DNA of 63,875 bases, filler included. It is 13 parts of 13 records of this genome, joined end to end, with 100 filler letters (N's around TTAATTAATTAA, not from the genome) between each part and the next. Parts side by side here need not be neighbours in the genome. Positions count along the whole stretch, not along the records: positions 41,478 to 47,087 come from SRR15195285_6463; 12 more parts are not named here. One strand, 5' to 3'. The position numbers and the translations under genes were made by a program. This document shows, in pieces, positions 1 through 63,875 of this stretch. The notes under the pieces were generated by a model. The model saw only the letters and a program-made list of their open reading frames with translations. It had not been told where the DNA came from and ran no database searches. Numbering within the stretch: the first letter of the stretch is position 1; every line of letters begins with the position of its first letter.

Positions 1-320
1 ATCCGACTCTAATACATTTTTCTTACTATTTTGTGACAATGTACCGGTAACCGGGTACACCGAGTCGGCTTCTCGGCTACCGGAGTAGGATCCTACTAAT
101 ACTAGTATGTACCGTACACTAATGGTACATTTGTGTTTTGTCCGCCATGCACTCGTGCCCTGCACGTGATCGATCCGGCCAGCGTGAGTCAAGTGAGTCA
201 AGTGAGTGCTCCGGCCGTCGCTTGCTTGCTTGCCTCCCCGCGCGCAGCGCGGCACAACGCGCACAACAACGCCGATACCGATACCGATAACGCCGACACC
301 GAGGCGCTCTATGGACTGCG

Positions 321-1244
321 ATGATGCTGGGGCGCGACGCTGATCCCGCCGAGCCGCTGCATCGTGGGCTGGCCGTCGCCGCCGGTTCGGTTGCGCGCGG
401 TGCTGCGTCGTTCTGCGTGTACGACGGCGGAGTGCTGCGACCTACTGACGAACACAGTGTTCCTGTGAGCAGGGCTGCACGACACAGTGTTCTGCACAAC
501 AAGGCCGCGATGCTGGACCGTGCGCCAAGCAGCTGGGCGGGGGACGCGCCGGACGAGCCGGACGCTCTCGGTAGGCTGACGCGCTCCTGCTCAGCGGACG
601 CGGTGCTCTGCCAGCAGAGTGAGAGCAGGGAGGATCGCGCAGTGACGCCGGAGCGCTGGCCGGCAGAGGGAAGTCCCGCAGGATGGCCAGTGAGCTCTGC
701 TCCCGCCTCTGTTTGGCGGCTGACAGAGGCTGCCGGGGGAGGCTGTGAGAGCAGCAGCGGAGGTGATGGCCACTTGAGTGCGCCTTCGTCGCCGTCTCGT
801 GAGCTGGACCTCTCCGCGCTTTATCAGATGCAGGTCGACGCGTACAACCCGAGCCAAGATGCTCTACACGATGAGCCTAGAACGTCCTCACGACCACACG
901 CGAGACAAACACCGCCTAGAGAAACCCAAGCTGCTTCTGAACCGCCAGAGCTAGTGCAGTGTGCTGACGGTGCGGTACGGCCAGCACTGGGGCTTTGCTT
1001 TGCTTTTGTTGCGGCCCCAGAAAAGCTCGATCTCATGCTGACATCTGGCGACGATCAGTGCGGGGAGGGGATCCTACAGCGCCGGCGACGAGAAAGCCTG
1101 GAAGCGGCAGTCCCGATGACGGAGATAGATGCTCCTGGAGCTCAGCACCTGGATGTTGAGGTGCAGCGCATTGTTGCGCAGAGGCGAGCGCCGGAACCGA
1201 GAAAGATGCGGAAGCCAGTGAAGATTCGGCAAACGAGTTCCTAA
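321..1244 (+). CDS. Hypothetical low-complexity protein (307 aa)
   Basis: Long ORF downstream of a TA-rich promoter-like island (40-130). No recognisable domain. Confidence 0.4.
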   Translation: MMLGRDADPAEPLHRGLAVAAGSVARGAASFCVYDGGVLRPTDEHSVPVSRAARHSVLHNKAAMLDRAPSSWAGDAPDEPDALGRLTRSCSADAVLCQQSESREDRAVTPERWPAEGSPAGWPVSSAPASVWRLTEAAGGGCESSSGGDGHLSAPSSPSRELDLSALYQMQVDAYNPSQDALHDEPRTSSRPHARQTPPRETQAASEPPELVQCADGAVRPALGLCFAFVAAPEKLDLMLTSGDDQCGEGILQRRRRESLEAAVPMTEIDAPGAQHLDVEVQRIVAQRRAPEPRKMRKPVKIRQTSS

Positions 1245-1384
1245 AGACAGAATGAACGTGAGGCATTCTATTCAGCTTTGAAACGAATGTTCGTCACACT
1301 CCACGCTGCGTGTCTAAGTTGAAACCAGATCTGCGAACCAATCTATCTGAACGGCTGATTGGCGAGCACGCATCTTCATTCAAT

Positions 1385-4085
1385 TCACATGTTCAAATCT
1401 GCCATGAATTTGCCACTCGTCGCAACCAGCGGCTTGGTACCCTGCACTATCGGTGTGCCTGGCTTTTCACCGTTGCTCCACACACCAAACGCATTGACGT
1501 TCTTGTTGCCACCTGTTGATCGAGAGACCACCAAAACAAAGAGAAAGCACCATCACCTTGCGTTTCCACATACCGGTCGTGGTAAAACGTCCACATCTCT
1601 TGATGGCTAGACTAGCACTATCCTATATTGACATACAAGCTATGGAAATGACAAGGGGCAGGCAAGGGAGCGTGGCGTGGCGTTTCAGACCGAGTGTCTT
1701 CGAAATCCCGTCTGTTAGCTTGCAAAACCAGGAGCACCACACAGTCCCTGCGGCATCCAACAAGGCGGCGTGCAGCAAAACAAATCAAACGCTGGCACAG
1801 ACCTACTACTAGACTATCATAGTAGATATAGACGTCGTAGTAGTCTACTATGCTATAGTAGTGAGCCTTTCTTCTTCTTCTTCTTCGCATGTCGGCGTAC
1901 CGTGGAAGGTGATGTTTTCGCTGTCCTTGATCACCATGGCGTGCGCCCCACAAGCGGGAGTGTCGACGACGTCCTTGTCCCAATAGGGATTCTCTGTCTG
2001 GCTTTGGAGCAGAGTGACTTGCTTTGCCCCCGTGAGATTGTACCTGTGAGAGAACAAACGTGCAGGCCACACCAGGCGTCAGCTAATAGACACGATTACG
2101 ATAGAGTCGTTGCCCGCCACCGTGCAGTGAGTGGCAGAGCCAGTGTGGAAATCTCCAGCAACGTACATGATCTCTCTATGGTGTTCGAACTGTGTACCGA
2201 GAAGCCACGTGGGTCCCTCGCTGTCAACGCGCAGCCCAGAGAGCGCACCGAGCCAGTGACTCGTCGCCTGCACGCGCGCCAGCACACGCACGCACACGCG
2301 CACGCGAGACATCAATGGAGTAAAGTAGCAGCACATTAACCTAAGCTATACCTTCTCTTCGGGCGTTCACTTGAGTGTTCAAGTCCCTCAGTACTCAGTT
2401 CAGTTCTTACAGAGAGCGTTGGCGCCATTGGCCTGTTGGTTGTCAGGTTGTGGTCTCCTCCCCAGCCCCAAGTGTTGGACACCACGCCACCACCATTTCC
2501 CGTGATGTGAATCGCCGTGTGCACCGGCGCGAACAGCTGCACGTGCAGATCGAACGTCGAAGATTCCGGCCCTGCGCCCCAAGACAGCAGCACTGCGCCC
2601 AGGTTCGCGTTCGCATGCCCGGCCTCGCTCGACAATGCGAGGTCTGCAAGCACCGTCTCTGCGCCCGCATCTGACGGCGCAAGCAGCATTGGCTTTGGGG
2701 AGTTCACGTCTCCAAATCCCTCCGCGCCATCTTTGAGCATCACGAAGGCCATGCCCTCCCCCACCAAGGCTGTATTTGATTTGAGAGTCACAGTGTCAGA
2801 GAGTATGTAAGTGCCGTACGGAAGAAACACAACGGGATGCGCGTCGATTGCCTGCTGAAGTGCTTTGGTGTCGTCGGTCACCCCGTCACCCTTTGCACCG
2901 CAGCAAGTCCGCACATTCACAGGGGCAGTGGCAGTCCAGGTCGGCCGAGGGCGATGCGGAATGTTGGTTGCAACGGCTGGCAATGATACGGGTAGATGTC
3001 CTGGCTTGGTGTAGTTGCTCAGGTGTCCAGATTCGTACACGTCGCCGGCGAGGAACCAAACCTTGGAGTTTCCATCTGCCGGCAGAGGGAGCAACTGTGT
3101 CCAGGTGAAGTGCCACACGAACACACGAACACATTGTCAGTGTAGTTTCAGGACGACTATATACTGATAGGTATTGGCGCTTGCAGCTCACCTTGTCGAC
3201 GAGCATCTTCGTGTCACTGGTAGCAGAAACATTCGACAGCAGAATCTGCCCCGCCCTCTCGCCCGCCTGTGGAAGAATCGCTGTGCCGTTCGTGAGACCC
3301 GGGCCGAAGTGGCTTGAGATAATCTCAATGTTTTCAGCTTGGCCGATGGTGAGGATCCCAACAGGTGCGTGTGACACTTGTATGTCCAGCAGCACGACTG
3401 CCCAGGCTTCGTCGATCAGCATGCCAGCCTTTGTCTGGCCAGACGCACGGAGCGAGTCCAGGTACCACTGGCTGGCCGAAACGCGGACGCCGAAATTTCC
3501 ACCAACTACGGTGACATTATTGACCGTGCCACCTCCGCCACAGCTCTGGTGGCCTCCTTGAGGAATGTTATATTTAAAGCTATTGCTGTAGCCGACATCG
3601 AGGCCAGACAGCGAGCCGGTGGCTGTCACGTGGATATCCCGCAGCGACGTCTGCTGTGCCACCGCCCAGAGAATGCCGACAGCGCCAGCGTGCTGCCCTG
3701 TGTCGAAGTCCAGGTGATGGACCTGAGCATAGAAAAGCATATTCTTGTCAACATTGTCCTCCCACCACGGTGAACTCGTGCTGCGGTTGAAGCCGTTGTC
3801 TGTCACCAGCATCGGTTTGGCCCCGCCGGCGTTCGAAAAGCCAGATGCAGCTGGCGAGAGTACCAGGGTCGAGCGGCAGCCCGCGTCCGGGCTGAGGGAA
3901 CCGACAAGGTGTGAGTGGTAGTACATGACGAGAGTGTCACTGATGAGGTAGCGGCCTGCTGGTAGGTAGACCAGGGCCGGCATCTTCTGCTGCGCAGAGC
4001 CCACGTTGCTGGAAACGGCGGCCTGAATCGCTTTCGTATCATCCGTCACCCCATCGCCCTTCGCGCCAAACTCCTTGACGCTGCG
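1385..4085 (-). CDS. GH55-like (Pectate_lyase_3 x2) beta-1,3-glucanase-type protein, 5'-partial, multi-exon
   Basis: Two 'GAKGDGVTDDT.A.Q.A' motifs and a C-terminal 'EHHREIMYNL...QTENPYW' segment. In-frame GT-AG introns include 3095-3191, 2268-2410 and 2044-2166, plus two more; stop at 1385-1387. Confidence 0.85.
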
Positions 4086-4185
4086 NNNNNNNNNNNNNNN
4101 NNNNNNNNNNNNNNNNNNNNNNNNNNNNNTTAATTAATTAANNNNNNNNNNNNNNNNNNNNNNNNNNNNNNNNNNNNNNNNNNNN
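4086..4185. other. Artificial contig linker (first of 12)
   Basis: 44 N + TTAATTAATTAA (stops in all six frames) + 44 N. Identical linkers at 8275-8374, 16054-16153, 19252-19351, 23361-23460, 28536-28635, 32291-32390, 36468-36567, 41378-41477, 47088-47187, 51020-51119 and 57271-57370. Confidence 0.99.
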
Positions 4186-4227
4186 CATATGCAGAAAACA
4201 AGTACGACTTGCTAAGGTCAAGCTGGA

Positions 4228-4317
4228 CTCAGCTTTCGAACAGGACCGCGCGGCGGAAGCTGGAATTTCCAGCTTCCGCCCGCGCGCGCGCGCGGTCCTG
4301 TCGTATAGAAAGCTGAG
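4228..4317. repeat. About 90-nt imperfect palindrome (hairpin, MITE-like)
   Basis: Nested arms CTCAGCTTTC/GAAAGCTGAG, ACAGGACCGCGC/GCGCGGTCCTGT and GGCGGAAGCTGGAA/TTCCAGCTTCCGCC. Confidence 0.9.
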
Positions 4318-4328
4318 AACGGACGCGC

Positions 4329-4940
4329 ATGGCGGAGATATTGCGGCTGGTGGTCGCCCCCCCGCCCTCGCTGCGTCGCCTCATGTTCCCTCGCATCGCA
4401 TCAACCGCTGCAGAACAGGTGGCTGCTCCTGCAGCCGGCGGTGTCGCTAGTGCTGCCTTCGCGGTCGCTACCTCTGGTCGGATCGTGGGCGGTGGGACGA
4501 TACTGTCGGCCCTCGGCTATATGATCGCCGCTGGAGCAGTGCTCGTGCGAGTGCCCCAAATCCTACGCATGTGGCGAACCGAGGAACCGAGTGGCGCGCT
4601 GAATCCGCTGTCGACTGAGGTGGAGATGTTCTTCTACGCGGCACAAGTTCTGAACGGACTGCGGCTCAAGAGCCCGTTGCACGCCTGGGTGGATGACCTG
4701 GCGCACTTGGTGCTCGGGGCAGCAACAACCATGATGCTGTATGCGTACGCCAAGCCTGAATCGTCACAGAGCGTAACGAAAACGCGCAAGGTGACCACTT
4801 GGCTACTCTTCATGGCAATGCTTGCCAGCGGAATTCCTGGGCTTCTTCCCTCTGGTGCTGGCCACTGCATGCATCAGTGCTTCGAGCTGGTCCCGCCTCT
4901 ACCACCGACATGGCGGCTACTCCTGCGCTTTGCAATGTAA
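4329..4940 (+). CDS. PQ-loop membrane protein, MPDU1-like; 3' end uncertain
   Basis: 'LSALGYMIAAGAVLVRVPQILRMW' resembles the first PQ loop of MPDU1/Lec35 and is followed by hydrophobic helices. No second PQ loop was found. Confidence 0.65.
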   Translation: MAEILRLVVAPPPSLRRLMFPRIASTAAEQVAAPAAGGVASAAFAVATSGRIVGGGTILSALGYMIAAGAVLVRVPQILRMWRTEEPSGALNPLSTEVEMFFYAAQVLNGLRLKSPLHAWVDDLAHLVLGAATTMMLYAYAKPESSQSVTKTRKVTTWLLFMAMLASGIPGLLPSGAGHCMHQCFELVPPLPPTWRLLLRFAM

Positions 4941-5519
4941 GCGCAGAAGTTTCCCTTCAAGCAGGTGGTCGTAAGAATTGATTTATTTGTTAGATCATCG
5001 ACCTGAGCTGCGTCGCGAGCTCCAGTCCCTCGTGCCAGGCTTGATGAGCGCCTTGTTAGGCGTAGGGGTACTGCGTGGGGTTGCAAGAAACCCTTGCCCA
5101 CTGTTGGGGGGTGGGGAGTAGATCTGGCAGCATGAGCTAAGGTCCTTTTGCCAATGGTCTCCCAGACAGCCTGACACCGCGGGAGCCCTTCGAGGCCCAC
5201 CGATCTATGCTCTGAGTCCCAAAGGAATGGTAGGACGGCAGCTACCTTGGGGTCTTGGCTACCGAGAGACATGTCTTGAGCGCGAACGCGTTGTCAGCGC
5301 AGTACTGGCCGTAGGAAACGTTGCAATTGCAGCTCGTCCGCGGCGGCGCGGGACAAACAAAATTGTTACAGTTCGTCCCATTACACCCGTCGCCGTTGTA
5401 GCCAAAGCCCAGCGTCGTCGGTGGGAGAAAGCTGACACGTGAAGAAACTATCTTGGCTCAACAGTAGCGTTTGCGCACATCAAACTGGGAAATGATTCCG
5501 AACACACTCATCACAGCGC

Positions 5520-7905
<2,386 letters not shown>

Positions 7906-8387
7906 CCTGCCGGGGGCGTATGGTATAAGCTACGCTACAACGTGGAGTCACCAAACCTCTCGCTCCAACAGTCTACCGCTGGCAGACTACCGAACAGGCC
8001 GGCACACTTATCAGCAGCGCGTCTTCTAGTAGAGCCTGCGAGGCTGGCTACGGTACTAGTAGTACCCGCCACGCGAGCGACGCGAGGGCGCCCACGAGGC
8101 AAGGACGGATCAGGACTATAGCACTCAGAGAGCTAGCATACGTACCTAGAACTCTACTTATACTGAGTACGTACTCTACGCGATACGCCAGTACTCTAAA
8201 GTGTACACGCGCTCGCCGGTAGAGCGCGCGAGCCTCCACGCGCGCGGCGTGCGCGAAGGGGAGCATGACGACGANNNNNNNNNNNNNNNNNNNNNNNNNN
8301 NNNNNNNNNNNNNNNNNNTTAATTAATTAANNNNNNNNNNNNNNNNNNNNNNNNNNNNNNNNNNNNNNNNNNNNCTGTGTGTCTGCG

Positions 8388-9873
8388 ATGGCGGCCTTGA
8401 TGGCGTCCCCGGCGCCCTCAGGCTCGAGCAGCGAGGCCTCACCGATCAATGCCGCGGTGGTGGGGGTCGGGGCGACGCCCTCCTCCAGCCGGAAGCGGAA
8501 GGCGCGGGCGTGGCCGGCGGAGAAGGAGCTGCTGGAGCAGCTGGAGTGCTGTATCTGCTGCACGCCGATGACGGGCGCGATCTACCAGTGCATGGACGGC
8601 CATCTGATCTGCGCAGCGTGCAAGCCCAACAGTGCGTCGTGTGCCGATCCGTTTACCAGTCAACACTCGCGTTTCGTCCGCATCCACCCTGACGCACTAG
8701 TTCGCTTCGCACTGACCGTTGTCGTGGCCGCCGTGTTGAATCTCTGTAGTGCGGAACAGTTGCGGAACGTGCCGACAGCCCCTCGGCAACATCCGCAACC
8801 GAGCTCTGGAGAAGCTCGCGGCCTGTCTCAATCTCCCCTGCAAATACTCGGACGCCGGCTGCAACGAGTGCTTGTCTGGACGGGATCGTGAAGCCCACGA
8901 AGCCACCTGCGCGCACCGGCCGTACGGCTGCCCGATGTCGGCTTCCTGCTCATTCTCTGGCTCCAAGGAGGAGCTGTTGGAACACCTGCGTACTGGGCAC
9001 TCGGTCCGGCGACGCAACCCGTTCAACAAGGCCGTTCTCCAGTCGAGCGCCAACTTTCTTGAAGGAGGTGTTGCCAGCGGCGTGCTCTTCACGGCGGATT
9101 CGGGAGAAGAGATGCTGTTCATCTGGAGCCAGACGATCCACGTGCTGCAGGCCTGTATAGTCACGTTTGGCGTCCCGCACAGCCACACCTACAACCTGGT
9201 CATTAAAGCGAGGGGGCGGGAGATTGCATGGAGCGCACCTGTGCGTGATGCGCGGGAGCCAGGTGGCCATATTTTCAAGCAAAACGATTGCCTGACAATC
9301 CAGCAGACACTAGCGGGGTGGTTCTCCGACTCGCCGCCGGAATCGGACGAACTGAATCTAACGCTAGACGTTGAGGTGAAACCTTTGGTGCAGGAGGTAC
9401 CGGACGTCGACACTACTGAAATGCCCCCGGTAATGTCACAGGAGGCTGGATCAGGTGGTGCCCCCAACGCAGTGCAGACACGGCTGGCAAACATACAGGA
9501 TGGGGTACTGTCACGAGACCTGCGGACATGGCTTGCAAGCCGTGGCGGCTGGGGACGCATCGAACTCGCAGTGTGCGAGATCATCGCCGCCTGTCCTAGC
9601 GAATCTGGAATATCAAGGACAGACATCCAGGCCGCGCTAGGGCACCAACACTCGGCGGTGGTATTGCAGAACGCCACGGACAAGCTCGTCGAGCAAGGTG
9701 TGTATCATCGTCGCGCAATCCTTATTGTGTGCGTTCTTTGCTCACGCACGCCTCATTGACTGTGCTAAACCGTCTCGTGGCTCCCTGGATGGGCAGGCTG
9801 GGTCTATCCTACGAATCAGGGGCACTTTTTGATGACCGATCACGAGGGCTTCAGTGGTACTGAGACAGAATGA
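8388..9873 (+). CDS. SINA/Siah-like RING E3 ubiquitin ligase with a C-terminal RPA32C-like winged helix
   Basis: RING 'LECCICC...YQCMDGHLICAAC...CGTCR', 'IRNRALEK' and Sina zinc finger 'LPCKYSDAGC...HEATCAHRPYGCP'. Introns 8632-8749 and 9698-9796 restore the frame; stop at 9871-9873. Confidence 0.88.
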
Positions 9874-10053
9874 ATCTACTTTTTCATTATCTGCATGATC
9901 TGCTGTGGCTCCCAGTACTTTCTCAGAGCCTCGCACGCACGCCTGGCCTTTCGCCAAGTTTAGTGCATTCGCCCGCCCAGACCCACCTGCGAGCACAGCT
10001 TCGATCGGCGCCGAGGCAGATTTGAGTGTGCCGAAGCAGATTTGAGTGGCAAT

Positions 10054-13000
10054 CTACAGCCACTTGGTGGTGAGGTTAGAGGCGTTGTGCTGGTCAGGCA
10101 TTGGCTCATCCTGGTGGTGCCGCCACATACATTGCGTGCAGTCGCAAGTGCCGACCAAGTCATCAAGGCTCGGATCGTCGCCTAGACCTGCGCATTGCTC
10201 CATCAGCGTCACCGCGGGCGCGTCCTGTCCGGATCTGTGGACCTCAGTGAATTGCTCCAGCTCTACGTGGTCAAACCGCACACCCTGGGGATGGTTCTGG
10301 CTGCATGTAGAGAACGTATGGAGTGACTGGTTTGTGTCTGACAGTGACTCGCCGGTGATGTTGAGGGAGACATTCTGCAGCACGCACAACTTGTCACTGC
10401 ACTCCGACTTCAAATCCTGTAGGCTCGTGCCGACCACGCGAGGGGCGCGCGTGAAATTGTCACTGCTTCCTCCTGTTGCGGTGTCGCAGCCCGATGTCGA
10501 GGCGTTCAATCTTTTGCAAATTGTGTTGTTTCTGTTCGAGTGCTTGCCACTGTCACACCACATCACGTTCGTACGACCACTAACAGTGACTGTTGCTTGA
10601 GCAGAAGCAGCACGTACTGCCTTGGCAAAATCCAGATCATCTCCGCTTACCACAATGTCCAGCCTTGAGTTGCCATTCAGACTAGGGGCAGTATTGACCA
10701 GTGCGACAGGCAGATCGTGTCGGTGGTCGATGCACGGCGACGTGGCCAAGACACCAGCGTCAGGGTCCTCTGCGAGAAAGATCGTCACGTTCTGCATCGT
10801 CGCGCACCAGCTCTGCTCCTGCGCACACGTCTTGGTGTCCCAATGTGACAGCCCAGTGAACACTCCGAATGGGCTGCTCTGAATTGTGACATCATTTGGG
10901 GAGGGGATACCGACATCCACCATATTGATGCGTGGCGGCTGCGAGGCCCGCGAAAGATCGAGGCTGAGAACCAAATTCAAGTTCTCTAGTGTAGCATGCT
11001 GACGATCACTCAGCAGCAATCGTCTCAATAGCAGCGTCTGTCGATTCTGGCGCCGTGCATCTGCTTGCGTAGCGTTCCCAACAATCGAAATTTCTCGACT
11101 GGGCAAGCTGCTCGGGGCGCCGTCGGTCGTGTCGTTTTGCCGCAGGTCCCACAAGAGCATTGGAGAATTTCCGATGAGCGTGATGTTCAGCCATGTCGTC
11201 GTCATTGAGAAAGTTGCAAAGACAGACCTTGGATCATCGCGGTCACTCTCACTCCGAGCGAATTCACTATCTTCGAACGACGCAAACGGAGTTCCTGGCC
11301 CCAGAATATTCAGTGGCAACGTTTCCATTGGCTCCAGCTGGCAGGTGTCTCCCACGTTGTCGCACGAGGAGTTCGTCTGGACCTGCACTCGTTTATACTG
11401 AATCGCGACACCGTGAAAAGAGATCGTGCCACTGCGCCACGAATGTGGCGCATCCTGCATGGGCTGTTTGTTGCTTGCAAATGCGGCCACGCAGCTGCCA
11501 CTCCCCGCGATGGGTTTCAGAACGGTGCCATCATCGACCGGAGCACAAGCTCCGCAGCGGGTGTCGGAGGCCGACGTACACTCGGTCGTTTTCAATCCAG
11601 GCCGGCAGCATGCCTGTCCTGCGTGACCTGCTGCCTGAAGGTCAGCCACGAGCCAGACGTTGTGCAACTCCAAATGGAACCCGGCAGACACACCCCACCG
11701 ACCACCACCGTGTCCGCTGTCTCCAGCCCCTAGATACAGAACCGACATAGTTGCATCTGAAGTTGGTGTCGCATGGCTCTGTCTGCCCATGTACGTGCCA
11801 TACCACGACACATTCCAGTCAAAAAGCTGATCTCCAATCTCCGGCTGCCAGGCGCCGAACCGGTCGGCTTGCCCTGGTTGTCCAGTTGGAGCAAGTTGTG
11901 TCACCTTCAAAAATCTGCGAGATCTTTCGGTAGCAGTACTGACTGTCAAAACAGGCTCGCATTCTGGATCAGCGCAGTCATTGTAACAGTAAGGGTTTGC
12001 GTCAGCTCTACACTTAGCCTGGGCATCTCGGCAGGCCTCCATTCCACTGTAGGAGGCGACGCTGATATTTATCAACACGACTACCCTGTCGTAGTTTGGC
12101 ATACCCAACCTTCCGCCTTGATACGACTCAATCTGCGCCCCTTTTCTGAAGATGTGTGTGTACAGGTTGTAGGTCTTGACCAGAGTCAACGACGATACCA
12201 GTGGATCAGCATCTCCAACGTTGTGGTCATTCTTCGACGGCAGCCAAGAGTCGCGCTCGACCTGATCGACGCAGTAGTCCATTCTAAGATTCTCAATCCG
12301 GAGATGGCCTCCCCGGAAAAACCATGTTTCCGGAGCCTTAATTCGGAACACGCCTTTGAGGAAGTATGCGCTGCCACTAGTGGCGTTGGAACCACCCAGG
12401 ATTGTCACGTTCATTGTCGGTAAGACGTCGATACTGAACAGCAATCGATCCCCAAACGTCGGAGTCGATGCTGTCACATTAAGCCTGAGTGCGTACTCTT
12501 GCCCAAGGCTATCGAGCTGGGCAAAAACATCCGTCCCTGCAGCTAGCTGTGTTGCAAGCTCTTGCGTGCGCACGGTAGGCCGCCCTTCGCAGAAATCATA
12601 TGTCGAACTGCATCCAGCTAGGTGACAGCTTGCAAACGTTGCGCTGAGAAGCTGCCGATTGGGACTGACAACTTTGTCTTCATCGAGGAGAATCGAACGA
12701 CTGATCGGGAAAAGAGGAGTAGATTTTCCTTCATCGTTTGCCATCGCATCTGTATACATCAGCTTCTTTTGGTCCTGGTATCCAGCGTGCGTGACTGGTT
12801 GCCCACCTACAAGGCTAGACACGTAGAATGTGGCCCGGCTGAAGGTGATATATGACCTGTCTGAAGGCAACGGATGTGGTGTGTTGAGGTATACCATCGA
12901 TAATACTGAGTCTGAGACGAAAAAATGCCCAGTACCTGCTCCGTAAGCTTGCGCTATGTCATCGCATAGACCCACGCTCGGAAGGTAGGTGAGCGCAGAG

Positions 13001-15783
13001 AGCGTTCGGCAAACTGTGATGCAGCTGGGATGGAGCGCGAACTGGCCGGCCGCTCCACCCTGCGCTTTGTTCTGTTTGCCAACTGCCCCTCCATCATGAC
13101 TGTCGACGAGTGGTACCAATGCTGTGTGACTGATGTTCAACGAGGCCGCGTCCGGATCCACATACAGCTGGATTCCTCGTAGAATGCTGTCCTGGATCAC
13201 AGCCTTGGCTTGTCTACGCACCATGATGGCGTTCTGGTACACAATCAGATGTGGGTTTGAGACGTCTTGCGAATGGTCAGCTGGCTCCTCGTCGCCCCAA
13301 CCAGTCCGATTGATGCGCATTTTGCTCAAGCTGAGAGTTCCGTTACTGCGCACGTCGAACAGCAGCCTCGATTCGACCTTGTTATTGCTAGGAACGCCGT
13401 CTGGTTGCGATGTTCGATTGACCTGTGATCCTACCCATGTTTTGTCCGGCTCTCCGACAATGGAGACTTTAGTACCACGGCAGACATTTATGCACGGGGC
13501 CCTCGCGATCTGTTTTCTAAGAAAAAGCTTCCACTCTCGATGTGTCGAAAGTCTATCTGGTTTGCACGCTGGCTCATCCGGTCTACTAGTAGTTCGAGTG
13601 ATCAGGTCGTCAAGCTCAAACTGTTTGCAGCTGACTTGTGACGACCAATAGGGCTTCAGGTGCAGATCGTAATCTTGTTGTTTGCAAGTGATGTTTGCTC
13701 CGTCCATATATCTGGGGGTGCCTGTGGTACTCTGGTGACTGTACGACACCGCGAGCCAGCCGGGTTCACACGCTGGAGATGGTAATTTGCACACATCCCC
13801 AGCGTGCATACCTGTGCAGTGCATCTGCTTCCACGCTCGCACATTTCTGTGTATGCCAAGGTTGTCGTCCGGCTGTCTCAGGTCTGGACACTCAGCGTGA
13901 TCGGAGGCGAGCTCCCCCCAACATTTGCCTTCGATCGTCCGGGTCGTATTCGTCCCATCGTGCATGGCCGAAAACTCTGTGCACTTGTCGAGGCCTGCCA
14001 CCCAAGCAAAGACTACCATGGACATGGTGAACAGCGCAACAACACAAAGGCCCAGCAACCTGCACCTCTGGAGGGACCTGCGCGTGTGCAAACCATATTC
14101 TGGCCGAATGTCTCGAAAACTTTTGCGTCGAGTGTCGACAGTCGTGTCAGCCACCTGTGTTGTGTTCAGCAGACTCTCACGAGCGCCAACTGCCACCTTC
14201 CGCCTGCAGCACACGCTACGAGCGTACATCCCTGCCGCGAGTGCGGCACAGCCAGCGCCCAATGCGACTGCTTTGTGATCGGCGATACAAGACTGGTCTA
14301 GAGTCGCCCAAACGCTACAAACACCGATCCACGCCGAGCAGGCAGTCACTGTCCTCGCGACCTGATTAACAGTCCGGACGTTGTTATACGTCCAGAATCT
14401 CGCAGATAGGAGAACGGCTCCACCTGTTGCTACCACACACGACAAGACCGCCAACGCCTTGTCGCCCTGGCGCCCCATGTGTGGTGACGCAATTGTACAC
14501 ACACTTGCGACGACGATGCGTGTCAGACATTCCGCCGCCTGGACTGGCTGCGGGGCAACGATGTCCAGGTCCGAGGCGGAGATCGTGGCCGAAATCGATG
14601 GAACGGACCGGACAAACACCGCCCACACGGTGAAGTAACTCATTGTGAACACAGCAATCAGAGCACCAGCTCTGCTGTGCTTCCGGTCCACGCACGAACA
14701 CTGGCTCGCCAACGAACCTTCTCCACAGAGGTTCTTCAGAGCTCCGTGCGGACGTGTGTACAGCATAGAGGAGATGCTTAAGCCTTGGTCTTCTGGGAGC
14801 ACGATCGAGCAGTATCCATCCTCCAAGCCGCCTGAGCCGCTGTACGTAGGGCACTCCATGTACCGTGACACGCTTCGAGTGAGTGCCACAACCACACAGA
14901 AGAGACCAATTCCGGTCAGTGAACTGTACGCCATCCGCAGAGAGCGGCTCTTGGCCTGCCGCTCGTCCTCTATCTTGCGCTCGTTGGCGACCTGCGCCGC
15001 CGCACACCACGCGAGTGTGGCCCAGATGAGCGCGCTCACGATCACGTCAGAGTGCCTGGACCAGCCCGGTACCCACCACAGGATGTCCAGTGCGTAGTGC
15101 ATGCAGTGCGAGACAATCTTGTCGACCTCCTCGCCCCAGATCGTCCCGCCTTCGCCCGGGAGCCGATACGGCGAGCCCCCCGGGTCCACGACGGGCACAC
15201 CGAACTGCAGTAGCACGAACTGGAGCTGCACCAGCACCGCGCTGACCCCTTTGAGCACGTTGTCCCTGTTGAGCCGCACGTCGAGGATGTGTTCCGAGTC
15301 CACCTCCCGCTCGAAGCCCCTCGCGTCCCGCATCTCCCATCCCTCCGGGGCCATCAGCGCCACCCCTACGAGCGCTGCACAGGTGGACAGGAGCACCGCG
15401 ACGTGCACTCCGAGCACAGCTTTCGCCATGGCCGGCGAGCTGACCGAATAGAGCACGACGGGCGTGAGGACATTGAGGGCGATCCACCCACCGCAGAGCC
15501 GCCGCTTCGTGATCACGCTGGACACGAGGCGCATGCGCGGGCAGTCGAGGCCGCCCCGCTCCGAGCACGCCTCGGCCACGATCACGGGTGGCATGCACAG
15601 CACCCCGACTGCCACCTGGACGCCCGTCCGCAGCGCGGAGCGCAGCGACTCCGCCGCGCCGATCGCCTTCGATTCGTCCATCTCCTCCATCCCGTCCATG
15701 TTCGCGAAGCTCGTGTAGATCGACTCCGGCTTCTGCTTCTGCCGGCTCTTGCGCCACGGCAGCGGGCGCAGCTCCTCCCCCAT
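10054..15783 (-). CDS. Large multipass membrane protein with a long Cys-rich C-terminal region (1909 aa), function unknown
   Basis: Uninterrupted 5.7-kb ORF. Roughly ten or more hydrophobic segments in the first 600 aa, then a Cys-rich tail with many N-x-S/T sequons. Confidence 0.8.
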   Translation of the reverse strand: MGEELRPLPWRKSRQKQKPESIYTSFANMDGMEEMDESKAIGAAESLRSALRTGVQVAVGVLCMPPVIVAEACSERGGLDCPRMRLVSSVITKRRLCGGWIALNVLTPVVLYSVSSPAMAKAVLGVHVAVLLSTCAALVGVALMAPEGWEMRDARGFEREVDSEHILDVRLNRDNVLKGVSAVLVQLQFVLLQFGVPVVDPGGSPYRLPGEGGTIWGEEVDKIVSHCMHYALDILWWVPGWSRHSDVIVSALIWATLAWCAAAQVANERKIEDERQAKSRSLRMAYSSLTGIGLFCVVVALTRSVSRYMECPTYSGSGGLEDGYCSIVLPEDQGLSISSMLYTRPHGALKNLCGEGSLASQCSCVDRKHSRAGALIAVFTMSYFTVWAVFVRSVPSISATISASDLDIVAPQPVQAAECLTRIVVASVCTIASPHMGRQGDKALAVLSCVVATGGAVLLSARFWTYNNVRTVNQVARTVTACSAWIGVCSVWATLDQSCIADHKAVALGAGCAALAAGMYARSVCCRRKVAVGARESLLNTTQVADTTVDTRRKSFRDIRPEYGLHTRRSLQRCRLLGLCVVALFTMSMVVFAWVAGLDKCTEFSAMHDGTNTTRTIEGKCWGELASDHAECPDLRQPDDNLGIHRNVRAWKQMHCTGMHAGDVCKLPSPACEPGWLAVSYSHQSTTGTPRYMDGANITCKQQDYDLHLKPYWSSQVSCKQFELDDLITRTTSRPDEPACKPDRLSTHREWKLFLRKQIARAPCINVCRGTKVSIVGEPDKTWVGSQVNRTSQPDGVPSNNKVESRLLFDVRSNGTLSLSKMRINRTGWGDEEPADHSQDVSNPHLIVYQNAIMVRRQAKAVIQDSILRGIQLYVDPDAASLNISHTALVPLVDSHDGGAVGKQNKAQGGAAGQFALHPSCITVCRTLSALTYLPSVGLCDDIAQAYGAGTGHFFVSDSVLSMVYLNTPHPLPSDRSYITFSRATFYVSSLVGGQPVTHAGYQDQKKLMYTDAMANDEGKSTPLFPISRSILLDEDKVVSPNRQLLSATFASCHLAGCSSTYDFCEGRPTVRTQELATQLAAGTDVFAQLDSLGQEYALRLNVTASTPTFGDRLLFSIDVLPTMNVTILGGSNATSGSAYFLKGVFRIKAPETWFFRGGHLRIENLRMDYCVDQVERDSWLPSKNDHNVGDADPLVSSLTLVKTYNLYTHIFRKGAQIESYQGGRLGMPNYDRVVVLINISVASYSGMEACRDAQAKCRADANPYCYNDCADPECEPVLTVSTATERSRRFLKVTQLAPTGQPGQADRFGAWQPEIGDQLFDWNVSWYGTYMGRQSHATPTSDATMSVLYLGAGDSGHGGGRWGVSAGFHLELHNVWLVADLQAAGHAGQACCRPGLKTTECTSASDTRCGACAPVDDGTVLKPIAGSGSCVAAFASNKQPMQDAPHSWRSGTISFHGVAIQYKRVQVQTNSSCDNVGDTCQLEPMETLPLNILGPGTPFASFEDSEFARSESDRDDPRSVFATFSMTTTWLNITLIGNSPMLLWDLRQNDTTDGAPSSLPSREISIVGNATQADARRQNRQTLLLRRLLLSDRQHATLENLNLVLSLDLSRASQPPRINMVDVGIPSPNDVTIQSSPFGVFTGLSHWDTKTCAQEQSWCATMQNVTIFLAEDPDAGVLATSPCIDHRHDLPVALVNTAPSLNGNSRLDIVVSGDDLDFAKAVRAASAQATVTVSGRTNVMWCDSGKHSNRNNTICKRLNASTSGCDTATGGSSDNFTRAPRVVGTSLQDLKSECSDKLCVLQNVSLNITGESLSDTNQSLHTFSTCSQNHPQGVRFDHVELEQFTEVHRSGQDAPAVTLMEQCAGLGDDPSLDDLVGTCDCTQCMWRHHQDEPMPDQHNASNLTTKWL

Positions 15784-15970
15784 TGTTCAGCCCCCTGCCA
15801 GTCGGTCACGCCAGCAGCACCATCTCGAGGACGGTCTGCGCAGGGCTCAGCTACATACAGCAGGGCAGCAGGGCCGCAGGGAGAGCCCCCATTTGAGCAT
15901 CACCGCCAGCAGCACCATCTCAAGGACGAAGCGAGCACCATCAGAATTCAGTCCTCAGTACCGTACTACA

Positions 15971-16001
15971 TAGTAGGAATTCCTACTAGGAATCCTAGTA
16001 G
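15971..16001. promoter_or_regulatory. Palindromic upstream motif TAGTAGGAATTCCTACTA with an overlapping variant
   Basis: Perfect 18-bp palindrome about 190 bp upstream of the 15783 start. Related copies at 84-97, 57205-57218 and 63691-63703. Regulatory role is inferred. Confidence 0.45.
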
Positions 16002-16521
16002 AGTCAAAACAGTTCGAATTGACGGAGTAATCCGCGAGAAAAAGCAGCGATTCNNNNNNNNNNNNNNNNNNNNNNNNNNNNNNNNNNNNNNNNNNNNTTA
16101 ATTAATTAANNNNNNNNNNNNNNNNNNNNNNNNNNNNNNNNNNNNNNNNNNNNTCGGCCTTGGGAGGCGCGGACTAGGGGGGGCGCTAGCGCTAGGACTG
16201 GAAGAAACCATATATATTGTCCGGAGAAGGTAGTAGTATGGTGTCATGTGAGGGCGATCACCCGGATACATCCCGACTGCCCCACAATCTAGAATCTTTG
16301 TGCGGATGCGCGCGGCCGGCCACACACAAGAATCAAGAGTCGAGACAGCATCACCGGGGTGATTCCCAAGTGGAACTGGAAGTCACGAAGTGCTGGCCAT
16401 GCATGCATGGGGGATGGGCTGCCGCGTGACCGACGGACTGGAGCAACAAGGGAAGGAAGGAGGGGCCCGAGGACAGCGCTGCGAGGACACAGCCCAGCCC
16501 GCGCTCACGGTCACTGCTGCC

Positions 16522-16547
16522 AGTAGTAGTAGTAGTAGTAGTAGTAG
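16522..16547. repeat. (AGT)n microsatellite
   Basis: About 8.7 perfect AGT units upstream of the ubiquilin start. Confidence 0.95.
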
Positions 16548-16696
16548 CACTGCGGGGTTGGGCGTGTCGACCTGTGGGCTCGCGCTGCGCTGCGGGGGCT
16601 GGCTGAGGCTGCGAGGTGGGCGGCAGCTGGCGAGTGGCGCGCTGGACTCGTGTAGGACGGTCAGCAGAGGAAGGGAACAGACTAGGTCTGCAGCAG

Positions 16697-18587
16697 ATGA
16701 GCGGAGAGGAGCCGAAGGATGCTGCGAAGGCGGCCAGCCCAACGCCCAGCCCAGCACCTGGTCCGGCAGACACCACGTCGCCCAGCACGGCGGAACCGGA
16801 AGTGGTCGAGCTCACGGTGAAGTCGACAGCAGGTACCGCGTTCAAGACCGAGGTCCCTGCTGACAGCACGGTCCTGGCTGTGAAGGAGGCCATCGCAGAC
16901 CAGAGTAAGATCCCCGCGCAGAACCAGCGGCTGGTGTTCAAGGGCCAGGTGCTAAAGGACGAGAAGACCCTGGTCGGCGACTACGGCTTCAAGTCGGGAG
17001 GCGCGGTGCACGTCGTTCGCGGTGTCGCCCCGGCCTCGCCTGCACCCGCTCCTGCTCCCGCTCCTGCTGCCACACCAGCGCCCGCACAAGCTACGCCGGG
17101 TCTGGGTCTCGGTGGGCTGGGTCTCGGTGGGCTGGGTCTCGGCGGGCTGGGTCTCGGTGGGCTCGGAGGCATGCCGCCCGGGGGGATGGATCTCAACGCG
17201 ATGCAGCGCCAGATGCAGGAGCAGATGGCGGCGAATCCCGGAATGATGGAGCAGATGCTCAACTCTCCAGCGATGCAGAGCCTGATGCAAAACCCCGAGG
17301 CGATTTCGGGTATGATCCAAAGCAACCCGCAGATGCGCGCCCTAATGGAGCAGAACCCGGAGCTGCGCAGCATGCTGAGCGACCCGAACCTCATGCGGCA
17401 GTCACTGGAGGCGGCAAGGAACCCAGCCTTACGTGCAGAGCTGACTCGCAACACGGATCGCGCAATGGCAAACATCGAGGGCATGCCTGGCGGTTACAAC
17501 GCACTTGCTCATATGTACCAAACAGGTGAGTGCTGTCGCTACGCCCTGCGTTTTTGGGAGTGTGACTATGACTAAGAGAGAGCATCTCGTTGCCACAGTA
17601 CAATCGCCGCTCATGGATGCAGCAACGGGCGGCGCTGGCAATACGGGGGCTACCGCGGAGAACGCAGACCCTTCCAGCCCACTAACGAACCCGTGGGCTC
17701 CTCCATCGCCGCCTGGTGCCGGCGGCGCAAATGCTGGCACCGGAACAGCAGGAGCTGGGTCACCTGGGAGCGCTGGCGCTGGCGCGGGGACAGCAGGGGC
17801 GTTCCCAGGTCTTGGTCTAGGTGGGCTGGGTGGGCTTGCCGGGCTTGGTGCAATGGGAGCACCTGGCGGAATGGGAGCACCGTCCCCCGAGATGATGCAG
17901 CAGATGATGAGCAACCCGATGATGCAGCAAATGATGCAGCAAGTGATGAGCAACCCTGCAATGATGGAGCAGATGCTCGCTAGCAACCCAATGGCACAGC
18001 AGATGATGGCAGCAAATCCGCAGGTGGCGGAGATGATGCGCAATCCGCAGCTGATGCAACAAATGATGAACCCGGCAAACATTCAGGCGATGATGCAGAT
18101 GCAGCAGTCTATGGCTCAGCTGCAGGGCTCTGGCTTGATGCCGGGCATGCCGGGCATGCCGGGTATGCCTGCCATGCCGGGCACGCCGGGTGCTGCGGGC
18201 ACGCCGGGTGCTGCAGGCACGCCGGGAGCTGCAGGAGCAGCGGGGTTCGACATGGGCAGCTTGCTGTCGGCCTTAGGACAACCCGGGGCGGGACAACCTG
18301 CTGCACCCGCTGCAGGAGGTACGCACTTTGCGGGGCATATAGCTGTATTTCTCTCAGCGTAGCATAGCCAGGAGAGGAGCGTGTACTCAAGTCCAAGACA
18401 GTGCCGATTGCTCAACAGTGTGTGTGCTGTGCGTGTTGGCGGGCTCGCAGCAACACCGCAAGAGCGCTACAGAGTACAGCTGCAGAAGCTGCAAGAGATG
18501 GGTTTCTCTGATGAAGAGGCCAACTTGACCGCGTTGCAGGCGACGGGTGGAAGCGTGAACGCCGCGATTGAGAGGCTGCTACAGTAA
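16697..18587 (+). CDS. UBQLN: Ubiquilin/Dsk2 (UBL, STI1 repeats, UBA), three exons
   Basis: UBL '[16 protein letters not shown]', Met/Asn/Pro-rich STI1 repeats, '[20 protein letters not shown]' and UBA '[14 protein letters not shown]...[16 protein letters not shown]'. Confidence 0.96.
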
Positions 18588-18728
18588 CAGGCAGCAGCGC
18601 GCAGGGAGCAATACATGGTAATGATAGACCAGGCTGATTGGTGTCACACAGAAACATCCAGTGGATCTCTCCCCACCATCACGCCCGCCCGCCTGCCCGC
18701 CGCTGCTGGCACGCGCCGATGTGTCTGC

Positions 18729-19190
18729 TCAATAAAAGTCTGCAGGAACCGCACAACACGCGACACGTCAGAGCGCGGCTGCGCCTGCAACTAACGCACG
18801 CAGGCGCCAGCTGGCGACTCACAGATACCGAATGCAGCTGCGACGCAGAATAAGTGGTCCTGCACACACGGCACGCACGCCCCGCGTCATCGCGTGCACA
18901 ACCACGACCAGAACAGCAGTGCACCAGTGGCGCGTGAGAGCGGGCTCGAGCTGCTCACGTTTTGAAACACCTCCTGCGCGTAACCGTCCGTGTTGTCATC
19001 CCAGAAACACCGCGCACCCATCCTGCGGATCGCGCAGCTCGCCGGTGAGAGGGTCACAGGCGGCGCGCGCGCTTGTTCGCACACACAGGGCGCCGGGCAG
19101 GTGCAGTGGCAGATGGCTACCTAACACCCTCGCCCCGCTGCTCGCCTATTACGACCTGCACCACGAACTTGTAGCGCTCTAGATTGAGCT
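18729..19190 (-). CDS. TCTEX1D2: Tctex-type dynein light chain (TCTEX1D2/Tctex2b-like), 5'-partial, four visible exons
   Basis: Spliced translation ELNLERYKFVVQVVIGEQRGEGVR|MGARCFWDDNTDGYAQEVFQN|DHLFCVAAAFGI|YFY*. All junctions are GT-AG. Confidence 0.92.
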
Positions 19191-19632
19191 CTGCCACGCG
19201 CCACGCACAGCCAGCCACCCAGCACACACGCACACACGCACACACGCACACNNNNNNNNNNNNNNNNNNNNNNNNNNNNNNNNNNNNNNNNNNNNTTAAT
19301 TAATTAANNNNNNNNNNNNNNNNNNNNNNNNNNNNNNNNNNNNNNNNNNNNATTCTCGTGCCTCTTCCTCCTGCTCCGAAACTCAGCCGCCAGCAGTCGC
19401 GCTCAGCAATTATCAAAAATTGTTTTCTCGATCAGTTCTCACCAGTCACGAGTCACACGCACAGATTCACAGGCAGTCAGGTGGCTCGCCGGTGCTCGGC
19501 CGGTGTGCGGTGTGCGTCAGTGGGTGCCGCCGAAATCGCGAATCTAGAAATCCAACGGCCAAACGAACGGGAAAACACGGCGGCCACTGCGCTGCGCCGT
19601 AACTGTGGCGTGCGTACAACAGCGTCACCGGG

Positions 19633-21456
19633 ATGCTGCTTTCGCCTGTGTCGGACCAGCCTTCGCCACCAGCAGCGTTGAGGGCGATCGACCAGAAGCC
19701 CGAGAAGCTCGAGCTCGGGCCGACAGCACTGGAATTCGGTGATGCCGCCGGTCGGCTGTGGACGATCGTGTTCGAGCAGATCATGGCGTCCGATGCGCTC
19801 ACGATGAACGACAGGGGCGGCTCGATTCCTCTCGTCTGCCGAGAGTGGCAGCGGCTAGCAGAGTTGCACTTCTCGATCTTTCCTTTCCCGTTCGGTCCGG
19901 CTGCAGCTCTCAGCACGATGCTGGCAACGGTGAGCAACCTGGAGCCCGATCTTACAGCGCCAGAGTCCAACCCACGCAGTGGTGATAAGGCGGTCTGGTT
20001 CTACACCGGCAAGATCACCCACACACGTGGTCCACGAACCGTGGCCAGGGCAGTATGGCGGAGCACCCAGGCAAAGTCTCTGGCTGGTGCAACCCTGGTG
20101 CACTGTCCATACGGACTATCCCTCGCGGTGAGCGCTGGGCGCAGACGCGGCGTAGTAGCTGTGCTATTCGGTCGCGACTGCGTCCTGGGTGCGACCGCCC
20201 ACCCGCGTCCCTCCGTGAAATGGGACGGTGATATTCTGTCTTTTCTCTTTGCTTGCTCGCGGTTCGCCTCGTCGCTGGAGGAGACCTGGTGCGATAGGTT
20301 CGAAGCGAGCTCCATCCTCGCGGCCGTGACGCAGGCCGGACGCCAGGTGCACAGCACGCAGGCACGCAAAGCCGTAGCTGATCTGGTGGAGCGATTCGCC
20401 ACCAAAACAACGATGCTGAGCTTGCAGCAGAATCCAAATCGATTCAAACCATTGCTTCATCGTCTGCCGTTGCTAGAGGGGTCGCCAGCAGAAGAGGCCT
20501 TCGCTAATCTTGCAGCTGCGGGTGGCGCCACGGGGTCTCCACCCATCGCCACAGAGATGTGCGGGCTAGCAAGCGAACAGGTATTCCTGGCTGGGGACAG
20601 GCTGTCTGAAGCAGATGGGCCGACCCTCAGCTTTTTGGCTGCTGGAGAGTTTGTCGTTGATTGGCGGTCGGTTGGCCACAGTCACGTTCGGAAGCTCCAA
20701 GCGGACTATGCAGAAGCATCGAGAGCAACACCGCACAGCTTCACACCACCGGGCTCGCCTGGGCGATCTCGCAGAGCACACGCGTTTCAAAGCGGTCGCT
20801 GCGGTTCAATTGGTAGCTCACCACGTCTCTCAATGTCTGGCTGGTCTCTGCAAATCAACATGCATGGGCGGGAGCAGCTCAACTCGAATGGCAGGATCGA
20901 CCTCGAGGGTGATGGCGGATGGCAATGCATACTGACGTGGTACAAGAACTTCGAGAAGATCCTGTTCGATGGTATGATTCGTGACGCCAAGCTGCTTCAT
21001 GGCGCATTGTGGTACTTTATCACTGTGTTTGAAGAGATTTTTGACAGCAAAGCAATGGCGGCAAGCAGCGAGGGCAGTAAAGACTCCAAAACAACCGGCC
21101 GCTCTGGTCTAGAGTGGATGGGACAAGCGGCATCGACAACATGGGGCGCAACGCTACGGTCGATGGCGACAGCTACTGCCGTGCGATTAACACAAGCGAT
21201 CGCGGTCGATACATTGCTGAGACGTGACAAGGACGTCCGCGTTTGGTGGCAGTATGCCCTTGATAGAATGGTTGCCGTGCTGGCGGTGTCCGCAGCTGCG
21301 CAACAGGACAGTCCAAGCCGCTCACGGGGCGGTAGTGGTGGAAGCAGTCCGCGAGTCTTGACGAGCTCAGCATCTGAGGAAAGCCTGACTGTATTAGTAG
21401 AGGAAGAACAGGAGCAGCTGTTAGTCGAGGTCCGACGTAGCCTTGCCTACGAGTAG
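19633..21456 (+). CDS. Hypothetical protein with an N-terminal F-box-like motif
   Basis: 607-aa ORF. 'LWTIVFEQI...D...IPLVCREWQRLA' fits the F-box pattern; the remainder is unrecognised. Confidence 0.55.
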   Translation: MLLSPVSDQPSPPAALRAIDQKPEKLELGPTALEFGDAAGRLWTIVFEQIMASDALTMNDRGGSIPLVCREWQRLAELHFSIFPFPFGPAAALSTMLATVSNLEPDLTAPESNPRSGDKAVWFYTGKITHTRGPRTVARAVWRSTQAKSLAGATLVHCPYGLSLAVSAGRRRGVVAVLFGRDCVLGATAHPRPSVKWDGDILSFLFACSRFASSLEETWCDRFEASSILAAVTQAGRQVHSTQARKAVADLVERFATKTTMLSLQQNPNRFKPLLHRLPLLEGSPAEEAFANLAAAGGATGSPPIATEMCGLASEQVFLAGDRLSEADGPTLSFLAAGEFVVDWRSVGHSHVRKLQADYAEASRATPHSFTPPGSPGRSRRAHAFQSGRCGSIGSSPRLSMSGWSLQINMHGREQLNSNGRIDLEGDGGWQCILTWYKNFEKILFDGMIRDAKLLHGALWYFITVFEEIFDSKAMAASSEGSKDSKTTGRSGLEWMGQAASTTWGATLRSMATATAVRLTQAIAVDTLLRRDKDVRVWWQYALDRMVAVLAVSAAAQQDSPSRSRGGSGGSSPRVLTSSASEESLTVLVEEEQEQLLVEVRRSLAYE

Positions 21457-21607
21457 TGTCTGGCTGCAGATTAGCAGCGGGAGTGTAGGGTCGGTGCTGC
21501 GCATACAAGTAAGAACAGCAACGCTGCGATAAATGCCGGGCACGTACACGAGCCAGGCAACTAAGGATTGGCCGTCCATTATTCCTAGACTAGGTGACCG
21601 TCCTCGT

Positions 21608-23360
21608 TCAAGCACATTCAGCACGGGCACTGTTGATGGCACGCCTAGCCTCCGTGAGAACAGCTTCACGCGCCTCCGTGAGGGCCATCAGCAGCCCTTC
21701 CCGCTGCTCGTTTGCCTTTTGCTCCGCTGACATCGCTGGTGCTAGCTGCGATGCTAATTTTAAGGCCTCAGTGCTCTCAGTGGTCTGCTGCAACTCTGCG
21801 GTAAGCACATCTCCTAAGATCGCCAACGCTTCCTGCTCAGATTCTTCACTCACTACTTCATCGCTGATCACCTGCTTGATACCACCGGTCAACTCCGTGT
21901 CGGAGGCAGCCAGCACACGCACAATCGTCCTGAACATGAAAATACATTCATCGAATCCAGGTCAAGAGCTGATGCAGAGCTGAACCAGGTGATTCGATCG
22001 CAACAGCAGCCACGAAGCAGGTCAACTCACAGCAAATTCCAAGTCACTGGGACTGCATCGTTCATACTCATCACTCCTATTTCTGGGCCTGTCGGCACGA
22101 AAAATGAGCACTCGCCAGCGTTTTCCAGGGGCCACAGCCCGGCCTCAGCCAACGTTGCGCTGCGGCAGCTACAGCTGGCGCATTGCATGCGCCAACAGAA
22201 CGACGGATCCGGCAGCGTGCAGCAGCTGCTCACACCCTCGGCCTCACGCTCAGCTGCTCGCCGCATCTTCTTGCCTCTCTCCGCATTCGGTCGACAGTCG
22301 CTGCTCTGTTTGCGCCGCTTGCTGAGTGTACAAGTTGCAACAGTGCCGACAGCACAAGCTGATCTTTCACACTGACGCTTTGCTGCAATGCGAAGCAGCG
22401 TCGCGACCCCTTTTGTTGGGTGCAGCACCGCGCTATCTACTGGATGCGTCCGGTCGACAAATCCATACCTCGCCAGGAGCACCTCATTCGATAGATCACC
22501 GTAGCATAGCATTACTGGATTTCCTGCATCCACTGGTGCTCCGGCACGAACCTCGTAAACGCCTTTCTCGTACAGGCCTGGTGACCCAGCTTGCATAGCG
22601 ACAGGGCTGGAATTCGGCGTAGGATTTCGTCTCGCACGGCCGTGCTGACGATTTTGGTCGTCAACCCACTGTGCCGTGGCTGCTTCAGCGTGGCCCTGCA
22701 CCGCAACACCAAATATAGGGTGTTAGATTGCCAGTGTCATCACAGATGACACCTGGTACAGACTATAGAAATCTACTACATGATAGCAACAGACACTTGT
22801 GCATACCGCTGAGTTGTGGTTCAGAAGGTCAAGCCATGGAACCAAGGTGGATGTATCCTCCGGCGTATCGACGTGGCTGCCGTTCGTCTGGTACTTCGAT
22901 ACGCTCATAAAGCACGCTCGTGTTGACACAACGCTCCACGCCCAAGATATTCCGTCAGCACTATACGCACCTCGCTGACTGCTTAGCTGCGCCATCCGCA
23001 GCGTTTGACTATCCACCTCGTTGCGAATGGCCCAGGTGAGGAGGGTGTTCACTTGATCCGTCACAGTAGAAAGGTTATCAGTCTGCATCTGGTGCTCCTC
23101 GTGCAGTGCCGCCGCCCACGGTACGCATTTGAGCTCATGGACGGTGAATTGCTCTGCAGTTACCATTTCTTCTGGCTTCGGAAAGCTTGCGAGCATCGGC
23201 CACCACCATGAACTCGTACCCAGTGCGCGCTCGTGAATCAGTCCAAAGCACAGAGTAGCCAGTGGATTTAGCTGGCACGTCCCGCTCGCTGCAGCCTCGT
23301 GCAACACCGGTCCAAGCACCTTGTCAGTGCGGACGCTACGGGTGTTGAACAGTAGAGCTG
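21608..23360 (-). CDS. SET-domain protein lysine methyltransferase (Rubisco-LSMT/SETD4-like), 5'-partial, multi-exon
   Basis: 'WAWSVVSTRA', 'LVPWLDLLNH', 'VMLCYGDLSNEVLLARYGFV' and a helical C-terminal domain ending at 21608. Confidence 0.88.
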
Positions 23361-23625
23361 NNNNNNNNNNNNNNNNNNNNNNNNNNNNNNNNNNNNNNNN
23401 NNNNTTAATTAATTAANNNNNNNNNNNNNNNNNNNNNNNNNNNNNNNNNNNNNNNNNNNNGCTCATTCTGACCGCCGGCGGCGCACTGGGAAGGGGAGTC
23501 TATAGTACACTTGGTACCAGCAGTAGACATGCGCTCATGCGGAATTGCGATGCGCACCGCCCGCGCGCGCGCGCGCCGCCCGCCGGCGACAGCGGCCACA
23601 TTTTCGTTCGCTGAGGCTGAGGGCG

Positions 23626-26600
23626 ATGGAGAAGCAGGAGCAGCGGCGGCAGCCGCAGCAGGAGCAGCCGCAGCAGGAGCAGGAGCAGGAGCAGCCGCAG
23701 GAACAGGAGCAGCCGCCGCAGCAGCACTTTGGCACCGGCCGGATTGGCCAGCGGAGCTACGCACCGAGCCTATACGACGCCGCCAGCCCGACGGAGCGCC
23801 TCACGTTCGCGTGGATCAGCGACCTTGTCGCGCGAGGCTATGCCACCCAGCTTGAGGACGGCGACTTGCCGGATCTGCCGCAAGGTGAGAAGACTGAGGG
23901 CATCGCCGCACTGGCGCGCCGCCACTGGCGTGAGGAGCTGGCCACAGGCGATCCGAAGCTGGTCCGCGCATTGCGCCGCATCGTGCAGCGCGACTGCTGC
24001 ATCGCAGCGCTCGCAGAGCTTGTTAAGGTCTCGCTGCAATTCTGTGGTCCAGTCATCACCAACGTGCTGGTCACCTACCTTGCCGAAACACAATCTGGCC
24101 TTCGGAGTCGCGACTGGACCCCTTGGGCGTGCGTTCTCGCGATGTTTGTCATGCCAGCGCTAGCAGGAATTGCAAAGGTCCACCAGACGAACCTGCTTAC
24201 CAACGTAGGCATACGTCTGAAGACTGCGATGACGGCGCTAGTGTTTGACAAGGCTGTGGTTCTGTCGGCCGAGGGGCGTGGCATCTGCCCCAAAGGCGAG
24301 ATGATTAATCTGGTGGCGAACGATGCCGAGAAGGTCATGATGACGGCAGTGAAATTCAACACGTTCTGGTCTGCTCCCGCCACAACTGCCGTGTGCCTAG
24401 TGCTGCTGTCCCTGGAGATCGGCGCCGGGGCAGCATTCGCAGGCTTTGCGATGCTCTGGGTTGGTTTTGTATTACTGGGTCTGATTTTCGCGAATATCGG
24501 CCGGCTCAAGGGCGAGGAGCGAAAGGAATCGGATCGCAGGGTAACAAAGATGGGCGAGTTGCTCCGAGGCATCAAGATTCTCAAGCTCTACTGCTGGGAA
24601 GAGCCGATGGCTGCACAGATCGACACTATTCGCAAGCGTGAAGTGAGCACTGTCAAGAAACAGATCCTGCTCCAGGCGGCGATGCAGATTACGCTGACAG
24701 CAACTCCGTCAATCATGGCATTGGTCGCCTTCAAGGTGTACGTTGGGAATGGAAACACTGTGACACCAGCGAAAATCTTTACCTGCCTGGTGCTCTTCGA
24801 GCTGCTGCGGTGGGCGCTGATGCAGATTCCGCAGATTATCATTGGCCTCGTTGATATCAGGGTGGCGAAAGCCCGATACACCAAGTTTCTCACGGCGCAC
24901 GAGGTCGACACATCCATGCACCTGACGGAAGGCGATGGAGACGCAGACGCGGCCGTGGAAGTGCGGGAGTGCTGTTTCAGCTGGGGTGATGCAGTAAAGC
25001 CCACGCTATCCAACATCAATGTTAGCGTCGAGTCGAAGTCGCTGTCGCTGATATGCGGTCGGGTTGGGTCCGGCAAATCGTCGCTCATCTCTGGCTTGCT
25101 TGACGAACTCCGCTGTACTTCGTCCTCGTCTGCAGACTTTGGGTACGCGATACGCGGCAAAGCTGCCTACGTGGCGCAAGAGGCTTTCATTCAAAACTTA
25201 TCTGTGAGAGAGAACATTCTCTTCGGTGCTCCTTTCGACCGGGACCGTTACGACCGTGTGGTCGAGGCTTGCTCGCTGACGAGCGATTTTGCGCTGATGC
25301 CCTCCGGAGACGCGTGTGAGATCGGAGAGCGTGGTGTCAACCTGTCAGGTAAGTGACTCCAACGCGCCAAATTGCTTGCGCGGCAGTGCTGCTCACTCCT
25401 GTTCACCTGTCAGGTGGGCAAAAGCAGAGAATCGCAATCGCACGAGCTGTCTACTCCGACGCCTCTGTGTTTCTTTTAGACGATCCACTCTCAGCTGTGG
25501 ACCCGGAGGTGGCAAATCATATCTTTAGCAATGTGATTGAGGGCATGCTCAAGGACAAAACTGTACTGTTTGTCACGCACGCCCTGAATTTTTGCCCGCG
25601 GGCTGATCAGATCATCTTCATCGATGAAGGTCGGATCGCTGCCTGTGGCTCATATAAGGAACTGATGGAGGCGAAAACAGAAGCCAACGCGTGTTTTGCT
25701 GCGTTGATTGGTGAGCACGGCATAACCGGGGGCGAAAGTGGCAACAGCAACACAGACGATGGCAGCGGTGCCGACCTAGCTGCAGTTTCGTTGAAAGAAA
25801 AGACAGCAGATGACTGGGTTGAAGAGGAATCAGCTCCAGGTGATGGGGCGTGTGTTTCAGGCGAGGAAAAGGAAGTGAAAAGTCTGGTGGAGGAGGAAGA
25901 GGTTGCTCAAGGCCAGATTGGTGCAGAGATGTACCTCTACTACTTCAACGAGGCGGGGGGCTGCTGGGTATATTCACTTCTTTTGTTCTGCGTGGTGGCG
26001 ATGCAGGCCACGATGATCGGCAGTGAGTGGTGGCTCGGCCGTTGGTCGCTAAATGCGTTCGACGAGCCAGATGCTTACTACCTGCGCATTTATGCGCTCA
26101 TCTTGAGTGGTCTAGGCGTCATCATCTCGACTCGTATCGGGGTGGTCTATAATAGAGGGTTGGTCGCTGCACAGTCTCTTCACAACCAGCTCTTGTCGCG
26201 AGTGCTCTCTGCTACTATGACCTTCATGGATTCGACACCGATTGGAAGGTGCGAAATTGTTCTCAGTAATTTCTTGCCGAATCTGACAACCCCCCGTCGT
26301 CTCGAAATGGAACGATGACCGCTGAAATGATGACCCATGGCGGTGGTGTTCTTGTCGCAGAATCCTGAACCGCTTCTCCCGTGATACTAACATTCTGGAT
26401 ACGATGGTCATGAGCATGATTGACAACATGGTCACAGTATCTGGGTGGTGCATGGCATCTGTATTAGCTATCGCAGTCATCTGCCCGCCCTTCATTGTGC
26501 CTCTGGTTCCGATGCTCCTACTGTACTATCGCTCGATGCTGTATTATCGGGCATCAGCCCGCGACACCAACCGGCTTCAATCAGTCAATACTTCGCCGCT

Positions 26601-27996
26601 CATTACACATTTTACCGAAACTCTGATGGGTATTGTGACCATTCGAGGTTTTGGCAAAGTTCCAGCATTTCTTGCTGAAAACATTGTGCTCACGGACCAC
26701 TGTCATCGACCGCTCTTTGCGAGAGAAATGGTGCGAAGATGGATGGATCTGCGACTGGAGATGATTAATGCTGGACTACAATTCTTTTGCTGCCTGTCCA
26801 TTGTGATCAGCTCAGACGTGCTCAAGCTTGGTTGGGTGGACTCCACGGCTGCTGGCCTAGCGATGAAGCAGTCCTTGGGAACGGGCGCTGTGCTTGGCTT
26901 CATCGTTATGATTGCAAGCATGGTCGAGCAGTCGATGAATAGTGTGGAGCGGATGCGCTACTACATTTCACGAGATAGTGTGCCAGTTGAGTCGGCCCGG
27001 TACAGCGATCCACAGCAGCGAAAGGCGTCGCGTCTAACGTGGAATGCTCAGGCGAAGGACCAGCCTGATCAAGGACAGCAGCCACCGCCGTCATCTTGGC
27101 CGTCCACTGGAGAGATCAGTTTCAAGTCGCTGGGTGTGACGTACGAGAGGGAACTGAAGAACCAGGATGATCTTGTGCTCTCTGGGATTACCGGCACTGT
27201 TCGATCGTGCCAACGCGTTGGCGTCGTCGGACGTACCGGTTCAGGGAAATCGACGTTGCTGACGTCTCTCTTCCGTCTAGTGGAGGCGGCCGAAGGTTCC
27301 ATAGAAATCGACGCATCGGAACTCAACGGCCTGCCCATTGCGAAGCTTGGTCTGTCGGAGTTGAGAAAACGACTGGCAATTGTTCCACAGGATGCAACTC
27401 TGTTTTCGGGCACAGTCTCTTCAAACCTGGATCCTCTAGAGCTGAACAAAAAGGACCAGGCAGGCGAAGGTCCACTATGGGAGGTGCTAGACGCGGTACA
27501 GTTAAGTGCTGCCATCAAGGCCAAAGGTGGCCTCAGCGCTGAGGTGGAGGAGGGAGGCAGCAATTTTAGCATGGGCGAGCGGCAGCTCCTCTGTATGGCC
27601 CGGGCACTGCTGCGCAAGCCGCGGGTGCTAGTGTTGGACGAAGCGACAGCGTCCGTGGATCTTGAAACAGACCGAATGATCCAGCTGTGCATTCGTGAGC
27701 GTTTCTCGGACTGCACGTGCTTAGTAATTGCGCACAGGATTGCTACAGTGATAGATAGTGACGCTGTAATGGTACTTGACGGTGGGAAACTGATTGAGTT
27801 TGACTCGCCAGCGGCGTTGTTGCGGAAACCGGGTGGCTATTTTTCAGCTATGTGCGCCGAGTATGGGGAGGTAATGATGGCCGATCTCCGGCGCCAGGCG
27901 GAGACGGCTGAAGCCCGCACAAAAGCTGCAGTGTGTGCGCCGGTGCGTGGTCAAGAAGCGAGCGGACGGCCTACGCAAGAGCGCGCTCAACCGTAG
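23626..27996 (+). CDS. ABCC (MRP-type) full ABC transporter, two introns
   Basis: TMD1, NBD1 (GRVGSGKSS; NLSG|GQKQR; LLDDPLSAVD), TMD2 (TPIG|RILNRFSRD) and NBD2 (GRTGSGKST; FSMGERQL; LDEATASVD). Confidence 0.96.
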
Positions 27997-28086
27997 ACAT
28001 ACCAATGCCAGTACCAGTACCGGTATCAGCTACCCAATCCGATCTGATTGCTTTACGCTACAGCCTCCGTTGTTCCCCGCGCACCA

Positions 28087-28535
28087 TCATGCACACGTTG
28101 ACCCGCTGCAACGAAATTCCAATGCGACCATTGCGTGGAGTTCATTCTTGACTGCGTCCGGCACATTTTGGTAGATGTTCGTGAGCTGATGCGGATCGGC
28201 ATCAAGATCGAAAAATTCATAGAACTTGTAAGAATAAGGATTGAGAATGCCTGGGGGAGAGCTGTAGTTCTCATAGTTCCAGTCAATCAGGCTGGTGTAC
28301 TCGGCGTAGAGGGCATTTCCATGCGCGCGTGAGTCCACAAATCTGATTGCGCGATACGTATGTGATACTGGGTCGTCTATCAAGTGATCTCCTTTGATGA
28401 TACTTCCCCCTCCACGCCACAAATTGCCCAGAGAGTTGTATTCGGAGTAGTGAAAGTCGCGCCAGGGCTTCTCGAAATCACTTGTACCAGCAACACGACC
28501 ATCGCCACCGTTGCTGCTGCTGCTGCTGCTGCTGC
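28087..28535 (-). CDS. Sulfatase C-terminal fragment (N-acetylglucosamine-6-sulfatase-like), 5'-partial
   Basis: 'TYRAIR', 'LYAEY', 'EFFDLDADPHQLTNIY' and terminal 'CSGSTCA'. The contig breaks in a (GCT)n run. Confidence 0.8.
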
Positions 28536-28635
28536 NNNNNNNNNNNNNNNNNNNNNNNNNNNNNNNNNNNNNNNNNNNNTTAATTAATTAANNNNNNNNN
28601 NNNNNNNNNNNNNNNNNNNNNNNNNNNNNNNNNNN

Positions 28636-31600
28636 TCTTCTCGTGGTGAGATCTGATGCATACGGCTGCACCATGCTGTCGACGTTCTGGCCGACCACGA
28701 GGGGCATTTCTAAACGAGTTGCAACGAAGTCCTTCCCAGCTCCCTCGGTCTCGAGCGAGATGGCGCCAATAGTTTCCCCTGTCAGTCGCGGCCGTGGCTC
28801 CGCAGCCCACAAAAATTCAAGCGCTGACAAGTCCTGGTCCACAGCAAAGGACACTGACTGACGGCAGCGCGGGTCTGGCTGATTCAGCACAATTGAGACA
28901 GTGTGCATTCCTCTCGTGGCGAGTTCTGCCTCGCCGTAATCCCCAAGCGTGAGACAAATTGAGTTCCTGGTCTCATTGGCAGACACTAGGAACCACGGTG
29001 TCGTTAGCGGTATGTTCTCGAACTGGCCTCTAGCCTGCCGCATGCTGAAGTTCCGGAGAGCAACACTGTTAGGGCCAACCACCTGGTCACCATCAAAGAT
29101 GAAGCCAGCAAAATGGCCGGCGTTCCAAAAGTTCATTAACCTCGTCCAGTTTGTGTTGAGCAGTCTGAATATATCCACTGGTTTTCGCTCTCCTGTCAGT
29201 ACAACGTGCGCGCCACTAGCTATCGCCGAGTTGTAGGCGTGTGTTGTGTCACTTGGCGCTTTGACTGCAGCACCAGCCGATGAATTTTCGGGCTTCTGTA
29301 AATCTGTTGCATGACGAAGCAACACAGTCACGTGAATGCTCCGGGCAACAGTCGTGACAACTTCAGCTGAAGTCCCCCCAGGCTGTGTGTCGACGCGGTG
29401 TGCCAGAGGTAGACCTGTGATTGTGTCAAAGACAGAGCTTACTTGACCTTCATATAGTGGCACGCGAAGAATCAAAACGCGCCGAGATGCTGGCACATTC
29501 AGCGAGTAGGTACGGTTGCTAGCGTTACCAGAGATCTGTATACTGATGCCCGAGGGCAGCCGTAGAGATGCAGCCGTCCAGCTGGATGGAACAGCAGGGC
29601 TCCACCTCAAAGCCATCGTCGCATTCTGCCCTGAACCTGGGTTGAGGCCGAAGAGACCTCGAATTATTGCGAGGACCAGCGACCCAGCAGGGTTCCCAAA
29701 CTGTGAGTCACCAGAACCACGACCATCGAGAGACACATACTCCATCACATTGCCTGGAGCGTTCGAGCGGGCAGTTGCTGTGGCCGAGACGCCTTCTAGT
29801 AGGCTGATACCCTTGTCAATGAGCTGCCCCTGCAGCAATGCTTCCGACATCTCGGCCATAGCAACAACTGAGGGTACGCTATTACCAAACAAAATTGGCA
29901 GCATATTGCCAACTCGTAACCTCGGGTGCGGACACGACTCGTCTGCTGGCATCCATAGATTTGAGGACTCCACCGACAGCAGCGTGTGGTAAGTCATATT
30001 GGCTGGAAGCAACGAGCGAGCGTATAGCGACGGGAAAGCCAGATCTGTGTAGTACAGCACACGCTCCGTCTGTGTGAAGTTCTGAAAATCGCGGAGTGAG
30101 GCAAAACGCTGCTTGTCTGGAAGCCACAGCAGCTTGATCACCTCAGCGGCCATGTACCTCGCCTGCTGCTTGTACCGCGATGCGAGTGTGTGGTTTGGCA
30201 GCATCTGCGCCAGTCGGTCCAATACACCGGCCATGAATATCGTCGGTGATAGTGCTGCGCCGGGTAGATTCAAGTGATCCGACTGATACAGAAACTCGTT
30301 TCCACCAGACCAGAATCCAAGCATCTGATCGCCATCGGGATCTAGACCTAGCAACAGCTCATCCAACACACGGCAGCCTCCACATCGTGTCATGACATCT
30401 GTGACAAGATCGTCGTCACCAGTCGCACGCCAGTAACGATACAGAGACAACAAAAAATAAGGCAGCCCAGCCGGGCGGGTATCGGCATTGCTACCAGATG
30501 CAGTGTAGATGCTGCCGAGGCCACCTGGTCGGTGCGCAAAGAACATGATTGCGTCGCGTGCACGTTGGAGCCACTTCCCCCCGAGATGCACCGCAGCATC
30601 CACCTGGTAGTTGTTGCACCAGTAACTTTTCCAGCCCTGCAGGCCCTCAAACCAAGCCTTCCCTGGCTCATATGTACTCTCCAAGCCGGAGATCGCCGCA
30701 GCAAATGCAGAGTCAATCAGTGGCATCGGTGTGGAGATTGCGAAGCCGTCAACCTGTGGCTCACTAGCAGTGTAAGTACATCTCCCGGCACCACCGAAAC
30801 ACATCCGCATCATCCTGCTCCATGTCGCCGTTGCTCGCAGATGCACACCCATCGCTGCATCTTGTGTCACCACCGGTCCTGAGGCTGGCGTGTCAAACAG
30901 GCGCCAGTGTGAGGTATTCACTACTGTTCGTGTGACGCCGCTCGTTTCAAAGGTGAGGTTGGCCGATAGCAGCACAGACTGCCCTCCAACGGACAAAGCA
31001 TTGCCGACCTCTTGTGCCACGTTCGAAGGGAAAAAATCGGGAAAAGTGTAGCCGTTCGTTGGGCAGACGGCCATGCCCCCAAACCAGGCCTCAACATTGA
31101 CGCTCGGTGAGCTTTTGCAGGTCAGGCTGATTCCGGTGCCAGTCTCGGCCAGGTCAGCCGTCAGGTTTACCCAGAGCTCCGAAGCAGCAGGCCATGGCTG
31201 GCAGCTGTGAGTCGTGCCCAATGAGTGGTAAGTGGTCGTCATCCTTGCCCCTATCGCAGCGTCCAGCCATGTTCGGTTGAGCCCAGGGGCGCTGACAACA
31301 AAACGCAGGTCCCCGAGCTTGAACCACGGTGGATTCATATCCGCCGAGAGAGGCGACGTGCCCAGCGCAAACCAAGGCAGGTCGCCTGAAAACAAGGCCA
31401 AGGGCGACCGCCTCGAGACGGCATTAAACGCCGCGGGAGTATCGTGTGGAAGCGACTTCCCCTCGACGAAGGCGTTACTAATCGCTGCCACGTAGCGCGA
31501 GTGGGTGAAGTCGTAGGGAGCTCCCACCACCCAGTCCATCGTCGTCGATGTTGCTGCTAGCGGTGTTGCGGGCACTACATGTATGGCGTACCCAACCAGC

Positions 31601-31656
31601 TGGCCTGCGCAGCCAATGGCCGCAAGGAGCAGCAGGGCCAGGTTAACACGACTCAT
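28636..31656 (-). CDS. Secreted six-hairpin glycosidase-like protein, 3'-partial
   Basis: Signal peptide, 'YFLLSLYRYWRATGDDDLV', 'LDPDGD' and 'IIRGLFGL...WSPAVPSSW', typical of (alpha/alpha)6-barrel glycoside hydrolases. Family not assignable. Confidence 0.7.
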
Positions 31657-32572
31657 CCGTCCTCGCCGGCTAGCGTACAGTTAGTACGATCAAAGCGACG
31701 TCGTCGTACCCGGCGTACTACAGCCGTATTATACGTAGTACCGCGGTACGTACTAGGAGTACGCGTACAGGGCAACTACGCCCGGCGAACGCGTTCCTTC
31801 GTTCGCTGGTACCGGTACACGCGTACAGTACCGCTGGGTACCATATCCGCCATCCGCGCCGCTGCGTGCGTGAGTGCGCATCCATCCCGCGGCTACGAGA
31901 GTCTGCGTGTGACGGTGCCTGCATGATCGCGCCGGCGCCCGCGATGTATGCATGTGCGCGGCGCCGCCGGCGCCGCCGCGGCGGCCGGCACCGCGCCGGC
32001 CTGTGGCCGGATGACGATCACAGTGCCCAGGTCGCCACCGTGGAAGAAGAATTGGCCAAAGAAGTTAGAACCAAACGAAACGCCAAAACGACCCTTGCTC
32101 GAGGCACGTGGTGCCCCAAGGTGGGTCCACGCTGCCCAGCCCCCTCCGGCCCCCCAAGACGGTTCTGCATACTCAAACGCGAACCTCCCGACTTCGTTCG
32201 AAGCACAACGTTTGAAGCACATAGCCTTGTCCTTTGTTTGGCTGTCTAACCCCACTCAGCAGTGCTAGCCATCAGTGCTGGTATTCAAAGNNNNNNNNNN
32301 NNNNNNNNNNNNNNNNNNNNNNNNNNNNNNNNNNTTAATTAATTAANNNNNNNNNNNNNNNNNNNNNNNNNNNNNNNNNNNNNNNNNNNNGCGGAGTGAA
32401 AACAACACCAATTTCAGTAGCAATGCGCAATAACAATGCAGCGACTCGAGGTGGTCCGAGGGGAGCACTGCATTGATCAGTGAGTTTTCCGTACTCCCAA
32501 CCCACCCTCTGAGGAGTGATCACCCTCTTTTGCGTGCCCCCATACAGTTGACTGGGGGTGAGGTCCATCGCC

Positions 32573-35500
32573 ATGGAGGGCGGCGGCGAGGTTGAGCTCG
32601 AGCCGTGCGTGCGGGATGTGGCGGAGGGCGGGGTGCTGACGATGTACCTCGCGACGGGGAAGAAGAAGCACAAGCGGTACTTCTGGGTGGATGTGCAGAG
32701 CGGGCTGATCATGTGGGACAAGAAGAAGAAGTACCCGCCGAACAAGGTGGAGCAGCTCGTCGGGGTGGAGGCCAGGCCCGCAGTGCGCGACGCGAAGGAG
32801 TGGTTCAGGGCCATCGACGCGGACGGGAGCGGGCAGCTAAACAGTGACGAGCTGGCGACGCTGTACATGCGCGCAACCGGGGAAAAGCTTGGTAAGAAGC
32901 AGCTGAAGCAAGCCATGCACGAGATGGACACCGATGGTAGCGGCGCCATCAGCTTCGAAGAGTTTGCGAAGTGGTGGCACAGCAACGGGGGTGACCTGGA
33001 GAAGCACAGAGATCTGGCGCTGACAGTGCAGACCGTGGAAGTCACACTTCTTCTAGTCGCGCAGGACGCTGACACGAAACGTCGCTGGGTCCAAGGTCTG
33101 ACGGCCGTAATACGTCTAGTGGCCAACACGCGGTCACCCAGCCGCGCGGATAGCGTGGACGGTTTCGGTGGGCTCCAACACCCGGAGGCTTGGTTTCAGT
33201 GCCAGACAGCCAAAGCACGAGACGGAGCTCAGACGATTCTCGCCCACGGCATCCCCGTGATGGTTGCTGTGCTGCCGCAAGGGGTGGAGATCCGCAAAGA
33301 GGCTACCGGCGAGCTCCTTGCCGCAATTCGGCAAAGTGCGATTCACAGTTCTCAGCTGACGCGCAAGGGATTGCTGGTGTACGTAACAGAGGGTGTGTCT
33401 GGTAGAGCACTACCGGCAGGCTCTGTGCAGGTGCTGGCACTTGATACCAAGCATGCAGAGGAGATGGAAGAGCAGATTGCATTTATCGGCGCGGGGATGG
33501 CGGATCGCTCGCCTGCATCTGGAGGTACCGCTAGGGACGGCTCGGCGCTGCCACCGCCGTCTCCGAGCGACGTCGTCGACGACGCTGGAACCGACGAAGA
33601 AGGATTTGAAGCAACGATGCAGCCCGAGTTTTTCGGCCAGCTTCCTGACGACACAGCGGTGGGCATCGGTGTCGATGAACGAGGCCTTGCCCTGATTGAA
33701 CTCCAGTCTAATTATGTTTGGGAGTTTTTCGACCTGTACACAATACGTGGGTGGGGTGCAAATGAGGAGCAGCTCCAGGTCGTTACTGCCGCAACTGATG
33801 GTGGTGGCGACACGATTCTCAGCTTGTTTACAGAGCAAGGTGCTGAGATCATCGCAAAGCTCAAGTATTTCGCAGAGCAACTTGCTGCAAAACAGCAGGC
33901 GTCAGCTGAATCGGTTGAGGACGATGTCGGTCTTGCCACCGGCGACAATCTGCCCGCGGGTTGGGAGAGTGCGGTATCGGAGAGCACTGGGCACACTTAC
34001 TACATCAATGCTAAGACAGGAGAGTCCACGTATGAGCGGCCGACGGTGCCAGTCAGTGCCGAAGACTCCGGGTGGACTACTCTGCCCGATGGGTGGGAAG
34101 AGCACGTCTCACAGGAGGGTCACACATATTATTTCAACGTGACTACCGGAGAGTCCACGTACGACAGGCCAGGGGCTACTGCCAGCTCGCCAGACACACG
34201 TACACCCGCGGGTGGTGAGCGTTCCTTCGTCGCTGATGACAGCGAATTAGACCAGTGGCCTCTGCCAGACGGCTGGGAAATTCGATTTTCGAGGTCGACC
34301 GGAGCAAAATATTACGCCAACGATATGGCTGGTCAGAGTACGTATGATCGACCCGTACCCTCTCTCCCCCCGGCGGAAGGCGGGCCTTTCGTTGCCAATT
34401 TCACAGAGGATGCACCTCTTGGGCTTGCGTTCAAAAGGACACAAGGCTCGGCATCCAGAACGGCGCAAATAGTAGTGGATGCCAACAAAGCTGAGGGAGG
34501 GGTACTCACCGACGGAGGTCAGGCAGCGGCTGCGCATATTCTACCAGGAGATGTCTTGTACAGTGTGCAAGGTGAGCTGGTGTCTTCGGGCGAGGCCCCG
34601 GATATGTCGGAGGTCGCCAAGCTAATTTCCCATATGGGACGACCGCTGCAACTAGTCTTGGTGCGCGCAGCCCCAAGCCAAGAGCCGGTTGCACACTCCG
34701 TGCCCGAGTCACAGCAGTCAACTGCCGCGGCTCAACCAGAACAACCACAGCCAAAGTCAGAGCCGTCTGAACAGGACGATGCGTGGTGGAGAAAGGAGTC
34801 CGCTGAGCTCGGGCCGCCTGCTGGGCCGGCTACACCGGTGAAGCCAACAGACAGTTCGAGCCCCGCTTCCACAACACCCGCGGCAGCTGATCAGCCTGCC
34901 ACACCTGCTGCTGCTGACCAATCACCCCAGAGCGCTGCCTCCGTATCCTTGTCTTCACCTGGGCTTGGTGACGCCAGCGCTTTGCTGCTGACACCGCACC
35001 ACGGTTTGGCTGCTCCCGAGGAAGACGAGCCGCACGATTTTCCTGATCTGGACATAGGTGTTGCCCGTGCGGGTAAAGACGGCACTACTGTACTCGCGGC
35101 CCACACGAAGGACGTGCTGTCACTGGTATTGATCGAATCACTATCAAACAGCAGCGCCATAGGATCTGCATCGATTGCAAGTGGGTCAGAAGATGGGACA
35201 ATCCGTGTGTGGGACTTGGGTCCTGCGGGCACGCTTCCCACCAATACTGCAACACTTCAACGCCACAGAGGAGCAGTTCGCGCCCTTGCGACGTTTGCTG
35301 ATAAAGGAAACAGATGGCTGGTGAGCGGCGGCTGTGATAAGACTGTCAGGCTCTGGGAGGCTGGTGGTGGAAAGCACTGGAGTTTGGCACACACCCTACG
35401 AGGTCATACTGATGACATTAACACAGTTGCGGTTATAAGGAGCTCAAGCACTGCCAACCGGCTGGCCAGTGGTGGGGACGATATGTCCATCCGACTCTGG

Positions 35501-36467
35501 GTAGAGGATGTTAGCGCCTGGAAATGCGTCGGAATGTGCCGGAGCCGAACGCTTTGGGTGACGGCTGTGCAAGAGTTATCGAGCAGTCTGCTAGCCGCAG
35601 CGGACGGCGACGGTGGCATTTCAGTGTGGTCGCTTGAGTCAGGATCAGATGCATCGGGATTGGAACTGAAGCCCAAACGCCAAGGCGCGCTCGTCGGGCA
35701 CAAGGAAACTGTGTGGGTGCTAGAGTCGTTCCGGTGGAATGGAGCGACAAGACTACTAGCGAGTGCATCTGCTGACAAAACCATTCAGGTGTGGCACCAG
35801 CCAAGAGAACAGAATGCCGACGACGAAAACCCACCGCAGGAGTCGGAGTTTAAGAGTGTTCTCAAGTTTCGTGGACCTGTGGTTAGACGGAGCGTAAACG
35901 CGTTGGCATTCATTCCCTCAGCGCTTGACGAGTCGATATGTGCACATGCGGACTGGAATCTGGCTACGGAGACGATGGTGCTTGACAAGCTACAGTTGGC
36001 AAGCGGCGGTGATGATGGACAGGTCACAATTTGGGCCTTGCAGTACGAGTGGCAGTTTGGAATGTCATTTTGGAACTACAACAAGGTCGCCAGCATCGAT
36101 ATCGAAGGCCCTACTAGCTCTGTACACTCGCTATCAGTAGTTGGCAGCCAAATTGTTGTCGGGCGAAGCGATGGAGTGGTAACCTTGTTGCCGACTCCGG
36201 TAGACCCGACGGCCGCTGACCGGAAGCATGCTCCAAAGCTTGAGATATCGTCTGCGCCGAAACTTGATCCCGTCGGCCTTGCTGTGCCAGCCCGATCTAA
36301 TATGCCATCTCTCGACGACAGCGACGACAGCGACGACAGCGATGACAGCGATGGTGGGCCGCTAGTTCCAGCAGGCCGCGCGGTGCCTCCGCCTCCGGCA
36401 AGCGCTGCAGCTATCAAACTGAAGGCTGTAAGCCCATCGCCAGCAGCACCAGCAGCTGCACCAGCCA
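32573..36467 (+). CDS. Multidomain signalling scaffold (split PH, EF-hand pair, PTB/FERM-C-like, WW x3, PDZ, WD40), 3'-partial
   Basis: EF loops DADGSGQLNSDE and DTDGSGAISFEE; three 'LP.GWE....G..YY.N...G.STY.RP' WW domains; PDZ 'PLGLAF...ILPGDVLYSVQG'; repeated 'ASGG.D.T(I/V)R.W' WD40 units. Confidence 0.9.
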
Positions 36468-36665
36468 NNNNNNNNNNNNNNNNNNNNNNNNNNNNNNNNN
36501 NNNNNNNNNNNTTAATTAATTAANNNNNNNNNNNNNNNNNNNNNNNNNNNNNNNNNNNNNNNNNNNNTAGAGGGCACACAGCCAGGGGCATTGACCCCTC
36601 CCGTCACCGCCCCCCGCTGCTGCGGCACTGAGCTCAGCCCTGCGACGCTGCCTACTGGAGCTGCC

Positions 36666-38531
36666 ATGGCCGACATGAGCGAGACAGAGGAAGGGGAGAT
36701 CGCGCCCAGCCCGAGGGCAGCGCAGCGCAGCTCCCCCGCCGAGTCCCGCTCAACGAAGCGCCGCAGCCGCAGCCGCAGCCGGGGTAGCCGCAGCCGCAGC
36801 CGCAGCCGCAGCCCGGACGCCAAGAGACACCGGGAGGACGATCGGCGGCGTGACGACTCGCGCGCGGGAGGCAGGCGGCGCAGCCGGGAGCGCGACCGAG
36901 ACCGAGACCGCGACAGGGATCGGGATCGAGGGCGCGACAGGGATAGGGGGAGGCCGCGCAGTCCCGAGCGCAGGCGGCGCAGCCGCAGCAGGGATGCTGG
37001 GCGCAGCGATGGGCGCGGCAGCGGCGGTGGCGCCGGCGGGCGCGACCGTCGTGACGTGGTAGACAACCGCCCCAGCTGGGTCAGCCGCGGCGGCGGGAGG
37101 GGCGCGTCCCCCAAGGCGGCGGCGAAGCCGGTGGAAGAAGAGGAAGAGATCGAATGGGACGAGGACGAGGAAGACGAGGAGACGAAGGCGGCGCGCTTGA
37201 TTGCGGAGAGGCGAGCGAAGAGGAAGGCCATCATGGAGAAGTACAAGGATGGCGAGCCGGCTGCTCCGGTGCCCGCCGCGACGCCGGCGGCGCAGCAGAA
37301 CCAGGCGCCCCCAGCGGAGGCTGCTGCTTCCGGCGCTGGGGGTGTGGCGCCGGCAGGCACTGCAGGTGTGAGTGCAGGCGCCGGGAGGGACGGGCCCGAG
37401 GAAGACAATGACATGTTTGGCGATGATTTCGAGGCCGGTGAAGGTCTGCTGGAGGGTCAGGACAGACTGATCGACGACGTCGACGCGGGGCTCGAGGAGG
37501 ACGCCAAGGACGAAGAAGGGTACTACTCGGCTCGGTCCGGTGACATGTTTTGCAAGGGTCGCTATCAGATCGTCTCCGCAGTCGGTCGTGGCGTGTTCAG
37601 CTCCGTGCTCTGCGCGAAGGATACGCATCGATTCGATGCGGAGGTAGCGATCAAGGTGATCCGATCGAACGAGGTCATGTCAAAGCTGGCACAAAAGGAG
37701 CTGACCTTGCTAGAGGAGCTTCGCGCCAACGACCCTGAGGATCGCAAGCACATCGTAAAGCTGCTGGATCACTTCAAGCACAAGGGGCACCTATGCTTCG
37801 TGTTCGATAAGTACGACGCAAACCTGCGTGACGTCATCAAAAAGTACGGTAAAGGCGTAGGGATCAACATTACTGCTGTACGGTCGTATGGTAAGCAGAT
37901 GCTTATCGCGCTGGCGCACATGGCGAAGTGCTCAATCATGCATGCCGACATCAAGCCGGATAACATGCTGGTCAACAAGGCCCGGAACATAGTCAAGATC
38001 TGCGACCTGGGATCCGCATCAAAAACGGACGAGTGCGAGATCACCCCGTATTTGGTTTCGCGATTCTACCGTGCCCCTGAGATCATGCTCGGCCACAAGT
38101 ACGACTGCAGCATTGACCTTTGGTCAGTTGCCTGCTGCCTCTACGAGTTGTACACCGGGAAGTATCTCTTTCCTGGCCGTGACAACAACCAGATGCTCAA
38201 GCATATCCAGGATTTGTGCGGCCCATTTTCCACTAAAATGCTGCGGAAATCGATGTTCCGTGAGCTGCACTACACCGACGAAATGATGTTCGTCAGCAAA
38301 GAGAAGGACCCTGTAAAAAAGTCGTTTGTGTTCCGCAACATTAAGTATGTCGCCCCGACTAAGGACTTGTTCAAAATGCTCTGCCCGGACCCAGACATTT
38401 ACGAGGTGGATGAGCTACGGCGCATTCAGCTGCTAAAGGATATCCTCGATAAGATGCTGGTACTTGACCCTAGCAAGCGAATCTCTGTGAAGGATGCGCT
38501 CAACCACCCGTTCTTCACAACGAAAGGATAG
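36666..38531 (+). CDS. PRP4K: PRP4 serine/threonine kinase (PRPF4B)
   Basis: RS/RD-rich N-terminus, 'GRGVFSSV', 'HADIKPDN' and 'ITPYLVSRFYRAPEI'. Confidence 0.97.
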   Translation: MADMSETEEGEIAPSPRAAQRSSPAESRSTKRRSRSRSRGSRSRSRSRSPDAKRHREDDRRRDDSRAGGRRRSRERDRDRDRDRDRDRGRDRDRGRPRSPERRRRSRSRDAGRSDGRGSGGGAGGRDRRDVVDNRPSWVSRGGGRGASPKAAAKPVEEEEEIEWDEDEEDEETKAARLIAERRAKRKAIMEKYKDGEPAAPVPAATPAAQQNQAPPAEAAASGAGGVAPAGTAGVSAGAGRDGPEEDNDMFGDDFEAGEGLLEGQDRLIDDVDAGLEEDAKDEEGYYSARSGDMFCKGRYQIVSAVGRGVFSSVLCAKDTHRFDAEVAIKVIRSNEVMSKLAQKELTLLEELRANDPEDRKHIVKLLDHFKHKGHLCFVFDKYDANLRDVIKKYGKGVGINITAVRSYGKQMLIALAHMAKCSIMHADIKPDNMLVNKARNIVKICDLGSASKTDECEITPYLVSRFYRAPEIMLGHKYDCSIDLWSVACCLYELYTGKYLFPGRDNNQMLKHIQDLCGPFSTKMLRKSMFRELHYTDEMMFVSKEKDPVKKSFVFRNIKYVAPTKDLFKMLCPDPDIYEVDELRRIQLLKDILDKMLVLDPSKRISVKDALNHPFFTTKG

Positions 38532-38600
38532 CGAGAGGAGGACCGTGGCTGTGGCATTGATTCAATTCAAGTCTATTCCGGGTGACACAAAACTTCTCCA

Positions 38601-40697
38601 TCAGAAGAGCAGGATGATTGCGCTGCAGTTGTCCCGCGAGCCTCGTTTCAATGCCGTGTGCACAAGCCACCGGGACAGCTTGCCAGCCACTCCGCGGATC
38701 ATCGGCGCACCTTCACTCCCAGCTGCGGTCGCATCTTCACCATCTGGCGGCAGTTCCTGCTGCTTCTCGTATTGCTGTTGCTCTTTCTGAGCACGGCGCG
38801 TCAACTTGTTGTAGCCTTCATTGACCACCTCGACAATCTCCTGGTCGCTCATCACATCAGTCACCCCATCGCAGCACAGAACAAGAAACAGTGCAGTGCT
38901 ACCGTCAGTATCCAGGTTGATTGATCGTGTGGCCGGCAAGACGGAGAGGCCCTCCATCGATGATGCATGGCCACAGCTATCTACTAGGTTCATTTGCGGC
39001 TCGGGTTCGGATTGACACGGCAGCTTCATCATGTTGGCTTCGGTTTCGGTTTCGGGTTCAGTCTGTGGTTCGTTTGCACTCGCGCAGGAGTGGTTGCCGA
39101 ATGCGCGGGTGACCGCCAAGCTGCCATTGAGCCGGCCTCCTAGGATGAATCCACCGGAGCTGACCACGCGCGCCCGCTCGGAGGGGGTACTTGTCCGGTG
39201 AGTCTGGTACAGACGCTGACTTTCCCACTTCATGCCGTTGTTTGGGTCGGCAGTGCAGAGAATGGCGGCACTATCGCCCACGTTGGCGAGGTGCAGCCAG
39301 CGGCGGCTGCTGATGCTGTCCCTGGTGACCACCGCTGTCACCGCAGTCGCGCCGGAAGTGAGCGCCGCATCGTTTCCAGAGAATCTTAGCTGCAAGTTGC
39401 TCATCAGGTACGCCGAGGTAAACGCGTCATGCATGAGCTGCGGCGTCAGTGCCACGGGCGTGGAAGCTTGGATGGGCGCCGAGGCGTCGGCTCTGTAGGT
39501 AGCATCATGCAGATCTCGCAGGCATCGAAATGAGATTTCGCGGGAGAGGTTGCGGTAGAAGTTCTGTTGAAGGAATTGGGCACACTTGTCACCGCCTGAA
39601 GCACAAAAACACGAGCGTTAGAGTCTGCTCTGAGCAGGAATTAGCATATAGTGTGCTGACTCACCGTGTCCATCAAATAGACCTGCGAAGATCATGTCGT
39701 CTTGCTCCAACATACGGCAGCCAAGTGCGCCCGTCAACACCGGTGAGACCTGGCCAATCGGGCTACCTATGCTGCTGCTGGCGGCGGGAACACCGGAATC
39801 GAACAGCTCTGGGTCCGTAGGCGCAGTGAGCCCTAGTTCCAGAGGTTTTTTGTGCTGCTGCTCGAACACATCAGTCATCGATCGGCATTTGCGTTGCGGT
39901 CGCGTGGACTTCTGCCGGACAAGCCCTCCGGGCGGACCTTGCGACTGTTGGCGCGCTAGAGGTCTCGGGGATAGCAGCTCTTGTGTCTTGACTTGCATGG
40001 CTCCCGTGCTGCTGCTGCGTGCCCGTACGGTGATCTTCGGGCGCTGCTGCGGCACCAGCACTCCGCCAGCGCGCGCCAGTCCAACGCGGGCCGTGCGGTG
40101 CAGCCTCAGGAGGACTATGGCGGTGTCTTCGTGCTCGCTGCGCCAGCGTTCGTTCGGATCGTCAGCCATGCCAATGTCGTGACACAGCAGGTCGAGAGAT
40201 GCCAGCTGGCGAGGCGCGAGGATCGCGTCCTTGTTGAGCTTGCCCGCCGCCGCGGCACGAGGGGCACCAGCTGTCTCGGACCGAGGGGGGGTCGGGGCGG
40301 GCACGTGCGGCGCAGGCGCAGCCGGCCCAGCACTCTCAACGCTGCCTTTGGTGGCCGCCGCCGCCGCTGCCGGGCGCACTGCCTTGCGCGGCCGTTCTTG
40401 CGCCACCTCGGCGCGCGCACTTTCGGGGGCGTGCCCAAGGGGCGGGGCGAGCGTCCATGGACCTCCAGCTGTCGGTCGGCTGTGCCCCCCCTCGGAAGCG
40501 CAGCGCCGCAGCGGCGGCACGGCCGTACCTTTGCCGCCCTCGCAGGAGCACGCACGCGCCGTTTGCTGCGGCGGCGTGTAGGAACGCACTCGCACCAGCA
40601 TGCGTCGGTGTCGGGTTGTCGAGGCCGTGCTGGGCGCCTCGTAGGGGTACTTGCGGAGCTCGTGCGGATGGGCCAGCGCGCTGCTCACAGCCAGCAT
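38601..40697 (-). CDS. PP2C (PPM family) protein phosphatase
   Basis: 'RSEHED', 'FAGLFDGHG|G' joined over a GT-AG intron near 39598-39665, 'ANVGDS', 'LAVTRAFG', 'LCCDGVTDV' and 'GSRDNCS'. Confidence 0.92.
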
Positions 40698-41477
40698 TCA
40701 CCCCCAGCCTGCAAGGGCCTGCGCCGCCTCCGCCAGTGCGTGCGTGTGTGTGTGTGCCGTCCTCCCTCGGTGAGCAGCAGCAGCAGCAGCGTGTTGTGCG
40801 CTTCGTTGCCAGTGTCAATGCGCGCGATGAACAACATCGAATATCCTTGTCGAGGACCCCGGAATACCTATTCATAATTACCATGCATCTTGCATGCTGA
40901 TATACTCATCTTCACAGTATGCCGAGTATCCGACAGCTGTACCGTTGTGATCCCGGTACATGTATGAATTGATTTGTATCGTACACGGCCGCAATGGCAA
41001 GCAAATCGGCAATGCTTGCACAAGGATCTTGCGCGCGCCGTGCAGTGCTGGCCGGCGTGTCCTGACCTCGTGCTTCGATTGCTTGTCCAGCCGCCCCAGG
41101 GGCGAGGCACCATCCGGAGTGCACTGGCCGAACGCATGTCACGCACGCTTTTGGTGTGCTGCAACCTGGGCACTGATTCAGATGGTATCCCCGGTGAGAT
41201 TCAACGCGCGTCACCGCCATTCGAGATCGATAACGCGTGTCACAAAAATTGCTTACGCAAGCGCCAAAATGAAAAATTGGGAGCACCTTGTTCGGCTTAG
41301 CCGATTCCCCTGAGACCCGAAATACCGACTCTTCTCAACCTCAACCTGGCGCCCGAATGGAGTTTTGCAGACACGCANNNNNNNNNNNNNNNNNNNNNNN
41401 NNNNNNNNNNNNNNNNNNNNNTTAATTAATTAANNNNNNNNNNNNNNNNNNNNNNNNNNNNNNNNNNNNNNNNNNNN

Positions 41478-41507
41478 GAGCTACGCGCAACCTCGCAACA
41501 CCTCTAC
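41478..41507 (+). repeat. 30-bp inverted repeat, left contig end
   Basis: GAGCTACGCGCAACCTCGCAACACCTCTAC is the exact reverse complement of 47058-47087. Confidence 0.97.
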
Positions 41508-43437
41508 CGACAATCGGCCGATGAAGAACTCCAAGTGCGGTTGGCCCGGGTGGGCAAAACGGAGTACGACAGCCGAGGCGTGGTGCGAGAGCGGTTGCGG
41601 TGTTGTTCAGGGTAAAGAGTGCTGCGAGGCGTCGTGCTGCGGGCCGTCCGCCACGCTTGCGTGCCTTCCTTTCGACCTCAAGACACGGCACCTGGTTGTC
41701 GTCTCGGACACACCAGATGCACGCCGACAGCTGTCGCACAATGATGATGGTGACGACGGATCCCATATCGCACTCGAGGTCGGTGACGAGGTGACGGTAG
41801 GCTGCGAACATGGATACGTCAGTCCGGCGAACCTGGAGTACCTGAACGGCCTCGACGTGCTAAAATGCACCTCAGCAGAAACAGGCCCAGCGACGACGCT
41901 CACGTGCGTGCCGCCCGTAGTGAAAGTGTCAACCGTCAACAGCGGCAGCCAGCCACCCGCGGGCGGCGACGGTCTCGGGAGCGGAAGCAGCCATGTTGGT
42001 GTTGGCCTGCTGACGCTCGCAGGCTTCTGCGCGGCAGGCTTCGCGACAGTCATCAGGAAGCGCAAGCATATGGAGCTGGGGCTGCAAGTGGGGTTGCTGA
42101 TGCAATCAGACAGCTCAGACAGCTCAGGCAGCTCATCACGGCGCGGATCATGGCTCGGATCATTGTCGGCATCATGGGACGGCGGCATGCCTCAATTAGC
42201 TTTTGGCGGGGCTGCTGCTCCTGAAGTGAAACAGGAGATGGAAATGGGCATGGCGGCTGGATCCATGACGCAGGAGATGGGGAAGGACATGATGGCTGGA
42301 TCCATCCAAGAAGAGGCGATGAAAAGCTTGGGCACTGCATCGTGCTCGCTTGTGATCCCCGGGGAATTCCCGCCGGCTCCGGTAGTCGAGTCCGCAGAGG
42401 GCCAAAGTGATCCAGCAACGCACTTGTATGGTGATCACATTTGGATACCTGAGAGTCCTAGCAGTGACGAAGCCACTGACGTCTCCGCGGACGGCGGCTT
42501 CGACACCCCGTGGGAGGTCGAGGCCAGCGAGTTTTCGACGATAGAGCCGTTCAGGTACGCCGGCGCACACCTCAGCTTCTGCGCACAATGCCGAGCCCTA
42601 CCCTACAGTCCAATCAACCACTAACCGATGGGCGCCTACTTTTGCAGTGATTCTGCGGAGGATTCGTCGGATGCGGAAGCATGGCTACCGGCGGCCCCAA
42701 TTGAGCAGCCGCTAGTAGCTGATTTGCTTGGCCCTGGAGCTCTTACGGACGCTGAGATAAGCTCATTGCCGCTGCCGCCGGAGGTGGATGTTCGCATTGA
42801 CACAGCGGAAGCTCTGGTAGGCTGGGACGGCCAGCAGTGTCTGCCCGTCGGAGCCCAGGAGCATTTGCCCGTCGTGCCCGATCCTCAGAAGAAGGCGGCT
42901 CGGAAGAAGTCTCAGGGAAGTCGCGGGGGTGGGGCCGGTGGCGGTAGCAGTAGTTCCGCGCCTAGTCGGCCCGTTCGGCGGCATACTATGGTTGCATGCC
43001 AGGTAGGCCTACGACCGCACCCAAATTCCTGAGGCTCGTATTCCCCTTGGATTGGATTGCGATTTTGAATCACATTTTGGCCGATTGGCTGGCTGATGTT
43101 CGATAATGTAGATGCCAGGATGCACATACCAGGGGTCAACTCGCGCGCACTTGGTGCGGCACATGCGATCGCATAATGGAAGTCGACCATTCGTCTGCCC
43201 AGAACCAGGCTGTGGGTATGCCGCTTCACAGAAGGAGCACCTGGCGACACATTCCCTCAAGCATTCGGACGTGAAGCCGTTCAAATGCGTTGTCTGCGGT
43301 GCGTGGCGCCATTTGTGCCACTGCAGCGTCACACTCAAGTTGACTGGCATGTGTCGTTGCTGCCGATAGGCTTTGCCACGAAGCGAAAGGAGCACCTTAC
43401 TCGACATATGCGAAGGCATGATCGAGATGCGAAATGA
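41479..43437 (+). CDS. Membrane-anchored C2H2 zinc-finger protein (Cys-rich/Sushi-like, TM, acidic region, C2H2 x3), probably 5'-partial
   Basis: Introns 42555-42647, 43003-43111 and 43299-43369 join the TM exon in frame to fingers CQMPGC..HMRSH, CPEPGC..HSLKH and CVVC..HMRRH. Confidence 0.8.
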
Positions 43438-43564
43438 AAATACGAATGAATAATCTGTAGGTTAACTCCGTGGCACGTTGATCCCCTCTTGGCCATGAAC
43501 TCTTCAGCACTGCAGCAGTGGAGAATGTAGCCTCCGATACCAAGTATTCACTGCACCAGGTAGC

Positions 43565-45372
43565 TCATTGCTTGCCACCAACAGCCGCCACAGATGTGTT
43601 CAGGACCGGGAAGACCATCTCGTCCACGCCGCGGCGAGGCTCATGGCGGTCCGGCTGTTTGTGATGCAGAGACGTATCGCGGCTCACATCCCAGCGTAAT
43701 AGCTTGCCGTACTCCGTCAGCAGCTCACTGCATTTGTCCCAGTCACAATCTAGTCAGATGCGATATGCCATGTTGCAGCCAGTAGTAGGTGTCTGGGTGT
43801 AGTCTTGTGAGCAGTTCTTGCAATCGCTTACCGCCAATATTCCTTGACGTCCTCGTTCCGAAGATGGTCGCGGATGAGCTCAAAGCCACTTCGAGCAATC
43901 TTTCGAACCGCAGCCTCGTTCCTCGGGTCCATCGCCCATCGAATCTTCAGCTCGGCATCCACCATATCATCACGGAGAGGGATGTAGTGTACCCATGGCT
44001 TCAGCGCGGGGTAAAAGAACTCGAGCCAGCTGTTTGCATCATCACCGACGTTGAAAACCAAGCTCTCGCACAGAAAAAGATGTTTGAACCGAAAGCTTGC
44101 TGCGACACCTGTAGTCACGGCAAACAAATCGATTTGCATGTTTTGTTGGCAGTGTCGACGACAGGGGACCACACTAGTAGCGGTCCAGCAGTGGCTGCTG
44201 TAACCAAGATGGACAGCATTGCCGTGAAATATCGGCAAGCTGCCTGATGTTTTTCTAAAATCTAGATGTGGCTGTTTGCCTGTCAGCTTGCCACATGCGT
44301 GGCTATTGCTTACCACGAGCGTTAAGAAGGTACTTGTAATCGCAATGATCTTCGAGTTCCACCGGTGGGACAGGCTCTACGCCAGGAAGACCTGATCAAG
44401 TGCAGGGCTCACAGTCTTTGGTAAGTATGATCGTGGAAAAAAGAGAACGAAACAACCAAAATTGGGAGCAGAAGTTCACGCACCGGACTCTTTTTTGTAG
44501 TTAGGAGTGTAAGCAGCGTCCATCAGGTCAGGGTGCTCATTCGAAAATCGGACGATAGCGTCCCGTTGTGGCGTGGTGCGAGCGCCGCGAAAGAACGCAA
44601 GGTCCTTCCGACCGTCCCATGGCTTGGTCGCACCCGCAGCGATGATGCTGTCGCGCTTGATGTCAAAACGGCCAAGGCCGCGTGGGTACAATGAGATAGC
44701 AGGCCCTCCGGACCAGAAAGTCCATGCGGGATACATGATATCGCCGTATTGACCGACTACTGAGAAGGAAAACACGGGAAGCTGTGCGCTCGCCGCATCT
44801 CCCTTGTAGACCAGCGGATTGTCTGCAGGATTGAGTAGCAGTTCCATGTCAGGCAACTTGGCGCCGCCGCGTGCAGCGTCTTCTGCAAGCAGCCAGTGCA
44901 GAAAGTACTCGATGCCGCGGCAGCGTGGCTCGAACATGCACTTCTCATCTCGATAGAGCTGTCCAGCGACAATCTGGTAGTGGCTTAGTTTGCGCATGCC
45001 AAACTTCTGCTGCGCCGCAAGGAACTGATCACGCGTGATGCCGCCGCCACCCATGCGCCATCGTTGGAGGTCGCTATGAATACGAGCGCCATAGCACTCG
45101 TGCGCCGTCGTGCAAGGTATGTAATCACGCAAGGCAGTTGCCACGGCGAGTGAATACTCGTGAGACACGTCGCCATCGGCAGGCAGTGCCTCGCACAGGG
45201 AGCAGTCTCGGTTGGCATATCCACCACACTTCGACTTGGCTACAGACCAGCCAAACCCCGCAGCAATGCAGGCATCGCAGCTGCTGTACGCATCGAACTT
45301 CCCGCCGAGCGCGCTGGGAAGCACCAGCACGAGCATCAGCATCAGTGCTGACAGCCACTGCTCGATGATCAT
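43565..45372 (-). CDS. POGLUT1: Protein O-glucosyltransferase POGLUT1/Rumi-like (GT90, CAP10 domain), four exons
   Basis: Signal peptide, 'CMFEPRCRGIEYFL', 'DIMYPAWTFWSGGPAISLYPRGLGRFD', 'FFRGART', 'EDHCDYKYLLNARG|VAASFRFKHLFLC' and 'WLEFFYPALKPWVHYIP'. Confidence 0.9.
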
Positions 45373-46009
45373 CGCCTACTACGCTCTGTATTAGTACATT
45401 ATCTTAGAACCGGTAGCACTATATACTATTGCGTGCAGCGAGCCTGGCCGTGTCGACAATGTAGAGCCTAGCTCTCCCGCGAGCTGCAGTGAGGCTTGAG
45501 GCTGGGCGGCTGGGCGGCACAAGACGGTTGACGCGTGCCGGCGCCTCCGACTCACGCAGTCGTTGTCAGTGGCGGCCTACTGCGCAGCCTGCGCGTGGCT
45601 GCCGTGGCGGGCACCGGCGTGCGTCAGCATGCGCACGCGGCATGCGCAGGGAGCGCGATACGATCGCGCGACGACCGCTCCCGCCCGCATCATCGGGTTA
45701 TCACAGCGTGATTATCGGTACATGTGTGTGTACACACAATTCATCAACTTTGTCATCCTCTCCTGGGAGCATGCCAATCTCCTGGAGTTTGCGCCACAAT
45801 TCGACGTCGTGGTTCTCGGAAGCTGAGGCTGGAGAAGGGCCGCCGAACTGGCGGCCATTCCTCGTGTGCTGGGGCGACATCAGCATGTCGGACATCGGGT
45901 CGCCCAGGAGGGTGTCGGGTGTCCTGCGCCGGAGAGTAGTACTGTAGTGATGCAATGGGGAGCAGTAGTGATGCAATGGATGGACCACAACGTGTTGCAT
46001 TGAAAATAG

Positions 46010-47087
46010 TTAGCACTTGGACAGTGCGTAGCGCTGGCCCTTCATAGTTTTAATGGTCATCCTGCCATATGGGTCTACATCTGGGAGTCCACGTCCTATT
46101 CCGTCTGTCACCAGGACCTGTCCTGGGACTTGGTCGCCACGACTGCTGTCGTGTTGGACGCAAACCTTCGGCCACGGCTTGGCAAGTACAAGCTCCGCCG
46201 CGGCCAAAGATGTCACGCGAATAGGAGAGACCACGTCTCCATGATCCCAGCTCGCGCTGACAAGGAACGCCTTTGCTGACCGGAGCTGCGTGAAACTGAC
46301 GCTTGAGTCCACCGGCCACGCAGGGAAAAGTACCAGCGCACTATCGATCGTCTGGAGCAACATGAGGTGGATGGCTTGGATCGCGCCAATATCTTCGAGG
46401 CCTCCGCCGTTGTCATTCTCCCATCCGTTGTTTGTGCCGTTGTTGGCGCCACTGATCAAGGGAATTGCCCGCGTAAAGTTCTCTAGAGTCGCTCGCGCCA
46501 TCTGTCGATTAGCGACTTTTGCAGCAGGAGGCCAAGCTAGGCAGAATCCTGCACCCCCTGGAGCAAAGCTGTCTCCATCGTTCTCCATTTGCACAGTATT
46601 CCGTGCAACTTCGAGCAGCTGAGGGTCAGATGCAAGATCAATCACTTCAGCTGGATGCATGGCCGCGAAATGAGCTATTGGGTAGCCAGAGTCAGCTCCA
46701 GGATCGGGCATCATGCTGGAGTTCACACCGACGCCTTCAGCAAAGATTGTACCGTAGCGAGATGGTTGCTGAGGGAACTTTGCCAAGCCTCGGAGCATCC
46801 GCTGCCATTCTGCACGATCCTGAGCCGTCACTGATTCATCCAATTGCAGATGAAGCCGTAGTGCTTTTGCATGTATGGAGTCCGGTTCAGTAAGTGTGAG
46901 CAGCTTAGTGTAGGCCATACGAGCGTACGCAAGATCTTGGTGTGCGTTGTGCAGGTTGCCCGATGGAGAGCAGATCTCCTGCGCACACGTGTATGGAATG
47001 TCGTACACGACGCTGGCACCATCAAAGTCGCCACTTGCATTGTCAGCAGAACTACTAGTAGAGGTGTTGCGAGGTTGCGCGTAGCTC
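46010..47087 (-). CDS. GH95-like six-hairpin glycoside hydrolase C-terminal part, 5'-partial
   Basis: 'HFAAMHP', 'AIHLMLLQ....LVLFPAWP....SFTQLRSAKAFLVSASW..G.V' resemble the GH95-type C-terminus. Confidence 0.7.
47058..47087 (-). repeat. 30-bp inverted repeat, right contig end
   Basis: Exact reverse complement of 41478-41507. Confidence 0.97.
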
Positions 47088-47424
47088 NNNNNNNNNNNNN
47101 NNNNNNNNNNNNNNNNNNNNNNNNNNNNNNNTTAATTAATTAANNNNNNNNNNNNNNNNNNNNNNNNNNNNNNNNNNNNNNNNNNNNCAATCTGGCCACT
47201 TTTCAGTGCTGCACCCCGATACGGACAGTGCTGCATGCACTGCAGCTGCTGGTCGCCGTGGGCTGATGCCCGCGTGAAGCTGAACGAGATATGTTTAGCC
47301 TGCAGGTGTAGCGCGTGTAGCCCTCGCTGCTTCGTTCTGAGGTAGCACGCCCAGTTCTAGCGCGTGCTCGGGACACGTCCATCCGCCTCGTCCACGCGCG
47401 CATACGCGTGTACGTCGGACGTGG

Positions 47425-48762
47425 ATGCCAGTGAGGCAGCTGGAAGGGGACCATGCCAACTTAACGCCACCTGCTAGTGGTGGCTCTGCCTCGACGGTGG
47501 TTGCTGCGGAACGAGGCCGATACGCGACCTGTGCGCAGAACGTGCTCTGCTGCTGCTGCACTGATGTTTTGGGAGGGCTGGCCGGATACGTCCTCTGCCT
47601 GTACGGGCTGGTCATACTTGCGCACCACTTTCCGACCGTGGGCTTGCCGCTGCTGGCGGTGTTGCCACCGCTGCTTCTGCTAGCGATGTGCACTCTCCGC
47701 CACCTGGACGGGCTGAACGGGTGCCAGCTGGTTCTCACGACAGCTTGCGCGGTGCTGTGGATGTCGCCGCTGCTGCTACTGCAGTGGGCACTAGCAACCA
47801 CACACGTCCCGACCATGCTGTTCGCACTAGACTCCCGTTGCGCCACGTGCATCGAAGCCCACGGTGGCTACGACGCGAAGTACTTGGGCCTTTGCAGCTG
47901 TTGGGGCAAAACTTTTGTCCAAGCTTTCGTGCTCTCGGCGTTTCCAGAGGAACTGCTGAAGCTTGTGGCTGTGCTCGGCGTCGCGAATCGTACTCACATC
48001 TCGAGGCCAGGGGCTCTCGTCATGTACGCCATGGGCGCCTCAGCTGGCTTTGCTGCCGTAGAGAACATCCTGTACGTGATCGGAGCGAGCACACAGAAAG
48101 ACGGCGACACCGGCGATGATAGTGCGACCACCACAGCCTTGGCGAGGGCGGCTTTGAGCATCCCTTTGCACCTAACATGCGGGGCGCTGATTGGAGTGGG
48201 CCTGGCACGCTGGCGATGGCTGAGCAAGCGCGGCACCGAGTCCCGACATCTTTGGACTCTCGTCAATAGAGCGGAGGAGGGCTCCGTAGAACCAGCACAC
48301 GATGCGCCGGCTGTTGCTGGCCTGTGCCGTTGTTGCACTGGCGCCTGCTACGGTGGGTTGCCTTGTCGTGCTGGACTAACCATCGTCATACCAGCGATGC
48401 TCATCCATACAGTGTATGATGGCGTTTTGATGGCACCATACAGACTTTACCAGGTCGAATTGGGCTCGCCGAGCCACATACAACAGATGTATATTGGGTC
48501 AGGAGTGACAATTATGGTCGGCTTGCTGGGAGTGTACATCCTCTCGTTGCCACTCAACGCTCCAGGCGTGGCGGAGCAGGACGATACGCTGGAGCCGGAT
48601 GAAGAACGCCGAGTAGGACGCTGGCCTGCTCGCCGGCGGGAGGGGGTGAATCTTGCCGACTGCGTGTATGCGTCTATCTTATGTTGCCTGGAGGATGATT
48701 TCTACGAAGAGGAAGACGCTCGGTTGCAAGACGAACGTGCGAGGGCACTGTCGCATCCGTGA
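47425..48762 (+). CDS. PrsW-family intramembrane protease
   Basis: Multipass protein with the four PrsW motifs: 'PEELLK', 'GFAAVEN', 'PLHLTCG' and 'HTVYD'. Confidence 0.88.
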   Translation: MPVRQLEGDHANLTPPASGGSASTVVAAERGRYATCAQNVLCCCCTDVLGGLAGYVLCLYGLVILAHHFPTVGLPLLAVLPPLLLLAMCTLRHLDGLNGCQLVLTTACAVLWMSPLLLLQWALATTHVPTMLFALDSRCATCIEAHGGYDAKYLGLCSCWGKTFVQAFVLSAFPEELLKLVAVLGVANRTHISRPGALVMYAMGASAGFAAVENILYVIGASTQKDGDTGDDSATTTALARAALSIPLHLTCGALIGVGLARWRWLSKRGTESRHLWTLVNRAEEGSVEPAHDAPAVAGLCRCCTGACYGGLPCRAGLTIVIPAMLIHTVYDGVLMAPYRLYQVELGSPSHIQQMYIGSGVTIMVGLLGVYILSLPLNAPGVAEQDDTLEPDEERRVGRWPARRREGVNLADCVYASILCCLEDDFYEEEDARLQDERARALSHP

Positions 48763-48804
48763 AAGGGCTAGCTGCGAAGAAGGGATCACCACCTCTGGGA
48801 GAGC

Positions 48805-48985
48805 GAAGAAGCCGGGCGGTGGGCCGCCCTCCCTGCCAGGGAAAAAGCCAGATGGCGGGTCGCCGTCTCTGCCAGGAAAGAAGGCAGGTAGCGGACCGCC
48901 GTCTCTCCCAGGGAAGAGGGCAGGTGGCGGGCCACCGTCCCCGCCAGGAAAGAAGGCCGGAGCACCTAGTTTGTCGGGCAAGTAA
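48805..48985 (+). repeat. 36-bp tandem repeat (about 5 units) encoding KKPGGGPPSLPG-like units
   Basis: Units KKPGGGPPSLPG, KKPDGGSPSLPG, KKAGSGPPSLPG, KRAGGGPPSPPG and KKAGAPSLSGK*. Confidence 0.9.
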
Positions 48986-49224
48986 TCTGCGCAAGCGGTC
49001 GACCCCAAGGGAGAAACAAAAATGTACTCTCAAGCGATGACAGCAGCATGCCATCATGACCTTGTGCCTTCACCACCGCTGTCTCCTGCGGCTGTGTACT
49101 CCGTATACTTAGCCGAGCTACCTTTACACAGCCGTCGATCGTACTTAGCACTTAGTGTCGGTGCGCCAGGTATGCAGCTGCAATTGGCCTCCTTCATTGC
49201 TACCAGGTATACTGCGCCTACCAC

Positions 49225-50848
49225 TTAGCGTTTGGCAAACTGGGCAGCTGGCTCGCCAAACATAGTAGCCATTGGGCGACCTAGTGTCAGCCGTTGCAAG
49301 CACCCTAAAGTCTCTCTCATACACCACACAAGCACCGAAACAGACACCAGCACCGACGTTGTGAGCGTGGGCATCACACCCACAGATGCTCTCAATGCAG
49401 AGCGCGCACCACAGCAAAAGACCGCACCAACCAAATTGCCCGCGAGCACAGGTAGCATGTTGTTTAACCAGAACGCCTGGGTACAAAGGTGGCAATGACT
49501 TTTGCAGTTAGATCAAACACGTCCAACCGGAGCTTGCTGAGGGTGATAAGCTTTTGTACGTACAGATGCTGAGACTTCTGCTCCACAAACAATGCCTGCC
49601 CCGGCGACACAAGTGCGTTACGACACTGGCCAGCGCCCAAGCAGCCTCCATTCAAATGAAATGTGTGTCAAATGAACATCCAACTACGAACGAAGATCCT
49701 AGAATGCTTGTAAACCATCGATTCGAATACGTTACCCAGTGGGATCAGAAACATGTTGGCCACACTGCGGTTGATTGCATACAAATCATTTTTGCACGAT
49801 TGGAGCACAGCCGTTCATCGAGCAAGCCAGTGTGTGCCGGTAGATGCATCATTCCATCAGGTACAGCGAGATCCTGATAATTACTGCACGTGTGGCAAGA
49901 ACAAAAAAGTTGTCGGGCGTAGCGTGTGCGATTACCTGTGTTCCAGCCCAAGTGCAACAAACGTCATTATCGGCATCCACAGAGCGGCTATCTTTCCGGG
50001 AGCACTATGGGCCGCTTGGGCTTGCACGATCGCAGTCGCCACCAACCTGATCATGAAGCGCATTCGGTCCAACTCAACAAGTCAGTATATCACTGCCGAT
50101 TCGAATGGAACCTGTCCAAAGGTGGCGTACGCTGATTGAACGCAGGTACGATTGCTCACCAGTTTGCACCGACGCCTTTGATGAACGCTGCGGATGGGGC
50201 GAGGGAGGTCTTACTGATTGCTAGCGCCATTGCACCGGTGGCCACTGGTCCTGTCATTGGAAAAACACCTCCAGCCCACACCATCCCGACAACCGCCAGT
50301 GAACCCGCAAAGTTGCCAAGGAATGACCATGTCAGCACGCGCGCCACTGGGCCTGCTCGGTCGGTGCTGATGGGCGGTAGCGACTGTGTAAGCATATTGC
50401 CTGTCAGCAACTCGCTGCCAGAGAGAGTAATCATAGATAAGCCTACTGGAAACACGGCGCCTTTGATCAGTGCAACGGCGCCCGGGGCTACGGCATTCGC
50501 ACATCCACCGGCGACGACCGTCATGAGCAAGCCACCCCAACCAAGCATCGCCCCACCAAGAAAGCTGCTTGCCAGCATCTGGACAGCAGGTCGCTGGCCT
50601 TGTGCCACACCCTTGGCTGCCAATTGATCGATTGCAATGTCCGTGCTAAATGGCGCCGTCGCATCGCTCGGCGTCGTTGCTGGTGCTGCGGGGTCTCGCA
50701 CTGATGCCGCGGATGTTGTGACTGCGCAGCGCTGCAAGCTTCGGTGCAGCGAGAGCTTCGGCCGTGCAGTTGAGCGCCGACAGGAGCAGCGGCATGGCAG
50801 CGAGAACCGAAATGGCAGCCGTGCGTGGCCTAAGTGTGCCGCCCACAT
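49225..50848 (-). CDS. Formate/nitrite transporter (FNT) family channel, multi-exon
   Basis: 'VFPVGLSMITLSGSELLTGN', 'GNFAGS', 'GVGANW|LVA', 'GKIAALWMPIMTFVALGLEH|SVANMFLIPLG' and 'PVLAGNLVGA'. Confidence 0.93.
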
Positions 50849-51123
50849 CGCTCGCTATTTGTGTCCCACGTGGGTCGTTCTCGTGCACCCGTGCCGGCGT
50901 GGCGGCCGCGGGGCCGCGCGGATTGAATATTCTAATATTGTAGCGTAAGGGAGTCTGTGAAGGACTACTAGTACGCCACCCGTGCCCCGCGGCTTCGTTA
51001 AGGATTAATTCGAGTTTTCNNNNNNNNNNNNNNNNNNNNNNNNNNNNNNNNNNNNNNNNNNNNTTAATTAATTAANNNNNNNNNNNNNNNNNNNNNNNNN
51101 NNNNNNNNNNNNNNNNNNNATAG

Positions 51124-51166
51124 AACCTGGGCACTGCAGTCTGATCGACACGTTCGGCGCATGTTG
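51124..51166. repeat. Dispersed intergenic repeat (AACCTGGGCACTG plus 33-nt extension)
   Basis: Core also at 41163-41175, 60131-60143 and inverted (12 nt) at 32021-32032. Positions 51134-51166 match 57371-57403 at 30 of 33 nt. Confidence 0.8.
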
Positions 51167-51358
51167 ATCCGCGCGCCGCCGCCGCCGCCGCCGCTCGCGC
51201 GCCGCGGCGCGCGGTAGAGCATCATGCACAGACAGGCACGCACCGCCTGGCTGGCACCCCCATGCAGGGTGGGGTACGGTGCCGAATGACGGGCTGCTCA
51301 TGAAGAATACGTAGCAGTAGAGCTGTAGAGCCCCAGGCCTTGGCTGACGGAATTGGAC

Positions 51359-54300
51359 ATGGACCAGGAATGGCTGGGGTCGTTTCCTGTCGTAGCTGGG
51401 GAGTCCGAGGAGTGGCCGGACGCACTCCGCGAGAGCACGGAACAATTAGAGCAGTGGCCCGAAGATGCCGAGGAGGACTTCGACGAGGAGGATTTTTCAT
51501 CGCCGGCGGACACTAATCAGCCGGCTGCTGCAGCAGTAGACAGCAACTCAGCGGCTGCATTTTCCCCGGGCGTAGACGTACAATCCGAGGGCCTCGGTGG
51601 CGGGGATTGCCTACCGGTTCGTGCGCCGGCCGTTGGCAATCCAAAGCGCGTGCGATTGGAGGCTCCCGCACGCAGCGCAACCGGTCTCTCGGCTACCCTT
51701 GGTGGGTCCACACTTGCGACGACAGTACCGGGCAGAGGACAGGGGTCAACTGCGCAAGGGCCAACTTCTGGCTCGGCGGTAGGTCTCGAATTTGAAGAGG
51801 CCTGGCGGCTTCTGACTGACTCGGCGGTGACGTGTGACGGCCAGCGGCCGTACTTTCTCCTAGCAGGCGGCCAAACTGTGGACGCTTGCCGCGGAAGGGT
51901 GTTCAAAGAGCTGTGCTATCAATCGGGCGGCAAGAGACGGCGCAAGGGGACGGATAAGTGGGTGTGCAAAATGGGGCGGAGAGGCTGCACAGAAGCGCGA
52001 ATGCAGGGAAGCACGGACGTGGTTCGACGTACCTATGGCATTCTCACGCTGATGGACACGTACGGCGTAGAGATCGGGAAGGCGACTTATCATCAGTACG
52101 AGATTCGGAGCCCGGACGATTCGCGTGAAATGCATCTAAGGCATGAATATCGGCTATATCACTTGCTTGGGTCCATAACCCCACAAGACGCGAGCAAGGC
52201 TGCCTCTTCGAGAGAAACTACCCAGTGTGGTCTACTACGACTACAGCTTGACTCCGACTCCGACTCCGGCAAGTGGATGCAGTTTGAGGACGCGAATCAT
52301 TCTATAATGGGATCTATTGAGCAGAATAGACACGGATTCGCCACTTTTAACACACCCGCAGGAGACTTTGCTGAGTGGCATCCGCGTGCAGCAAATGAAG
52401 CGCCACTAGAGGAAGGTGATGTTGTGGGGTTCATCTCTGCCTCACCGAATGACTGTAGGCAGCAAATAACGCGGCGCACCAATGGAGCTTCTGCACTTGG
52501 CGTTGTCACGCATCGAGCGGCTGTGTCTGGGTCAGCGCCACCTGCTCACGAGAGGCACTTGTTCGAAACTATCGCGTACACAGGGCGTGTACCGATCAAA
52601 GTCCGCGGGACTGTCACAGCAGGGAGCCTCGTGGGACCATCGGGTTACGAGGATGGCACAGCCATGATGCTTCTTGCGTGCTGCACAGGACCCGCAGTCG
52701 GTCGTATAGAGGCGAGCTCAGATGCAGTACACGAAACAGCAGAAAACTCGGGTTTGGCAATGGAGCTGCTAGAACACCGCAAATCGTCACTCGCTACACC
52801 GGAAGAATGGCGCAGTGTCGACTGTGTTGTCGTCAACCCTGCGCACACGATGCACAACAGTTGGACGGCACGTCAGCGATGCTTGGTCGCGCTGTTGTTG
52901 CTGCTTGCATGCGCCTTCTTTGCCCACATATACACTACTACAACAACTGCCCATGCTTTGGTGTATTGCCCAGCCGCTGAGGTCGACATGCTCTCCTGGC
53001 ACGAGTCAACACTGACATGCTATGGATGCGATTCTTCTCGGAACACGTTGTTGCACATCCCACGGACTCTAGTGTCTACCCAGCCATGGCGTATCGACTG
53101 CCCAGACAGTAACCTCATTGGTAGTGTATACCGCACATGTACGACAGCCGGTTGGGGACCCTTGCACGGCAGCTGTAAGCGGAAACGCTGCCCAAACACA
53201 ACGTTTCATCTCGACGCAGGTGCGTCACATCACTGCATCATACGAAAACAAACTATGGTAGCTTGACCAAGATGGCTTGTCGAACAGATGAATTGTTGGT
53301 CGACAACGGTCAGACCACGATCAGGATCGATGAAGCGATCGAGGGTACTACTACGCGCCTGATCCCGTGCAAGACGCATGCCCCAATCCAGTACTATAAT
53401 GGGAATCTCAGAGTTCACTGCCCAGCTGGTGCGTCCTGGATGTCAGACAGACTAGAGCTACAAGTTGAGATATCGAACGGCCTTGCTGCCGCAGGTAGTG
53501 ATCAGTGGGAGATCAACAACACCTGCATCAAAAAAGAATGTCCTGCAGAGAACGTCTCCTGGCCGTCCGGCCCGGATCCTGAAAGCACACCGGCCTTTAC
53601 AACAAGCATGCCAGTCACCAGTATGATGGCCGGCGGACGGATGTTTCCGTGCTGTCAGGTACTACCTTCACACGCTTGAAATTCATGAACGGGTTGTCAG
53701 CCAAGGGGCTCAGTGTAGATCTAGTCCGTTTTGACCTAGTGGAATTGTTGTGTAAGTTGTGGATGGCTCTGTTGGGCAGGGCGCCGTATCTATGACAGGC
53801 AGCTGCAGTGCAGCAACCTACAGCGGTGCCGAAGACGACAGGTGGCTTGGGACGTATGCGAGTATAGTGTGTGCTGACGGCCAGTGGCGCACTTCAATTG
53901 CTCCGACGTACAACCTCATTGGAGACTGCAACGCGGCAGTGAGATGCTGTCCGAGCAGCTTGGTTCGGGTTCGTGCGAACTCGGCACTGGACGTCGATGC
54001 AGCAGTGACATGGCAGCAGTTTCGATCGCTGCCACAAGCGAATTGGCTGCCACAGTCCGGTGTTCTCACGGCCGTCGGCGTGTCTATCGGCAACGCAGAT
54101 TGGCTTCAGGTTGCTGCGTCACCACCTATTGAAAGTCATCACAGGCCATATGTACTGGACTCGACCCTGCCAAACAGCATGTTCAGCCCAGATCAAATAG
54201 TGACGCCCAAGATGACCTCCACTGGCCGCTCCGCTGCTGCATTTGCCAAGGTCGCGTGCCGTCAGCTAGGTTTTCGATATGCTCCACTTGTGACAACCTG

Positions 54301-55308
54301 TGGCTCTTTGCAAAACGCTGCCGCAGCAGCTACCAGAACTGATGGAGGTCAGAACACCAGCATGTCAAGCCGTCTTTCGCAGATTATATCGGTGGTGTGT
54401 CCACACATGGCTTCTCCTTCGTTTGGAACTCGCCAACAGAACGATGTGTGCAAAGCCGCACCTTTCGTCATTCGTCCTGAGCAAGACTATCCAGGAGCCG
54501 CCGGAGGCACAAATGGCCTTGAAGCTCAGGATTGGTTGCAGCATATTTTCGATACGCAAAATGACGTTTCTAGACCTATGGCAACGATGAAGACTGCTAC
54601 ATCATGTACAAGTAGCTGCGATGGAACCGAGTCGAGCATCACGGCTTGCTTTTCACGCTGCATAACAGACTGGCAGTCAAGTGTACGGATACCTTGCGCC
54701 CATACGATGCTCGTAGGATGTTCAAACGATTCGAGTCGAGCATTACCGAGAGCGGAGCGAGCAGGCACCCATGGCCAGGACGGCACCTGGGTGGTGGGTG
54801 ACCGCGGAGCTGATGCCCTCTCTAGGCGCCCTAGAAAAATATTTAGCGCTACAGATGGGCCCTATAATTGTGCCACGCATCAATTGTTTGGGGCCGGAAG
54901 TGGCCAGGGTGTCCGCAAGTCTGACAACGTCAGTGATAGAAATCAGTGGCTTCGTAAGCTCTGCTGGGGGACACTGGTGCCAAACTGATCTCGGCGTCGC
55001 ATGGCTGACGGTAGGATGGATGTAAGGCTAGTGTGTGCAAAATTGTGATGGAGCCATACAACACTTTTTGGGAAGAATTCTGCCAAGTTTCAGCTGTGCA
55101 TAGCCTTGAAACCCAATTGGACTGGGTGCGCAAAGCACCTATCAACACTAGCTGTGCAAGCTATGGAACAGACTGGCGCAAGATCGAGATCACAAGCTAC
55201 AGGTACTGGAGTGCTGATCTACGTCGGACACGTATCGCATTCCGAGGAGTCCGAATGGTGCCCAATCGTCGGAAGCTGATTTGCGGATTCTGTGATGGCT
55301 TAGATTGA
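51359..55308 (+). CDS. Putative membrane-tethered self-cleaving transcription factor (DBD-like, Peptidase_G2, TM, Sushi-like/SRCR-like ectodomain)
   Basis: Exon 1 (51359-53219) holds an acidic N-terminus, NLS-like motifs, the G2-type motif series 'GDFAEW...GDVVG...LGVVT...G...IAYTGRVPIKVRG.V.AG' and a TM helix. Intron 53220-53287 is clear; introns 53659-53779 and 54929-55014 are tentative. Confidence 0.72.
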
Positions 55309-55453
55309 CGGGTATCGTCGGGTCTGAATAAGGATGACGATCGCAACATAGGTGTATAAAGGGCCAATGCATTCAGAAGCTGAATGCTGTGCTTTTGTGT
55401 GAATATATGGTAGGTATTACACACGCCCTCTAACTAGCCGTAACCCTATCAGC

Positions 55454-57150
55454 CTACAAGATGCTTCGGTCTTCGGGAGCCAAAGTGCCGGGGAAGGCCT
55501 TGCATCGCGCCCACTCTGAGCCGACGAGCGTGCCACCACCGTTCGGTAGGCGGGTGTCGATGTGCATCGAGGCAGCGCCCGTGGTCTTGCCCGCCATCCA
55601 TTCGGCGTAGTGCTGGTAGCTGGTCTTGTTTGTGCCGTCATTGACCTGGAGCTGTGCCCAGGGGCAGCCGTGGCAGATGCAGCTCTGCATGACAGAAGCA
55701 GCAGGCGTGCCGCACGAGTGAGCACGCGACGGCAAGTCTACAAGAGCCAGGATCAGCTGTAGACAGCTTGCAGCGGCGCCTGGCTGGCTCATCCACGCTG
55801 CTGGCTTCGCTTGCTAGCTAGCAGCTCCTAGCGAGCTCGTTTCTGCTCACGGTGATCATGCCACCGTTCTTGGTCTCGCCACCGGTGTAGACGGGCGCGA
55901 GCTGCGCCATGAAGTCCTTCCCATACTGAATGACGCCATCTTGCTCGGCCTTGGTCTTCCAGTTCGACTGGAATTCACTGCCCAGTTGCCAGGCGTCGTA
56001 TTTGCTGTTGAACACTGCAGCAATGCATACAGAGAAGATCGCATCAGCAGCCCATGCACGCGCGTCCGCGAGCAAACTGACTTACTGAAGAACGGCGTCT
56101 TGATCACGTCTTGCATGTGAGGCGACATGAAGCACAGACCAGGCTCCTCCGGGTGCTTCTCCTCACAGGCCTTGGTCAAGCCACCGTCGCTGCCGAACGT
56201 CAGGTTCTGCATTTTGTATATGTAGCGCATCCAAGTCGTGTAATTGGCGTGGTTCCAGGACGGCGTGTTCGGCACCGCGGAGGCGCTGTCGTGCGCGTAA
56301 TTGTCGTGATCCAAAAAGTAGCCCACCACCGGCGCGGCGCGGATCTTCTTGCAGCCCGGAGCCTCGGCCTCGACGCGCGCGGCCACGCGGTCAGCGTGCA
56401 GGAACGTGGACAGCCCACCAGCGGAGCCACCTGTCAGCACGAACTCGGTCGCCGTCTTGAGCCCGTGCTCCATTGCCCAGTCGACCGTGGCGTCAATGTT
56501 CTTGATTCCGCGGAAGTAGAGCACCTCGCCCTCCGGCTTCTCTGCCGTCTTGGTGCCGGGCACCGGCCATGGGTCCGGACGAAAGCCCGAGAAGCTCGCG
56601 CCGTCACCGTACGGCATGTACAGGCAATTGCAGTCCTCGTCAAGTCCGTCGTCCTTGGTGTTCATGCAGCCGCAGCCGCCGGTCTTGCTCCATCCCTTGG
56701 AGCTGCCAAGCGCCATTTTCGAGCGGGAGTAGCACTCCTGCTCGTCGTAGCACCACCCTGCCACACCACCGTTCCAAGTCAAGCAACATCCTGAGGGCTG
56801 GGTGAGCTGGGCAAATGCGGTCGCTCGCTCTCACCGCCACCCTCGATACTGATGGTCCACTTGGTCGAGCCGGTCTTCGACGGACTAAAGTAGAAGCCGT
56901 AAGGCGAGCCGTCGAGGCATGCGGGAGACTCGTTCCCCTTGTCCTGTGGCAGCAACGTCAGCGGGCCGGTGCCAGAGAGCGCGCGGTCCAATCCCCCAAG
57001 CCCACCATGGGACTGCGAACCGCCCGCCTCAAGGTCAGCCGCCAGCTCTGCCGCCGTGTTGCAGCCCGCGACGCCCGTCGCCCCGGCAATGCAGGCCGCC
57101 ACTGTGAACTTGATGCGGAGCGCCATCATCATCGTCGCCGTTCGCGCCAC
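55454..57150 (-). CDS. Pectin acetylesterase/Notum-family (PAE) secreted esterase, multi-exon
   Basis: 'ACLDGSPYGFYF', 'EGGG|WC', 'YGDGASFSG', nucleophile 'GGSAGG' and 'NSKYDAWQL'. Confidence 0.93.
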
Positions 57151-57465
57151 AGGCTGGGTTGGAATCGTGCCGCGGAGTACCGAGTACCCCCAGGATATAT
57201 TTATATAGGAATTCCTATGAGTATAACAGTATAAGAGTATTTGTTACTGACGCGTGTGCATTGCGCACGTNNNNNNNNNNNNNNNNNNNNNNNNNNNNNN
57301 NNNNNNNNNNNNNNTTAATTAATTAANNNNNNNNNNNNNNNNNNNNNNNNNNNNNNNNNNNNNNNNNNNNCTGCAGTCTGATCGACTCGTTTGGCGCATG
57401 ATGGGCGGACCCGCACCCGGAATAATTCCGTTCGTAGATAGATTGAGACGCCGATACGTACGCCG

Positions 57466-59729
57466 ATGGCACGTACTGTGGTCGTGGCGCTGACCGTGGC
57501 GTTTGTTCTCACAGCTGCTGCCGGCGCCAGTAACGGTGGCGGCATCGGCGCGCGCATGCTCTGGGTCCAAAAGGGCTCGCCGGGCAGTAACGTCAGCACT
57601 GCGGCCGTCGACGATTCCGACATCGGCAGCCTCGCGGAGTGCGCCACGCGCGCCAAGCAGTGCAAGATGGCAAACTTCGTGTCGTTCTCGAAGAAGAATC
57701 GGGACTGCTCATGGTACAGCGCGTGCGACATCAGCAAGGGCATCGGGAACCCGACCGGCGATTACCAGAGCGAGGTGATCAAAGTGACGCAGGGAGCGCC
57801 CGCGGTGGGCACGACAAGCGCCGTTTGCTGTGGCGACACTTCCATCGGCGGTGACTGCAACAAGGACAAGTCGGGCTCCTGGTCGCCCCCGCCTCCGCCG
57901 CTAAGGGTTCTGGCTTCCGTAAATTGGAGCGCTGTGCTGCGCAGCGTCCACACCTCGAGCCAGATCGAAACTGACGTGATGCCTTTCTTGGGGCGTACGC
58001 CTGACGGCGGGGACTTCAATGGCTACATGAACTCGCTGCAGAACATCGGCGCCGAGTACATGCGATTCTCGCCATGGTTTGGGTACCCACAAGTGGTCGT
58101 ACCTGAGCTAGTCCAAACGCGGTGCCAAGGCTCGCAGGCCAACTACACGTTGATGGATGGCATTATGCGTGATTTCATGACAGGTGTGACCCCTCCCCCT
58201 CTAGTAGCTTGGCACGGCTGAAACTGGCCCACCTGACCCAATAGACCTCTGCTGTAGGCGTGTGTGGGCTCAGGGCAGCCGACGGCGAGTGCGAGCGCAG
58301 CGTGTCCCAGCAGCTCTCCACGATGCCCAGCTGGCTGTACAAAGGCGGTGCGAACATCAGTGATCTACCATCCGACCCGTGGCAGTATCCGAGTGGCGAC
58401 ATGGCATACTATTCTGCGAAAGGCACGCAGCTAGTTGACGAGAGCTGCGCGGCAATGGCGCGTTACGCCGCCCGATTCACCGGCTGGTACACCGCTGGCG
58501 GGTATACCGATGAGTGCGGCAAGTACCACAAGTCTGGCTACTACTACAACGTGCGAGTCTCCTGCCCTTGTCGCCCGTTCCGCCCTTGAAACCGCACCAC
58601 CCCGGCCCTATCAATGATTTGAGTGTGCCAAATGGCAAGTCTTGTCCCAGCTGCGTGTCTGATGATCAGTCTCAGCAATCGCTATACCCTTGCACTTTAT
58701 GCGTTGCGTGTGCACATGTGCGACCCCATGCTGCCCTGTGCTGTGCAGTGGACATATCTATCCGTGTTGAACGAGGACGAGAAGGCCATGCAGCCGGAGA
58801 ATGGGGTGGAGTATACGAAATGCTTTGACCAGTGGAAGGCTGCGATCGCCAAGGTCAATCCACATGTGACTTTGATTGGACCGGAGACGTACTATATGAA
58901 CGGTGGCAAGCGCAACCCTGGTGTGACGAGCCTTGCCTACAACACTTACTTCTTGAACGCTAGCAATCACGTTGATGGGCAGTCACCTTCCGTGATCAGC
59001 AACCACAACGCGGTCGGCAGTTTTGACGGCTTCGATCAGTGGTACGAAGAATTTGCACTGCCGTTGGAGGCGGCGAGACAAATGCTTGCCCCACAAACAG
59101 AGTCCGTGCTCAACGAAGTTGTGCTTGGAGTGGACGACTGGTGTGATACGGGGGAAAAGCACGAGGCATGTCCAAACTGGCAAGATGCAGCGAGCCAGGG
59201 CCGTGCAGCCAACCGGAGAACACTTAGTTGGAATCACGACGCAACAGTCTACGCGTACAACTTCGCGAGACTATCTGAGCTTGGGTATCTGTATGTTACC
59301 TCTGATCAGCTCGTGGGCGGCCCGTGGCCAGACAACTACCCTAGCGTGTCGAGTTTGGACTGGGAGACAGGCGAGCCGAACGCGAAGTACTGGGTAGTTC
59401 GCTTGTTGGCTTCTGTGTTTGGCAAGCGTACGCGGCAGCTCGTTCAAACAAACGTCAGCTTATCGGGGGCGAATGGGACAGCAAACGCATATGCGATGGG
59501 CTTTGTGCAACAAGGCCAACGAGGAGTTCTTTTGCTATCCAAAAGCGACGGGCCAGTAATATTTCGTGTGCCTTTCGCTGTAGGGTGGGAGGGTGCGTTG
59601 TTGGAAGGGGCTGGCGACGAACCTGGTTTTGTGCCACCACGTGCAATTCGTGTGGGTGAGGAACCCGGAATCGCAGCTGGCGCGTATGCAGTTTTGGTTC
59701 TATGGGAGCCCCCCCATAGGGAGAGTTGA
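57466..59729 (+). CDS. Secreted clan GH-A (GH39-like) glycoside hydrolase with an N-terminal PAN/apple-like module, three exons
   Basis: Signal peptide, 'CATRAKQC..ANFVSFS....DCSWYSAC', putative acid/base 'SVLNE', 'LIGP' and a second Glu in 'VLNEV'. Confidence 0.7.
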
Positions 59730-60326
59730 GCGCGTGGTCAAATTACCCCATGGCCCATTTCCATTCAAACGCCCAAATGAATAGCTAGCGCCAGCGTCTT
59801 TGTGACGCGAAGACCCTGCGTGGCGCACCCCGTCACTAAAAGATCTTGCTTTTACAATGGCGCAGAAATGGTTACATTTGCGAGAACTTTTCACCCAAAA
59901 AGAACCAAACGAGCTGCACACGCACGAAGTTTTACCATTGGGGGGCGCTTGCCGGTCTGATTTCTCTGCAAGAAGACGAGTGGTATTGAGCCATTTTTGC
60001 GGACTTCGTTTGCTTCTTTCCTTCCTTTTCGCGCAGCTTGCATTACTGGCCGAGACAGTCTCGGCGCCTCCTTCTCTGCGTGAAGTAATGTAGGTAAATC
60101 TATCGTTTGAGCCTGAGAACTCTCCCACAAAACCTGGGCACTGCTGTAACTCCTACACACGCTACAGTACATCCGCACTAGCTAGCTAGACTGAGTATGA
60201 GCACGCGTTGATGATGCCTTTCCGCCAGCCATATTACTGGTAATACAGCAGTGCCGCCCGCGCCACGCGCCGCGGACTTCACCCGAGAAACGGCCCATAG
60301 AGGAGCCGGTGCCAGGGCGCAGCGTG

Positions 60327-61391
60327 ATGGCCTGCAGCATGGTGCGCGCGGACGGGAGCTTCCACGACAATGTCGATGTCCAGCAGCTCAGCGAGCTCGA
60401 TGACCCAGCCGTGAAAGAGCGGATCGCTCGCGCGGATCGCGATGGGCCGCCTGATCTAGGGTATCGATACGTGTTTCAGGCCGATGAATTGGCGGAAATC
60501 AAGCGCTGCAACGACGAGCATGGGTTCGCGATCGTACGGGACGTTATTGACCAGGCCACCGTAGATGCCCTGAAGGCAGACATTGTTGAGATACTCGACC
60601 CACACGGCAGCGTTCAGCCAGGGCAAACCCGGGTAGGGCACGCATTTATCGAGCACAGTCCCGCGATGGAGGCACTGCTATCGCATGAAAAGCTACTACG
60701 CATTCACCGCGCCGTGCTCGGCACGGACGAGCTGCATCTCCACCGTAGTGCAGGGTACTTGAAGGCTGGAGGTTCCGGTCCTCTCAACTGGCACATGGAC
60801 TATGCAGGGTTCGTTTCGCTGCCACCTCCCACAAGTGGAAGCTTCATGAACCGCAGCGAAATTGATCCAAATGGATTCTATTTCTACTTGAACGGGTCGC
60901 ATCCCGCCAAAGGTGGCCTCGCTGTTCTCGAAAACTCTCACCGTCCAGACTGGGCTGGACCCACTCACCTCGCGTGTGGGGGTGGCAGCTGGAAGAAGCG
61001 GCACGCGACTTTCAATGGGCAACATCGCACGATGGAGATGCCAGAGTGTGTGCCGTTGTTCTCCAATCCACAGGACCTGATCATATTCGCGGCCCGGACG
61101 TACCATGCAGCGTTTCCTATGCACAGCTCCATGAGCGAGCCACGGCTTTCCGTTGGGCTGCGGTTCCGGTCGCACGCAGGTCTCGGTGATGGCGATCCGA
61201 AGCTAGCGAATTTGGTGGAAACCTGGAAAAAAATGGGGATCGTGGCTTCGGAAACGGCGGCGCCGTGGCCACTGCCTGCCTCGGCGAAGGAGCTTCAGGC
61301 ACGACACAGGGGCACGGAGCGAGAAGCGATGTTGAAGCACTACACCAGCATCGATTTCAGGTGGACAAAACCAGACTCGCCCAAGCTGTAG
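60327..61391 (+). CDS. PhyH-family 2-oxoglutarate/Fe(II) dioxygenase
   Basis: 'HGFAIVRDVID', H-x-D in 'WHMD', 'GGLAVLENSH', distal His in 'RTYHAA' and 'PRLSV'. The protein ends in -PKL. Confidence 0.9.
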   Translation: MACSMVRADGSFHDNVDVQQLSELDDPAVKERIARADRDGPPDLGYRYVFQADELAEIKRCNDEHGFAIVRDVIDQATVDALKADIVEILDPHGSVQPGQTRVGHAFIEHSPAMEALLSHEKLLRIHRAVLGTDELHLHRSAGYLKAGGSGPLNWHMDYAGFVSLPPPTSGSFMNRSEIDPNGFYFYLNGSHPAKGGLAVLENSHRPDWAGPTHLACGGGSWKKRHATFNGQHRTMEMPECVPLFSNPQDLIIFAARTYHAAFPMHSSMSEPRLSVGLRFRSHAGLGDGDPKLANLVETWKKMGIVASETAAPWPLPASAKELQARHRGTEREAMLKHYTSIDFRWTKPDSPKL

Positions 61392-61445
61392 GCAGAAGCC
61401 TAGAAGAAGCTATATGAAGCCTAGAGTGCTGCGTGACAGGCATAG

Positions 61446-63198
61446 TTAATTGGTGCCACCACCACCACCACCAAACCAGCCTCCCCGCTGAGTTCGATCG
61501 ATAATACCCATCGAGTGATGTACAGCAGACAGAGCGGTAATTGCATCAATGTTGCTGAGCATCTTCCCGCCACCGCCTCCGTTGGAATTGCCTCCACCGC
61601 TGCTAGAACCGCTATCCATATTGATGTAATTGTGTGGCATCTCGACCTTGAAGTCTTTCAAATTTTGGTAGATCGTAGATGCAATGTCTCGTTGCACCTC
61701 CGCGAGGAACACTTCTTTGTTTGCACCCTTCGCGCGGTATTTCGCCGCCTCCACCGCCGCCTCTGCGTTCCCCTTTGCTTCAATGGCTTTAGCTGCATTC
61801 ATATAGCATTGCACATGGGCGCAAATCAGAACTCAACATCATGATGTTGCCAGGGAACATTGCCATGCGGCACAACAAGACAGCACGACTAGCCAGCCTA
61901 CCTGCATAGACAGCAGCAGAGCTCACTGCCTTTTGTATATCAAGCTCTGCTTGCGCCATCGAGAGCTCCTTCTTCTTTGCGATCATAGCCAGTTCTTCCT
62001 TCTTCTTTTCTTCGATCACATCTCGCTCCGCTTGGAGCTTAGCAACCTCCACTTCGCGCGACATGCGGATCTGCATCACCTCCTTTTCTCTCACAGCATC
62101 TTGAGCTTCCCTAGTACGCTGAATTTCTTTATTGAGCTGCTCGGTTTTGGCGCGGGCCTTTGACGTCTCTTGCTCTTGCACTGCCTTGATCCGCTCAGCC
62201 ACCAGTCGCTTTTTTTCGATGAGCAGCTTCTCGAGGGCTGTTTCAGGGCGTGGCTCACCAATCAAGACCTGCGAAATGGCAATACCGTACTGCGCAAGCG
62301 GGTTGTCCTCTCGCTGCTCTTGGCCGTTGCTGTCGAGAATCGGGATCGTCTTCCATGCCATTGTCTTCGTCTGCTTGAGCTGATTCGATGCCTGCTGCTG
62401 GTAGCCCACTGCTGCTAGATCGGTTTGCTCCACCTCTACCTGCTTGCGCGAGGTCTTGACTAGTCCATACTGTAGTTGATTCTCCAGCTTGGACTTAAAC
62501 TCATTCAGCCCTCCCTGGAAAAACTCTTCGCCCGTGTACTGCGTTGCTGTAATCACAGTGACATTTTTGGCGTTCCGCTCAAGCAGCGAGCCTGCACACA
62601 AGATAGTGAATGCTATCAGCCGAGTCGCAGGCAGCAGCACGGAATTTTAGACAAGAGGCTCGGTGTCAATCGCACGCTCGAGATTGTCCATCGAGCCGAA
62701 CTCCATGTGCAGCTTCCGGATCTCTGCGTCTGATGAAGGCAACCGGAAGCGGAATGTAACTGGTACCGTTCCTGCGTACGTGTCGGCGAACGTGCAGCGC
62801 ACGGGCTTGCCACCATCGTCCTCGCTACGGAAGACATCGACCGACAATAGTTTGTCATATGCGGTGAGCTTCGAGAAGAATGGGACGCGCCGCTGCATCC
62901 CCTGCTGTGTATGTACATCCAGTGTTCCGCTGAGATTATTCTGGCACACGTATACCTTCCCTGCATCGACTGCAAAAAACGATTCGCCGATTGAATACGC
63001 CACGAAAAGCACGCCAAGACTACCGAAGACCTGGCCTGCGGATGGCTGCGGGAAACCCTCGGACGTGGACGCGCGCCCGCTCGAGTACGCCCTCCGTCCA
63101 GGCGACATCAGGCTGACCCCACGGCCGAAGCAGCTGGAGCTGCTGGTCCGAGTCACCGTACAAACCCGGTGTTGCGCCATAGAAGAGACACGCAGCAT
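61446..63198 (-). CDS. SPFH/Band-7 family protein with a long coiled coil, three exons
   Basis: TM followed by 'SFFAVDAG.VYV.QN...G', SPFH core and Ala/Glu/Lys coiled coil. Introns 62592-62675 and 61793-61901 restore the frame. Confidence 0.85.
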
Positions 63199-63875
63199 CG
63201 CCGTCAAATCGGATCCGTCACCCTGTCACCCTGTCACCCGTCACGCGCCGGTGCCGGTCTTTGCGGGCGATGGCGTCAAACCCGCACGGGCGAGACTATA
63301 CCAGCAGCTGTGGCACGACGTGGTAGTACCCTCTAGTTCTGCGTCCGTCAGGCGCTACCGCGCGGGACCGCGCGGCGCGGGCGCGACCGCTAGCTGGCGA
63401 GCCCCACGCACGCCGCGCGGCCGCGCTCCACGCGCGAATATTACAGTACTAGATCTATATAGATTGATATAATAGTACGGTACCCAGGTACTGTATAATA
63501 CATGTCATGTTCTAATGTACTCGGTACAGTAGGCGGTGACTTGTAGACGTGCATGTAAACGTGAGATCCGGAGAGAACAAAGGGGATCCTCCCGCGGTGA
63601 TGGTCCATCCTGACCATCCCCCATTCAATTCAATTGACAATTGAAGCGTGGGAACTCGATTCAGACACGACGCGTGATCGCTACTATCAATAGGAAGTTC
63701 CTACTAGTATGTACAGTAGCGATCACGCTGTACGATCACGCTCTGTACTAGATCTAGTACAGTAGACGTCAGCAGTCATTTGTCGATTTTGTATGGAACG
63801 GAGGAACGCGTGTGATTTGGCTCGAATAACAGTACAAAATACGGTTGGGTTCATTGAATAAACAAACTCAGGATG

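Follow-up and report, generated by a model that had tools for sequence, protein, structure and literature searches.

A SINA/SIAH-type RING ligase of marine picoeukaryotes carrying a terminal winged helix homologous to RPA32C

SIAH1, SIAH2, Drosophila SINA and the plant SINAT proteins share the same RING, two zinc fingers and TRAF-like domain, and carry them in the same order. The SIAH substrate-binding domain takes peptides of the PxAxVxP type. The winged helix RPA32C (PF08784; structures 4MQV, 1DPU and 4OU0) is hardly known outside RPA32 (RPA2) and its close paralogues, in which it forms the tail, and it acts as a central hub at which replication-stress and repair proteins dock. It is described as recruiting proteins by an acidic surface, to which basic helical motifs of XPA, UNG2, SMARCAL1, TIPIN, Rad14 and NEIL1 bind (PMC9407234, PMC11387677). 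The ligase RFWD3 is reported to act at RPA through RPA32C (PMC8210275, PMC11444173), and ubiquitylation of SMARCAL1 is reported to control the association of SMARCAL1 with RPA (PMC10950228).

Here, we describe a gene at positions 8388-9873 (+ strand) of a 63.9-kb window, the window being the whole stretch of DNA that was analysed. With high confidence, this gene encodes one protein of 422 residues, in which a complete SIAH/SINA RING E3 ligase is followed by a linker, an extension and a terminal winged helix homologous to RPA32C. Compared with SIAH1, SIAH2, SINA and SINAT, the ligase has about 150 extra residues, made up of the linker, the extension and the winged helix. The tail has the same fold as RPA32C (rmsd 1.0-1.2 Å over 62-65 residues, with 34-35% identity) and, like RPA32C, it is C-terminal after a linker, is acidic, and keeps the equivalents of Y256 and T267. 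Unlike RPA32, it is without the OB-fold DBD-D, is extended on its N-terminal side by a conserved segment, ends in a short acidic stretch, and differs at four of six contact residues, and the Pfam RPA_C scores of the ligase family are borderline.

Two further comparisons place the architecture. RFWD3 (RING plus WD40) is likewise a RING ligase with a place in the RPA32C interaction network, but it binds RPA32C, whereas the window ligase itself carries an RPA32C-like domain, which is a reversed logic; the two are non-homologous beyond the RING class. The archaeal Rpa2 winged helix (9F27, 9F2A) and the Stn1 C-terminal winged helix (4JQF) have the same fold, with Z scores of 10.3, 9.6 and 9.1, and are C-terminal recruitment modules of OB-fold proteins; none is fused to a ligase, and sequence searches with the ligase tail find RPA32, not these domains. 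A fusion of SIAH with RPA32C was not found described in the full-text literature, a coverage that leaves out subscription journals and domain-architecture databases, the nearest item being a study of the RPA genes of maize. That the fusion exists is real and unexpected; the function put forward for it below is a tentative one.

Gene structure and splicing

The window reads as nuclear eukaryotic DNA; its G+C content is about 57%, its exons are long and open, and its introns are short, with GT..AG ends. Frame reading and scripted joining of the coordinates give three exons with 422 codons and a stop; the joined coding sequence of 1269 nt has a GC3 of 0.73 and zero internal stops. Along the product, RKRKAR is followed by the SINA RING, two SINA zinc fingers, the TRAF-like substrate-binding domain, the conserved linker and the C-terminal winged helix. 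A gap at 8276-8374, consisting of N runs around a TTAATTAATTA linker, ends 13 bases 5' of the ATG at 8388. None of the neighbouring genes of the ligase is concerned with replication or repair. In P0005 (274 aa), which is the public protein model of the locus, the RING, the last exon and a portion of the zinc fingers are missing, and the fusion of SIAH and winged helix is therefore invisible in it.

Exon 1 (8388..8631, +) provides, on translation, the start codon, a Ser/Ala-rich N-terminus, RKRKAR and the first part of the RING. Its N-terminus is alignable with L001, a metagenome contig, and with the protein P0014, and an RNA-library contig covers 8410-8597 with zero mismatches. Over the gene, the contigs of the four RNA runs examined leave 9048-9261, 9455-9718 and other parts uncovered, gaps to which no meaning is attached. 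The basic segment RKRKAR (residues 35-40; 8490..8507, +), found by a regular expression on the spliced product, is NLS-like; it looks like a putative nuclear localisation signal, from which we infer nuclear import. P0014, P0035 and P0039 likewise have RKRK, P0033 has RKRNR, and the N-terminal run appears to resemble an import signal more than a helical RPA32C motif.

Splicing of intron 1 (8632..8749, +; 118 nt, GT..AG, phase 1) is confirmed by a 151-nt contig of RNA library X3, which joins 8631 to 8750 with zero mismatches. L001, which is 2977 nt long and whose product is identical to that of the window gene at 354 of 418 aligned residues, keeps this intron (114 nt, GTGAGT...CTAG). The closest relative, P0001, starts with MRNVCGTC at the position of the GTG on the intron-1/exon-2 border of the window gene, suggesting that its contig also kept intron 1. 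An introner origin of the introns was considered and rejected, as neither occurs a second time in the 63.9-kb window, where the best further match spans 14 nt.

Exon 2 (8750..9697, +) carries the end of the RING, the two zinc fingers, the TRAF-like domain, the linker and most of the winged helix. It is separated by the last intron (9698..9796, +; 99 nt, GT..AG, phase 1) from exon 3 (9797..9873, +), which encodes the wing, formed by strands 2 and 3 (WVYPTNQGHFLMTD), and an acidic tail before ending in the stop codon at 9871-9873, and which aligns through P0001 with the last residues of human RPA32. The frame through 9541-9697 reads ...RGGWGRIELAVCEIIAACPSESGISRTDIQAALGHQHSAVVLQNATDKLVEQG; unspliced, it goes on as VYHRRAILIVCVLCSRTPH to a TGA at 9757-9759. 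The last intron begins GTGTGT and ends GGGCAG, and its removal joins G|GC, followed by WVYPTNQGHFLMTDHEGFSGTETE and the stop. The initial annotation had quoted a peptide from the removal of 9698-9796, with which frame translation on both sides agrees exactly, and an unspliced stop at 9759, which is the in-frame TGA. It had also begun its feature at 9540; the peptide matches, but begins a few bases later, at 9547.

The last intron could instead be retained in this strain, so that the protein would end at the TGA with the wing missing and the winged helix truncated and probably non-functional. The model P0005 does end ...VEQGVYHRRAILIVCVLCSRTPH, and a 238-nt contig of RNA library X1 spans 9719-9956 uninterrupted, being unspliced at the last-intron acceptor, while no contig from the four RNA runs examined joins 9697 to 9797. 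We regard retention as quite improbable, however. P0005 is a poor model, as its sequence also lacks all of exon 1 and the beginning of exon 2. The RNA-library contigs (Logan) may be DNA or pre-mRNA, which makes the X1 contig a weak point, not a refutation, of the last splice. In addition, the GT..AG ends are canonical and the phase is compatible, and the frame of exon 3 is open, with W-V-Y-P-T...H-F..T-D as in the relatives and in human RPA32. L001 has no intron at the second site, where its DNA gtggaagaagggtgggtctacccg encodes VEEGWVYPT. Removal of the last intron is thus supported comparatively, by an ortholog without that intron. The splice proposed in the initial annotation has one unspliced contig and no junction contig among the RNA libraries, but the DNA of L001 reads through the junction.

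The second junction is likewise uninterrupted in P0001, P0009, P0010 and P0014, whereas P0006, P0007 and P0008 diverge or end right after ...EEG, like the unspliced frame of the window gene. It seems, therefore, that some close relatives have the last intron while others lack it, the codon concerned being the same in every case.

The ligase part, the linker and the extension

The ligase part is recognised by three Pfam profiles. Exon 1 alone gives Sina_RING at 27.9 bits (profile positions 1-28 of 35), which is below the cut-off of 29.3 because intron 1 cuts the RING domain; in uninterrupted relatives, the same profile scores 42.7 bits (P0035) and 38.8 bits (P0033), and the C3HC4 RING pattern is present in the spliced product by regular expression. 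The SINA zinc-finger pair (8812..9009, +) gives Sina_ZnF at 66.1 bits over residues 21-86 of the exon-2 translation, with a cut-off of 32; its Cys/His ligands align with those of SIAH1 and SIAH2, and the pattern is matched by regular expression as well. The TRAF-like substrate-binding domain (9010..9378, +) gives Sina_TRAF at 28.3 bits, with a cut-off of 24.8, and runs to ...LNLTLDVEV, where DVEV is taken as its probable end by analogy with the human SIAH1 C-terminus. Comparison by phmmer matches residues 25-195 of P0001 to residues 3-181 of the SIAH2 chain 5h9m_A with an E of 5.5e-15, and to SIAH1 chains at about 1e-13. The whole-protein AlphaFold model of P0001 has a mean pLDDT of 48, with the SIAH part below 50, and is usable only at about residues 260-330; the SIAH part of the ligase is therefore assigned by sequence. 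On these matches, the window gene encodes a RING E3 ligase of the SINA/SIAH family, in line with the initial annotation, and its SIAH substrate-binding domain is complete. That annotation had also held that Siah proteins end at their substrate-binding domain, and the solved SIAH1 and SIAH2 chains do stop about 10 residues past the aligned region.

What follows the substrate-binding domain is a linker of about 30 residues (9379..9465, +) with the segment PPVMSQEAG, in which the Ser-Gln pair lies at 9436-9441. The motif PPx(M/L)SQ is invariant in all seven relatives whose sequence includes the linker. From WFSD to NAVQ, 47 of 49 residues are identical to L001, with synonymous sites saturated; by analogy with the human SIAH1 C-terminus, this stretch presumably starts with the last strand of the SIAH domain. 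By eye, no SIAH degron of the type PxAxVxP was seen in the linker. A Ser-Gln pair preceded by a hydrophobic residue and followed by an acidic one fits the consensus of ATM/ATR-type kinases, and the linker Ser-Gln could be a candidate phosphorylation site. In SIAH1, Ser19 is reported to be phosphorylated by ATM (PMC4905192).

The linker leads into a conserved extension of about 30 residues (9466..9552, +; NAVQTRLANIQDG...LRTWLASRGGW), recognised by invariant columns in the alignments A3 and A4. The AlphaFold model of the P0001 C-terminus gives it as a hairpin and a helix, with a block pLDDT of 78-87.

Identity and conservation of the winged helix

Helices 1 to 3 of the winged helix occupy the exon-2 part of the domain (9553..9697, +), which is assigned by PDB sequence match, structure comparison and model. 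In Pfam, this part of the window gene alone, with the wing absent, scores RPA_C at 13.3 bits (E 0.14), where the cut-off is 22.6. P0001, whose C-terminus is identical to that of the window gene at 90 of 102 residues, reaches 26.2 bits (E 1.4e-5) over profile positions 16-105 of 106. Altogether, among the seven relatives scanned, RPA_C is above the cut-off in this one, below it in three (P0009 at 21.4, P0002 at 15.7 and P0003 at 14.5 bits), and absent at E up to 1 in three (P0035, P0039 and P0033, the sequence of the last ending inside the winged helix).

Searches of the PDB by sequence point to RPA32. The last 103 residues of P0001 give seven matches at E up to 10, of which six are RPA32 (E 2.1e-7 to 4e-6) and the sole other has an E of 1.3; the alignment extends to residue 270, the last residue of human RPA32. 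With the family profile A4, in which divergent members are included, RPA32 chains make up all six PDB matches, with a best E of 1.6e-5. The C-terminus of P0035 alone gives zero PDB matches by sequence.

The fold agrees with these matches. AlphaFold models the 103 C-terminal residues of P0001 as three helices and a two-strand wing, with a mean pLDDT of 77.9, and the best four PDB matches of this tail model in Foldseek are all RPA32, including 4ou0 with an E of 8.9e-4, an rmsd of 1.0 Å, 35% identity and a TM of 0.87 normalised to the target. For the whole-protein model of P0001, VIA-align places 4mqv_C best (Z 10.8, rmsd 1.2 Å over 65 of 65 residues, 34% identity), with 1dpu (Z 10.5) and the Pyrococcus (archaeal) Rpa2 winged helix (Z 10.3) next. 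In this comparison, no more than one Z unit separates RPA32C from generic winged helices (Fur, MCM, Z-alpha), so that the fold alone identifies a winged helix, and it is the sequence that gives the RPA32C type. The initial annotation had proposed an RPA32C-type winged helix after the substrate-binding domain, and it is upheld by the profile score, PDB sequence match and structure matches of P0001. As for Pfam RPA_C, only P0001 passes; the exon-2 part of the window gene and the other six relatives fall short or give no match. No OB-fold family appears in the Pfam scans, only SINA domains and the linker precede the winged helix, and the OB-fold DBD-D is missing before it; the ligase is therefore distinct from the RPA32 subunit of replication protein A.

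Most winged-helix domains bind DNA or RNA, and DNA-binding members (Fur, MarR, Z-alpha, histone H1) are among the structural matches. That the tail would do the same is nevertheless very improbable: the net charge of its last 74 residues is -7 by script, its sequence matches RPA32C only, and the RPA2 winged helix is described as not taking part in ssDNA binding (PMC11444173).

The tail is confined to five clusters at 90% identity (P0001, P0002, P0003, P0033 and P0034) and a few short fragments, as judged from three word-based searches and one exhaustive search, and all family members long enough to judge are SINA ligases. The word-based homologue searches returned the family only (3 of 50, 5 of 8000 and 2 of 582 candidates). 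True RPA32 was not recovered in them; at such a database size, a 30-bit match has an E near 1, and its absence there says little. Using the 99-residue C-terminus of exon 2 as a query against the representative library, nine matches were obtained at E up to 1e-3. P0003 and the fragments P0025-P0028 have the segment RGGWG.IELEVCEII in common. Four long repeat proteins, P0029-P0032, were set aside as compositional noise on reading their sequences. Pattern searches gave 183 matches in metagenome contigs, one of them a relative (L001), and 16 in viral contigs, none of them a relative; an ESM Atlas search gave SINA clusters only, at scores of 0.78-0.80, which serve as leads. The members of the P0034 cluster (e.g., P0035, 408 aa) are complete proteins that have every part of the architecture, from the RING and zinc fingers through the substrate-binding domain and the linker to the winged helix, and their wing has diverged to EGWIIPDAEEQAFTMIPAE. 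The window organism, or a near-identical strain, is present in marine and seawater RNA libraries, as contigs with 0-2 mismatches. Taken as a whole, the fusion is conserved over several related marine picoeukaryote lineages, which form a narrow group.

Between the window gene and L001, the whole-gene dN/dS is 0.097 at a dS of about 1.3 (Nei-Gojobori); that portion of the winged-helix region which exon 2 encodes, with 67 of 78 residues identical, has a dN/dS of 0.08. Substitution patterns of this kind indicate that the fusion is under purifying selection, with a dN/dS of about 0.1. Exon 3, which holds the wing, is the least conserved part, with 13 of 21 residues identical to L001. As the wing is less conserved than the rest of the winged helix, the strongest constraint lies outside the canonical peptide site.

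Some of the contact residues on the peptide-binding surface are kept. In RPA32, the residues S250, E252, Y256, S257, D261 and T267 are reported as important (PMC11109976), and F248, E252, H254 and Y256 as mattering for RFWD3, with F248 and H254 needed (PMC11444173). Equivalent positions were mapped through the P0001/PDB and family-profile alignments, counting back from residue 270. At the six contact positions, the window gene has V, Q, Y, P, Q and T, two of which are identical to human (Y256 and T267); P0001 has V, E, Y, P, Q and T, identical at three with E252 kept too; and the divergent P0035 has I, E, I, P, E and I, identical at one. The equivalents of F248 and H254 in the window gene are K and W.

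These observations raise the possibility of a repurposed domain, which would descend from RPA32C but have lost motif reading, the tail or extension now binding a lineage-specific partner or substrate, or regulating the ligase through dimer orientation or autoinhibition, with no link to the clients of RPA. Such a loss would fit the fact that conservation is highest not in the wing but in helices 1-3, in the linker and in the extension (NAVQ.RLANIQ.G...RGGWGRIEL), that only some contact residues are retained and P0035 has lost most of them, and that P0035 alone yields neither an RPA_C nor a PDB match. The wing of the window sub-clade, however, is still like that of human RPA32 (EGWVYPTIDQGHFKMTDHE versus EGHIYSTVDDDHFKSTDAE), a likeness hard to keep without ancestral constraint, and the tail is still acidic. 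Repurposing is thus a possible explanation, although we lean against it.

Possible functions of the fused ligase

Our leading proposal, which is a tentative one, is a nuclear ligase whose tail docks RPA32C-type clients for ubiquitination, in competition with RPA. The initial annotation had likewise inferred that the ligase would capture RPA-binding repair proteins, naming UNG2, XPA, RAD52 and SMARCAL1 among the factors that RPA32C recruits. The ligase would work in the nucleus, where the winged helix would serve as a second docking module beside the SIAH substrate-binding domain. This module would bind proteins with short basic helical motifs, such as replication or repair factors, and the bound clients would be brought next to the RING-bound E2 for ubiquitination. 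In doing so, the ligase would compete with RPA for the motif-bearing clients, and the hydrophobic-Ser-Gln-acidic site of the linker could put docking under the control of a checkpoint kinase. The acidic tail, the kept equivalents of Y256 and T267, and the N-terminal RKRKAR are in favour of docking; the partial retention of the contact residues, the low conservation of the wing, and a last splice for which the organism has no RNA junction contig are against it.

A more specific form of the docking proposal, which we hold as doubtful, is an "RPA32C-mimic" ligase. Such a lineage-specific ligase would read the docking code of RPA and ubiquitinate the factors that dock on RPA32C (UNG, XPA/Rad14, SMARCAL1 and TIPIN) as a class, with the linker as a checkpoint-kinase switch.

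The presence of two separate docking modules in one protein also allows the roles to be exchanged. In that arrangement, the winged helix would take the ligase to replication forks or damage sites by docking on a fork protein whose usual partner is RPA32C, and the groove of the SIAH domain, which is complete by alignment with SIAH1 and SIAH2, would pick the substrates, possibly RPA or fork proteins, in analogy to RFWD3. Both RFWD3 and PRP19 are reported as ligases that act on RPA-coated DNA (PMC8210275). The same data fit the capture of clients equally, and we consider recruitment of this kind unlikely.

The meaning of the fusion in this group of marine picoeukaryotes, which amounts to a natural experiment, depends on what the tail reads. 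If it still reads RPA32C motifs, the ligase would allow one-step ubiquitination of all clients of RPA32C, and would suggest how a degrader of these clients might be engineered. If it does not, the family would be an example of a recruitment domain repurposed after fusion. If the RPA32C-mimic reading is true, the organism would possess a control layer like that of RFWD3, built the other way round.

Last intron and public model of the ligase gene

The last intron of the ligase gene (9698-9796) seems, as judged from sequence, to be present in the window and in the related proteins P0006, P0007 and P0008, and to be absent from the relative's metagenome contig L001 and from the related proteins P0001, P0009 and P0010. 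Among close relatives its site, present or absent, always lies at the same codon. Further copies of the intron were sought across the window, and none was found. The locus is represented in public records by P0005, a protein model of 274 amino acids (8925-9759), which begins at an internal methionine (MSASCSF...) of the ligase frame and ends inside the unspliced last intron. Because of this start and this end, neither the RING nor the wing of the winged helix is in the model, and its zinc fingers are incomplete.

Flanks of the ligase gene

Upstream lies what is called a scaffold gap (8276-8374), consisting of N runs on either side of a TTAATTAATTA linker, which carries stops in all frames. The gap ends 13 bases before the ligase start codon, and therefore the promoter and 5' UTR are missing from the assembly. 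Downstream, an uninterrupted frame of 1910 codons (10054-15786, minus strand) runs convergent to the ligase gene, their 3' ends being about 180 bases apart, and matches no family in Pfam at E up to 0.001. The contig of RNA library X1 over 9719-9956 might belong to the 3' end of this long frame.

Other genes in the window

A ubiquilin-like gene (16607-18362, plus strand), bearing a ubiquitin domain and UBQLN1 domains, spans two overlapping frames, a split probably caused by an intron. Short introns or frame changes likely lie behind the division of a carboxylesterase (6441-7418, minus strand) between two frames, and of an ABC transporter with two membrane and two ATPase regions (23527-27996, plus strand) among three. 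At 32552-38531 (plus strand), a frame of 1323 codons that encodes EF-hands, three WW domains and WD40 repeats adjoins a 671-codon protein kinase-domain frame, and the two may form a single very large multidomain gene.

An invariant segment of the ligase linker

The ligase linker contains an invariant segment, PPx(M/L)SQ(E/D/S/G) (9421-9447), found in all seven relatives that cover it. Of the 49 residues around it, 47 are identical between the window and L001, even though synonymous sites are saturated. By its sequence, the segment looks like a candidate checkpoint-kinase S/T-Q site.

What the first reader, a model, noticed from the sequence alone, without database searches (positions are those of the whole stretch)
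41479..43437. Notch-like architecture: Cys-rich ectodomain, single TM, acidic region and three C2H2 zinc fingers
Seen: a Sushi-like segment (VTVGCEHGY...LKCT..LTCVP), a Gly/Ala-rich TM at 41995-42054 ending in RKRK, an acidic/aromatic stretch, a basic KKAARKK motif and three linked C2H2 fingers. The fingers appear only after splicing three canonical introns, so the ORF track hides the fusion. Known: type-I proteins with small-residue TMs and a basic stop-transfer are typical substrates of regulated intramembrane proteolysis. Inference: this is a receptor-transcription factor released by cleavage, the second membrane-tethered factor in 64 kb of unlinked contigs, suggesting the lineage uses this signalling mode widely.
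Basis: partly seen in the sequence, partly recalled or inferred. Interest (0 to 1): 0.8.

Follow-up and report, generated by a model that had tools for sequence, protein, structure and literature searches.

The report
Membrane-anchored zinc-finger transcription factor, marine protist
An uncultured marine protist makes one spliced messenger RNA for a single-pass membrane protein with a cysteine-rich outer part and, on the inner side, a complete three-zinc-finger transcription factor; this would let a surface signal reach genes directly, but nobody has yet shown that the factor is cut loose.

Summary
Metatranscriptome contigs from three studies remove the predicted GT..AG introns. One 1295-nt RNA contig runs from the Sushi-like segment through the membrane helix into fingers 1-3, with introns 1 and 2 removed. 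The ectodomain, helix and C2H2 fingers are therefore one gene product, 561 codons as far as the contig goes.

The gene is cut at its 5' end by the contig edge. Homologues show what is missing: a signal-peptide-like start and a second cysteine-rich module. This supports a type I topology.

The helix plus KRK is the best-conserved stretch. The tail is acidic, 281 aa with net charge -23. A basic motif sits 34 aa before fingers that match WT1, KLF, CTCF and EGR1.

"Sushi-like" is supported only weakly, and only at fold level. Pfam finds nothing there.

The family is tiny: 8 hits among 1.84 billion representatives. Two are named Picozoa; the rest are unnamed metagenome calls.

Not shown: cleavage, any Notch kinship, conservation of the finger fusion in homologues, and the claim that the lineage uses this mode widely.

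Verdict: a real, new type I variant of membrane-tethered transcription factors. The release mechanism is inferred only.

The parts
41479..42554 (+). Exon 1, 5'-truncated by the contig end. It encodes Cys-rich module 2, the Sushi-like module, the stalk, the membrane helix and the first 163 aa of the acidic tail.
   Evidence: The ORF is open to the contig start. RNA contigs are colinear with the DNA over 41618-42231 and 41802-42551. Protein-level conservation with P0006-P0009 is 37-59%.
41536..41679 (+). Cysteine-rich module (pattern C-x16-C-x3-C-x8-CC-x3-CC-x8-C), of no known family. Homologues carry it twice.
   Evidence: Alignments. 18 of 48 columns are invariant in 4 sequences. No Pfam or PDB sequence match.
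41677..41913 (+). Sushi/CCP-like four-cysteine beta module. It is divergent and lacks the family's Trp.
   Evidence: 36 of 79 columns invariant. AF2 model pLDDT 60.9. Foldseek best E 0.041, with all listed rows being CCP-bearing proteins. VIA best Z 5.5. Pfam gives no hit.
41914..41994 (+). Ser/Gly-rich juxtamembrane stalk ending in a conserved His.
   Evidence: 4 of 27 columns invariant. H172 is invariant in A1 and A2.
41995..42066 (+). Single membrane helix (41995-42054) plus the RKRK stop-transfer (42055-42066).
   Evidence: Kyte-Doolittle 19-residue mean 1.93; homologues 1.91-2.32. 13 of 24 columns are invariant, the highest share of any region.
42555..42647 (+). Intron 1, 93 nt, GT..AG, with a CTAAC branch-point-like motif.
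   Evidence: Skipped in 3 of 3 RNA runs and 0 of 1 DNA run. Homologue ORF calls read through it and stop at the same kind of place.
42648..43002 (+). Exon 2: the rest of the acidic tail, a Gly/Ser tract and the first Cys of finger 1.
42889..42909 (+). Basic KKAARKK motif, a candidate nuclear localisation signal. It lies 247 aa after the helix and 34 aa before finger 1.
   Evidence: The function is inferred.
43003..43111 (+). Intron 2, 109 nt, GT..AG. It splits finger 1.
   Evidence: Skipped in 2 of 3 RNA runs.
43112..43298 (+). Exon 3: the rest of finger 1 (to 43174), finger 2 (43196-43264) and the start of finger 3 (from 43286).
   Evidence: Pfam zf-H2C2_2 1.1e-10 and zf-C2H2 2.2e-6. 131 PDB sequences at E<=0.001, among them WT1, KLF4/5, CTCF, EGR1 and YY1.
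43299..43369 (+). Intron 3, 71 nt, GT..AG. It splits finger 3.
   Evidence: Skipped in 1 of 3 RNA runs. One contig of another RNA run enters it unspliced.
43370..43437 (+). Exon 4: the rest of finger 3 (to 43419), a short basic end and the TGA stop.

Best explanation
The gene encodes a type I single-pass membrane protein. From outside to inside it has a signal peptide, two cysteine-rich modules and a Sushi-like module. Then come a short Ser/Gly stalk, one strongly conserved membrane helix with a KRK stop-transfer, and a roughly 280-aa disordered acidic/aromatic region that looks like an activation domain. It ends with a basic nuclear-localisation-like motif and three tandem DNA-binding-type C2H2 fingers.

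Shown here: one spliced transcript carries all parts from the Sushi-like module to finger 3, and the family is conserved in several marine protists.

Inferred: the protein is held at the plasma or ER membrane as a dormant transcription factor. A cue sensed by the ectodomain leads to proteolysis. The most likely route is ectodomain shedding in the stalk followed by a presenilin/gamma-secretase-type cut near the cytosolic end of the helix. This frees the activation domain, localisation signal and fingers as one piece that enters the nucleus and binds DNA.
For: - One transcript: X12 record 13 (1295 nt) covers 41802-42551, 42645-43000 and 43110-43275. Intron 1 is skipped in 3 of 3 RNA runs from 3 studies and in 0 of 1 DNA run.
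- The frame is intact: 1686 nt with a single terminal stop.
- A single helix of membrane grade (KD 1.93) exists.
- Topology: homologues reaching further upstream have a basic-then-hydrophobic N-terminus. The 10-aa KD windows are 2.25-2.83 in 5 of 5, and P0029 shows the same by eye.
- The RNA loose end before 41503 stays in frame and reads a five-residue motif (GRCAP) that P0007 has in the linker between its two Cys modules.
- The helix plus KRK is the most conserved part: 13 of 24 columns invariant in 4 sequences, against 15% in the stalk and in the tail. That is more than a passive anchor would need.
- The cytosolic part is a complete transcription-factor module. The tail has net charge -23 with conserved aromatic/acidic motifs, KKAARKK follows, and the fingers have H-x7-C linkers of the TGEKP-linker length. 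These fingers match DNA-bound WT1, KLF4, CTCF, EGR1 and YY1.
- From established knowledge (recalled): among intramembrane proteases, only the presenilin type releases the cytosolic domain of type I proteins.
Against: - No cleavage product, localisation or DNA binding has been observed.
- The window's own N-terminus is missing. No trained signal-peptide or topology predictor was available, only hydropathy.
- Conservation of the finger fusion in homologues could not be tested. All 8 database relatives are ORF-style calls that end in intron 1 or earlier. No homologue DNA reaching downstream could be fetched, and queries with exons 2 and 3 found only the gene itself or nothing.
- Whether the organism has presenilin is unknown, since no genome is held.
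- The layout of a long disordered linker plus a basic motif fits uncleaved import to the inner nuclear membrane equally well.
Confidence: 0.5

Rival explanations
1. The protein is an uncleaved inner-nuclear-membrane DNA tether. It is inserted in the ER, and its basic motif plus the roughly 250-aa disordered linker carry the finger domain through the nuclear pore while the helix slides along the pore membrane. The fingers then bind chromatin from the inner nuclear membrane, and the ectodomain sits in the perinuclear lumen.
For: - The layout is helix, then 247 aa of low-complexity acidic linker, then the basic motif, then the folded domain.
- For yeast Heh1/Heh2, a localisation signal plus an intrinsically disordered linker were reported as required and sufficient for inner-membrane accumulation of a membrane protein (PMC4695851, abstract and passages; PMC4569319, listing abstract).
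Against: - KKAARKK is a short monopartite-type motif, not shown to resemble the Heh2 signal.
- A conserved two-module Cys-rich plus Sushi-like ectodomain looks like a ligand-binding surface or lumen sensor rather than a perinuclear spacer.
- The conserved helix and KRK suggest interaction within the membrane.
- Nothing was tested.
Confidence: 0.2
2. The protein is a membrane receptor whose fingers do not act on DNA. The C2H2 array binds RNA, protein or lipid at the membrane, and the protein is never a transcription factor.
For: - C2H2 fingers can bind RNA or proteins (recalled knowledge).
- No DNA-binding test exists for this protein.
That is a lead only.
Against: - Three tandem fingers have canonical spacing and linker length.
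- The best PDB matches are DNA-bound arrays.
- An acidic/aromatic region and a basic motif lie directly upstream.
Confidence: 0.12
3. The soluble factor is made by alternative transcription or splicing. In that case the membrane-anchored form is a minor or decoy isoform, and the active factor is a helix-less transcript.
For: - Plant membrane-bound factors are sometimes freed by alternative splicing that omits the helix (PMC9237531, listing abstract).
- X17 record 20 shows an unspliced intron 3.
- Contigs cannot give isoform proportions.
Against: - Every RNA contig that crosses exon 1 is colinear with the DNA.
- The one long contig joins the helix to the fingers.
- No contig starts inside introns 1 or 2.
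- Exon 3 alone would lack the first Cys of finger 1.
Confidence: 0.08
4. The fusion is an assembly or annotation artefact, with two genes joined by mis-assembly.
For: - The contig comes from a binned metagenome.
- Its first 25 nt disagree with an RNA contig and with two independent protein calls.
Against: - Spliced RNA contigs from three studies bridge the parts.
- A separate 2785-nt contig appears to carry both the exon 1 and exon 2 ORF calls: both list one contig of that length, although no contig id was shown.
- Finger 1 is completed only by joining exons 2 and 3.
Confidence: 0.02

Closest known systems
Notch receptors (animals)
   Same: - Type I orientation with a cysteine-rich modular ectodomain.
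- One helix rich in small residues, followed by a basic stop-transfer.
- A cytosolic part that would act in the nucleus after release. The Notch mechanism is recalled knowledge.
   Different: - No EGF, LNR/NRR, RAM, ankyrin or PEST families are found.
- The Notch intracellular domain is a co-activator without a DNA-binding domain, whereas here the tail carries its own three-finger DNA-binding array.
- There is no sequence relationship.
ATF6 / CREB3 (OASIS) / SREBP, and plant NAC and bZIP membrane-bound factors
   Same: A complete transcription factor is tethered to a membrane by a helix, and the known members are activated by regulated proteolysis (PMC9237531 and PMC1802569, listing abstracts).
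   Different: - As I recall, those are type II, tail-anchored or hairpin proteins with the DNA-binding domain N-terminal to the helix, cut by S1P/S2P, rhomboid-like or other proteases.
- Here the DNA-binding domain is C-terminal to the helix of a signal-peptide-bearing protein with a folded ectodomain.
In-silico plant C2H2 membrane-bound factors
   Same: C2H2 fingers plus a predicted helix in one protein. 70 such proteins were counted among 1,089 predicted membrane-bound factors in 14 plants (PMC5694209, abstract and passages).
   Different: - Those are computational predictions, with the helix reported mostly near one terminus.
- The text I read describes no signal peptide or Cys-rich/Sushi-like ectodomain.
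Heh1/Heh2 (LEM2/MAN1) inner nuclear membrane proteins
   Same: A localisation signal plus a long disordered linker next to a membrane helix. The extralumenal domain acts on chromatin (PMC4695851).
   Different: - Different domains (LEM/MAN1), two helices and no ectodomain modules.
- The orientation of signal, linker and helix is mirrored.
Complement-control-protein (Sushi, PF00084) modules
   Same: - Four cysteines and a G-x-x-V-x-V-x-C-x-x-G-Y core.
- The predicted fold matches CCP modules best: Foldseek E 0.041; VIA Z 5.5, rmsd 2.9 over 71 residues.
   Different: - No Pfam hit in 0 of 9 family members.
- There is no Trp between Cys 3 and Cys 4, and the spacings Cys 1-2 and Cys 2-3 are longer.
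- The model confidence is only 60.9.

Membership tests
Notch family | EGF-like repeats and LNR/NRR in the ectodomain | tested here: not met
   Pfam at E<=10 gives 0 families on exon 1. None of the 9 family members matches at E<=1.
Notch family | RAM and ankyrin repeats in the intracellular domain | tested here: not met
   Pfam finds no family on the tail in exon 1 or exon 2. The C-terminus is C2H2 fingers instead.
Notch family | S2 shedding followed by a gamma-secretase S3 cut | not testable with these tools
   This needs biochemistry. No genome is held in which to look for presenilin.
C2H2 zinc finger (PF00096), DNA-binding tandem array | C-x2-4-C-x12-H-x3-5-H, repeated with short linkers | tested here: met
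   Three fingers are present after splicing. zf-C2H2 scores 28.2 bits against a cut-off of 25.2, and zf-H2C2_2 41.7 against 40. 131 PDB matches at E<=0.001.
C2H2 zinc finger (PF00096), DNA-binding tandem array | Sequence-specific DNA binding | not testable with these tools
   This needs a binding assay.
Sushi / CCP (PF00084) | Match to the family profile | tested here: not met
   0 families at E<=10. 0 of 9 members hit Sushi at E<=1. A profile search against PDB sequences gave no CCP hit.
Sushi / CCP (PF00084) | CCP beta-sandwich fold with 1-3 and 2-4 disulfides | tested here: inconclusive
   The model has pLDDT 60.9. Foldseek gives 0 matches at E<=0.001, but every listed row is a CCP-bearing protein. 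VIA-wide ranks 1-16 are CCP-bearing with best Z 5.5, below the tool's caution line of 8. Atlas leads score 0.80.
Sushi / CCP (PF00084) | Conserved Trp between Cys 3 and Cys 4 | tested here: not met
   No Trp lies between C130 and C143 in the window protein or in the aligned homologues.
Membrane-bound transcription factors activated by regulated proteolysis (functional class) | Membrane helix and DNA-binding domain in one polypeptide | tested here: met
   One RNA contig joins them. Helix KD is 1.93, and the fingers are supported.
Membrane-bound transcription factors activated by regulated proteolysis (functional class) | DNA-binding domain on the cytosolic side | tested here: inconclusive
   Inferred from signal-like N-termini in 5 of 5 scored homologues, P0029 by eye, and the positive-inside KRK. 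The window's own N-terminus is missing and no trained predictor was run.
Membrane-bound transcription factors activated by regulated proteolysis (functional class) | Proteolytic release and nuclear entry | not testable with these tools
   There are no data. This step is inference only.
Heh2-type active import to the inner nuclear membrane | Localisation signal plus a long disordered linker adjacent to a membrane helix | tested here: inconclusive
   A basic motif lies 247 aa from the helix across a low-complexity acidic region. Likeness to the Heh2 signal and importin binding were not tested.

The most novel reading that the evidence does not exclude
Picozoa-like marine protists carry a convergent, Notch-independent 'one-polypeptide' pathway. 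A surface receptor built from a new cysteine-rich module and a Sushi-like module is shed and then cut within its conserved helix. This directly releases a complete C2H2 transcription factor (activation domain, localisation signal and DNA-binding fingers). It would be the first type I receptor whose released tail is itself the DNA-binding factor.
Probability: 0.35. Interest if true: 0.8.

Novelty: new variant of a known kind. Interest (0 to 1): 0.62.

Why it matters
Membrane-tethered transcription factors are a known signalling shortcut. To my knowledge, the well-studied ones carry the DNA-binding domain N-terminal to the helix (type II or tail-anchored). The type I example, Notch, releases only a co-activator.

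Here a receptor-like type I protein has a complete DNA-binding factor as its tail. If it is cleaved, it would be the shortest possible path from outside the cell to a promoter in a eukaryote.

It comes from a little-known, uncultured marine lineage. Two relatives are named Picozoa, which the listed abstracts describe as enigmatic heterotrophic picoeukaryotes (PMC8599508, PMC11373171, listing abstracts).

The finding also gives a concrete, expressible test substrate for asking whether presenilin-type cleavage predates animal Notch signalling. In addition, it defines a new extracellular cysteine-rich module.

Four full-text searches turned up no description of this layout. Only the papers cited here were opened, subscription-only papers are not covered, and supplements were closed.

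Tried and rejected
- Own-genome search: no genome is held.
- Testing the finger fusion in homologues:
  - The metagenome scan returned only L001. It is 1273 nt and covers the 5' part of a P0006-like gene, with nothing downstream.
  - The viral contigs and genome-contig scans returned 0 relatives.
  - The exon 3 protein query found no candidate.
  - The exon 2 query found only the gene's own ORF call, P0015.
  - Cluster listings held no longer, spliced members. The longest is 502 aa.
- P0014's C-terminus looks by eye like the start of a finger (A-C-x3-G-C-x3-G-x5-L, as in the window's finger 1). However, BLASTP against the exon 2 ORF found nothing (best E 5). I treat it as a hint only.
- AF2 of ectodomain plus helix with 9 sequences gave pLDDT 46.5, which is unusable.
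- A PDB sequence-profile search gave one chance-level hit at E 0.77 in the low-complexity tail.
- Atlas feature search: best score 0.80, which the tool says shuffled proteins reach a third of the time.
- Rfam on the window: 0 matches.
- No paralogue exists in the window.
- Earlier notes of this scan hold nothing on this genome or sequence.
- RNA parts without contig cover (for example X17 at 42103-42414) carry no weight.
- Rejected reading, rhomboid, S2P or SPP as the releasing protease. As I recall, S2P and SPP act on type II helices, and a rhomboid cut would leave the tail anchored.
- Rejected reading, Notch homology (see the membership test).
Full report
**Setting.** The window is 13 unlinked contigs joined by N spacers (24 N-runs of 44). 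The finding lies at the very start of the contig 41478-47087. No whole genome is held. The stretch occurs in seawater and marine metagenomes and metatranscriptomes, and GC is about 57%.

**Gene model.**
- Reading the DNA and the stop-to-stop frames gives:
  - exon 1: 41479-42554
  - intron 1: 42555-42647
  - exon 2: 42648-43002
  - intron 2: 43003-43111
  - exon 3: 43112-43298
  - intron 3: 43299-43369
  - exon 4: 43370-43437, ending in TGA
- Joined in a script, this is 1686 nt, in frame, with one terminal stop, giving 561 residues.
- Fingers 1 and 3 are each completed only across an intron. A C2H2 regex on the unspliced six frames finds finger 2 alone.

**Transcript evidence.**
- I laid contigs of three metatranscriptome runs (X11, X12, X17; three studies) and of the best DNA holder, X1.
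- Intron 1 is skipped in 3 of 3 RNA runs, intron 2 in 2 of 3, and intron 3 in 1 of 3. All have GT..AG ends. The DNA run shows none of these joints.
- X12 record 13 (1295 nt) covers 41802-42551, 42645-43000 and 43110-43275. One assembled RNA molecule therefore links the Sushi-like segment, the membrane helix at 41995-42054, the whole tail and the fingers up to the start of finger 3.
- X11 record 11 joins exons 2, 3 and 4.
- Against a fully clean picture, X17 record 20 (43150-43342) runs 44 nt into intron 3. That could be unspliced RNA or DNA carry-over. Contigs also cannot give isoform proportions.

**The 5' end.**
- The ORF is open to the first base of the contig, so the N-terminus is not in the window.
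- X11 record 7 fits from 41503 onward and has 114 further letters upstream that do not fit the window's first 25 nt.
- The 30 letters shown stay in frame. They encode a five-residue motif (GRCAP) that the homologue P0007 has in the linker between its two Cys-rich modules.
- Two independent ORF calls of the same gene (P0005, P0016) also begin with residues that agree with the RNA contig and not with the window's first 25 nt.
- So 41478-41502 is a contig-end artefact or a variant, and the gene continues upstream.

**Relatives.**
- A word-indexed search with exon 1 found 5 proteins at E<=0.01 among 5081 candidates. One is the gene itself; the four relatives are 59, 43, 40 and 37% identical.
- A profile of these, scored against all 1.84 billion representatives with no length limit, found 8 proteins at E<=0.001, with lengths of 157-502 aa.
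- None is a spliced full-length form. Of the nine relatives read, at least five (P0005, P0006, P0008, P0009, P0011) run on past the exon 1 end into tails that look like intron read-through. These begin with the residues encoded by the 5' splice site, and three of them end in His-stop, as the window's CACTAAC branch-point-like motif would give.
- This suggests that intron 1 is shared, so downstream exons should exist in the relatives. It does not show what those exons encode.
- Of the 10 clusters looked up, 2 carry public names, both from Picozoa single-cell genomes in EukProt. The rest are unnamed metagenome calls.
- The family, and probably the window's organism, is therefore picozoan or close to it. 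This rests on only two named relatives at 25-34% identity.

**Topology.**
- Each family member has one membrane-grade hydrophobic segment: a 19-residue Kyte-Doolittle mean of 1.93 in the window and 1.91-2.32 in five relatives. The next-best windows are at most 1.44.
- The five relatives whose calls reach beyond the Cys modules (P0006, P0007, P0008, P0012, P0013) all start with a hydrophobic 10-residue window of 2.25-2.83, preceded by K/R in 4 of 5. P0029 shows the same by eye.
- Together with the KRK after the helix, this gives a type I layout with the ectodomain outside or in the lumen and the fingers in the cytosol.
- This is inference from hydropathy. No trained predictor was available.

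**Ectodomain.**
- Relatives carry two copies of a cysteine-rich module (C-x16-C-x3-C-x8-CC-x3-CC-x8-C). The window keeps only the second copy.
- The module matches no Pfam family and no PDB sequence.
At sequence level this fails:
  - Pfam gives 0 families at E<=10.
  - 0 of 9 members hit Sushi.
  - The Trp typical of the family is absent.
- At fold level there is weak support:
  - A model of this module alone reached pLDDT 60.9 and pTM 0.47.
  - Foldseek found no match at E<=0.001 (best 0.041), yet every listed row is a protein built of CCP modules: beta-2-glycoprotein I, factor H and relatives, factor XIII B, CD46, CR2, MASP, C1r/C1s, PAPP-A and E-selectin. My recognition of these as CCP-bearing is from knowledge.
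  - The Foldseek-independent VIA scan ranks CCP-bearing chains 1-16. The best is Z 5.5, rmsd 2.9 over 71 residues, which is below the tool's caution line of 8.
  - The Atlas leads (0.80) also include Sushi clusters but are at chance level.
- I call the module Sushi-like in fold, probable but not established, and not a demonstrated family member.

**Helix and tail.**
- In the four sequences that span all regions, invariant columns are:
  - 13 of 24 in the helix plus KRK
  - 36 of 79 in the Sushi-like module
  - 18 of 48 in the Cys module
  - 4 of 27 in the stalk
  - 24 of 162 in the exon 1 tail
- A helix that is the best-conserved part suggests contacts inside the membrane, with a protease or a partner helix.
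- The 281-residue tail has net charge -23, 36% Ser+Gly+Ala, and conserved acidic/aromatic motifs.
- KKAARKK lies 247 residues after the helix and 34 before finger 1.
- The fingers have canonical spacing and seven-residue H-to-C linkers. They match 131 PDB sequences at E<=0.001, including WT1, KLF4/5, CTCF, GLI, YY1 and EGR1.
- The cytosolic part thus has everything a soluble activator needs.

**Mechanism.**
- What is shown is the architecture on one transcript and its family.
- What is inferred is that the factor is dormant at a membrane and is freed by proteolysis.
- From established knowledge (recalled): type I proteins are released on the cytosolic side by presenilin-type cleavage after ectodomain shedding. 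S2P and SPP act on type II helices, and rhomboids free the outer part.
- I therefore favour shedding in the poorly conserved Ser/Gly stalk followed by a gamma-secretase-type cut near the conserved end of the helix (confidence 0.5).
- The main rival (0.2) is uncleaved import to the inner nuclear membrane. A localisation signal plus a disordered linker next to a helix is required and sufficient for that in yeast Heh1/Heh2 (PMC4695851, abstract and passages).
- Lesser rivals are non-DNA roles of the fingers (0.12), a helix-less alternative transcript (0.08) and assembly artefact (0.02).

**Comparison and novelty.**
- It works like Notch in layout but is not a Notch. No EGF, LNR or ankyrin family is found, and its tail binds DNA itself.
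- As I recall, it differs from ATF6, CREB3, SREBP and the plant NAC and bZIP factors in orientation.
- Plant censuses list 70 C2H2 proteins with predicted helices (PMC5694209, abstract and passages). The text I read describes none with this ectodomain. The supplementary lists were closed.
- Four full-text searches found no description of a type I Cys-rich/Sushi plus C2H2 protein.
- I rate it a new variant of a known kind.

- I could not find the 'second membrane-tethered factor'.
- Pfam on 30 of the 39 ORFs of 230 aa or more gave no DNA-binding family.
- There is no other complete C2H2 pattern in the window and no paralogue.
- Nine large ORFs and all small or spliced genes were left unscanned, so this is not a disproof. 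A census needs the genome.

Noticed in passing
window 43828-45375 (-): The convergent neighbour is a Glyco_transf_90 gene (Pfam E 2.8e-35), the family that I recall includes the Notch O-glucosyltransferase POGLUT1/Rumi. An RNA contig loose end at 43728 reads the letters found at about 43833, which suggests a roughly 104-nt intron in this minus-strand gene and 3' ends that nearly abut the finger gene. No functional link is shown.
   Followed up: partly
window 47341-48762 (+), next contig: This ORF has a PrsW-family intramembrane metalloprotease domain (E 6.7e-22). As I recall, in Bacillus PrsW starts regulated proteolysis of an anti-sigma factor. Whether this contig is eukaryotic or a bacterial stray in the bin was not checked.
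   Followed up: no
window 41478-41502: The first 25 nt of the contig disagree with an RNA contig (114-nt loose end before 41503) and with two ORF calls of the same gene from other assemblies. This is likely a contig-end artefact or a variant.
   Followed up: partly
L001 443-445 and 1258-1260: The metagenome copy of the P0006-like gene has TAG where P0006 has Glu at two places. This breaks the ORF into the 73-aa and 247-aa calls listed. The cause may be G-to-T errors, a variant or a pseudogene.
   Followed up: no
window 43299-43342: One contig of RNA run X17 (record 20) continues unspliced into intron 3. This could be intron retention or DNA in the library.
   Followed up: no
window 10054-15786 (-), 28636-31680 (-), 19603-21456 (+), 51329-53266 (+): Very long intron-free ORFs of 1910, 1015, 617 and 645 aa have no Pfam family at E<=0.001.
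   Followed up: no
window 42555-42647 and the tails of P0006, P0008, P0009, P0011: Read-through of intron 1 looks alike in relatives: the same first residues from the 5' splice site, a similar middle in P0008 and P0011, and a His-stop end in the window's gene, P0009 and P0011 that fits a CACTAAC branch point. The intron's position, and partly its sequence, seems conserved.
   Followed up: partly
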